Source: an uncultured virus (IMG/VR IMGVR_UViG_2811995091_000194) (lineage: Duplodnaviria > Heunggongvirae > Uroviricota > Caudoviricetes). From it: DNA of 31,381 nucleotides. Below the pieces are notes generated by a model. That model did no database searches, was not told the DNA's origin, and worked only from the letters and a program-made list of their open reading frames with translations. The translations under genes and the position numbers were made by a program. Below are positions 1-31,381 of this stretch, piece by piece (the first letter of the stretch is position 1; the number at the start of each line of letters is the position of its first letter). The stretch is taken from the IMG/VR virus record IMGVR_UViG_2811995091_000194; one strand, given 5' to 3'.

Positions 1-975
1 TGTATTGGGCGTTATTATCTCATTGTTAACAAATTCAGCATTGTCAGTTGTTATAAATGCGATTTGATAGTCTGCTCCTGATGCTGAAAACACATTTATA
101 AATGAGTCAAAATTATTCTTAAGGTTTGTCTGGTGGCTGCTCATTGAGCAAGAGTTGTCTATGACAAATAGAATATCGGACATAGCATCTTCTTTTTGCT
201 CAAATGAATCTAGCGCAAATGCGAAATAATCACCATGTCCTTCTTGGTCTACTGTTTCTACAGGTGTGACTGGATCGTTTGATGAAATTTCAAGATACCC
301 AATATCTAGAATGTTGTCAAGAGGAAGATAGTCTATAAATATTTCAACAGAGCTCCCAGGAGAAATTATCCACGGAAACATTCCGTTTTCTTGATCATTT
401 TTATTAATGTCCAGATTGACTGGGTGTGATATAAAATAGTTAATTGAGCTGACTTCTAGATCAACATTTCCAATATTTGAAATTACTACTGGAAGGGTGT
501 CATCACATCCAACATTAATGTTTCCAAAATCATAGTATGATGGTTCAACATCTATTACTGGTGCATCTCCTGATCCGTTGACTGGAATTCTAACCGTGCG
601 ATCTTCTGGGTCATTCGACTGTATTAAAATTGTGTTTGTGTCTGCTGAGTATGTATTTGGCTCATAATAGACAAAGAACTCTGTATGAGATCCCGGTGAT
701 AGATCTTTCTCATGTATTGTTGTGATTGAGTGAACGCCCGTCATTGAGTCAAGATAAATGCTATCTATGCTAAGTTCATCATCACCAATATTTGTAATTG
801 TTACTTTTTGAGTACCCACATCATTCCCAGATAGAAGAGGGCCAAAATCAATACTAAGTGGCGAAACTAAGATGTCAGGTATTTTATCAGGACTATCTAA
901 AAGCTCATAATCAATACAGCTGGTAGATAAAACTGCAATAGTTGCTGGAAATATATATTTATAGATGTTGATCAT
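1..975 (-). CDS. Lipoprotein with two choice-of-anchor D (ASH/Ig-like) domains and a vWA domain, CglB-like; 3' end runs off the window
   Basis: Not in the ORF track. Hand translation from ATG at 975 is open to position 1: MINIYKYIFPATIAVLSTSC (lipobox-like), repeats PDILVSPLSIDFG..VTITNIG..IQSNDP and PVIDVEPSYYDFG..VVISNIG..ISSNDP, then DILFVIDNSCSM (MIDAS DxSxS)..NFDSFI..DYQIAFITTD. Confidence 0.85.
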   Translation of the reverse strand, partial: MINIYKYIFPATIAVLSTSCIDYELLDSPDKIPDILVSPLSIDFGPLLSGNDVGTQKVTITNIGDDELSIDSIYLDSMTGVHSITTIHEKDLSPGSHTEFFVYYEPNTYSADTNTILIQSNDPEDRTVRIPVNGSGDAPVIDVEPSYYDFGNINVGCDDTLPVVISNIGNVDLEVSSINYFISHPVNLDINKNDQENGMFPWIISPGSSVEIFIDYLPLDNILDIGYLEISSNDPVTPVETVDQEGHGDYFAFALDSFEQKEDAMSDILFVIDNSCSMSSHQTNLKNNFDSFINVFSASGADYQIAFITTDNAEFVNNEIITPNT

Positions 976-1033
976 TTGTTAATACATATGCTGAGTTTCT
1001 ATGTTCTAAAGTTCAAATATGTAGAAATATAGA

Positions 1034-1285
1034 ATGATTATTAAAAAAGGCGATCTTGTTCAGTACACTTCTCATCCTCACGCAACAGTGCATCGAGTTA
1101 TTCCTGGAGATGAATTCCCAGTAGGCCTTGTTATATGCGTAAAAGAAAGTGTTACGCGCGGAGGCCCAAAGATGCGAGCAATAATAAGGACAGTTATCGT
1201 CAAATGGTCAGATGAAAAATGGAATTCTAAAGAAGGCGTGTCTGAAGAATTTGAACCAGACTTAAAGCTTATTCAGCGAATTTAA
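1034..1285 (+). CDS. Small SH3/KOW-like GDLV-family protein
   Basis: KKGDLVQY, VGLVI, VKWSD, ends DLKLI. Confidence 0.7.
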   Translation: MIIKKGDLVQYTSHPHATVHRVIPGDEFPVGLVICVKESVTRGGPKMRAIIRTVIVKWSDEKWNSKEGVSEEFEPDLKLIQRI

Positions 1286-1300
1286 TAGTTATTAAATGAA

Positions 1301-1723
1301 ATGATAATAACAGAAAGCAATTTAAGATATAAAATTAGAGATGCCATTAAGAGTGCAGCACAAAAAAAACTACAAGTACGAGTCAATTCACTTCCACTTA
1401 ATGTAGAGGTAGCTGATACAGACGGTTTGCGTGACATAGGCTTGATGAACAGACGAAGCCTTCAAAGAGACTCGGGCATGCTTTTTGTGTTTCCAGATTC
1501 TGACGTTAGAGCTTTCTGGATGAAAAATACACACATACCTTTATCAATTGCATATCTTGATGAATCCGGTGTAATACTGAATATAGAAAAAATGACCCCT
1601 CTAAATGGTGACAGGATTTGGTCGAAAGGTCGTGCAATGTATGCACTTGAAGTTAATGATGGCTGGTTTGATATAAATGAAATCAGTGAAGGCGACATAG
1701 TAAGAAACCTTCCAAAGATTTAA
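1301..1723 (+). CDS. DUF192 (COG1430) protein with N-terminal MxITxxxLRxxIR leader
   Basis: VEVADT..GLMNR..GMLFVF..FWMKNT.IPLSIAYLD..YALEVNDGW..GD. Confidence 0.9.
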   Translation: MIITESNLRYKIRDAIKSAAQKKLQVRVNSLPLNVEVADTDGLRDIGLMNRRSLQRDSGMLFVFPDSDVRAFWMKNTHIPLSIAYLDESGVILNIEKMTPLNGDRIWSKGRAMYALEVNDGWFDINEISEGDIVRNLPKI

Positions 1724-1732
1724 AATAACAAT

Positions 1733-2059
1733 ATGGGAAATAGAGAAATAAACTCTGGAGATATTGTTATTATCAAAACAGATAGATCGCTAGACGGATT
1801 TTCAACTGGCCCGCATGTAAAGGGAGGATTGAAAATCTACAAAAGAATTGATCTATCAAATTATCCATCACATAATGATTTTTTCGGAAGCTCTGTCACT
1901 GTAAAAAGCGGAGACATAGCAACAGTAATTAGCTATATTGGAAGGCCAGATAGACTTAGTTCTGCGGAACAGTGGAAGATATATGATGTATACGAAATAC
2001 TTGTGAAAGGAAATGTGTATCAGATGTTTAGACAGAACATTAAGCTGTCTAAGAAATAG
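1733..2059 (+). CDS. SH3/KOW-like GDLV-family protein
   Basis: INSGDIVII and VKSGDIATVI, YEILVKG. Confidence 0.6.
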   Translation: MGNREINSGDIVIIKTDRSLDGFSTGPHVKGGLKIYKRIDLSNYPSHNDFFGSSVTVKSGDIATVISYIGRPDRLSSAEQWKIYDVYEILVKGNVYQMFRQNIKLSKK

Positions 2060-2080
2060 ATATAATATAAGGTGATTTCA

Positions 2081-2404
2081 ATGAAAATAACACGCAGTGA
2101 TCTAAGAAAAATTATAAGAGAGCAGCTTGATCCATATAGGCCTTCATCTAAGTTTTCTGTTAAGCTAAAAGGAGATCCAAAAACGCACTACGTGTCTACA
2201 GCATCACCTATGGTGACATCAGATGTTGCATGGCAGCTTGCTCTTTCTCGTCTTAGCATGGAAAATATTAGTGCTGTGTATGACGACGACGACGACGGAA
2301 CTGTTGACTGGACAGAGCTTGGAGCTCTTATTAAAGATCTGGGGGGCGCGTGGGAAGAAAAAGAAAGGCAGCTAAGATACGATCGTGAAAAAATAAGAGA
2401 ATAG
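2081..2404 (+). CDS. Hypothetical protein with MKITRSDLRKIIREQL leader (putative virion/head protein)
   Basis: SD AAGGTGA upstream of ATG 2081; leader motif shared with several genes in the window. Confidence 0.65.
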   Translation: MKITRSDLRKIIREQLDPYRPSSKFSVKLKGDPKTHYVSTASPMVTSDVAWQLALSRLSMENISAVYDDDDDGTVDWTELGALIKDLGGAWEEKERQLRYDREKIRE

Positions 2405-2425
2405 TGGCTATGGGAGGTCGCACAC

Positions 2426-2794
2426 ATGAAAGATGTAGTATTTAAGTTTTTTATTGTATCATTGATCTTTCTTACAGGATGCTCGGGAAAGCTACATTAC
2501 GCAGGAAAGGGGTTTGAGCCAAGCCAAAGCTTGTGTGTAGATGCTCTGCTTGTGAATATGGACAAGGCTGGATGTAACATAATATATTATGGATACTCTC
2601 CAAGCCACGGTGCGTTCAAGGTAAGGTGCATAGATTCTAGCAAGGTTGATTCAAATGATGACTGGGTGTCTCATGAGTGGACAACATATTCATTTTTTAT
2701 CTCTCCGTCATTTGCAAGCCCTGAACTGCATGCCAAGTTATCGCCAATATGCTCAGATAGAAATGTCACAGTATATTTTTTAAATGAAAATTAA
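2426..2794 (+). CDS. Putative lipoprotein
   Basis: SD GGAGG; hydrophobic signal peptide with lipobox LTGC. Confidence 0.75.
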   Translation: MKDVVFKFFIVSLIFLTGCSGKLHYAGKGFEPSQSLCVDALLVNMDKAGCNIIYYGYSPSHGAFKVRCIDSSKVDSNDDWVSHEWTTYSFFISPSFASPELHAKLSPICSDRNVTVYFLNEN

Positions 2795-2804
2795 TTTTAA
2801 GACA

Positions 2805-4349
2805 ATGAAAATCACAAAAACGCAATTAAGAAGAATCATTAGAGATGAATTAATAAATGAAGCACAGACAGCTAATAGCCCATATTTTGGCGATGACAAC
2901 AGCGGTCAGGCTGTTGCGATAGATCAGCAAGGATCCGGTGTTTTAAGCAGCATCTCCGGTGCAATTGATAAAGGTGATCATGCTGATGAGTCAATACGGA
3001 TAGAGATGAGAAGAAGAGCAATCAATGATTTTTCTTCTTTATACGTTGCCGCAATTCAGGAGGAGTTAAAAGTCTTCATAGTAGAAAACCCAGGAATTTC
3101 AGGATTTGATGATTTATCTACTAGAAGAGTTAATGATATAAAGGTAGCCGCGGCCAGAAGAGCTCTTTCAAAGTATAAAGGTGCACATACAAATACTGAA
3201 CTAATATCTGATTACACGTCAAGAGTTGAAAGATTAATTGGTAAGCCCATACCACCAACACTAAAGCAATTAATGATACGATATGCAAAAGATTTCGCAT
3301 ATCAATTTGTTTTTGGATTTTTAGATAATGTTATTCTAATTCTTGCAGGAGCAGCAATTGATGACTATATAAAAATTGCATTTGGTGCTGAAAAATTAAA
3401 GAGGGTGCTTTCACCAGACGATCTTGGCTTTATAACAGACGGTATTGGTAATGCAATTTCTGATGGCGTCGGTGACATAGGCGGCGGTGCTGTAGAGAGA
3501 GGTGTTGATAATTGGGCCTGGCTAAATGATGCAGCAACAGATGAGCAGCTAGAAATAGCTACTCCTTTTCAAAAGCTTATGGCAAAAACTGCTACATTTA
3601 CTGGTGTGATTCTTGGATGCTTAGCTGCAATACCCATAGGGATATTAATATTAAAAGGATTGACGACTCTAGGGGTTTCAGCAACAGCGGGAATAGGCTT
3701 AGCTGGCGGAGTACTATCGGGTGGTTTAGGTTTAGTAACAGCTGCACTGATGACAAAGACAACAGTTGATGAATTTAATATGCTTGATAGTGCAGCAAAG
3801 GATACAATGAATTCTGCGCTAGGTGTGGTTATGTCAAGACTATATAAGGAAATAAAGACACGAGGTAACGATAGTCTTCCTCCTCGTAGCGAATATACGC
3901 TTGATAATTTTACCAATGATGTGGAGGCCAACAGAGCTCTTGCGCAGTTAATATGGAATGATGAGATGGATTTTTCAAAGCTGGCATCACATCATGATAT
4001 TAATTATAATGAAATTTGGAGAACAGTTGACGCGCTATCCAGTCAGTACGGCCTAGATAATCCAAACGTAACATCTATTGATGAATGTCATATTATGACA
4101 ATTACAAAAAATCAATTGATTAACATGATATGTAAGGTAATCGTTGAAGAATCGAATCGAAATAAAAAACATAGCGGTCATCATCCAGAGGAGTCATATG
4201 AGGTAGGAACATCTAAAAATTTAATGTTAGATAGACCAACACAGCATGGCGGCTGGCCAGAAGGCCCTAGTAAAAGCTATACTAGTAACAAGCCAGTAAA
4301 TAAGCAGATTTATGACTGGTTAAAGTCAATGGCAATGATAGACGACTAA
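2805..4349 (+). CDS. Membrane protein with a TMEM65-like domain and MKITKTQLRRIIRDE leader
   Basis: FVFGFLDNVILILAGAAID..GIGNAISDGVGDIGGGAVE..TDEQ..GVILGCLAAIP matches the TMEM65 motif order; second leader-like motif at 4095. Start could be 2784. Confidence 0.75.
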   Translation: MKITKTQLRRIIRDELINEAQTANSPYFGDDNSGQAVAIDQQGSGVLSSISGAIDKGDHADESIRIEMRRRAINDFSSLYVAAIQEELKVFIVENPGISGFDDLSTRRVNDIKVAAARRALSKYKGAHTNTELISDYTSRVERLIGKPIPPTLKQLMIRYAKDFAYQFVFGFLDNVILILAGAAIDDYIKIAFGAEKLKRVLSPDDLGFITDGIGNAISDGVGDIGGGAVERGVDNWAWLNDAATDEQLEIATPFQKLMAKTATFTGVILGCLAAIPIGILILKGLTTLGVSATAGIGLAGGVLSGGLGLVTAALMTKTTVDEFNMLDSAAKDTMNSALGVVMSRLYKEIKTRGNDSLPPRSEYTLDNFTNDVEANRALAQLIWNDEMDFSKLASHHDINYNEIWRTVDALSSQYGLDNPNVTSIDECHIMTITKNQLINMICKVIVEESNRNKKHSGHHPEESYEVGTSKNLMLDRPTQHGGWPEGPSKSYTSNKPVNKQIYDWLKSMAMIDD

Positions 4350-4427
4350 TATTTCTATAGTTCCTGGTTCATAATAAAAAATTAAACTATGTGATAATAT
4401 TATTATGTCACATGGACTATTATTGAA

Positions 4428-4709
4428 ATGGGCAAACAAGAAGACATTATTCTAAAAAGAATAAACAGTATTAGAAGTATGCAACTGATGCAATTAAAAG
4501 ACAAGGTCTCATCTCTTAGAGATGGCGTTGACAGACTATCAGATAAAATTGAACAAGATGGATTAAATGGTTTTTATAGTTCAAATTCAGACATTTTAAG
4601 ATACAGCCAGGAGGTGTGGAGGGCATCACAGTATCTTCAGACGCTAATGGACATTGAGCATGAGCTAATTATTAAATCTCGACATAAAAAGACAAGAAAG
4701 AAAAAATGA
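4428..4709 (+). CDS. Hypothetical helical protein
   Basis: 93-aa ORF, ATGA overlap with the next gene. Confidence 0.6.
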   Translation: MGKQEDIILKRINSIRSMQLMQLKDKVSSLRDGVDRLSDKIEQDGLNGFYSSNSDILRYSQEVWRASQYLQTLMDIEHELIIKSRHKKTRKKK

Positions 4710-4906
4710 TAATAGACATATATGTTCATAGCAGGGCTGATAATATATCTAAACAAATTAAAAAAAGTGAATATCACAAGCTTCTTGCCACTTTAAAGCA
4801 AAATTCAAAAACCGGAAAGCCCATGCTGTTTAAATTTGAAGATGGATCAATTGTTCGATTATGTGACATACAGTACATTGACACCGCACCTGATATCCCG
4901 TTCTAG
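4706..4906 (+). CDS. Hypothetical protein
   Basis: 66-aa ORF, coupled to the upstream gene. Confidence 0.55.
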   Translation: MIIDIYVHSRADNISKQIKKSEYHKLLATLKQNSKTGKPMLFKFEDGSIVRLCDIQYIDTAPDIPF

Positions 4907-4923
4907 AGAAATTCTGAATTCAA

Positions 4924-4952
4924 TTGAACATTTTAAAAAAATGCTATATAAC
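4924..4952 (+). promoter_or_regulatory. Possible sigma70-type promoter TTGAAC-N17-TATAAC
   Basis: Intergenic, upstream of the deaminase; a second TATAAT lies at 4958-4963. Confidence 0.4.
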
Positions 4953-4990
4953 AATAGTATAATACTGCTAAGGAGAATGTATCGTGTCTA

Positions 4991-5347
4991 GTGTACTATC
5001 GAGCTCGTAAATTAGCAATGAACAATGGTAGGTGTTATCATTTAGCTGCAATTCTTCGAAGAAAAGGTCGTATAATTAAGGTTGGTGTTAATTCCAGCAA
5101 AACGCACCCGAGGTTTAAAAGAACGTATCCCGATGGGACAACTGGATCGCACATGCACGCTGAGATGAATGTTATTAGATTTGCAAAAGAAGGTGATGAA
5201 ATCGAGGTTATGAGATTCAAAAGAACAAATAATGAGTTCGCGATGGCTAAGCCTTGTAAGTACTGTATGTTTCACATCAGAAGCGCAGGTATCAAAAGTG
5301 TAAGATACACTGATGAAAACGGCGTGTGGAATAAGATGGCCATATGA
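4991..5347 (+). CDS. Cytidine/deoxycytidylate deaminase-family protein
   Basis: HAE and PCKYC zinc motifs; LAAIL..G.N. Confidence 0.85.
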   Translation: MYYRARKLAMNNGRCYHLAAILRRKGRIIKVGVNSSKTHPRFKRTYPDGTTGSHMHAEMNVIRFAKEGDEIEVMRFKRTNNEFAMAKPCKYCMFHIRSAGIKSVRYTDENGVWNKMAI

Positions 5348-5353
5348 TATAAT
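5345..5353 (+). promoter_or_regulatory. Extended -10 promoter TGA-TATAAT; probably a leaderless transcript
   Basis: TGnTATAAT; ATG 5360 is 6 nt downstream and has no SD. Confidence 0.55.
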
Positions 5354-5359
5354 ATAAGT

Positions 5360-5584
5360 ATGACAAAGCAATCAAAATCTTTTTATGACGTTCACGGCAA
5401 TATCATCAACGTGGGAGATCTTGTTCGATATACGTGGGACAAAAATATCATTGGTATGGTAACAGGTCTCACACCGTTTTTTGACCAGGGATCGATTGAC
5501 GTGATTTGTGATCATCGTCTTGCGTTGACATGTATCATCTGCGATAGCAGTCGTAGCACCGTTGCTATCGAGGTGGTCAGGTGA
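5360..5584 (+). CDS. GDLV-family SH3/KOW-like microprotein
   Basis: INVGDLVRY, IGMVT, ends IEVVR. Confidence 0.75.
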   Translation: MTKQSKSFYDVHGNIINVGDLVRYTWDKNIIGMVTGLTPFFDQGSIDVICDHRLALTCIICDSSRSTVAIEVVR

Positions 5585-5883
5585 TGTATCAGATTGGTGA
5601 CATGGTCGGTGTGTGGAACAATGATGACAATTGCGAAGAAACAGGCGTGATCATTGACATCCGTCCGCTTCATCGTCCCACACGTCTGGATGAGTCTGAG
5701 TTCATCGTTCTTGTCGAGGGCACAGTGTGGAATCTAAGTGACAATGAGATCTTTCTCCCAGGTGAATCTCGACCCAGCAACCCTGATGAGACGATTGCAA
5801 GGCGATTCTTTTCTCGTCAGCAAAGATATGGGCGTGAGGATCTCATGAAAGGAGTTGTCGTCTCAGAAGAGAGGGATCGATGA
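5581..5883 (+). CDS. GDLV-family microprotein
   Basis: YQIGDMVGV, TGVIID, IVLVEG. Confidence 0.75.
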   Translation: MMYQIGDMVGVWNNDDNCEETGVIIDIRPLHRPTRLDESEFIVLVEGTVWNLSDNEIFLPGESRPSNPDETIARRFFSRQQRYGREDLMKGVVVSEERDR

Positions 5884-6116
5884 GTGTTGGTGATCTTGTG
5901 ATGTACAATTGGCGCGGATTTGCTTATGGTGTTCACAGGGATATGCTTTGTCCTTGTATCATTATGCGTATCTATGCAGAAGATGAGAAGCGAAGGATAT
6001 TGGGGAAGGTTCACTGGAAAAAATGGGAGTCTGAGACAATGTATGATGTGCTCATTGATGGAAGAGAGATGATTGTCCTATCAAGCATGTTAGGAAAGGC
6101 TGAGGATGTAAAATGA
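5880..6116 (+). CDS. GDLV-family microprotein
   Basis: MSVGDLVMY, YDVLIDG. Confidence 0.75.
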   Translation: MSVGDLVMYNWRGFAYGVHRDMLCPCIIMRIYAEDEKRRILGKVHWKKWESETMYDVLIDGREMIVLSSMLGKAEDVK

Positions 6117-6427
6117 GCATGGGATGGAAATACGGGCTGATCAAGGTCGGCGTCGAGGATGAGGGAACTGAGCTTGAGAAGCAGATCAATCTTCTTGTTG
6201 AGCTGTACCCACTTGGCGACAACGGCGAGTACACTTCATTTTGTAAGGCCAGGATTCAGACGCTAGAGGAACTTCAAAATGCCCAGAGCGATATTGAACG
6301 TGACGGGACCAGTACATGGTTCTATGATAACGGTACATTTACCTGGAACGTCTGTCCACACTGCTTAGCCGGTGATTGGGATTACGAACCGAAAAACTGC
6401 TACGCGCACGGAGAGAGCGATGAGTAA
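6113..6427 (+). CDS. Hypothetical protein (one CxxC)
   Basis: ATGA-coupled ORF, 104 aa. Confidence 0.65.
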   Translation: MSMGWKYGLIKVGVEDEGTELEKQINLLVELYPLGDNGEYTSFCKARIQTLEELQNAQSDIERDGTSTWFYDNGTFTWNVCPHCLAGDWDYEPKNCYAHGESDE

Positions 6428-6674
6428 GATGATAGAGCTAAGAGAAGGTGATGTGTTGATCAGGCACGTTCGAAATGGTTGGGAGGTGTTAACACCTAAC
6501 GAGGTTGACCCAGAGTACATTGATACCTGGGTATATGATGATACAGTTGGGATCCACAAGGCCCTACAACAACTTCTCTGGGATCATCTCTCTGCATGGT
6601 TTCAGAGTAAGCATCATGGCGGTCTAGTTGTTGATGTGAGCGATAAAGGGCGTGAGGAAGAAGAAGATGAGTAA
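6420..6674 (+). CDS. Hypothetical protein
   Basis: SD GGAG before ATG 6420; LREGDVLIR resembles the family motif weakly. Confidence 0.65.
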   Translation: MSKMIELREGDVLIRHVRNGWEVLTPNEVDPEYIDTWVYDDTVGIHKALQQLLWDHLSAWFQSKHHGGLVVDVSDKGREEEEDE

Positions 6675-7374
6675 GAAAAACTATAAGGTCCCACAGGTTT
6701 TCTATGGAGATTGGAGTGATGATCTAGAACCAGGGCATGAGAATTACTGGTGGGACATCGGAACAATCGCAGAGTGGATCGGCTATGCACTTATCGGAGG
6801 ATCTCACGGGTGTCGTGTTGACCTCTACAGACCAAATACGATCCACGTATCCCAGACAAAGGAGAAGTTCGGAGGTGTTCGAGCTTACTGTCACCTAGCA
6901 TCTTATGAGCAGGTCCAGGAGAAATATAGGCTAGAGCTAATGAACATCACCAAGCAGAATAGGCTGTACTTTACATGGAAGCAAGGTAAAAAGGATCCCG
7001 ATGCTGACGGGTATCCCGCACAATACATAGTTAGAATGTATGAGGAAGAAGGAAGATACCCTCTATCCACACCAAGCATTGATGAGTTCACCCAGGGCTG
7101 CGCGCTAGCTGATGCTAGATGGTACCGCCGGGTGTATCGAAATGCTGCTAGGCTCTGGCCGCAGTATGAATCGGCTATTATTGATTCAGCTGATTACTAT
7201 GAGTACCTGTTCAATACAGAGGCGGAACTAGATGATAACTATGACAGACGAAAGATCGACATAGAAAAGAGTGATTATCTCAGCGATGAGCAAAAGAAAT
7301 CGCAAGTAGTCAGTCTAGAGGAAGATCGTAAGTATGTTAAAAATGTATGCGAATTCACGCAGGAGAAAGAGTAG
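6667..7374 (+). CDS. Conserved phage hypothetical protein (QxKEKFGxxRxY motif)
   Basis: QTKEKFGGVRAY; overlapping start. Confidence 0.7.
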   Translation: MSKKNYKVPQVFYGDWSDDLEPGHENYWWDIGTIAEWIGYALIGGSHGCRVDLYRPNTIHVSQTKEKFGGVRAYCHLASYEQVQEKYRLELMNITKQNRLYFTWKQGKKDPDADGYPAQYIVRMYEEEGRYPLSTPSIDEFTQGCALADARWYRRVYRNAARLWPQYESAIIDSADYYEYLFNTEAELDDNYDRRKIDIEKSDYLSDEQKKSQVVSLEEDRKYVKNVCEFTQEKE

Positions 7375-7593
7375 ATGAAGAAAATGTTTAAGAAGATGAT
7401 TGATAACCTACCGTTAGTTTTATTTTTTACCCTTGGTTTCTTGGTGCTATACACAGCTTTTCTTAAGTCGTATGTCAAGCCAGGCGCGAAGTGTTATCAA
7501 AATTGTATCCCGCTGGCCAGCGAGGTCGTTAACAGACAGTGTTGGTGTCGGCTTGACAGAAATACGATGAAACTGCACAATGATGAAAGCTGA
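7375..7593 (+). CDS. Small membrane protein with a Cys-rich C-terminus
   Basis: TM segment LPLVLFFTLGFLVLYTAFL; CYQNC..CWC. Confidence 0.65.
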   Translation: MKKMFKKMIDNLPLVLFFTLGFLVLYTAFLKSYVKPGAKCYQNCIPLASEVVNRQCWCRLDRNTMKLHNDES

Positions 7594-7789
7594 ACCCATG
7601 GAGGGCGATCTCATTAGGCTAACCAGCCCGGACATTGGAAGTGGGTCAGACGAGTATGTTGCGCTGATGATTGGGCATGGTGACATCAGGTACGCTAACA
7701 GGCCGTTCTACACGGTCTTGATCGATGGTGAGATCCAGGATGTCGACAGCGGATACTGGGAGATAGAGAGGGTAGGGAAGTCTGCCTGA
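7580..7789 (+). CDS. GDLV-family microprotein
   Basis: MEGDLIRL, YTVLIDG, WEIERV. Confidence 0.75.
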   Translation: MMKAEPMEGDLIRLTSPDIGSGSDEYVALMIGHGDIRYANRPFYTVLIDGEIQDVDSGYWEIERVGKSA

Positions 7790-7796
7790 TCCTTTC

Positions 7797-7825
7797 GTGT
7801 AATCTGGCCGCGCTCGGTATATAAT
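7797..7825 (+). promoter_or_regulatory. Phage early-type promoter GTGTAA-N17-TATAAT
   Basis: Motif repeated at six sites with exact 17-nt spacing; ATG 6 nt after the -10 box. Confidence 0.8.
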
Positions 7826-7831
7826 GATAAC

Positions 7832-8056
7832 ATGAACAGGAATAATCACGGATCATGGGCGAAGGTGGGAGATCTTGTTGAGATCCTGTCACCGCTAGGG
7901 AAGTCAACTGGCATATTCGGTGCGATCGTTGAGGAGCGATATGTGGGAATCCATGGAACAAGAAACATTCTTGTGTTGTGCGGTGATCATAGGGTTGATG
8001 GAAAGGTGTCAAGTTGGGTGAAGGATTGCTATGTCAGAATCGTGGAGGCGGCATGA
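7832..8056 (+). CDS. GDLV-family microprotein
   Basis: AKVGDLVEI, FGAIVE, ends VRIVEAA. Confidence 0.75.
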   Translation: MNRNNHGSWAKVGDLVEILSPLGKSTGIFGAIVEERYVGIHGTRNILVLCGDHRVDGKVSSWVKDCYVRIVEAA

Positions 8057-8247
8057 GACAGGGTGATCTAGTTCTGATAAGCTTCCCTGATCAAAACGGT
8101 ACGGGAATCTATCTAGAGGTCGACCCTGCAAATCTTACGAGATCGCTTGTCCTGTGGGACAGTGAGATCTATTCTATCCCAACATATCAGCTAGAGGTAA
8201 ACAGTGACGTGTACTATGATGAGAATCGCGGTAAGATAAAAGGTTAA
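8053..8247 (+). CDS. GDLV-family microprotein
   Basis: SD GGAGG, MRQGDLVLI, TGIYL, VLWD, QLEV. Confidence 0.75.
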   Translation: MRQGDLVLISFPDQNGTGIYLEVDPANLTRSLVLWDSEIYSIPTYQLEVNSDVYYDENRGKIKG

Positions 8248-8258
8248 GGAGGTGACAG

Positions 8259-8582
8259 ATGTCACTGTTGCGAAAGGTTAAATATGAGATCTGCGACTGG
8301 GCCGGCCATGTCCTGTGTGAGTTCTCATTCAGGTTGTGGGACCTGTTTGACAAGCCGTATGATGAGTGGCGCTGGTGGAATCATGCGATCTATCAGGTCG
8401 GCCGACCGACCTACACTGCCGGATGTTTCTTCTACAGCCTGAATGATTGCGAGCTGGGTGATGTCGTTCTTGAACTAAGCGACGGGTGCGGCGCAGACGG
8501 TGAGTGTTCTCGCTGTGCCGAGCCCTGCTGTCCGGACTGCGGTGTGTGCGAACCCTGTTTTTACGAAGATGAGGATGAGTGA
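8259..8582 (+). CDS. Hypothetical protein with a Cys-rich (zinc-binding?) C-terminus
   Basis: SD AAGGAGGT; CSRC..CCPDC..CEPC. Confidence 0.65.
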   Translation: MSLLRKVKYEICDWAGHVLCEFSFRLWDLFDKPYDEWRWWNHAIYQVGRPTYTAGCFFYSLNDCELGDVVLELSDGCGADGECSRCAEPCCPDCGVCEPCFYEDEDE

Positions 8583-8585
8583 TAG

Positions 8586-8741
8586 GTGAGCGATCGATCG
8601 ATCCACAGCGCCAAGATTCTTGCGATCCTCGTCGTGGTCATGATCATGTCACACTGTCAGCCAGTTCGAAAGTTTATGAATTCACCAATCTTTGGAGAGG
8701 TAAAAAGTGAAAGTCAGGATCCTGTCAGATCTACACCTTGA
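8586..8741 (+). CDS. Possible small membrane or lipoprotein (51 aa)
   Basis: Hand translation MSDRSIHSAKILAILVVVMIMSHCQPVRK..; fills the intergenic gap. Confidence 0.4.
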   Translation: MSDRSIHSAKILAILVVVMIMSHCQPVRKFMNSPIFGEVKSESQDPVRSTP

Positions 8742-9432
8742 GCATAGTGGTCATCGAAAGGAGTTCATCGATGGGCTTGACAACGACTGTGATCTTCTCA
8801 TCCTCGCGGGTGACATCGACTCATGTCTGGACATCGATCGCACGCTTGACATGTTCTGTGCCAGGTTCAGCAACGTGATCCACGTACCTGGGAATCATGT
8901 ATATTACATGTCGTCGCCTCAAAAGATACATGACATTCTCACTTCTGCCAGCGCGAGAAACGACAACCTTCACTATCTCCACACGGAGGACCCAACAGTC
9001 GTGATCGACGGGAGGACGTTCCATGGGTCAACCGGCTGGTTCAGACGAGATCCGCTCAACTTCCACTACGAGAAGAACATGGGTGACTTCCACTACATCG
9101 ACGGGTTCAAGCCTTGGGTGTATGATCAGCAGGAGGTGTTCCAGCACCACCTGGAGGAGAACCTGACGCAAGGTGACATCGTCATCACGCATCACATTCC
9201 CAGTGAGTTCTGCGTGGCGAAGGAGTGGAAGGGGTCAATCCTTAACAGGTTCTTTGTCTGTGACCACAGTGATCTCATCCTTGATCGAAAGCCAGCGCTC
9301 TGGTTTTTTGGTCACACGCACACTAGCTTTGACGGCGTTCTCGGAGAGACCAGGTTCATCTGCAATCCGAGGGGCTATCCCAATGAGTCAAGCGGACAGA
9401 TGTTTGACCCTTGCAAAGAGGTCGAAATATGA
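8707..9432 (+). CDS. Calcineurin-like metallophosphoesterase
   Basis: SDLH, AGD, PGNH, THH, GHTH, NPRGY motifs. Confidence 0.92.
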   Translation: MKVRILSDLHLEHSGHRKEFIDGLDNDCDLLILAGDIDSCLDIDRTLDMFCARFSNVIHVPGNHVYYMSSPQKIHDILTSASARNDNLHYLHTEDPTVVIDGRTFHGSTGWFRRDPLNFHYEKNMGDFHYIDGFKPWVYDQQEVFQHHLEENLTQGDIVITHHIPSEFCVAKEWKGSILNRFFVCDHSDLILDRKPALWFFGHTHTSFDGVLGETRFICNPRGYPNESSGQMFDPCKEVEI

Positions 9433-9668
9433 CAGTTATAACTAATCGAAAGGTCCGTCCCGGCGACTTGGCAACAATTTATAAGGATGAAAACCCTGAT
9501 TGGGCGTGGGCGTACGAAGACGCTGCGACTAAAGAGTTTGTTACACTAAGATCGGGCGACGTCGTTCTCGTGATTAGCAACGGCCACTGGGCGCACATCC
9601 TATATAACGGTAGAGTTCTTGAAGGTAAGAGAACGTGGTTAAGAGCGATAGCGCATGAAGACAGGTGA
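9429..9668 (+). CDS. GDLV-family microprotein
   Basis: VRPGDLATI and LRSGDVVLVI; ATGA overlap. Confidence 0.7.
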   Translation: MTVITNRKVRPGDLATIYKDENPDWAWAYEDAATKEFVTLRSGDVVLVISNGHWAHILYNGRVLEGKRTWLRAIAHEDR

Positions 9669-9867
9669 CCTGGTCAGGATCTCACTTGATGTGATGTATC
9701 TTCCTAACTATCTCGAGGGGAAGATCGGCGTCATAATTGATCAGGAGAGTTCTATCTTCACAAAAAGAATGAGCTCGACACCGACACTGTCTGTCATGAC
9801 GCATTCTGACGAGTATGGATCTGAGGTCTGGACGATAGGCGTGGAACACCTTGAGGTGATATCATGA
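9655..9867 (+). CDS. GDLV-family microprotein
   Basis: MKTGDLVRI, IGVIID, ends HLEVIS. Confidence 0.8.
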   Translation: MKTGDLVRISLDVMYLPNYLEGKIGVIIDQESSIFTKRMSSTPTLSVMTHSDEYGSEVWTIGVEHLEVIS

Positions 9868-9876
9868 TCCTGTTAC

Positions 9877-9905
9877 GTGTAATCTGCCCGGCGGCGGTGT
9901 ATAAT
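9877..9905 (+). promoter_or_regulatory. Promoter GTGTAA-N17-TATAAT
   Basis: Near-copy of the 7787-7830 intergenic module. Confidence 0.8.
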
Positions 9906-9912
9906 AAAAACA

Positions 9913-10173
9913 ATGGAAGGAAACATGCACTGCAAGATCTGCGGTACACAGAATAACGTATCATTCAGGGCTAGCCACACGTGGAAAATGTGTGATCACT
10001 GTCACGAGAACTCTGACAAGCACGTTCTCTCATACGGAGAGTTCAATGATGAGTATTGGGATGACGATGATGATGTTCCTTTCTGCACGAGGAATGAGTT
10101 CTACAGCGACTACAGGTCATCAGGCCTGTCGTATGAGGATTACGTGAGCCAAACAAGTGAGGTGATGTCATGA
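9913..10173 (+). CDS. Small zinc-finger-like protein
   Basis: CKIC..CDHC; alternative start at 9925. Confidence 0.65.
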   Translation: MEGNMHCKICGTQNNVSFRASHTWKMCDHCHENSDKHVLSYGEFNDEYWDDDDDVPFCTRNEFYSDYRSSGLSYEDYVSQTSEVMS

Positions 10174-10427
10174 GTGTAATGGGACCAGACGGAAAGATCA
10201 TTCAACCAGGCGGCGGGTGGTGGTCACCGTACGGTGATACCGATGAGGAGATCATGGAGAACATGAGAACAGGTCACATGCCAAACGCCCCCGGCGCCGT
10301 GAGGGTCGGACCAAGAAGTATCACGGGTAGTGAGAAGGGAGATCGATCTCTACTCGACGCTCTCGGTGACATGGGTGCGCTAGCTGGAACAGCTAGAGAG
10401 GCGTACGAGGATAGGAAAAAGAAATGA
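10170..10427 (+). CDS. Hypothetical protein
   Basis: SD GAGGTGAT; ATGA overlaps at both ends. Confidence 0.65.
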   Translation: MSVMGPDGKIIQPGGGWWSPYGDTDEEIMENMRTGHMPNAPGAVRVGPRSITGSEKGDRSLLDALGDMGALAGTAREAYEDRKKK

Positions 10428-10597
10428 AAGTCGGTGATGTGGTAAGACACAAGGAGCTTAATCAGATTGGGATTATCTTCCAGCGCATTCCAGAAAAGGG
10501 TAATCCTTATCAGAATATGTATCTGATTTACTGGAACAACAACATCATTAGCGCTTCTTTTGATGCAAAGCTGGAGTTTCTAAATGAACACAGGTGA
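10424..10597 (+). CDS. GDLV-family microprotein (57 aa, missing from the ORF track)
   Basis: MKVGDVVRHKELNQIGIIFQ..YLIYWNN..KLEFLNEHR. Confidence 0.75.
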   Translation: MKVGDVVRHKELNQIGIIFQRIPEKGNPYQNMYLIYWNNNIISASFDAKLEFLNEHR

Positions 10598-10796
10598 TCT
10601 CGTTAGGTGGTCCTGGTATCTTAGCACGGATTGGGCGACAACTCACTTCACTGGGATCATTGTCGACTCATCAGTGTTTAACACTAGCTTTCACACATCA
10701 GGAACGGAAACAATCCGTGTTTTTGACGTGCTAGATGACACAGGTCAGGTGGTTCGTGTCAGGGCAGATGAACAATCACTGGAGGTGATCACATGA
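10584..10796 (+). CDS. GDLV-family microprotein
   Basis: MNTGDLVRW, TGIIVD, ends SLEVIT. Confidence 0.8.
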   Translation: MNTGDLVRWSWYLSTDWATTHFTGIIVDSSVFNTSFHTSGTETIRVFDVLDDTGQVVRVRADEQSLEVIT

Positions 10797-11002
10797 AAGT
10801 CGGTGATCTGGTCAAGGTGAGGGATTGTGAGCATATCGAAATGTTTGACTGTTCGTGTGTGCTTTGCTGTCATCGTTCTAGCCGAATCGGGCTGATCGTA
10901 TCACAGGCGCCGATGAACTCATTCGCGGTTCAGTTTGACTTCGGCGAGTGGCGACTTGACAAGTTTGACTTCGCGAGAGGCGATGTTGAGGTGATAGGGT
11001 GA
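10793..11002 (+). CDS. GDLV-family microprotein with a CxCxxC insert
   Basis: MKVGDLVKV, CSCVLC, IGLIV, ends DVEVIG. Confidence 0.8.
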   Translation: MKVGDLVKVRDCEHIEMFDCSCVLCCHRSSRIGLIVSQAPMNSFAVQFDFGEWRLDKFDFARGDVEVIG

Positions 11003-11226
11003 TAAAAGAAGGTGATCTCGTTAGGTTCTACAATTACGACTATTTTAACGATCCCTCATGGGAGATAGGTATCGTGGTTGAGATAACGCATGAACTGCCA
11101 GAGGAGAACTGGGATGAGAACTCCCTACCCGCTGCGATCGTCATGAATGATAAGCATATGATGGCGATCTGTGTTCCTAACGAGATCAACTATGGAACGT
11201 GGGTCGAGGTGGTAGGATGCAAGTAG
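10999..11226 (+). CDS. GDLV-family microprotein
   Basis: IKEGDLVRF, IGIVVE, WVEVV. Confidence 0.8.
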   Translation: MIKEGDLVRFYNYDYFNDPSWEIGIVVEITHELPEENWDENSLPAAIVMNDKHMMAICVPNEINYGTWVEVVGCK

Positions 11227-11435
11227 GCGCTCTGGTTCAGTTCAGGAGGGTCCAGAGATATCACTCTGATGGTCAACACCTACGAGATGAGGAGATGACA
11301 ACAGGGATCATCGTCGAGCAATTCCCGCCACCCGATGAGGTTCTCTTCGTGATGATGGGATGGCGGTGTATAGATGGTAAGATGATCTGGAATAATGACA
11401 TGGTCGTAACTGAGGAAGACGTGCGGGTGATATGA
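11217..11435 (+). CDS. GDLV-family microprotein
   Basis: MQVGALVQF, TGIIVE, ends DVRVI. Confidence 0.75.
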   Translation: MQVGALVQFRRVQRYHSDGQHLRDEEMTTGIIVEQFPPPDEVLFVMMGWRCIDGKMIWNNDMVVTEEDVRVI

Positions 11436-11605
11436 TGAGAAAGATCTTTAATTTTTTCAGCGAGTGGAGCGATTATCTCTCTGGCATGCTATTGGGTGCG
11501 ATCCTCGGGGGTTATGTCGTGTACCAGGCGAGGGGTGATGAGATCGCCGAGATCCATGCTGACCACCGTGAGCGAATTGAGGCGATGATAAGTGAAGATA
11601 GGTGA
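11432..11605 (+). CDS. Small single-TM protein (57 aa, missing from the ORF track)
   Basis: MMRKIFNFFSEWSDYLSGMLLGAILGGYVVYQARG..; overlaps both neighbours. Confidence 0.6.
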   Translation: MMRKIFNFFSEWSDYLSGMLLGAILGGYVVYQARGDEIAEIHADHRERIEAMISEDR

Positions 11606-11786
11606 TCTGGTAAGTATCAAGTGGTCTGAACCGATGCGTGGCATGAAGTCTGTGTACACATCCACCATCGGGATCATTATCTGCGCTCATCAGCTATCGG
11701 ACACATCTGTGGATGCGTTCGTGGTATTGTGGAGTAACGGGGAACAACTACCTCACATGTCATGTTACCTGGAGGTGATAAAATGA
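11592..11786 (+). CDS. GDLV-family microprotein
   Basis: MKIGDLVSI, IGIII, VLWSNG, ends YLEVIK. Confidence 0.8.
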   Translation: MKIGDLVSIKWSEPMRGMKSVYTSTIGIIICAHQLSDTSVDAFVVLWSNGEQLPHMSCYLEVIK

Positions 11787-12001
11787 AAGTCGGTGACCTG
11801 ATCAGACGTCGCTTTGTCACACTCGCGCAAAAGAGAAGGATGATGGGGTTCGATCCTGCTTTTGACCCTGACGCGTTATACATCGTGACCAAGATCGATG
11901 ATGATCTCGGGGGTGCGCAGATCCTGAATACTGCAACAGGGAACGTGGAAACTGTCGTGAACTCGACTGACTACTACGAGGTGATCAGTGAAACCCGGTG
12001 A
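11783..12001 (+). CDS. GDLV-family microprotein
   Basis: SD GGAGGTGA, MKVGDLIRR, YEVISE. Confidence 0.8.
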   Translation: MKVGDLIRRRFVTLAQKRRMMGFDPAFDPDALYIVTKIDDDLGGAQILNTATGNVETVVNSTDYYEVISETR

Positions 12002-12197
12002 CATAGTAAAAATGCGATATCATAATGACGCCTTTGGAATCATCATAGAGAAATATAATAGCCCAACAGTTAAGATCGGAAACAGGGCGCATCAACTTAA
12101 CGCAAATCTTTACGACATTCTCTGTAGCAACGGTAAAATACTCTGCTACATGCCAAGCATGGGGCTCGAGGCGGTAAATGAAAATGCTAAAACTTAG
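11988..12197 (+). CDS. GDLV-family microprotein
   Basis: MKPGDIVKM, FGIIIE, YDILCSNG, LEAV. Confidence 0.8.
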   Translation: MKPGDIVKMRYHNDAFGIIIEKYNSPTVKIGNRAHQLNANLYDILCSNGKILCYMPSMGLEAVNENAKT

Positions 12198-12279
12198 AAA
12201 AGGCGATATGATATTTTTTGATCCGCCCCCAGGATCAGGTCGCGCTGCTATGTTTCATAAGGGTAACAAAAATGAGTGA
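12178..12279 (+). pseudogene. Truncated GDLV-family remnant (33 aa)
   Basis: MKMLKLRKGDMIFFDPPPGSGR.. stops just inside the start of the next gene. Confidence 0.45.
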
Positions 12280-13366
12280 TTACAACATCACAGATCCAGA
12301 GATCATCAAGATGCTCGATAATCTAAATGAGGAAGAACGCAAAGGCGTTGCTGATCAGATTCAGAAAACATTTGATAAGCTCAATGAAGCACGATCAGCG
12401 AGCGATAACGAGTTCACACCAGAAGAGTTTCTGAAAACGCTCGGCATTATGATTGATAGACAAACTGGGGAGGATAAAATGTCATTTGTCCCTTGGAAAG
12501 AAAGCGCAATTGAGAATCTAGAAGAAATCTTCCGAGAGCATAGCGAAATGGAAGATAAACTTGAATGGCTTGCAAAACACCTTGATATGCATGAATATGC
12601 TCCAAGGATTCTTGAAGATTATCATAAAGAGTTTAGCATCGTTACGTCCTGCGAAACGAGCAAAGAGGAATCAGCACGTATTGATGCGATCGAGAATATA
12701 AAAGAAAAATTAAAAACAGCCCAGCGTTGCTGGGGAAATGTTTCGGAACGCTTAGATTGGCTAGAAGAAAGAATGGAAGAGTGCCGGGTCACATTTGACA
12801 TTGATATGATTCTTTCGGAATATGAGGAAAAATTCTTTGCCTTAAAGCATGATAATGTCCATAAAGAAGTTGGCAAGGGAAGGGCAGTAAAAACTGTGAG
12901 ATCGGAATCTCCGCTAACTCACGTTGGCAAAGTAAAGCTAAAAGTAAAAAGCGTGGAACCGATGACTTATTCATCTGTTGGCGATGAACTCTGCAATATC
13001 GCAGAAGACGGAGTGTGCGAGAGTTTAGAGTGTAAGGAACACAACACAAACTGGTATAGCTGCGCTCACTGCGACGCCGGATATGAAGATCAGGAGTGTG
13101 TTTGCGACAAGTGGATCTGCGACGGATGTCTAAAGGCGTTCGGAAACGACGAGGCCAACACGGTCGTAACAACAAAAACTGTATCCGGCATTGTGATGTG
13201 TGAGAGTTGCATGAGACCAGACGAGGACGTTCTTGACAATAGCGAGGAGGCGCTGCTAAGCAGGATGTGCGATGAGATCGAGGCGGAGTGTTTTGGCGAG
13301 GACTTTGACTATGATCGCGAGAGGATGAAAAAAACATTGCATATGATCCTTGATACAAGTGAGTAA
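12272..13366 (+). CDS. Acidic multi-module hypothetical protein with an internal helical duplication and Cys-rich C-terminus
   Basis: AIENL..LEWL..ILEDY and AIENI..LDWL..ILSEY; several CxxC; internal SD+ATG at 12479. Confidence 0.7.
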   Translation: MSDYNITDPEIIKMLDNLNEEERKGVADQIQKTFDKLNEARSASDNEFTPEEFLKTLGIMIDRQTGEDKMSFVPWKESAIENLEEIFREHSEMEDKLEWLAKHLDMHEYAPRILEDYHKEFSIVTSCETSKEESARIDAIENIKEKLKTAQRCWGNVSERLDWLEERMEECRVTFDIDMILSEYEEKFFALKHDNVHKEVGKGRAVKTVRSESPLTHVGKVKLKVKSVEPMTYSSVGDELCNIAEDGVCESLECKEHNTNWYSCAHCDAGYEDQECVCDKWICDGCLKAFGNDEANTVVTTKTVSGIVMCESCMRPDEDVLDNSEEALLSRMCDEIEAECFGEDFDYDRERMKKTLHMILDTSE

Positions 13367-13646
13367 GCAAAAAGAGGTTCCTAAGGTGAAAGAGGGTGAC
13401 CTGGTCCGCATCATCGACGACAACGGCGACGACAGGGGCGTCGGCATGTTCATGGAAAGATTTAGACCGATCGACCGCGGACTGTCAAAGATCGACCTCC
13501 AGGAGGGTCAACTCGACGCCACATACATGTTCACAGGCAGGTCATTCATAGGTCACGCCCCCACCTTCTGGCACTATGAGGTGCTATGGGAGGGAGAGCT
13601 ACGCTGGCTAAATACGGATCATTTTACGCTGATATCGATGTTGTAG
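13359..13646 (+). CDS. GDLV-family protein
   Basis: VKEGDLVRI, VGMFME, YEVLWEG. Confidence 0.75.
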   Translation: MSKQKEVPKVKEGDLVRIIDDNGDDRGVGMFMERFRPIDRGLSKIDLQEGQLDATYMFTGRSFIGHAPTFWHYEVLWEGELRWLNTDHFTLISML

Positions 13647-13679
13647 ATAATAGCGTGATCGTTCACAAGGAGAACAAGA

Positions 13680-14186
13680 ATGATTAAGATGATAACAGTC
13701 ATTGCTGGATTACTTCTAGCAACACCCGCTACTGCGGAAACAACAAACTCACTAGGCTTTGCAGCGGGTGGGACATACGGCGCTGGCCTGTCATACTCAC
13801 ACGACACAGACACCTGGGGATACCAGGTTACCGGATTACCCATATGGGATGAGACAGACGGCGGTAAGGTGTTCGGGGGTGTTAACATCAAGAGGAACTT
13901 CCACGAGAATGGTCGGGTCGGTGTGTACGGATCCCTGGGCCTGGCCGGAGGACTCTGGCGCGACACATATGAGGATTGCGATTGGAATGAGGAATCTGGA
14001 GAGGACGACTGTGTCACCGTGACCGACGAGGGTTGGGGCGCAGTGACAGGCCCTGGTGTCGGGATGCAAGTTGTATTTCTCAAGAACATGCTATTCAGGT
14101 TCGAACTCCCCTTAGGGTTCAGGTACGGATCAGAGGGGTTTGGAATCACACCCTTGCCGAACACCGCACTCATGTACCGCTGGTGA
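13680..14186 (+). CDS. Secreted outer-membrane beta-barrel-like protein
   Basis: SD AAGGAG; signal peptide ..ATPATA; Gly/aromatic alternating strands; C-terminal LMYRW. Confidence 0.7.
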   Translation: MIKMITVIAGLLLATPATAETTNSLGFAAGGTYGAGLSYSHDTDTWGYQVTGLPIWDETDGGKVFGGVNIKRNFHENGRVGVYGSLGLAGGLWRDTYEDCDWNEESGEDDCVTVTDEGWGAVTGPGVGMQVVFLKNMLFRFELPLGFRYGSEGFGITPLPNTALMYRW

Positions 14187-14222
14187 CGTGATCCTGCGTT
14201 TCCACAATTAACGTCCTGTCGC

Positions 14223-14251
14223 GTGTAAATGGATCACGTGCGGGGTATAAT
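14223..14251 (+). promoter_or_regulatory. Promoter GTGTAA-N17-TATAAT upstream of rtcB
   Basis: Same motif and spacing as the other copies. Confidence 0.8.
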
Positions 14252-14271
14252 GATAAAAAAGGAAACGCGTT

Positions 14272-15489
14272 ATGTCAAGCTACAACGTGCTAGACGACTC
14301 CCCTGGGCTGGTGAAGATGTGGACCAGGGGAGTCCACGCTGAGGATCAGGCGAAGGAACAGCTGAGGAAGCTATCAGGTCTTCCCTTCATCCACCGTCAC
14401 ATTGCGGTCATGCCTGACATGCACATGGGGAAAGGCTCTTGCGTGGGAGCGGTCATTCCCACCGTTAACGCGATCATCCCCGCGGCTTGTGGCGTCGATA
14501 TTGGGTGTGGGGTAATGGCGGTTCGGACCTCCCTGACTGCTAACGACCTGCCTGATAACCTTCAGAAGGTGCGCTCCAGAATTGAGCGGATGATCCCGCA
14601 CGGTCGGACCCACCACGGCGGATCACGGGATGAGGGAGCGTGGGGTGACATCCCTGACGATGTCGCGCGCAAGTGGAACACACTGAAGGATGACTTCGAG
14701 GTCATCTGCGAGAAACACCCACGCATCGCGAAATCGAATAACGTGCGCCACCTGTCCAGCCTAGGGTCAGGCAATCATTTTTTAGAGGTATGTATCGACA
14801 CGGAAGATCGCGTTTGGGTCATGCTACACTCAGGTTCACGCGGTGTCGGGAACAGGATCGGAACTCACTTCATCTCCCTCGCGAAGAAGGACATGGAGCG
14901 CTGGTATATCAACCTGCCTGACAAGGATCTGGCGTACATCCCCCAGGGTTCAACGCACTTCAAGGACTACATCCAGGCGGTGAACTGGGCGCAGAGGTTC
15001 GCGAAGGTGAACCGCGAGCTGATGATGGATCGCGCTCTTGACGCGATCTCCTGGGCACTGCGAAGGGAGTTTGACCACGGTGATTCTGTTGTTAACTGTC
15101 ACCACAACTACATCGCGAAGGAGAATCACTTCGGTCGCGACGTGTGGGTAACTCGGAAGGGCGCTGTCCGAGCGCGACGCGGCGACCTGGGAATCATCCC
15201 AGGGGCGATGGGAAGGAAGTCGTTCATCGTGCGCGGCAAGGGTGAGAAGGAATCGTTCTGCTCTTGCTCTCACGGTGCTGGTCGCCTGATGTCCAGGACC
15301 AAGGCGAAGGCGCTGTTCACGATTGAGGATCACACGCTGGCGACAGAGGGGTTGGAGTGCAGAAAGGATGAGGATGTCATCGATGAAACTCCGATGTCGT
15401 ATAAGCCGATCGACGATGTGATGAAGGCGCAGTCAGACCTTGTTGAGGTCTTGCACACCCTGCGCGCTGTCGTCTGTGTCAAGGGATAA
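14272..15489 (+). CDS. rtcB: RtcB RNA ligase (3'-phosphate/5'-OH), E. coli-type
   Basis: MPDMHMGKG, GVDIGCG, LGSGNHFLE, LHSGSRGVG, CHHNY, HGAGR, DETP..YK, VKG end. Confidence 0.97.
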   Translation: MSSYNVLDDSPGLVKMWTRGVHAEDQAKEQLRKLSGLPFIHRHIAVMPDMHMGKGSCVGAVIPTVNAIIPAACGVDIGCGVMAVRTSLTANDLPDNLQKVRSRIERMIPHGRTHHGGSRDEGAWGDIPDDVARKWNTLKDDFEVICEKHPRIAKSNNVRHLSSLGSGNHFLEVCIDTEDRVWVMLHSGSRGVGNRIGTHFISLAKKDMERWYINLPDKDLAYIPQGSTHFKDYIQAVNWAQRFAKVNRELMMDRALDAISWALRREFDHGDSVVNCHHNYIAKENHFGRDVWVTRKGAVRARRGDLGIIPGAMGRKSFIVRGKGEKESFCSCSHGAGRLMSRTKAKALFTIEDHTLATEGLECRKDEDVIDETPMSYKPIDDVMKAQSDLVEVLHTLRAVVCVKG

Positions 15490-15493
15490 CGAC

Positions 15494-16234
15494 ATGCGAT
15501 GTATCGAGGGAAGCGGGTGGAGGAGGATCATCCATAGCCACCCAGTCAAGGGGCGCGACCACGACGGTCTAAAGGACCCGCGCGTGTGGTTCACGGAGCA
15601 GATCGACAGGAATGTCAACCATGACTTCACTGACTGCGACGGCGTCAGGCAGACAGGTCGCACCACGCTGATGATCCTCAAGGCGATGCGGGCGATCAAG
15701 GTCGACAGGAAGGTCCCGGTCATCATCTGTCACAATAGCGCTAGTGCTCGTCACATCGCGACGGACATGACAGACTACCTGAATCAGGTGAGTGATACCT
15801 TGATGTTCATGTATGCTAGATATGTGATCATGATACGCGACCTGGAGACGGGCTTCACCCGTGATGCGTGTTACTTTGTCACAGACATGAGGGCGATGAG
15901 GGGAAGGGAGTATGATGTGATCTTCATTGACAACGCAATTTTCGATGAGGGAAGTCACATTGACGACGTGTTGCAAGGAGCGCAGGTAACAAAGGAGAAA
16001 ATTGACATGCCAGAGATAACGGGCGATCGCAGCGTCCTCGCCTCAGACGGAGAGATTTTTCACGTGGGAGATCTCATCCAGTGGGGGAGCGGAACGGCGG
16101 TGATCCTCGACATCGTTAGTGAGGGTGATCCCAGCCCAACGCCCTGGGCGGACTATATTGTCGTGCTCTTCCAAGGCAAGATCCAGCAGGTCGTTGCAAA
16201 TCAGGTTGAGCTGTTCACGAAGGTGAGCTCATGA
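15494..16234 (+). CDS. Small P-loop ATPase-like domain fused to a C-terminal GDLV-family domain
   Basis: RQTGRTT (Walker A-like), YDVIFIDN (Walker B-like); internal SD AAGGAG and ATG 16007, then FHVGDLIQW..VELF. Confidence 0.6.
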   Translation: MRCIEGSGWRRIIHSHPVKGRDHDGLKDPRVWFTEQIDRNVNHDFTDCDGVRQTGRTTLMILKAMRAIKVDRKVPVIICHNSASARHIATDMTDYLNQVSDTLMFMYARYVIMIRDLETGFTRDACYFVTDMRAMRGREYDVIFIDNAIFDEGSHIDDVLQGAQVTKEKIDMPEITGDRSVLASDGEIFHVGDLIQWGSGTAVILDIVSEGDPSPTPWADYIVVLFQGKIQQVVANQVELFTKVSS

Positions 16235-16464
16235 TCAAGGTGGGTGATTTCATCGCTGAGAAAAATCTTCTCGTCATCCGGCGGTTAGACTGGTCAGATG
16301 TTGAGCGAAGACTCGACGAAGCTGGCTGTTTTGAGGGTTACCCGCACGTGTACAAGGAAGAGAAAGCGAGATTTTATGATCACATACACACCCACGACGG
16401 TTTGTGGGAGGTGATGGATAGCGACGGTCAGATCGGAATCATGCTAGGTGAGAGAAAGAGATGA
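16231..16464 (+). CDS. GDLV-family protein
   Basis: IKVGDFIAE, WEVMDSDG. Confidence 0.65.
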   Translation: MIKVGDFIAEKNLLVIRRLDWSDVERRLDEAGCFEGYPHVYKEEKARFYDHIHTHDGLWEVMDSDGQIGIMLGERKR

Positions 16465-16706
16465 GTAAGTCAGAGGACAGACGCATCGCCATTCAAAAAA
16501 AGACAAAAGCGCAAGAGGTCGATAACGTCATCACTCCGCTAAGCAGGGTGTGCGGAAACTGCGATCTGGTGTATATCTTCAACGACCCCAGCGATAAGAG
16601 TGTGGGTGAGTTCCTTGACAGGATAAGTGCCAGTGAGAACGGAAGTAGCATTGGGTCGAGTGATGAGCTATTCTGCTCAGCGAGGTGTCGAGCTGAAGGT
16701 GCCTGA
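16461..16706 (+). CDS. Small zinc-binding-like protein
   Basis: CGNC..FCSARC. Confidence 0.65.
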   Translation: MSKSEDRRIAIQKKTKAQEVDNVITPLSRVCGNCDLVYIFNDPSDKSVGEFLDRISASENGSSIGSSDELFCSARCRAEGA

Positions 16707-16726
16707 CGGGAGGTAAGAGAGATTGC

Positions 16727-16755
16727 GTGTAAGCTTAATCATGCTGTGATATAAT
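16727..16755 (+). promoter_or_regulatory. Promoter GTGTAA-N17-TATAAT (also TGn extended -10)
   Basis: Same motif and spacing. Confidence 0.8.
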
Positions 16756-16774
16756 GTTATCATAAGGAGCTAAA

Positions 16775-16957
16775 ATGAAAATCGGTAACCTCGTAAAACT
16801 CCACGAATCAACCCGAAAATGTGGCCAATACGCTGGAAAGCAAGCGATGATTATTGATAGAGATAAATATTCTCAATATGTTCTGTTGGTTGAAGGTGAG
16901 ATTATTAAGTTTCACTCAACACAGATCGAAGAGGAATACAGAAATGAAAGTCGGTGA
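16775..16957 (+). CDS. GDLV-family microprotein
   Basis: SD AAGGAG; MKIGNLVKL, AMIID, YVLLVEG. Confidence 0.8.
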   Translation: MKIGNLVKLHESTRKCGQYAGKQAMIIDRDKYSQYVLLVEGEIIKFHSTQIEEEYRNESR

Positions 16958-17114
16958 TTTAGTAAAAGTGCCGGACACTCCTCTGGGTCCAAGCTGTATT
17001 GGGCTCGTCATCGAACACAGCGGCGATCTGGTTGTAATAATGCACCGCTACAGGAGACGTTCTGTGTGGCGTACCCGCAGTCTCGAACGCCATGTAATAT
17101 CGGACACAAAATGA
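16944..17114 (+). CDS. GDLV-family microprotein
   Basis: MKVGDLVKV, IGLVIE, SLER; start at ATG 16944 rather than 16854. Confidence 0.75.
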   Translation: MKVGDLVKVPDTPLGPSCIGLVIEHSGDLVVIMHRYRRRSVWRTRSLERHVISDTK

Positions 17115-17176
17115 GTAAATCACAAGAACGGCGCGACGCTATTCAAAAGAAGAAGGTTTATAGAGGTAATCAATGA
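17111..17176 (+). pseudogene. 21-aa remnant paralogous to the N-terminus of the 16461 gene
   Basis: MSKSQERRDAIQKKK versus MSKSEDRRIAIQKKT; ATGA-coupled on both sides. Confidence 0.55.
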
Positions 17177-17394
17177 AAGTCGGTGACCTGATTCGCGTTG
17201 CGCCAGATGATGACGAGATCTTTCTGATAGTTGATACAATTACACATCAGTACACTCTTCCTGACGAGGACAAGCGTAGACGAGATCACTTGCTTCTCGA
17301 CATGCACGGGAGGATCCTGAACGGCGGGATGCTACGCCATGCGGTGATGGTTAGTGAGTATGCGTCGTGTATGTCAGCGTCAGGCGTGGTATAA
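17173..17394 (+). CDS. GDLV-family microprotein
   Basis: MKVGDLIRV, FLIVD. Confidence 0.75.
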   Translation: MKVGDLIRVAPDDDEIFLIVDTITHQYTLPDEDKRRRDHLLLDMHGRILNGGMLRHAVMVSEYASCMSASGVV

Positions 17395-17395
17395 T
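17367..17395 (+). promoter_or_regulatory. Promoter GTGTAT-N17-TATAAT
   Basis: One mismatch in the -35 box; overlaps the end of the upstream gene. Confidence 0.7.
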
Positions 17396-17412
17396 AAGGT
17401 AAAGGGATCAAC

Positions 17413-17640
17413 ATGATCATCGGTGACATCGTCAGGCAGAGCGGAAACATGGTGAAAGGCGTGTGTACATCTAGGCGCCTGGGTGTGGTCATTGATATTA
17501 CAGAAAGAGATGACAGCGGACCGGGACTTAGCGGTTCAGAGTGGGCGAAGAAAACATTCGGTCGTCATGTCAATGTTCTCTGGTCAGATGGAAAGATGAT
17601 GCGGGTTCCAGAGCGATCGCTTGAGGTGATCAGTGAGTGA
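17413..17640 (+). CDS. GDLV-family microprotein
   Basis: MIIGDIVRQ, LGVVID, VLWSDG, SLEVISE. Confidence 0.8.
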   Translation: MIIGDIVRQSGNMVKGVCTSRRLGVVIDITERDDSGPGLSGSEWAKKTFGRHVNVLWSDGKMMRVPERSLEVISE

Positions 17641-17878
17641 GATGATCGAGAGGGTTGGCGAGCTCTGCACGATCTGGGATCCCGCTCTCGGCAGTTCTCC
17701 TAAGTACGTACAGAACTGGCTGATCGGCATCATCGTCGACGAGCGGTGGTCCCATGAGTATCGAGGTATGAGATATCAGGTCATGTGGGGTGACTTAAAG
17801 CGAGATGACACCTGGTACTCGTGGGACGATATCAATCCAAAGTGGTTACCGAGAGATGATTTAACGCATTCTACCTAA
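17633..17878 (+). CDS. GDLV-family microprotein
   Basis: RVGELCTI, IGIIVD, YQVMWGD. Confidence 0.7.
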   Translation: MSEMIERVGELCTIWDPALGSSPKYVQNWLIGIIVDERWSHEYRGMRYQVMWGDLKRDDTWYSWDDINPKWLPRDDLTHST

Positions 17879-17897
17879 CAGACCCGGACTAGACGAT

Positions 17898-18128
17898 ATG
17901 AACAACAAGCACAGCAAAAACAGTGATCACCTCGAGCCCGGCGACCTTAGCCACTTCTATGAGCGCGCAGCGCCATATGACGACAAAGGCGCTATATACT
18001 TCGGTATCGTTGTCGAGGTGGGCGAGGCGTATCGACCTGACTACTCGCCCTTATACGGAGTGATGTGCGATGACGGCGTCATGAGGGATTTCTTCGACGG
18101 CGAGAGATACGAAAAGGACGTGCTTTGA
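17898..18128 (+). CDS. GDLV-family microprotein
   Basis: LEPGDLSHF, FGIVVE, YGVMCDDG. Confidence 0.7.
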   Translation: MNNKHSKNSDHLEPGDLSHFYERAAPYDDKGAIYFGIVVEVGEAYRPDYSPLYGVMCDDGVMRDFFDGERYEKDVL

Positions 18129-18331
18129 TGTTGAACAACGGGGACCTGATGGTATATGATGATAGGTATCAGCCAAACCCATGGGATGGTATGCTTGTCC
18201 TGATATTGGAATTATACTCAGAACCGTATGACGCAACACCGCATAACCCACTATACAGAGTATTAATCAACGGTAACATCGACGTGGTCAGTTCAGAATT
18301 TTTAGCAGAGGTGAGAGAAGATGAAGCTTGA
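18125..18331 (+). CDS. GDLV-family microprotein
   Basis: LNNGDLMVY, YRVLING, LAEV. Confidence 0.75.
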   Translation: MMLNNGDLMVYDDRYQPNPWDGMLVLILELYSEPYDATPHNPLYRVLINGNIDVVSSEFLAEVREDEA

Positions 18332-19217
18332 GAGAGTTAGGCTAACAGCTAGTGAGATCAACAGTGACGCCGCCGAGGTGTTGGCGACAAAGCCCGTGTA
18401 CGTTGCGATGACGATGGGTGGGTTCATCGCAGGCGGTTTTGCTCGTAGCCTAGCACACTCCCTGTTGCTTGATCGGAAGGCGTCAATAAGGAATTATCTC
18501 ACGCCGAATAATCAGTGGCCAAGGATCGCGTCAACACCCGGTGATGTTGACATCTTCTCTCCTGCTAGCATTGACACCTTGAAAATCGCGGCCGGTTCCC
18601 GGTCCCTCGGCGACTTTGCTGTGAATGTTCCCATGAAGCTAAGCCAGCAAGCCAGCGCGGGGGTAAAAGAGGTCAACATGCCGTGGAAGCGTGAATACGT
18701 CGTTCAGATCGTCGACCATCCCAGGTTTAGATATGAGGATGTGAGATCGTGCCTGGACTCATTTGACCTGATCAACTCCAGGTACGCCATCGCGATGGAC
18801 AGCGGAGCGATCTATCTTCACTGGGACCCTGAGGCGATCAGGCTAGACAAGTCCAGGCAGATCGGTATCTGCAGGACTGACACGCCGTTCTTGCCCGCTA
18901 GGGTCGCGAAGTATCTCAGGTTCAGGGGATGCGAGAACGGACTTGCCCCAGGGTCAGATGACATGCTAACAGAGTGGTTGATTCGCGCTAGCACAGGAAC
19001 CTGGCCGGAGTACTTTAACGCCCGTCACAAGTCAAGCATTGACAAGCACGTGAGGCTGATGAAGATGTTAGACCTGATGCGTGTGACCGATCTCACACTC
19101 TTTCTTGGAAAGTGGAAACAGGTGGTTAGAAAAGAAAAGTACGGACAGGAGTATATCGTTGACTGGGCGTGTAATCAGATGGGTGAGATGACGGAGTACA
19201 AAAATGACAGCGCGTGA
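18321..19217 (+). CDS. Pol-beta-superfamily nucleotidyltransferase (CCA/poly(A) polymerase head-like)
   Basis: FIAGGFAR..GDVDIF (hGG + DxD), VQIV, LDSFDL, R..KY..RG. Confidence 0.7.
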   Translation: MKLERVRLTASEINSDAAEVLATKPVYVAMTMGGFIAGGFARSLAHSLLLDRKASIRNYLTPNNQWPRIASTPGDVDIFSPASIDTLKIAAGSRSLGDFAVNVPMKLSQQASAGVKEVNMPWKREYVVQIVDHPRFRYEDVRSCLDSFDLINSRYAIAMDSGAIYLHWDPEAIRLDKSRQIGICRTDTPFLPARVAKYLRFRGCENGLAPGSDDMLTEWLIRASTGTWPEYFNARHKSSIDKHVRLMKMLDLMRVTDLTLFLGKWKQVVRKEKYGQEYIVDWACNQMGEMTEYKNDSA

Positions 19218-19422
19218 GCGAGCCTGGACCCTAAACGTCACATCGGTCGAGGACCAGGATGACGGTACCTCGCTTGTCATGTTCGACGTCGACGATGAGT
19301 TCATCACATGGTTCAAGGAGTGGCAAGGTCTAAAGAGGTGGAGTCAAAAGAGATTCCAACGCGTGATGCACGAGGCGTTGGTTGAGTACATCGACGCCTC
19401 AGGTGTGAGGGAGAAGGAATAG
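19204..19422 (+). CDS. Hypothetical protein
   Basis: SD GGAG; 14-nt overlap with the upstream gene. Confidence 0.65.
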   Translation: MTARERAWTLNVTSVEDQDDGTSLVMFDVDDEFITWFKEWQGLKRWSQKRFQRVMHEALVEYIDASGVREKE

Positions 19423-19423
19423 C

Positions 19424-19780
19424 ATGTCATACTCACGGTGGTCAAATAGCTTCTGGTACACGTTCTGGAGCGGGACAGATGATGCGCCTCTCGACGCAAA
19501 GTTTGAGATCTGTGATGTCGCCCGCGGCCAGATCTTTACCTACAAGGAACTGTCAGAAGATATCGACAGCTGTCTCAGGTTGGTCCAGGAGTCATTCCGG
19601 AAGAAAGCACATGGTAAACTATTGGCGGGGATGACAAGGGCGTCAGAGGGTAATCTACGCATGGAGTATGAGGATGTCGAGTGGGATCCTGTTGAGCTAT
19701 CTGACGAGCAATTGAGTGAGCTAAGGGGTTACATGACCGAGTTCATGCGCGACGTGGAGGAGAGATATGACATCGGGTGA
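19424..19780 (+). CDS. Phage hypothetical protein (MSYSRW..WY start)
   Basis: SD AAGGA; 118 aa. Confidence 0.7.
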   Translation: MSYSRWSNSFWYTFWSGTDDAPLDAKFEICDVARGQIFTYKELSEDIDSCLRLVQESFRKKAHGKLLAGMTRASEGNLRMEYEDVEWDPVELSDEQLSELRGYMTEFMRDVEERYDIG

Positions 19781-20000
19781 TCTAATCAGAGTTGAGTATC
19801 CGCCTGAGTGGAACCTGGAATCCTACTATGGGATTGTTCTCGAGTCGTGGAAGGAGTATAGCGCGCGCTGGACAGGTGATCCATTGAACCTTGTTCCTCA
19901 TAACAACAGCGACATGATGGTGCTGACGCCGCACAAGGGCGTGAGAGTTGTCGAAAGGGCGCTGATCCAAAGAAGGTGGGATAAAAATGAGGATAGTTGA
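19767..20000 (+). CDS. GDLV-family microprotein
   Basis: MTSGDLIRV, YGIVLE. Confidence 0.75.
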   Translation: MTSGDLIRVEYPPEWNLESYYGIVLESWKEYSARWTGDPLNLVPHNNSDMMVLTPHKGVRVVERALIQRRWDKNEDS

Positions 20001-20277
20001 GTACATGATGCCGTTTAAGACGACCCTCTCCATGTCGTTCCACACACACGTGGTCCATCATGGTTATAACATTATCGTCTCTGAGACGAAAGATGCCGAG
20101 CTACAGTACGGCAGTCAGGAGGCGCTCACGTTCCTGGCAGATGAGAGCTGGAAGGTGATTGACTATACTAGCATCTGCGCCGGCCATGATACGCCCGACG
20201 TTCTCAACCAGCTTGAGCGCTACACATCTGATGACATCAAAGGTTACAGTGAGCCTTACGGCGAATCGCTGTGGTAA
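19987..20277 (+). CDS. Hypothetical protein
   Basis: Coupled ORF, 96 aa. Confidence 0.6.
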   Translation: MRIVEYMMPFKTTLSMSFHTHVVHHGYNIIVSETKDAELQYGSQEALTFLADESWKVIDYTSICAGHDTPDVLNQLERYTSDDIKGYSEPYGESLW

Positions 20278-20330
20278 AGATATGATGACAAATAATACTT
20301 ACTATAACCCACCCAGTGAGATGATACTCC

Positions 20331-20630
20331 ATGAACGAGAACCTACTAGATCAGGCTGAGACCTACGACGACCTTGTGAGCGCATTGCGAGAATCTAAGC
20401 AGTGGAAGGTCGCAACTGTTGCGAAGTGGCTGTGGGATCTCCTCAGCGAGATGGACGACACCCAGGAGATGATCGACTGGCTAAGATCGCAAAATGTATT
20501 GCAGGGTGATGTCATCGAGCAGCTCGACGCAAAGAATGTTGAGCTAAAGGAGCTCATTGCGTTGTGTGAGCCTCACGTTCCTGCTAATCTGAAGAATGAG
20601 ATCTATGACGTCCTCAACGAGGATGACTGA
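20331..20630 (+). CDS. Coiled-coil hypothetical protein
   Basis: Heptad-like acidic helices. Confidence 0.65.
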   Translation: MNENLLDQAETYDDLVSALRESKQWKVATVAKWLWDLLSEMDDTQEMIDWLRSQNVLQGDVIEQLDAKNVELKELIALCEPHVPANLKNEIYDVLNEDD

Positions 20631-20859
20631 CGTGCCCAGCGTTCGATCAACGATATTCATCAGGGTGAATGGCGATGTTTTCTTTCCAAGGCCCACGTCC
20701 GTGGCGAACGGCGTCATGAGACATCGATGGTTTGAGAGGATGACGGGAGAGACTGGGTACATAGCGTCACCTGATCTTTGGGAATCTCTCAAGAAAAACA
20801 ACGTGGTTCAGCGTCTCACAGAGACATCTGGCGGCAAGGGGGAGATCACCAATGAGTGA
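20623..20859 (+). CDS. Hypothetical protein
   Basis: Overlapping start at ATG 20623. Confidence 0.55.
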   Translation: MTDVPSVRSTIFIRVNGDVFFPRPTSVANGVMRHRWFERMTGETGYIASPDLWESLKKNNVVQRLTETSGGKGEITNE

Positions 20860-21070
20860 GCGTAGTAAGATATACGACTGTGTACTTGGTGACCTTGTTA
20901 AGGTAGTTGATGGATTTGATAGAGAGCCTACCCTAATCGGAATTGGATTGTTTCTTGGGATTGAGAATAAGCTAAATGACATCACTGGGAAAGATTACGC
21001 CATTGTCCTCGTTAATGGGCGTGAGCAGTGGTTTGACGAGCCGTATTGGAAACTGGAGAGAATTAGTTGA
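20852..21070 (+). CDS. GDLV-family microprotein
   Basis: VLGDLVKV, IGLFLG, IVLVNG, KLERIS. Confidence 0.75.
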   Translation: MSERSKIYDCVLGDLVKVVDGFDREPTLIGIGLFLGIENKLNDITGKDYAIVLVNGREQWFDEPYWKLERIS

Positions 21071-21128
21071 ACAGACTAGATAGGAATCCGGGATATTACG
21101 TTCATAGTGAACTTCTTAAGTTTTCGTG

Positions 21129-21137
21129 TGCTATAAT
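21129..21137 (+). promoter_or_regulatory. Extended -10 TGCTATAAT
   Basis: In the intergenic gap at the right edge of the island. Confidence 0.4.
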
Positions 21138-21212
21138 TTATTACGATAGTAAGAAGGCTACGTATATTAAAAAGCAATCATTGAAAATAAGTAAGAATGA
21201 TAAGGAGAAATA

Positions 21213-21470
21213 ATGAGTCTATCTATTGGAAGGCTAGTCTTTGTAGAGAATGCAGGAAGCGCAAGAGGAAGTTCTTGTTATAACCAACTAACATTTATTA
21301 ATAGTGAAGGAAGTGTTGAGCAGATCCTGTTAACAGATCGTGAGCTAGATAACGGAAAAGCTAGAGCTGAAAAGAATCATGCTGATTTGCTTGGTGTAAG
21401 CTTGATTGATCGGCTTGTCGCTTTCAAGATGAAATTATTTGTTAGACTTCTCTCACTTTTTGGAATGTAG
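21213..21470 (+). CDS. Hypothetical protein
   Basis: SD AAGGAG. Confidence 0.65.
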   Translation: MSLSIGRLVFVENAGSARGSSCYNQLTFINSEGSVEQILLTDRELDNGKARAEKNHADLLGVSLIDRLVAFKMKLFVRLLSLFGM

Positions 21471-21511
21471 CATGAGAGATCTTATTGTATTATTTTTAAT
21501 TAAATAAGACG

Positions 21512-22006
21512 TTGGAAAATTTATTTCAACGACAAATAAGTGCGACATGGTATTCAGGCGCCGGACATGAAATTTCATTTCTTGACATTCTAAATGACAT
21601 AGACACACACACGCGGTCTGGAGGCGATATATTCGTTGGAACAGATAGCATGCTTAATTCTCGTATATGCATATTTGCAACTGCTATTTGCTTACACGGC
21701 TCATCAAGCCAGACAGGTGGAAGATATTATTTTAAAAGGACACGGGATAATAATAAAAGGTATTCTCAGTTAAAGACTAGAATAATGAAGGAAGTATCTG
21801 ATTCACTGGAGCTGGGAGGTGTTCTCTTAGAAATATATCCAGACACAGAGATAGAAATTCATGTCGATGTTGGTGTTAATCAAAGATCGCGAACAAAGCC
21901 GCTTGCTGATATGATACGAGGGTGGACTAGAGCTTCTGGATTTGTGTGCAAGATCAAGCCGTTTGCATGGGCTTCAGCATCAGTCGCTGATAAGCATACT
22001 AAGTGA
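21512..22006 (+). CDS. RNase H-like YkuK (DUF458) family protein
   Basis: IFVGTDS, FATAI, RIMKEV..S, EIHVDVG..T, KIKP.AWASASVADKHTK. Confidence 0.88.
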   Translation: MENLFQRQISATWYSGAGHEISFLDILNDIDTHTRSGGDIFVGTDSMLNSRICIFATAICLHGSSSQTGGRYYFKRTRDNNKRYSQLKTRIMKEVSDSLELGGVLLEIYPDTEIEIHVDVGVNQRSRTKPLADMIRGWTRASGFVCKIKPFAWASASVADKHTK

Positions 22007-22208
22007 GAGAATTAGTAATGATCACTAGCACAACGCCGACAATAATTCCAGATATACATGCAATAAAATTATCAGAAAGCTTACGATTGTAGCTTTTAAA
22101 CTTTTTCATTTCATAGTCAAGAATCATCATTTGTGCTTGCACTCGCAAGAGATCATCATTATCTCTAGAGTTCTTCACTACTGATGGAAATTTGATAATG
22201 TTGTTCAT
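21999..22208 (-). CDS. Small C-terminal TM protein
   Basis: MNNIIKFP start typical of phage ORFs; hydrophobic C-terminus; convergent with the YkuK-like gene. Confidence 0.6.
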   Translation of the reverse strand: MNNIIKFPSVVKNSRDNDDLLRVQAQMMILDYEMKKFKSYNRKLSDNFIACISGIIVGVVLVIITNSLT

Positions 22209-22243
22209 GATGACATATAGTTATATCGCATAGGAGATATATC

Positions 22244-22474
22244 GTGAACGTAATAAGAGATTTTATTAGAGCAATAAGATCAAATAGTAATCAAGACTAT
22301 TCGCTTTCTGACACTCATGATCTAGATTTTGGATATGATTATAGGTCAATAACTAGAGATTTTCTTAATGAAAATGTTAAAGATGATCACAGTAATGAAA
22401 AAAGCTCTATTGAAAAATTTGATCCCTCGACAATGACACGTGAATTTTTGATGGGAATCTTATCAGACAAATGA
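22244..22474 (+). CDS. Hypothetical protein with short internal repeats
   Basis: SD AGGAG; IRDFI / ITRDFL / MTREFL. Confidence 0.55.
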   Translation: MNVIRDFIRAIRSNSNQDYSLSDTHDLDFGYDYRSITRDFLNENVKDDHSNEKSSIEKFDPSTMTREFLMGILSDK

Positions 22475-24351
22475 AAAACGACTCCAAGACTAGCAGTAAT
22501 CTTTTAAACGAGGGCTTGCTTGAAGACATTATATCGTTTCTCTTAAAGGGGCTGGGCGTAGATAGGCAAGATGACTTTGACATAGACGCAATTAGAAATA
22601 TTTCTATTGATCGTGGAGAGTGGCTGTCGAAAGGTGATGAAGGAGGAGAAGTTAAAAATCTTCAGCTCATCCTATCTAGCCTGGGATATCAAGTTGAAGC
22701 TACTGGAATATTTGATGAACAGACGACAAGCGCTGTTACATCATTTCAGAATGATATGGGAATTGGAGAGGACGGAGTTGTTGGTCCAATTACATCAACT
22801 GAGATATTGGTCAAGCTGGGCGTTGAGGATAAAGAATCTGAGGCTGTTACGAGCAATGAAGAAGAAGACACTCACGGGTATGCAGCAGTAGAAGAACATA
22901 GATATATTTCACCTGTCCAGGGAGGCAGATATAATCCGAATCGACATGGAAGTGATGGTGTTCAAAAGTCAATGGATATATCCGGAAGAGAAGATCATCC
23001 AATTGTTGCACCAATAGACGGATATATTGACAAGGTATGGTGGGAAATAGACTATGACGATGCACAACCCCAGAGAAAGGGAAAGCGCGGCGGAAGAGTG
23101 ATTAGAATGATAGGCACCGACGGTCTAAGACATTACTTTCTTCATCTAAGTGGATTAGCAGGAAGTCTTGCTGGTGTGATGGATAGTGGAGATTATCGTG
23201 ATAGTGATACACAGCATAAAATAATTCCATGGGGCACACCAGATGCTAGTAGCGCTGGGTCAATTGCTCTTCATGGCGGTCCGCTGCTTGTATCAGGTCA
23301 TGAAGGGCATAGTAAACCAACAGTCTGGCAAGGAAATGAGCGTGTTAGTCAGGGCGATGTTATTGGTTACATGGGGCAGTCTGGGATATCTAGTGAGCAA
23401 TGGGGGGGCAACCATCTTCACTATCACGTAAAAGATGCAGCAGGTAATAAGATCGATCTAAATACTCTTGGATTACACGGAATACGAAAAAAAGGACAGA
23501 GAGATATGTCAGAATCAATTATGAAAGATGATTCACAAATTAGTGAGCATGATCTAAGAAGTATGATAGATGATGAATTAATGAACGTGCTATCTTCTAT
23601 TATTTCTGCAGACGACGAAACAAGCTGTAGCCCATGTGGAGAAAATGCATGTGATCAAGAACAAGATGATGATTATCTGTGGGCAGGCGGTGATAATCTT
23701 GAACGAGAAATTGACTGGGAAGATGTTGTAACAGATGATGATTCACATGAGTCGTCAACGATTATAAAGAAAAGCAGGGGTGGCTGGCAGCACCTTGTTG
23801 GAGAAGATGATATCAATGAATGTCTAAGGCAGCTGATTCGTAAAACTATTATTGCTGAGCAAAATATAGAGTGCGGTCCGCCTCAATTTCAACAAGGAGA
23901 TGTATTTGTTCCAACAAGTAAAGGATTTAGCTTTAAGCTAACAAGAGATTTTTCAAGTATTCCATCTTCAGCTTACGTAACAGCACCATCAAGTGTAGAT
24001 CAAACAGTTGTTGATTTAGGCGTTCATTCAATTTCTGGGTGGGTTATCGGTGAGTATGAAGCGGATCAGGCACTTGCTGCACGCAATATATCAACAGGAG
24101 AAGAGACTACGAAATCATCAAGAAAGCTATTGGGCACAGAAGAGGAAGGTCTAGCTACTGCTGGTCTATGTGCAAATTTATATTGGGAAAAGCTTAGAGA
24201 TAGAAACGATCCTCCAGATAATCTTGAGCTGATGTCTCCGTACACAGTGGATCAATTACGAGAGCTTGGCTGGAGATCAGATCCTCCTGATATGTATGAT
24301 GACGCAGGGAGAAACTTAGCATCTCAAAGTGTTATTCCTGGCAAAGAATAG
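22471..24351 (+). CDS. Peptidoglycan-binding domain + M23 peptidase-like protein with an acidic C-terminal region
   Basis: LSKGDEGGEVKNLQ..LGY..TGIFDEQT..AV..FQ..DGVVGPIT (PGBD); MDI..PIVAPIDG..YFLHL..VSQGDVIGYMGQSG..NHLHY (M23). Confidence 0.85.
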   Translation: MKNDSKTSSNLLNEGLLEDIISFLLKGLGVDRQDDFDIDAIRNISIDRGEWLSKGDEGGEVKNLQLILSSLGYQVEATGIFDEQTTSAVTSFQNDMGIGEDGVVGPITSTEILVKLGVEDKESEAVTSNEEEDTHGYAAVEEHRYISPVQGGRYNPNRHGSDGVQKSMDISGREDHPIVAPIDGYIDKVWWEIDYDDAQPQRKGKRGGRVIRMIGTDGLRHYFLHLSGLAGSLAGVMDSGDYRDSDTQHKIIPWGTPDASSAGSIALHGGPLLVSGHEGHSKPTVWQGNERVSQGDVIGYMGQSGISSEQWGGNHLHYHVKDAAGNKIDLNTLGLHGIRKKGQRDMSESIMKDDSQISEHDLRSMIDDELMNVLSSIISADDETSCSPCGENACDQEQDDDYLWAGGDNLEREIDWEDVVTDDDSHESSTIIKKSRGGWQHLVGEDDINECLRQLIRKTIIAEQNIECGPPQFQQGDVFVPTSKGFSFKLTRDFSSIPSSAYVTAPSSVDQTVVDLGVHSISGWVIGEYEADQALAARNISTGEETTKSSRKLLGTEEEGLATAGLCANLYWEKLRDRNDPPDNLELMSPYTVDQLRELGWRSDPPDMYDDAGRNLASQSVIPGKE

Positions 24352-24453
24352 TAAATGTATCGAGCGCCCATCGAGCGCCCAGGTTTTACACTGTCGATAG
24401 ATAAATTTATTTTAAATTTTCTAAGAACATAATACCAATGAATATTTAGAGAT

Positions 24454-24936
24454 ATGAAAGATATTCTGTCACTGTTAGAAGTAATTAAGTCATCTTTAAA
24501 TGACGGCTGTTCTAATTGTAGCTGCAAATCTGACAGTTCACAAATTGATTCAGTGGAGTCAGTGGAGATGGAACTAAGAAGTTTTCGAGAAGAAGTAAGT
24601 GAAAATGTTACGTCTCTTGCCAAAAGTCAATGTGAAATAATATCCGACCTCAATCGTCATGTCAATGATCTTTCAAGTATTGTTGAATCATTTAATAGAA
24701 GAATTGAATCTAATACAGATGATGTACAAGGATTGCAGCTTAGAATGAATGATGTCGAAGACTTTACATATATCATACCGATTCAGAAAAACGAACCTAT
24801 TGTTAGAAAAGTCTTTAAGGCTGCGAAAGACTTTTTATCTGCTCATCGCATAAGACTTCTTTTAGGATTTGTATCATGTATTGTTTCTGGCACAGTTATT
24901 GCCGGCTTACTATTATTGCTTCAGGGCAACATTTAA
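24454..24936 (+). CDS. Coiled-coil protein with a C-terminal TM anchor
   Basis: Heptads followed by LLLGFVSCIVSGTVIAGLLLLL. Confidence 0.65.
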   Translation: MKDILSLLEVIKSSLNDGCSNCSCKSDSSQIDSVESVEMELRSFREEVSENVTSLAKSQCEIISDLNRHVNDLSSIVESFNRRIESNTDDVQGLQLRMNDVEDFTYIIPIQKNEPIVRKVFKAAKDFLSAHRIRLLLGFVSCIVSGTVIAGLLLLLQGNI

Positions 24937-24959
24937 CATTATTGCAAGGCAACTAGCAA

Positions 24960-25292
24960 ATGTATGAATACAACGCAAAGCTTATTCGTATTGTTGATGG
25001 TGATACACTTGATGCAATGATTGATATAGGGTTTGATGTGTGGGTAAAGAAGAGAATTCGCTTAGCTGGAATAAATGCACCAGAGTCTAGAACTAGAGAC
25101 CTTGAGGAAAAGAAGCTAGGGTTAAAAGCAAAAAGCAGGTTAGCTGAAGTTTTAGATGAAGCAAATAATGAATTTAGAATAATATCTCATGGAGTCGGAA
25201 AATATGGAAGATGTCTTGGAGAGATATTCATCGGTGATGTAAGTGTCAATAGCCAATTGTTAGAAGAAGGAATTGTGAGGAAATACAAATGA
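24960..25292 (+). CDS. Thermonuclease (staphylococcal nuclease) family protein
   Basis: RIVDGDT, IRLAGINAPE, GKYGRCLG, N..LLEEG. Confidence 0.92.
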   Translation: MYEYNAKLIRIVDGDTLDAMIDIGFDVWVKKRIRLAGINAPESRTRDLEEKKLGLKAKSRLAEVLDEANNEFRIISHGVGKYGRCLGEIFIGDVSVNSQLLEEGIVRKYK

Positions 25293-25496
25293 AACATTTA
25301 GACAAGGCTTTAAGTGAACTTTCTCCTGAAGAGCTTTTTGAATTTGAAGAGATGATTGAGCTGTGGATAACCTATGGTGGTGATTAGTCATGAGACAACA
25401 TTGGAAAGCATCTATTAGGGCCAAATGATATAAGCCATGAAAAGTCAACAAAGGCACACCGGGGAATAATTATGAGTAAGATAGGATGACATTATT

Positions 25497-25892
25497 ATGA
25501 TCTGTAATTATGAACAAATTAAGAGGCTAGTAAGAGAAGTTTTACAAATTGAGTGTAGCACACATCAAGAAAGCCCGCTAATGGATCCGATGTTTAATGT
25601 AAGAGAGATGTGTAAGGAATTCACGCTTATTGAAGATCATCTTAATCATGACAACAAAAGGTGCTTCGACTGTATCAATAAGCACTTTCTTAAGTGCGAG
25701 GCGCTCGCTGAAGAGGCCATATCGCTAGATGGTCCAGATGGACACGAGCATCCGTTTCTTTTTCACCTTCCAGGGGCTATACGAAGATGGCACAATCAAG
25801 TTCATAACTCTGAAGACATGAGAGCTATTGCAAGCGACATACGGTCTACAAGAAAAGATCTGACGCAGGTCCTTTTTCAACATCAACAGTAG
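25497..25892 (+). CDS. Conserved viral hypothetical protein with a RCxDCIxKH motif
   Basis: DP.FN.RE..K..LIEDHL..KRCFDCINKHFL..EALAEEA; leader-like N-terminus QIKRLVREVL. Confidence 0.7.
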   Translation: MICNYEQIKRLVREVLQIECSTHQESPLMDPMFNVREMCKEFTLIEDHLNHDNKRCFDCINKHFLKCEALAEEAISLDGPDGHEHPFLFHLPGAIRRWHNQVHNSEDMRAIASDIRSTRKDLTQVLFQHQQ

Positions 25893-25922
25893 TTGAACAA
25901 TAGATCACGCTGTAGGTAAGAT

Positions 25923-26153
25923 ATGGATATTGGTGATTTAGTTTACTATAAAGGCTTCGTATTTTGCGGAGATACAGATCCACCACTTTTTGAGAAAATA
26001 AATAATTTTAGGATAGGCCTTGTTATAGCAAGAGAGAAGTCGTCTTATCTTCTTTCAGTTGATGGCAGGGTTTTGTGGGCATGTACTGATGATGATTCAG
26101 TGATAAGAGACTGGGACATGATTCTTATTAGCAAGTCAGATAATAAAGAATGA
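25923..26153 (+). CDS. GDLV-family microprotein
   Basis: MDIGDLVYY, IGLVIA, YLLSVDG. Confidence 0.7.
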   Translation: MDIGDLVYYKGFVFCGDTDPPLFEKINNFRIGLVIAREKSSYLLSVDGRVLWACTDDDSVIRDWDMILISKSDNKE

Positions 26154-26446
26154 GCAAGAGATCTATTAAGCTCGGAACAGTGTATGAGGTTAAAACCTTT
26201 GCCGGACCCGTTGTTCATATTAAGATAACTGATAAGTCGCAGATTGAAGGTGTGTATATTGGTGTACATACAAGACAGTCAGATATTGTTGCTCTAAAAG
26301 ATGCCGGTGTGTGCTACACAGGCAGCGAGTGCCCAGCCGAGTGCCCAGGATATGTGTATGACTATCAGATCATAAAAAGGGTAAACAAAAAAAGAATTGA
26401 TCAAAAGAGGTCAGGAGGCGTTATAAGAAGAAAGAGAAAAAAGTAG
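26150..26446 (+). CDS. Hypothetical protein with a basic C-terminus
   Basis: ATGA-coupled ORF. Confidence 0.65.
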   Translation: MSKRSIKLGTVYEVKTFAGPVVHIKITDKSQIEGVYIGVHTRQSDIVALKDAGVCYTGSECPAECPGYVYDYQIIKRVNKKRIDQKRSGGVIRRKRKK

Positions 26447-26493
26447 AGTTTATATTGTACAATTTTTGTGTATGATATAAGCCAGGAGAGAAT

Positions 26494-27156
26494 ATGAGCT
26501 CTGTTTTGCTTTTTTTTGTTTTTCTTTTTTCTTGCTACAGCGAGCCCGCAGCTGATGATGACAATAGCACAGATGAATCACAGTCACCATCATTTGTCGA
26601 CAACGTACCCGGGACTGTCCCGGGTGCAGATACCGAGGAGAATAGCAGTGATTCTATTGACACAGGGCCGTCTCCAGTTACATGGACAGACTGTGATCAA
26701 TGGGTCGGAAGTCATCCGTGTGACTTTACACTAAAAGATCAAAATCAGAATGATTGGAACCTATATGATCATTATGGGACAGTCATTCTGATTGACTTCT
26801 CTACAATGTGGTGCTCTGTATGCAAGAGTGTCGCATCAGACATCGAGATGTTTCAAGAGCAGTACACGGCAGCTGGTCATAACTTTCTATGGGTTACAGT
26901 GCTTATAGAGGATGCACAGAGGGGTGAAGTTGATCCAGCTGACGTCACAGCGTGGGTTAATGAATATAGCGTTACATCATCAGTTGTACTTGCTAGCTCT
27001 CGTGACATGATAGATCTCTCTGGTAAAGACGGTTATCCAATAACATCATGGCCCACTTTTGTTCTAATAGATGATGAGATGGTTCTCACTCATGGTCTTA
27101 ACGGCTGGAATGAAAGTGTTGTTCTTGGCTGGATTGATGATGCATTTGGAATCTAG
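26494..27156 (+). CDS. Lipoprotein with a TlpA/AhpC-TSA-like thioredoxin domain
   Basis: Lipobox LFSC; DFTLKDQN, VILIDFSTMWCSVC, WPTFVLID. Confidence 0.85.
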   Translation: MSSVLLFFVFLFSCYSEPAADDDNSTDESQSPSFVDNVPGTVPGADTEENSSDSIDTGPSPVTWTDCDQWVGSHPCDFTLKDQNQNDWNLYDHYGTVILIDFSTMWCSVCKSVASDIEMFQEQYTAAGHNFLWVTVLIEDAQRGEVDPADVTAWVNEYSVTSSVVLASSRDMIDLSGKDGYPITSWPTFVLIDDEMVLTHGLNGWNESVVLGWIDDAFGI

Positions 27157-27163
27157 CCAATAC

Positions 27164-27192
27164 GTGTAAATTTGTGCAGCACCATGTAAGAT
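27164..27192 (+). promoter_or_regulatory. Promoter GTGTAA-N17-TAAGAT; probably leaderless
   Basis: Same -35 box and spacing; ATG 27199 is 6 nt after the -10 box. Confidence 0.65.
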
Positions 27193-27198
27193 AAATAC

Positions 27199-27456
27199 AT
27201 GGCCTGGACATCATGGGAAAAGCGATGTATGTGCGTTGCACTGTATAATCATGAGCTAAGTATGTCAGGATTGTGTCCTGCTGCAGCTAATGTAAGGTAT
27301 AACAACGGATGGTTTTCAGTGAGCAGGCGTAAGTCACATCGCAGAAAGGATCTTACAGAGAAGGCTGAAACACTCTTGTCATCTGGATATAGGGCTGTGT
27401 ATGACATGACGTACCGAAGCTACGCGCTTCATGTAAATGGCAAAAAGCTATTGTAA
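27199..27456 (+). CDS. Hypothetical protein
   Basis: 85-aa ORF directly behind a promoter. Confidence 0.6.
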   Translation: MAWTSWEKRCMCVALYNHELSMSGLCPAAANVRYNNGWFSVSRRKSHRRKDLTEKAETLLSSGYRAVYDMTYRSYALHVNGKKLL

Positions 27457-27505
27457 AATGTGCATGCGGTTGGCAATAAAGCTTACAGCAAAATGAGGAC
27501 AATAA

Positions 27506-28255
27506 ATGAGACTCAATACTAACGTCGGTGCTATTCCGGTTGGAACAAACATTCTTGATATCGAGGTGCCTGAGCAGCTGCGAAAGAGAATCCCGTCAGG
27601 AGTAGCATATTTTGATGACGCTCTCGGCGGCAAAGGATTCACACCCTCTGCAGTAACTCTCTTTACTGGCACCCCTGGCGCTGGAAAGACTACAATGATG
27701 CTTGAGCTGGCAAACTCACTGTCGAGAAACGGATCAACAGTTCTGTTTAACACAGCAGAGGAATCCCTGTTTCAGCTCAAGATGACAGTGGAGAGGTTGA
27801 AGCTTCGCACAGGGTTTAACGCAGGGCAGGAGGCAATGGTTCCAAAGCTCCTGGAGAACTGTGATAGGCTCAGGGCGAGGAATCCAGGCAAGCCATTCTT
27901 TCTTATTGTGGACTCTTTGCAGACGTTGAATGACGGAAAGTACGGTGATCATCAGACAAACTCAAAGACAGCGCAGAGATCTCTTGCACTGATTACTGAT
28001 TACTGCAAGGAAAACTTCTGTAATGCCATCATCATTGGACAGGTGACCAAGGATGGTAAGATGGCAGGAGCAAACATCCTCAAGCACATGGTAGATGCCC
28101 TAGTCACTCTCGACGTCGAGAGGCGAGATGAGGATCTCATGGGCTGCCGGGTTCTCCAGGTTGAGAAAAATAGATTCGGTGGAGCGGGACATATATTTTT
28201 CCTCTCTCTCCAGCAGCGCGGGTTTACTGAGGTTAGCCGAGTTAGCTTGGTGTAG
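27506..28255 (+). CDS. RadA/Sms-like RecA-family ATPase, ATPase domain only
   Basis: GTPGAGKTT, AEES, IVDSLQ, IGQVTKDG..AG...LKHMVD, KNRFG. Confidence 0.88.
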   Translation: MRLNTNVGAIPVGTNILDIEVPEQLRKRIPSGVAYFDDALGGKGFTPSAVTLFTGTPGAGKTTMMLELANSLSRNGSTVLFNTAEESLFQLKMTVERLKLRTGFNAGQEAMVPKLLENCDRLRARNPGKPFFLIVDSLQTLNDGKYGDHQTNSKTAQRSLALITDYCKENFCNAIIIGQVTKDGKMAGANILKHMVDALVTLDVERRDEDLMGCRVLQVEKNRFGGAGHIFFLSLQQRGFTEVSRVSLV

Positions 28256-28263
28256 TCAAACCG

Positions 28264-28290
28264 GGGTGGCATGGGATTCCCATGCCACCC
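28264..28290. repeat. Perfect 12-bp inverted repeat GGGTGGCATGGG-ATT-CCCATGCCACCC
   Basis: Intergenic hairpin with no U-tract, just upstream of the ligase SD. Confidence 0.8.
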
Positions 28291-28302
28291 ATCGAGGTAT
28301 AA

Positions 28303-29523
28303 ATGGTTATTGATATTCTAAATGAGATTAAGCGGTCTCCTGGATCTAATGCCAAGAAGGAGATCCTTAGCGTTAATGCAGGCAATGTCCTTCTTCGAAA
28401 GATTCTTCTCTACGGGCTTGATCAGTTCACACCGTTCAATATTGTGAAGGTGCCCAAAGTTACTGAAAGGTCTATCCTGCCAGACGAGAATGATCGATGG
28501 TCTCGATTTTTTGACGTCGCAGATAGGTGCATCTCGAGAGAGATCAGTGGTAATGATGCCATTGGTGATATGCACGAAGCACTATCGTGCGCAGATGCAG
28601 ATGAAGAGATGTGGATGAGAAGGATATTGCGTAAGCATCTAGCGATTGGTGCATCGACAAAGACTGTGAACAAGGTATTCCCTGGGCTTATTCCTACGTT
28701 TGATGTGTCTCTTGCACAGAAGTTCGATCATGCTAGAGTTGCAGAAAAAAGCACTGTTTGTGTGGAGCCTAAGCTAGATGGAATCAGATGCTTCGCTATC
28801 GTGAGAGATGGTGAGGCTCAATTGTTTGCTCGATCTGGTAAGATGATCACTAACTTTGATAACACTATTGGACGAGATATTGCAGGGCTAGGAGACGGAT
28901 GCTATGACGGTGAGTTGATGGGTGAAGACTTTGTATCATTGATGCGCCAGGCCTACAGAAAAGAGGGTGTCGACACATCAGCGACGTATCTTTCACTGTT
29001 TGACTTCCTAAGTCTTGATGAGTGGAAGTCAGGTAATACGACCATGACATGTCGTGATCGTTATAAAGAGCTGTCTCAGAGAGTTGGTGCCAAGAAGTGT
29101 GAGAGCGTCAAGGTTATCACAAGATATGAGATCGTGCCTGATATTGAAAAGATTGAAACACTACACAGAATCTTTGTTGATGCAGGGTTTGAGGGAGCGA
29201 TGATCAAAGATCTTGACGCTCCGTATAAGTTCGGCCGCGGATATGAGGTGATGAAGCTCAAGTCATTTCATGATGTCGATCTCATTATCGATAGTCTTGA
29301 AGAGGGAACTGGAAAGCATGTAGGCAAGCTGGGATCTGTTACTGTTACATTTAACGGAGTTGAAGTTAGAGTAGGATCTGGGTTCTCTGATGCGCTGCGC
29401 GAGACAGTCTGGCAATCACCCAAAGACTTCATAGGGAGAATGATCGAGGTGAGATACCAGGAGGTGACACCTGACGGATCTCTCAGGTTTCCCACATTCG
29501 TCTGCTTTAGAAACGACAGGTGA
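28303..29523 (+). CDS. ATP-dependent DNA ligase (phage type)
   Basis: EPKLDGIRC, DGEL, LFD, FEGAMIK, MKLK, VGSGFSD, SLRFPTF. Confidence 0.96.
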   Translation: MVIDILNEIKRSPGSNAKKEILSVNAGNVLLRKILLYGLDQFTPFNIVKVPKVTERSILPDENDRWSRFFDVADRCISREISGNDAIGDMHEALSCADADEEMWMRRILRKHLAIGASTKTVNKVFPGLIPTFDVSLAQKFDHARVAEKSTVCVEPKLDGIRCFAIVRDGEAQLFARSGKMITNFDNTIGRDIAGLGDGCYDGELMGEDFVSLMRQAYRKEGVDTSATYLSLFDFLSLDEWKSGNTTMTCRDRYKELSQRVGAKKCESVKVITRYEIVPDIEKIETLHRIFVDAGFEGAMIKDLDAPYKFGRGYEVMKLKSFHDVDLIIDSLEEGTGKHVGKLGSVTVTFNGVEVRVGSGFSDALRETVWQSPKDFIGRMIEVRYQEVTPDGSLRFPTFVCFRNDR

Positions 29524-29569
29524 TTAACGATTTATTGCCGCGCTCATATAATTATCGAATGAGGTAATC

Positions 29570-29842
29570 ATGCAGCTCCCATCAAAGATCATTTCACTAT
29601 TTTTTGTTTCATCATTTACAACAGCTATATGCGATGATGAACTTGTGCTAGACCGTGATAGAAGTATTGTGTACAGGGATATAACAGAGATTGACTTCGA
29701 GGGTCTTGAGGTCGAAGGACAGCTTGTGAGACCGCAGGGTGCATTGATTCTTGATAGAAGAAAGGGAAGCTTCAATCCGCTAATAAGACTTAGAACAGAG
29801 TTTGATGAAGAGATCAATTCATCTGTGAATAATATCAAATAA
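29570..29842 (+). CDS. Adventurous gliding motility protein CglF/GltF-like
   Basis: Signal peptide, then IVYRDITEIDFEGLEVEGQLVRPQGALILDRRKGSFNPLIRLRTEFDEEINSSV, matching the recalled myxobacterial CglF pattern. Confidence 0.75.
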   Translation: MQLPSKIISLFFVSSFTTAICDDELVLDRDRSIVYRDITEIDFEGLEVEGQLVRPQGALILDRRKGSFNPLIRLRTEFDEEINSSVNNIK

Positions 29843-29894
29843 TTTTATAAGCCATGATACATTATGATCATGGCTAGTATATTTAGTTCAATCA

Positions 29895-29922
29895 TCCTGG
29901 GTCCATGACCTGGGGTTTTTTT
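29895..29922 (+). terminator. Rho-independent terminator
   Basis: CCTGGGTC-CAT-GACCTGGG stem (with G-U pairs) followed by 7 T; a second hairpin AGCCATGAT/ATCATGGCT lies at 29850-29875. Confidence 0.7.
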
Positions 29923-29944
29923 ATTGTCTAATTCGGAGAGAAAG

Positions 29945-30196
29945 ATGAGAGACAGACTTGGTGACGTAAAAAGTAAGAGAATAACTAGAATGAGGCACAG
30001 AATACAGATGGACCAAGAGATAGCAAAGGCTTATCATATTGATGCTGATCTGACTAAGGAGACAACAGATGAGATTGAAAAGTGTCTATACGGACTCAAA
30101 GATTCAATGGACCTAAAGACAGAAGAGATTGAAATGGCGCTGGAGTGCAGAAAGGATATAAATATCCCAAAGTTCTACAGGTCGAGAAAGATCTAG
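29945..30196 (+). CDS. Hypothetical protein
   Basis: SD GGAG before ATG 29945. Confidence 0.55.
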   Translation: MRDRLGDVKSKRITRMRHRIQMDQEIAKAYHIDADLTKETTDEIEKCLYGLKDSMDLKTEEIEMALECRKDINIPKFYRSRKI

Positions 30197-30253
30197 CGCG
30201 TATCAATACAACTTCTAGAATATATAGTTTAGCGCCACACCTAGAGGTTTACC

Positions 30254-30442
30254 ATGAAAAACGTAAGTAGAGTATCAGTAGTTCTTAGTTTTCTTGCTTT
30301 GTCACTTGCAGCATTTGCACACCATGATGCAAACATGAGAATTGATGATCTTGAGAAAAGAGTCCTATCTCTTAATAATGAGATTCAGGATATGAAGAAT
30401 GGCCCGATTCATCAGCCTGTCAGATTGCTCAATGATGATTAG
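30254..30442 (+). CDS. Small signal/TM + coiled-coil protein
   Basis: SD GAGGT; hydrophobic N-terminus. Confidence 0.6.
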   Translation: MKNVSRVSVVLSFLALSLAAFAHHDANMRIDDLEKRVLSLNNEIQDMKNGPIHQPVRLLNDD

Positions 30443-30447
30443 CAAAA

Positions 30448-30477
30448 TTGAACATTAGAATAGATTGATCGTATACT
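30448..30477 (+). promoter_or_regulatory. Possible promoter TTGAAC-N18-TATACT
   Basis: Intergenic, upstream of the 30504 gene. Confidence 0.4.
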
Positions 30478-30503
30478 TTATCTAATCAAAAAGAGGTCGG
30501 ACT

Positions 30504-30779
30504 TTGGATAGATTTAGCTGGGATCCCGGAACTGGTGTCAAATACGACATACTGTTTGGAAAAGATTCTGATAGTAGATTTGTGATATGCTGGTTGATGC
30601 TCGGAGGTTCTGGGGGAGTTGTACTTGCGTGGAGGGATAATCACATTGTCTCATCATATCTCATTGAAAAGATGAATACTAGTGATGCTGATGCAACAGC
30701 GCTTCTGTTGTTTCTAAGGACGAAAGGGTTTAGTGTTACGCTTCCCGATGGATTTGATGACAAAGGAAGAAAAATTTAG
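30504..30779 (+). CDS. Hypothetical protein
   Basis: SD GAGGT, TTG start. Confidence 0.6.
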   Translation: MDRFSWDPGTGVKYDILFGKDSDSRFVICWLMLGGSGGVVLAWRDNHIVSSYLIEKMNTSDADATALLLFLRTKGFSVTLPDGFDDKGRKI

Positions 30780-30834
30780 ACCCCTTTCCTTTGCTGTATT
30801 CGTGTCTAATATATTTAGATATAGGAGATATGTT

Positions 30835-31131
30835 ATGGATAGCGAGAGATCTTTTTGGTTAGATGAGTATTCTTATGATGACAATGACGATGGTGTGTAC
30901 TACATGTACGCTGAGTCTGACGATGTGTGTATGCCGTGTCATGTTTTGAGCGGATCAGGGTGGGGATGGTTTTTAGATGTTGATACAAATCAGATGGTTA
31001 AGATGATGAGAGGTTCTGAGATAACTCCTGTTATTTGCGAAATGGATGAGCACAATCGAGTTCTCGTTAGAGCGTTCTCTAGATATATTCTTGTTCCCGC
31101 TATTGAGGTAGAGGTTGTCGGCTGGAATTGA
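30835..31131 (+). CDS. Hypothetical protein
   Basis: SD AGGAG before ATG 30835. Confidence 0.6.
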   Translation: MDSERSFWLDEYSYDDNDDGVYYMYAESDDVCMPCHVLSGSGWGWFLDVDTNQMVKMMRGSEITPVICEMDEHNRVLVRAFSRYILVPAIEVEVVGWN

Positions 31132-31381
31132 TGTCAAGGAGCTGGATGGCTTCAAGGTAGACCAAGAGGTCTGGTGTGTCGGTCCTGGCGGAAATATCAT
31201 TTTTGGCACCATTATTGGATTCTATCCTAGTAATGAAGAGGGTCCGGCAGTCAGTGTGCTTGATGAGATATCTGGGTCATTTCGTGTTGCACTTGCTAGC
31301 ACGCTAAGCGTCGATCCGATAAAAGGGGGACCGGGCAAGCTGACACGGGCTAGATTGTCACGCGTGCAAAAGAAGCGCTAG
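31115..31381 (+). CDS. Hypothetical protein, possibly SH3-like
   Basis: FKVDQEVWC..FGTII; stop codon at the window end. Confidence 0.55.
   Translation: MSAGIDVKELDGFKVDQEVWCVGPGGNIIFGTIIGFYPSNEEGPAVSVLDEISGSFRVALASTLSVDPIKGGPGKLTRARLSRVQKKR

Follow-up and report, generated by a model that had tools for sequence, protein, structure and literature searches.

TMEM65 has recently been recognized as a mitochondrial Na+/Ca2+ exchanger (PMC12830682; PMC13254257). For the human protein, Ca2+ exchange that depends on Na+ or Li+ and is inhibited by CGP-37157 is reported, together with NCLX-independent activity (PMC12830682; PMC13254257), and the purified homodimeric protein is described as exchanging Na+ and Ca2+ in liposomes (PMC13254257). 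The exchanger identity is not unanimous in the field, as a preprint dissents and assigns TMEM65 the role of regulating NCLX-dependent efflux (PMC10592617). A glycine-zipper motif is tied to channel formation in the TMEM65 literature, and many non-metazoan orthologues are reported with an EF-hand (PMC13254257). Reported mutagenesis names D132, D167, G170 and E178 as needed for activity of human TMEM65. Eukaryotic orthologues are proteins of ~25 kDa with a mitochondrial presequence and the core near the C-terminus. Following literature searches for TMEM65 with phage, prokaryotes or PF10507/DUF2453, no title or abstract describing a phage or prokaryotic TMEM65 was found. The PF10507 annotation is already present in one GenBank phage record, in which the minimal TMEM65 protein NVP2275O_332 of Vibrio phage 2.275.O carries the note 'pfam:PF10507'. 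A second described system is that of phage T4, in which the internal proteins IPI-III carry a capsid-targeting sequence.

The window analysed here is a stretch of 31,381 nt from an uncultured giant marine phage of a bacterial host. PHROG and Pfam matches in the window included DNA ligase, RtcB, SNase, dCMP deaminase and a PG-binding and M23 protein (ORF at 22471-24351, ~18 kb from the TMEM65 ORF). The TMEM65 ORF is flanked by a lipoprotein gene and a coiled-coil protein gene, and the lipobox of the lipoprotein indicates a bacterial host. DNA of the window was detected in marine metagenome runs from more than one study; the sequencing runs listed for it included no RNA run. Megablast of the window (12-30 kb) gave no match, a tRNA scan of the window found none, and promoter and terminator scans of 900-5400 gave sites no more numerous than in shuffles. 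A GC shift arising from chimeric assembly was considered and rejected, as the shift is common to the collinear relative (contig G001, see below). The features of the region are as follows, with residues numbered from the first ATG of the ORF.

1301..1723, + strand: DUF192 protein with a diverged copy of the tag (MIITESNLRYKIRDAI); Pfam DUF192, E 4.9e-30
2072..2404, + strand: tagged 107-110-aa protein with one EF-hand loop (DDDDDGTVDWTE); Pfam EF-hand_6, E 3e-5
2426..2794, + strand: small lipoprotein directly upstream, lipobox LIFLTGCSG; from translation, conserved in L001
2784-4349, + strand: TMEM65-family ORF including stop, 521 aa from first ATG
2805..4349, + strand: the same ORF from its likelier start, ATG at 2805, 514 aa
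2805..2855, + strand: N-terminal tag MKITKTQLRRIIRDELI, residues 8-24; peptide-level module common to unrelated proteins
2856..3281, + strand: N-terminal soluble helical domain, residues 25-166 (~140 aa); family-specific, from alignment
3282..3659, + strand: TMEM65-family core, residues 167-292; Pfam, conservation, alignment, BLASTP, AF2 domain model
3294..3362, + strand: membrane helix 1, residues 171-193, with FGFLDN (D181) and AGAAID (G189, D193); hydropathy maximum 1.88
3390..3422, + strand: 11-residue insert EKLKRVLSPDD, residues 203-213, in the helix 1-2 loop; alignment gap
3423..3497, + strand: helix 2, residues 214-238, polar, glycine-zipper-like, GIGNAISDGVGDIGGGAVE with D227, G230, E238
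3585..3653, + strand: membrane helix 3, residues 268-290, TFTGVILGCLAAIPIGILILK with G274, G278, C279; hydropathy maximum 2.49
3657..3758, + strand: extra Gly/Ala-rich hydrophobic segment, residues 292-325; hydropathy maximum 1.76
3759..4094, + strand: C-terminal soluble helical domain, residues 326-437 (~110 aa), IWNDEMDFSKLASHHD...GLDNPN; from alignment
4095..4346, + strand: fused tail, residues 438-521; copy of a stand-alone tagged ~80-aa protein family, HGGWPEG motif

The ATG at 2805 is the likelier true start, since all relatives begin at the MKIT tag in the alignment; it lies 10 nt after the stop of the lipoprotein ORF (2792-2794) and gives 514 aa, in line with the about 515 aa of a preliminary description of this DNA. 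The motif strings quoted in that description as signs of a TMEM65-like domain are present in the translation of 2784-4346, namely FVFGFLDNVILILAGAAID (residues 175-193), GIGNAISDGVG (220-230), GGAVE (234-238), TDEQ (252-255) and GVILGCLAAIP (274-284). Together they occupy nt 3306-3635, within the interval 3300-3640 that had been assigned to the domain. The assignment was confirmed, at a level far from that of a chance match: the core of the ORF product is a true TMEM65 family member within a much enlarged protein. Pfam TMEM65 (PF10507) matched residues 176-280 (nt 3309-3623; profile positions 8-99 of 109) at E 4.3e-9, scoring 36.7 bits against a curated gathering cut-off of 25. By BLASTP, the core was 33% identical over 128 aa to an EF-hand/TMEM65 protein of Sphaeroforma arctica (E 2e-15). 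That the match is an artefact, either a chance hydrophobic or glycine-rich resemblance or an ORF that is not a real gene, was considered barely credible. Such a view could draw on a Pfam E value that is only moderate (4.3e-9) and on the lack of a match to the protein in PHROG, NCBIfam and PDB, but it is refuted by the Pfam score, the 18 full-length relatives (46-64% identity), the invariant columns and the BLASTP match to a eukaryotic protein. In addition, the polar motifs are conserved in register with eukaryotic members, the gene is collinear in a second phage, and the DNA turned up in runs of more than one marine metagenome study.

Across 44 diverse family members, F177, G178, D181, G222, S226, D227, G278 and C279 are invariant, and F179, N182, G189, D193, N223, G230 and G274 are nearly so. 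The motif series FGFxDN...AGxxID / GNxxSDxxG...acidic / GVxxGC is present in order on three helices, and D181, D227, G230 and E238 stand at the positions of all four human-essential residues (D132, D167, G170 and E178). This mapping was derived from alignment to eukaryotic rows, serving as a stand-in for human TMEM65, and from matching spacing: the human offsets +8, +12, +3, +11 and +17 fall on G189, D193, G230, E238 and Q255 of the phage protein (P0001 in alignments and tree), all of them conserved. The spacing of 35 between the two human aspartates recurs in eukaryotic row P0059, a protein with EF-hand + TMEM65 architecture; in P0001 the 11-residue insert widens it to 46. At position 238 the family has E or D and P0059 has Q, so an acidic residue may not be essential everywhere. 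Glycine-zipper patterns were found as S226xxxG230xxxG234 and G274xxxG278xxxA282, with more in residues 292-325. The 36.7 bits of P0001 are among the lowest of the long forms (35.7-54.4 bits with PF10507) and far under the short viral and eukaryote-like forms (75-131 bits), which marks its core as divergent.

With eukaryotic TMEM65, P0001 shares the three-helix core (FGFxDN, AGxxID, GNxxSDxxG, acidic VE/ID, TDxQ and GVxxGCLxGxxP), the glycine zippers, the residues at the four human-essential positions, an N-terminus probably on the matrix or cytoplasm side, and a link to EF-hand calcium-binding modules, which in the phage reside in a separate gene, unlike in eukaryotic EF-hand-carrying TMEM65. 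The phage protein is longer (~514 aa versus ~240 aa) and has neither mitochondrial presequence nor poly-acidic tail. Confined to the phage side are the tag, the 140-aa N-domain, the 11-residue insert, the fourth helix, the 110-aa C-domain and the 84-aa fused protein. At 514-521 aa, with a phage tag at its start and ~230 residues beyond the core, it thus departs from the eukaryotic-orthologue format; its membership in the family is at the level of the domain, and in format it is no TMEM65 orthologue. More than two thirds of the 514-aa protein is non-core soluble sequence, conserved across relatives in the alignment.

The N-domain ends in a conserved pre-membrane segment, GKPIPPTLKQLMIRYAKDF, and gave no match in Pfam, PHROG, NCBIfam, PDB or ESM Atlas. 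The insert is confined to the closest long-form relatives and corresponds to an 11-column gap in eukaryote-like and short-form rows. Residues 292-325 form a probable fourth membrane helix, which in the alignment is present in long-form rows only and is not part of canonical TMEM65 or of the short viral forms. The C-domain, which in relatives has a terminal ...ESRxxKLAGI, yielded neither family nor fold match (Pfam, VIA-align, ESM Atlas). A similarity of its motif to DUF7507 giant-protein repeats (34-36% over 44 aa) was judged a chance local match, the C-domain being predicted helical. Eight stand-alone relatives of the fused tail (79-96 aa) were 54-80% identical to it, seven of them starting with a tag of the MK.T..LR..I type. 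In the tail itself this tag has decayed to MTITKNQLINMICKVIVEE, and the same fusion is present in relative P0002 (locus L001).

An AF2 model of the TMEM65 domain alone (pLDDT 82.4, pTM 0.70) showed long helices at the three expected places, helix 2 corresponding to helix 50-81 of the model. The hydropathy plot detected helix 1, helix 3 and the extra helix, the latter weakly modelled (pLDDT <50 at domain residues 144-156). The AF2 model of the full protein (pLDDT 52.9, membrane core <50) was unusable for the core and the domain-only model was taken instead; in the full model, pLDDT was 70-85 at residues ~60-140 of the N-domain and 76-84 at residues 341-400 of the C-domain. The preliminary description had looked to an HMM match or a TMEM65 or VIT1-like fold for support. 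The HMM part stood, with PF10507 above its cut-off. On the fold side, Foldseek of the core model against PDB gave a best E of 2.2, with no solved analogue and no row of a VIT1/CCC1-like iron transporter, and VIA-align wide returned generic helical bundles only, at best Z values of 6.8 (core) and 7.1 (full model). Searched with the family profile, the PDB sequences yielded no match at E up to 1, and no solved TMEM65 structure was found in the PDB copy by sequence or fold. Neither the N part nor the C part had a usable hit in ESM Atlas.

Close relatives of P0001 (~18) all came from marine metagenomes, and PF10507 was detected in 18 of 18. Using a family profile search, PF10507 was above cut-off in 40 of the 41 matches scanned. 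One close relative is encoded on a collinear 97-kb IMG/VR viral contig (G001), estimated to be 32% complete, together with DNA polymerase, DnaB, UvsX, RNR, GroEL and a sigma factor. No match came from tblastn with the full-length protein against 50,697 GenBank phage records (at E 1e-3) or from a word-indexed search for shorter relatives of residues 160-335. Short tagged viral forms of 270-364 aa with the leader MKLIMENWR... were obtained from loci L009-L011, L014 and L015 (P0033, P0039). Like P0001, they are found on marine giant-phage contigs, in arrays of tagged genes, and combine a portable N-terminal tag, a helical soluble region, a pre-membrane 'PPxxKxxLxRF/Y' segment just ahead of the core, and the TMEM65 core. 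Unlike P0001, they carry a different tag, are without fourth helix, C-domain and tail, and have the core at the extreme C-terminus, so that their C-terminus would face outside; their core is also nearer eukaryotic TMEM65 than that of P0001 (75-103 bits with PF10507). Minimal phage and bacterial proteins (92-131 aa) share the three-helix core and motifs with P0001 but consist of the core only, without tag or soluble domains. A genome-collection scan found at least 9 proteobacterial-type MAG loci with minimal TMEM65, a lower bound because one search pattern only was used. Bacterial chromosomal homologues lie on contigs of 0.37-4.3 Mb.

A putative head-targeting leader had also been proposed for this protein, and a shared N-terminal leader does exist, both by HMM and by regex counts. 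Its consensus is MKITxxQLRxIIxEE. A tag HMM built from 23 N-termini matched the P0001 N-terminus at E 1e-5, and the tag regex matched 3 of 66 window ORFs and 11 of 18 ORFs of the related viral locus L016, as against none of 2780 shuffled controls. In L009 and L010, 9 of 17 and 9 of 16 ORFs, respectively, begin with a second tag, MKLLFENWRKYL; short TMEM65 forms are among them (0/2780 shuffled). The tagged proteins are mutually unrelated, with the same short N-terminal peptide on different cargo that includes ordinary enzymes (NUDIX, AAA_33 kinase, PGDYG, DUF192), and the DNA upstream of tagged genes is not conserved; the tag is a peptide-level module. Its decay where it has become internal, in the fused tail, suggests that an N-terminal position is needed for it to work. 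An (I/L)-x-E motif, the form of the T4 prohead protease site, occurs in both tags. The likeness to the T4 capsid-targeting sequence thus lies in a short N-terminal peptide with (I/L)-x-E on unrelated proteins, apparently N-terminus-only, whereas the candidate cargo here includes an integral membrane protein and enzymes. Head targeting by the leader is put forward by analogy only. None of 6 related viral fragments, themselves 32-50% complete, yielded Peptidase_S77 or Gp23 (T4-type prohead protease and capsid), and Pfam detected no Peptidase_S77 among the 39 window ORFs scanned. Contig G001 encodes a ClpP-like 'head maturation protease' (phrog_94).

Two further window ORFs near the TMEM65 ORF have a tag. 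That of the DUF192 protein was matched by the regex and weakly by the HMM, and is kept in L001 as MLITENQLRQTIRRML. The tag of the EF-hand protein, encoded two genes upstream of the TMEM65 ORF, was matched by the HMM at E 4e-4. The best PDB sequence matches of this protein were all EF-hand proteins, its EF-hand_6 score of 23.8 bits is under the cut-off of 25, and the gene is absent from G001. It may be functionally linked to the TMEM65 protein; the calcium link is weak, because the EF-hand is below the Pfam cut-off and missing in the collinear contig. NCBIfam gave nothing for the TMEM65 protein or its small neighbours.

The ion-handling role at the host membrane that the preliminary description had suggested remains the best reading, as the conserved human-essential positions point that way. 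On balance, the most likely function would be that of a cation (Ca2+-linked) exchanger or conductance in the inner membrane of the host. Following infection, the protein would be made in the bacterium and inserted into the cytoplasmic membrane with its N-terminus inside. The three TMEM65 helices and one extra helix are predicted to span the membrane, in which case both large soluble domains would face the cytoplasm. It would probably act as a homodimer, as reported for human TMEM65, with cations passing along a putative polar path lined by D181, D193, D227, G230 and E238. In such transport, Ca2+ movement would be coupled most likely to Na+ or H+. Regulation or anchoring of the core is the probable role of the fused small protein and of the phage-specific soluble domains on either side. 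The infected cell would thereby have its ion balance or membrane state reset. If true, a dedicated cation exchanger with phage-only domains, located among tagged genes near an EF-hand protein, would represent a little-explored form of host takeover.

Other readings were weighed against that of an exchanger or conductance. The tag might load the TMEM65, DUF192 and EF-hand proteins into the capsid, to be ejected with the DNA like the T4 internal proteins. This would agree with tags that are peptide modules on unrelated proteins (window, L016, L009 and L010; 0/2780 shuffled), with the non-conserved upstream DNA, with tag decay at an internal position, with the (I/L)-x-E of both tags and with the ClpP-like 'head maturation protease' (phrog_94) of G001. 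We nevertheless regard loading as unlikely: a three- or four-helix membrane core would have to stay soluble inside the capsid, out of a membrane, the tag also heads ordinary enzymes (NUDIX, AAA_33 kinase, PGDYG, DUF192), and Peptidase_S77 and Gp23 were found in 0/6 related fragments (32-50% complete). A protein ejected in this way would provide the host membrane with a preformed ion path as soon as infection begins. Very doubtful as a whole is the joint proposal that an effector set (TMEM65-type exchanger, one-EF-hand protein and DUF192 protein) is loaded and injected in linkage with the DNA, and that the pool of minimal phage and bacterial forms is the prokaryotic root of the mitochondrial exchanger. 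If true, injection with the DNA would supply the host with a ready-made module for calcium handling, and the host ion state would be rewired within seconds of infection.

A membrane-perturbing device, in the form of a glycine-zipper pore or leak for holin-like lysis timing, host energy shutdown or phage exclusion, also seems rather improbable. Holins are small membrane proteins, usually <150 aa, encoded beside a lysis enzyme, whereas P0001 has 514 aa with two large conserved soluble domains, and the PG-binding and M23 gene is ~18 kb off. The glycine-zipper patterns in helices 2 and 3 and in residues 292-325, the link between glycine zipper and channels in the TMEM65 literature (PMC13254257) and the holin-sized versions of 92-131 aa in phages and a few bacteria would fit such a device. 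The strictly conserved buried acidic residues, however, match those essential for exchange in the human protein, and the bacterial chromosomal homologues (contigs of 0.37-4.3 Mb) argue for a physiological transporter. Finally, the core might have no transport activity of its own and instead bind a host cation transporter as a modulator, or hold the soluble domains at the membrane, as could be expected from the proposal of TMEM65 as NCLX regulator (PMC10592617) and from the more than two thirds of conserved non-core soluble sequence. A purely regulatory or docking subunit appears quite improbable, as conserved buried charges are hard to reconcile with a pure anchor, and NCLX-independent activity and exchange by the purified protein in liposomes are reported (PMC12830682; PMC13254257).

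Phage and bacterial members show that the TMEM65 family is not confined to eukaryotes. They retain the functionally essential positions and offer small, bacterially expressible proteins for work on TMEM65 structure and mechanism. The phage protein itself had been thought possibly informative about the origin of TMEM65, which the tree, taking in two eukaryote-like rows, did not bear out: P0001 is placed in a derived long-form clade, distant from the eukaryote-like sequences, and thus says little about that origin. The shorter viral and minimal bacterial forms are closer to the question. The bacterial minimal forms make up a clade of their own beside the Vibrio phage protein, far from P0001.

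All strings quoted in the preliminary description were recovered from the translation of window 2784-4346 (+), at residues 175-284 (nt 3306-3635) of P0001, the TMEM65-family protein of the window. Counted from the first ATG, the ORF encodes 521 aa. In the family alignment, every relative begins with the MKIT... peptide. The stop codon of the upstream lipoprotein ORF (2792-2794) lies 10 nt ahead of ATG 2805, and in the related contig the counterpart gene starts at a GTG directly after the stop of its upstream gene. These starts make 514 aa the probable length of the true product.

The TMEM65-like domain proposed for this phage protein was confirmed using Pfam (PF10507, E 4.3e-9, 36.7 bits; curated cut-off, 25). 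PF10507 was the sole significant Pfam-A family in P0001, residues 176-280 covering profile positions 8-99 of 109; PHROGs and NCBIfam gave no match. A word-indexed search of 5.8 billion proteins yielded 18 relatives (46-64% identity, 308-515 aa), all from marine metagenomes and pre-annotated with PF10507. When all 1.84 billion representatives were searched by HMMER with the family profile, just 49 proteins reached E <=1e-3. Forty-one of these were scanned and 40 carried PF10507 above cut-off; the exception, the DUF7507 repeat protein P0040, was matched by the C-terminal module alone. One match was a named eukaryotic protein, Sphaeroforma arctica XP_014152129 (P0059), which combines an EF-hand with TMEM65 and is 33% identical to the P0001 core over 128 aa (E 2e-15). 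Within the core alignment (44 sequences), F177, G178, D181, G222, S226, D227, G278 and C279 were invariant and F179, N182, G189, D193, N223, G230 and G274 nearly so. An artefactual match to TMEM65 is considered highly improbable. In P0038, a 789-aa metagenomic protein, the chain continues beyond a short-form TMEM65 into a region that weakly matches ArdA antirestriction proteins (24.4 bits; cut-off, 27).

Vetralla et al. (PMC12830682) report that human TMEM65 depends on D132, D167, G170 and E178, is unaffected by G140L and Q195E, and gains function with E144Q. Human positions were transferred to P0001 by offsets, as follows.

Human D132 +8: G189 of P0001, conserved
Human D132 +12: D193 of P0001, conserved
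Human D167 +3: G230 of P0001, conserved
Human D167 +11: E238 of P0001, conserved
Human E178 +17: Q255 of P0001, conserved

Mapped in this way, P0001 appears to keep the positions of all four essential residues, as D181, D227, G230 and E238. The D132-D167 spacing is 35 in the human protein, exactly 35 in P0059 and 46 in P0001, owing to an 11-residue insert of the P0001 clade (residues 203-213) in the loop between the two aspartates.

Three segments of P0001 stood out in the hydropathy analysis: helix 1 (171-193), helix 3 (268-290) and a further segment rich in Gly and Ala (292-325). Helix 2 (214-238) is polar and resembles a glycine zipper. The AF2 model of full-length P0001 was poor (pLDDT 52.9, core <50). 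Residues 162-331, modeled with the 44-row alignment, reached pLDDT 82.4 and pTM 0.70, with long helices where expected and a weak extra segment. No convincing solved analogue of the core was obtained by Foldseek (best E 2.2) or VIA-align (best Z 6.8, 48,161 chains), and the VIT1-like fold named in the preliminary description was absent from the matches listed by either program. Family members conserve both the N-domain (~25-166) and the C-domain (326-437), each of which is predicted to be helical; searches gave neither a family nor a fold match for them. A C-domain motif, EMDFSKLASHHDINYN (window 3945-4080, residues ~388-432), resembles the repeat present seven times in P0040 (2734 aa), at 34-36% over 44 aa, a likeness probably due to chance.

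With the core alignment, 20 viral loci were identified in IMG/VR: some encode minimal proteins (92-106 aa), others tagged short forms (283-364 aa), and two encode long forms. The cultured Vibrio phage 2.275.O (349 kb) encodes a 94-aa member, already noted in GenBank as 'pfam:PF10507'. Among 185,579 species genomes, at least nine bacterial loci were found, a lower bound because a single narrow pattern was used. Each encodes a protein of 111-131 aa and comes from a MAG; eight carry the label Pseudomonadota or Gammaproteobacteria and one that of Campylobacterales, and some of the loci sit on 0.37-4.3-Mb contigs. In BFVD (Foldseek), the viral models ranked highest for the core were from Heterosigma akashiwo virus 01, a Megaviridae sample and Mimivirus LCMiAC01 (probability 0.94-1.00, weak E of 0.07-0.56); a 94-aa protein was also returned with high probability and weak E. 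Judging from these models, Nucleocytoviricota may have TMEM65-like proteins too. Full-text literature searching retrieved no paper with phage or prokaryotic TMEM65 in its title or abstract.

A quickly built tree (64 cores, 118 columns), in which many forks stayed unresolved, placed P0001 with good support (SH-aLRT 96) in a clade comprising 11 long forms. Bacterial sequences formed one clade (99) adjoining the Vibrio phage protein, and the two eukaryote-like sequences grouped together (96) among short viral forms. P0001 belongs to the members farthest from the eukaryotic type and so says little about the origin of TMEM65, on which it had been suggested to be informative. With just two eukaryote-like sequences, no direction of transfer can be inferred.

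The N-terminal peptide of P0001 is shared with other genes. An HMM built from 23 N-termini matched the P0001 ORF (E 1e-5), ORF 2072-2404 (E 4e-4), a 137-aa protein and two orthologues in the related contig, and weakly the DUF192 ORF 1301-1723. What is repeated is the peptide, since the tagged genes share no conserved upstream DNA. Using regular expressions, this tag was found at the head of 3 of 66 window ORFs (>=70 aa) and 11 of 18 ORFs of L016, a locus with another long-form gene. A second tag, MKLLFENWRKYL, was found in 9/17 ORFs of L009, 9/16 of L010, 3/9 of L011, 2/13 of L014 and 1/6 of L015, including a short-form TMEM65 gene in each; shuffled controls gave 0/2780. Both tags occur on L010. 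Named cargo includes DUF192, NUDIX, PGDYG and AAA_33 kinase proteins. The main tagged features are listed below.

L016 4206-11552, L009 205-7592 and L010 1311-7427: dense arrays, every gene with MKITxxQLRxIIxEE or MKLLFENWRKYL
Window 1301-1723 (+) and L001 (locus of the closest relative) 8810-9238: DUF192 protein (E 4.9e-30) with a diverged tag copy
Window 2072-2404 (+): tagged protein of 107-110 aa whose single EF-hand loop, DDDDDGTVDWTE, looks canonical

The last 84 residues of P0001 (438-521) are a copy of a protein otherwise encoded separately, in a family whose members have 79-96 aa. The eight relatives are 54-80% identical and have the motif ...NLMLD..SHGGWPEG...PVN.QI..WLK in common; an N-terminal tag of the same kind as that of P0001 is present in seven. 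In most relatives, the TMEM65-type protein ends in ...ESRxxKLAGI. The intervening stop was lost in the window and the closest relative, and the tag, now internal, has degenerated into MTITKNQLINMICKVIVEE and KDQLVYMIRHLIIAE, respectively. The tail is a real gene fusion, and the decay following it suggests that the tag matters solely at an N-terminus.

ORF 2072-2404 scored 23.8 bits with Pfam EF-hand_6, slightly below the cut-off of 25, and its best PDB sequence matches were all EF-hand proteins. No other gene of the collinear 14-kb stretch lacks a counterpart in the related contig, so this tagged ORF behaves like a cassette that was inserted. According to PMC13254257, EF-hand fusions occur in many TMEM65 orthologues outside Metazoa, and P0059 has one as well. 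Together with the EF-hand neighbor, this hints weakly, by Rosetta-stone-type reasoning, at a link to calcium.

With moderate confidence, P0001 is best read as a cation exchanger or conductance of the inner membrane, expressed by the phage and based on the TMEM65 core; the four retained essential positions are the main reason to think that this core still handles cations. P0001 would act in the inner membrane of the infected bacterium, probably as a dimer like the human protein (dimeric according to PMC13254257), with both soluble domains facing the cytoplasm as putative regulators. A non-specific membrane-perturbing or holin-like role is unlikely, and a function as regulator or anchor somewhat more so.

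Virion delivery by means of the tag, argued by analogy, is about as unlikely as the holin-like role. The T4 capsid-targeting sequence offers an attractive short-peptide parallel for capsid loading, and (I/L)-x-E, the motif of the T4 system, occurs in both tags. However, Peptidase_S77 and Gp23 were detected in none of six related fragments, although at 32-50% completeness the missing parts may encode them, and an integral membrane protein would be an awkward capsid passenger.

The window is densely coding on one strand, with small overlapping ORFs. Its phage-type genes include an SNase, a dCMP deaminase and the following.

8707-9432 (+): metallophosphoesterase
14272-15489 (+): RtcB RNA ligase (419 bits)
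22471-24351 (+): 626-aa PG_binding_1 and Peptidase_M23 protein, unusually large for an endolysin
28303-29523 (+): ATP-dependent DNA ligase, just 33-35% identical to those of cultured phages

The two ligases and the metallophosphoesterase may form an RNA/DNA repair set, acting for instance against host tRNA cleavage, and the 626-aa protein may act on the cell wall as a virion-associated hydrolase. A bacterial host is indicated by lipoprotein lipoboxes and by the peptidoglycan-binding enzyme. Exported or envelope proteins cluster beside tagged genes (window 1-975 (-) and 26494-27156 (+); L001 5584-8587), among them an Ig-like (HYDIN/VesB-type) protein, a thioredoxin/AhpC-like lipoprotein and, in the relative, a trypsin-like protease with signal peptide.

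Over window 1-14183, gene order follows, gene by gene, that at the end of an IMG/VR contig of 97 kb, whose estimated completeness of 32% implies a genome of roughly 300 kb. This contig encodes DNA polymerase, DnaB, UvsX, RNR, GroEL, a sigma factor and a ClpP-like head maturation protease. GC content is ~0.33-0.39 at 1-5 kb and 21-26 kb of the window versus 0.50-0.56 at 8-20 kb. The collinear relative L001 has the same rise, which rules out an assembly chimera and indicates a real genome mosaic. In the related contig (L004 7620-8375, 8911-9828, 9923-10330), the UvsX-like recombinase is apparently split into two ORFs with an HNH/homing endonuclease gene between them.

Follow-up and report, generated by a model that had tools for sequence, protein, structure and literature searches.

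A dual-coding boundary shared by consecutive paralogs of a predicted SH3-like gene family in an uncultured marine tailed phage

The window (the whole stretch of DNA that was analysed, 31,381 nucleotides) belongs to an uncultured marine tailed phage and represents an early or accessory region. About 23–25 of its small open reading frames (ORFs) form one very diverged paralog family, which encodes proteins of 55–85 residues with the consensus MKxGDLV...GIIx...V..W..G...EVI (alignment A1), and an iterated HMM matched 25 window ORFs, every one on the + strand. The two arrays were delimited from translations, alignment A1 and the HMM, and further members lie outside them:

9429..12197, + strand: first array, 10–11 family genes with three non-family genes interspersed
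9429-9668, 9655-9867, 10424-10597, 10584-10796, 10793-11002, 10999-11226, 11217-11435, 11592-11786, 11783-12001 and 11988-12197, + strand: family genes of the first array
9913-10173, 10170-10427 and 11432-11605, + strand: non-family genes of the first array
16231..18128, + strand: second array
16231-16464, 16775-16957, 16944-17114, 17173-17394, 17413-17640, 17633-17878 and 17898-18128, + strand: family genes of the second array
16461-16706 and 17112-17177, + strand: a non-family gene and a mini-ORF in the second array
19767..20000, + strand: family gene MTSGDLIR..., whose own GGTGA is the stop of non-family gene 19424-19780
1034..1285, + strand: outlying member MIIKKGDL... (iterated HMM, E 4.8e-07)
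5360-5584 and 5880-6116, + strand (within 5360..6116): members with NVGDLV behind an N-terminal extension and with the start MSVGDLV, respectively
5584-5883, + strand: candidate member MYQIGDMV, recognised by eye only
7832/7865-8056 and 8053-8247, + strand: weak members (iterated HMM, E 0.004 and 0.0014)
25923..26153, + strand: outlying member MDIGDLVY... (repeat family D3; HMM E 9.5e-07)

The original prediction described genes whose downstream cores differ completely. This is true of the DNA and of pairwise identity, which is only 9–27% among the cores (alignment A1), but the cores are homologous. A core-only profile was made from members outside the window after trimming 8 residues from the N-terminus and 9 from the C-terminus, and when it ranked 370 ORFs, nine of the ten highest places and 17 of the 25 highest went to the trimmed window proteins (Mann-Whitney p 5e-13 for the window family proteins). 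Adjacent genes are thus homologous by alignment, iterated HMM and core-only profile. Beyond the window, the family comprises 7083 clusters at 50% identity from uncultured marine phages, and the iterated HMM gave 1076 matches across 83 sources; without L002, which is coded on the − strand, 1069 matches lie on the + strand and two on the − strand. The family is a very large set of tiny genes, predicted to be SH3-like, which are arranged head to tail in these phages.

The family proteins are predicted to be SH3-like five-strand barrels. An AF2 model (pLDDT 81.8) places strands at residues 6-9, 23-30, 52-57, 62-66 and 70-74, and the top structural matches in VIA-align were SH3-like, Tudor and KOW barrels (Z 6.1-7.3; chains of Tudor, KOW, PWWP, PsaE and NdhS), a Z range that may mean merely a common arrangement. 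The top Foldseek match was YorP (E 0.023). None of the family proteins searched reached the gathering threshold of the Pfam SH3 or KOW families: the closest were 9429-9668 with SH3_9 (18.1 bits, cut-off 30) and 16775-16957 with KOW (11.9 bits, cut-off 22.3), the remaining proteins searched had no closer Pfam match, and a PHROG search of the family returned nothing at E < 0.05.

At the joint, the end of one paralog and the start of the next share a boundary. The joint codes at once for the last strand (LEVI) of gene n, the Shine-Dalgarno (SD) site, the start, the first strand (M-K-x-G-D-L-V) of gene n+1 and an out-of-frame TGA; the GAG-GTx-AT codons of the L-E-V-I strand are themselves the SD site, and the start is ATG or GTG. 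The sequence [A/G]TGAAAGTCGGTGA closes the two remaining frames, frame +1 with ATGA and frame +2 with GGTGA, and an upstream ORF in either of these frames therefore runs 4 or 14 nt into the following gene before it stops. Located within coding sequence, the joint comprises at most 21 identical bases and is without promoter or hairpin. Its individual occurrences are:

9655..9668, + strand: 14-nt overlap joint ATGAAGACAGGTGA (ORF list)
10424..10437, + strand: exact 14-mer in an ATGA overlap, after non-family gene 10170-10427
10584..10597, + strand: 14-nt overlap joint, upstream tail ...LNEHR*
10782..10806, + strand: SD GAGGTGAT, ATGA 4-nt overlap and exact 14-mer
11206..11226, + strand: second joint type ATGCAAGTAG, 10-nt overlap, TAG stop, upstream tail ...EVVGCK*
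11592..11605, + strand: 14-nt overlap joint with GTG start, after a non-family membrane-like protein with tail ...ISEDR*
11772..11796, + strand: SD GAGGTGAT, ATGA 4-nt overlap and exact 14-mer (repeat family D1; 89% identity over 36 nt to the joint at 10779-10814)
11978..12001, + strand: full joint with GAGGTGAT (EVI codons as SD), GTG at 11988, TGA at 11999-12001, upstream tail YEVISETR*
16944..16957, + strand: the sole 14-nt overlap that holds the exact 14-mer, upstream tail ...RNESR*
17163..17186, + strand: variant SD GAGGTAAT and exact 14-mer, with mini-ORF 17112-17177 upstream
17623..17640, + strand: LEVISE* tail with GAGGTGAT before GTG 17633

The combination of C-terminus, SD, start and stop in one element, as first read from the window, is borne out in these genes. 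The 14-mer ATGAAAGTCGGTGA is present at all five gene starts named for it (10424, 10793, 11783, 16944 and 17173), with a two-mismatch copy at 16775, and the six matches at up to two mismatches compare with 0.25 expected, a number reached in none of 100 shuffles. The SD motif GAGGTGAT was found at the five gene ends where it had been reported (10782, 10988, 11772, 11978 and 17623) and also at the gene ends 9853 and 10159; it has ten copies in total, nine on the + strand, against 1.73 expected and a shuffle maximum of five. Variants of the SD occur as GAGGTGGT at about 5570 and 11206 and as GAGGTAAT at 17163. All six 14-nt overlaps attributed to the TGA within GGT GAY appear in the ORF list (9411..9668/9655..9867, 10424..10597/10584..10796, 11432..11605/11592..11786, 11762..12001/11988..12197, 16775..16957/16944..17114 and 19424..19780/19767..20000). 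Two of the six come after non-family genes, so the upstream gene need not belong to the family. Only the exact 14-mer at 16944 lies within a 14-nt overlap, while the other four form ATGA 4-nt overlaps. The second joint type, with a 10-nt overlap, is also found in the relative L001 (...EVVSCK*/MQVGD).

Among 765 unique junctions from other phages, 385 (50%) are 14-nt overlaps, 125 are 4-nt and 32 are 10-nt overlaps, and 248 of the 765 begin with [AG]TGAAAGTCGGTGA. The GTG start is used in 204 of the 385 14-nt overlaps and in 10 of 118 4-nt overlaps, and GAGGT stands at −10 in 185 of the 385. The codons at these junctions are skewed: in 14-nt overlaps Val3 is GTC in 87% and GTA in 10.5% (GTC 52-54% elsewhere, background 22%), and Gly4 is GGT in 100% (48-59% elsewhere, background 30%). 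The Glu codon within EVI is GAG at 281 of 292 junctions (background 45%). Because GGT is required for the stop, GTC or GTA at Val3 gives the C-terminal Arg of the upstream protein and GAG is required for the SD, most of the synonymous identity follows from dual coding. Synonymous identity above codon bias had been proposed as a test of the joint, and the codons indeed lie far above background, but mostly under a clade-wide dual-coding constraint rather than through local homogenisation. The overlap constraint is not the whole explanation, since the skew extends outside the dual-coded bases (Leu6 codon TTR 79% vs 34% in cores, Val7 codon GTA 44% vs 18%) and is also kept in junctions without a 14-nt overlap. 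Codons near the start are A/T-rich.

Translation is probably coupled from gene to gene along the array through termination and reinitiation, by analogy with known coupled pairs. The genes are co-directional, each begins no further downstream than the stop before it, and the SD lies within the upstream gene, as described for coupled overlapping genes, where GTG/GUG starts are likewise frequent (Huber et al., 2019, PMC6728339; PMC3326318). The 14-nt overlap matches in length the one of psbD-psbC, a translationally coupled pair with a GUG start (PMC3326318). The usual overlaps are 4 and 1 nt, whereas 14 nt is the modal length here and many such overlaps occur in series.

Recombination at the joint that inserts, deletes or swaps genes was observed in related phages. 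Between phages that share 96-98% identity, the gain or loss of whole family genes involves crossovers within the joint. In the pair L060/L061, three of five indels are precise whole-gene events that show hybrid joints and 11-16 nt of uninterrupted identity, L087/L088 differ by one whole-gene indel at a joint, and crossovers in the joint were likewise found in L052/L075. Breakpoints in family genes fall at joints (within −20..+30 of a family gene start) in 71 of 109 cases (65%) against a null of 20% (p 4e-24), counted over events that are not phylogenetically independent, with duplicate loci such as L053 and L056 repeating events. BLAST alignments run on wherever they meet a conserved joint, and this draws the breakpoint positions toward it. 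Block swaps with joints at both borders make up six of 40 replacement rows, and blocks of 4 versus 10 genes have joints on either side. For the phage of the window itself, Logan contigs aligned to the window displayed no structural variant or circle, and no close relative was found; this lineage is represented by identical contigs and one distant relative, L007. The proposed recombination is thus supported in related phages only.

Our preferred account, which we hold with moderate confidence, is that the joint is a paralog boundary under descent and dual coding, with in-register recombination as a by-product. Its nucleotide identity is kept by descent plus dual-coding selection, and in related phages the joint is the sole run of 11-21 identical bases common to otherwise dissimilar neighbours. 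Joint-to-joint recombination deletes, duplicates or swaps whole genes in register in these relatives, and this recombination would be a by-product that renders the arrays hyperplastic. Tandem paralog arrays evolve by unequal crossing-over or replication slippage, and the arrays share with them homologous neighbours and, among close relatives, copy-number differences whose crossovers fall at corresponding points in different copies. They differ in that the copies are so diverged that enough identity is kept at the dual-coded boundary only, and for this reason crossovers occur at gene borders alone and leave the products in register. Phage recombination can use short or diverged homology at such borders: a study that measured lambda Red on diverged gene pairs presents homeologous recombination as one origin of phage mosaicism (Martinsohn et al., 2008, PMC2327257), though lambda Red acted there and no recombinase was identified here.

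It is rather unlikely that constraint suffices, with the joint kept by protein ends, SD, start and overlapping stop and playing no special part in recombination, so that boundary breakpoints would come from illegitimate recombination at random sites, after which selection keeps the intact genes. The codon statistics agree with dual coding, and in non-family genes of the same phages 56 of 115 breakpoints (49%, vs a 16% null) likewise lie at gene boundaries, one non-family indel having used a 7-nt SD repeat; the enrichment ratio is alike for family genes (85% vs 35%). Therefore, the joint is a sharper case of a general pattern, which also tempers the claim that breakpoints map to it. In L060/L061, the events per junction (3/10 family vs 1-2/29 non-family) do not differ significantly (Fisher test for 3/10 vs 1/25, p 0.06). 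Constraint alone, however, sits poorly with whole-gene indels that are exactly in register with hybrid joints, with alignment overlaps at indels of 19-36 nt in family against 3-7 nt in non-family genes, and with the excess of boundary breakpoints in the family over the non-family genes (85% vs 49%).

The closest known analogue of the joint is the PeSL cassette of T4-type phages. PeSLs, as reported by Arbiol et al. (2010, PMC2839356) and Comeau et al. (2014, PMC4122927), lie between genes, measure about 100 bp and combine an early promoter with a terminator stem-loop; the ORFans beside them are unrelated, and their mini-circles have been shown physically. Common to both are short conserved sequences beside small accessory ORFs in hyperplastic regions, crossovers of close-relative indels and replacements in the conserved element, expression signals that move together with the gene, and no integrase. 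By contrast with the PeSL, the joint unites C-terminus, SD, start and stop in about 14-36 nt where the coding sequences of paralogs overlap, it has translational and not transcriptional signals, it lacks the sigma-70-like early promoter and terminator stem-loop of an intergenic element, and no circles were seen.

We consider it unlikely that the joint is a selected portable recombination module for the integrase-free insertion, deletion and exchange of SH3-like cassettes between positions and co-infecting phages. If it were, it would be the coding counterpart of PeSLs in marine phages, the built-in SD, start and both-frame stops would guarantee immediate expression of any newcomer gene, and the arrays would be a diversity-generating reservoir of host-targeting binders. 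A dedicated cassette system, with the joint selected as recombination site and gene circles moving PeSL-like between positions or co-infecting phages, appears quite improbable. The joint-bounded indels and block swaps in relatives, both-frame stops, through which an insertion would do no harm in two of the three frames, and the PeSL precedent (PMC2839356) speak for it, as does an identical 25-nt pattern in four viral contigs otherwise without DNA similarity to the window. This shared sequence, however, is the family consensus under dual-coding selection, and its identity therefore needs no transfer; neither a circle nor a permuted junction was observed. The genes, originally taken as unrelated cassettes, are paralogs, and their shared ends are explained by descent. 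No recombinase is tied to the arrays: a Pfam scan of the window's 18 longest ORFs gave no integrase or recombinase domain and a RecA-superfamily ATPase alone, whose role is unclear. As non-family genes likewise break at boundaries, the integrase-free system once suggested is not demonstrated, and this analysis found no evidence of a dedicated machine.

Integrons need the IntI integrase and attC sites. The arrays resemble integron cassettes in their promoterless small genes of one orientation that are exchanged as units, but the joint is a coding overlap and not an imperfect inverted repeat, and an integron cassette array was rejected on the missing integrase domain among the same 18 ORFs.

Highly improbable is recoding, in which a +1 shift at CGG-TGA would enter the downstream frame (GAT-CTG...) at Asp5, as read from the sequence, and fuse adjacent barrels into multi-domain proteins: natural in-frame fused pairs (P0022, P0023) and a strong preference for CGG or AGG ahead of the stop favour it, but slippery re-pairing is missing because CGG matches GGT poorly, the shift site is about 11 nt away from the SD, unlike the short SD spacing of the RF2 frameshift site, and none of the 1076 ORFs of the loci holds two family domains.

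Promoter-like repeats also occur in the window, as elements separate from the joint:

9873..9912, + strand: promoter-like 40-nt repeat CGTGTAA...TATAAT (repeat family D5), with an ATG 7 nt past TATAAT
7793-7832 and 14219-14258: further copies of this repeat

Relatives of the L001 type also carry PeSL-like stem-loop-plus-promoter repeats between their arrays.

The joint, the boundary between consecutive genes of a family of small proteins, combines the C-terminal LEVI codons, the SD, the start, the MKxGDLV codons and an out-of-frame TGA. In the window, the 14-mer ATGAAAGTCGGTGA is exact at 10424, 10793, 11783, 16944 and 17173 and occurs with two mismatches at 16775; these six matches at up to two mismatches compare with 0.25 expected, and none of 100 shuffles reached six. 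The SD motif GAGGTGAT is found in 10 copies, nine of them on the plus strand, against 1.73 expected, and seven copies lie at gene 3' ends directly ahead of the following start. All six 14-nt overlaps are present in the ORF table. Hence, the repeated 14-mer, the SD motif and the overlaps described in the original prediction were all confirmed, by motif counts against shuffles and by the ORF table. Of the exact 14-mers, only that at 16944 is located within a 14-nt overlap, and the remaining four stand behind an ATGA 4-nt overlap. As read from the sequence, [A/G]TGAAAGTCGGTGA has a stop in each of the two other frames, through ATGA (frame +1) and GGTGA (frame +2), and in the upstream reading frame the 14-mer encodes NESR* (xAT GAA AGT CGG TGA). 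Because the non-family genes 11432-11605 and 19424-19780 end in two of the six overlaps, the stop of the 14-nt overlap is a property of the 5' end of the downstream gene. A second conserved junction type is a 10-nt overlap of an MQVG start with an upstream tail ...VV[GS]CK* and a TAG stop (window 11217-11226; 4667-4676 in L001, a contig of another phage), which recurs in phages without other DNA similarity. The Cys-rich (zinc-ribbon-like) non-family gene 9913-10173 ends in ...SEVMS*, and its GAGGTGAT copy (10159-10173) is the SD of the next gene; thus, the habit of placing the SD in the C-terminus extends beyond the family.

The cores of the genes at the joints had been described as completely different, which is understandable but wrong. 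Eighteen of the small ORFs align to MKxGDLV...hGhIh...V.W.dG...LEVI, and an iterated profile recovers 25 members in the window, on the plus strand throughout, with pairwise identities of merely 9-27%. A core-only profile, constructed from non-window members alone after cutting 8 residues from the N-terminus and 9 from the C-terminus, assigns 9 of its 10 best ranks, and 17 of its 25 best, to the trimmed window proteins (370 ORFs; p 5e-13), showing that the window cores are homologous. No family in Pfam or PHROG passed the threshold for these proteins, a homologous-protein search with the family returned 21 hits, none of them named, and an Atlas search returned unnamed viral clusters only. The PDB sequence profile search gave KOW, SH3 and PsaE below threshold only (E 0.017-0.9). 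An AlphaFold model built with 131 members (pLDDT 81.8) has five predicted strands, with MKxGDLV and LEVI, both encoded by the joint, forming the first and the last. The structures most similar to it are SH3-like barrels, namely Tudor, KOW, PWWP, PsaE, NdhS and YorP of the SPbeta prophage (Z 6.1-7.3; Foldseek E >= 0.023), and they would support an SH3-like fold class only, not a function. The protein matches P0026 and P0166, together with other long multi-repeat matches, were set aside as eukaryote-like Mind-bomb SH3 repeat proteins that are similar in generic fold class only. In-frame fused pairs of family domains occur naturally (matches P0022 and P0023) and represent the third frame outcome of the joint, the stops covering the other two. 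The mini-ORF 17112-17177, with 21 codons (MSKSQERRDAIQKKK...) and an ATGA overlap at either end, resembles the N-terminal part of gene 16461-16706 (81 residues, MSKSEDRRIAIQKK...).

The 25-nt pattern of SD plus 14-mer was found in four IMG/VR contigs that showed no other similarity to the window by DNA or tblastx. The arrays recur in these contigs, where tails like ...LEVINESR* are found. With the MoxR-like ATPase of one of them (L001) as anchor, 80 of 240 related loci were taken, mostly in contigs of 180-200 kb; among cultured phages, nothing close to the array and ATPase of L001 was found, with 25-28% amino-acid identity at best. The family profile matches 1076 ORFs in related sources at a density of up to 29 matches per 19 kb and, leaving out L002, a locus coded on the minus strand, the coding strand has 1069 matches and the opposite strand 2. 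Across the full library, the profile search gave 7083 clusters at 50% identity (E <= 0.001). The distant relative of the window, L007 (RtcB 71% nucleotide identity), carries the same arrays, and its gene order and content differ around the common anchor genes. In four marine runs, contig depth is 2-5x higher over the joint bins 10338-11004 and 16341-17674 of the window, so many contigs of other organisms in the marine samples must carry the joint sequence.

A start could be assigned for 873 of the 1076 profile matches, giving 765 unique junction contexts. Half of these (385, 50%) are 14-nt overlaps, followed by 4-nt (125), 10-nt (32, the MQVG/...CK* type as at window 11217) and 1-nt (20) overlaps, and 248 of the 765 open with [AG]TGAAAGTCGGTGA. 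Codon use was compared with a background taken from the family cores.

Codon and start use at family junctions
Gly4 as GGT: 14-nt overlaps 100%; other junctions 48-59%; core background 30%
Val3 as GTC: 14-nt overlaps 87% (plus GTA 10.5%); other junctions 52-54%; core background 22%
Lys2 as AAA: 14-nt overlaps ~80%; other junctions ~80%; core background 52%
Glu of EVI as GAG: 14-nt overlaps 281/292; core background 45%
GTG start: 14-nt overlaps 204/385; 4-nt overlaps 10/118

The last residue of the upstream protein is Arg in 97% of the 14-nt overlaps (Val3 GTC or GTA), and GAGGT is fixed at -10 in 185 of the 385. The suggestion that synonymous identity in the joint goes beyond codon bias therefore holds by a wide margin, although dual coding (stop, Arg codon and SD) accounts for the greater part of it. 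GTC and GGT are also enriched at junctions without the 14-nt overlap, and codons 6-7, past the overlap, are A/T-rich (Leu TTR 79% against 34%, Val GTA 44% against 18%). A/T-rich codons near the start fit selection for an unstructured initiation region. This residual skew is compatible with each of three sources: unstructured initiation, ancestry from overlapped junctions and recombination between joints. Outside the window, 115 ATG-MKVGD starts lack the 14-nt overlap and 50 of them have the exact 14-mer, against four of four in the window (p ~0.035), which makes the four exact 14-mers of the window marginally unusual.

It had also been proposed that the joint is a site of recombination by which whole genes are inserted, deleted or swapped. 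A search of viral contigs with the proteins 12218-13366 and 15440-16234 found no close relatives of the window, and a metagenome scan gave the identical pieces L005 and L006, the distant L007 and otherwise only a 1.2-kb fragment. Where contigs from two studies extend over several joints (e.g., 10204-11271), their order is that of the window. When reads and contigs of the four marine runs were compared over window 1000-20999, the apparent rearrangement links were rejected as repeat noise, with sides of only 21-26 letters linking different joint copies; links of this length are the signature of repeats and of contigs from other organisms.

Relatives carrying the family provide clearer cases. The loci L060 and L061, with 96-98% identity, are distinguished by five indels. 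Whole family genes make up three of them:
L060 3983-4130, family gene
L061 4287-4431, family gene
L060 7496-7676, family gene
At these three, the shorter genome has a hybrid joint with crossover identity runs of 11-16 nt, too short for a k-mer assembly artefact. The fourth indel removes the inner part of a family-like gene, of which L060 retains MSIKNG*, an ORF of six codons, and the fifth is a non-family gene between copies of a repeated AGGAGAG SD. The mini-ORF 17112-17177 of the window looks like a similar remnant of a deleted paralog. Likewise, L088 has one gene more than its relative L087, with joints at its borders, and the 97.6% identity of L085 and L087 ends 12 nt ahead of a family start. 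Altogether, 51 locus pairs gave 64 events (40 replacements, 22 indels and 2 small). Among breakpoints in family genes, 71 of 109 unique ones are located between -20 and +30 relative to a family start, where 20% would be expected (p 4e-24), a statistic in which the events are phylogenetically non-independent and placement is biased, since BLAST extends into any conserved joint. Alignment overlaps are 19-36 nt at family events and 3-7 nt elsewhere. In six of the 40 rows for replacements (some four separate events), joints form both borders, as for 4 genes in L052 against 10 in the related locus L075. Whole-gene gain and loss at joints thus stands for the relatives, but breakpoints fall at gene ends in non-family genes as well (56/115 against a 16% null; family 93/109 against 35%), and the event rate per junction in L060/L061 does not differ significantly between family and non-family. 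An integrase-free cassette system, as proposed, exceeds these data. Phage mosaic junctions generally fall at gene borders, and the joint is a sharper example of this rule.

The window appears to come from a large tailed phage. Among its products are RtcB, an M23 peptidase with a peptidoglycan-binding domain, a metallophosphoesterase, an RNase H-like protein and an ATP-dependent DNA ligase, and its sequence is present in marine metagenomes. Against cultured phages, the DNA 9400-12260 gave 0 matches and the protein 18321-19217 no match. The ATPase 27506-28255 (249 residues, RecA-superfamily), which adjoins the DNA ligase, has KaiC, DnaB-C and weak UvsX-like matches and is possibly a recombination or replication protein. 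The G+C content is 33-39% at 1-5000 and 21000-27000 and 43-56% at 5000-21000 (arrays and RtcB), so the window is mosaic in composition. Three copies of a promoter-like element (CGTGTAA...GGTATATAAT) were found:
window 7793-7832, promoter-like 40-nt element
window 9873-9912, promoter-like 40-nt element
window 14219-14258, promoter-like 40-nt element
In two of the three, exactly 7 nt separate TATAAT from the start codon ATG of the gene that follows (7832, 9913), a spacing that would yield leaderless or near-leaderless mRNAs.

The paralog family has a dual-coded boundary, purifying selection acts on the stop, Arg and SD bases across the clade, and in relatives genes are gained and lost in register at the joints. 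A mechanism that unites these with coupled translation, and with joint recombination as a by-product, is moderately probable. The TGA lies 11 nt past the start, and ribosomes terminating there would start again at the AUG or GUG a short way back, aided by the SD in LEVI. Such reinitiation would couple expression along the arrays, with transcription from the promoter-like repeats at 7793, 9873 and 14219. The psbD-psbC pair, with a 14-nt overlap and a GUG start, is a described precedent in which ~80% of the translation of the second gene required that of the first (PMC3326318). The GTG enrichment in the 14-nt overlaps fits a reliance on coupling. Recombination at the joints would most simply be a by-product, the joint being the sole identity common to diverged neighbours, and most products would stay expressed because of the two-frame stops, the SD and the start.

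No description of this family or joint was found in the literature searched. The closest analogue is the PeSL cassette of T4-type phages, a conserved promoter plus stem-loop of ~100 bp flanking ORFans; recombination between PeSLs accounts for indels of close relatives and gives mini-circles (PMC2839356, PMC4122927). On that description, joint and PeSL are alike in outcome, whereas the joint consists of coding overlap and translational signals and the PeSL of an intergenic promoter and terminator. The joint can further be seen as an extreme form of unequal crossing-over in a tandem family and, with its predicted coupling, of translationally coupled overlaps (PMC6728339). It reveals a very large, so far nameless family of small phage proteins, predicted to be SH3-like, whose gene boundary is a compact sequence serving several purposes. 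It offers a testable case of recombination being kept to gene borders by the overlap of coding and translation signals, and at these borders diverged paralogs can be gained, lost or swapped with frames and expression intact. This bears on whether phage mosaic junctions arise by targeted recombination or by random recombination followed by selection, and on the evolution of ORFan-rich hyperplastic regions; the joint is also a possible design for synthetic translationally coupled arrays.

In L001, a 190-kb phage, intergenic repeats lying between arrays are predicted to be PeSL-like terminator-plus-promoter cassettes. Each has a GGACA...TGTCC hairpin followed by TCGACAA, a TATATT-like box and an SD, in eight copies of ~70 nt:
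L001 335-425, PeSL-like element, intergenic
L001 985-1065, PeSL-like element, intergenic
L001 1860-1955, PeSL-like element, intergenic
L001 2755-2840, PeSL-like element, intergenic
L001 4205-4300, PeSL-like element, intergenic
L001 5510-5615, PeSL-like element, intergenic
L001 6425-6510, PeSL-like element, intergenic
L001 7990-8085, PeSL-like element, intergenic
Among the same arrays are two paralogous proteins of ~275 residues, with CCHC zinc-knuckle-like motifs (CYNYGHNKMGCP; CRTTGHDIRDCP):
L001 1058-1873, CCHC zinc-knuckle-like protein
L001 5608-6441, CCHC zinc-knuckle-like protein
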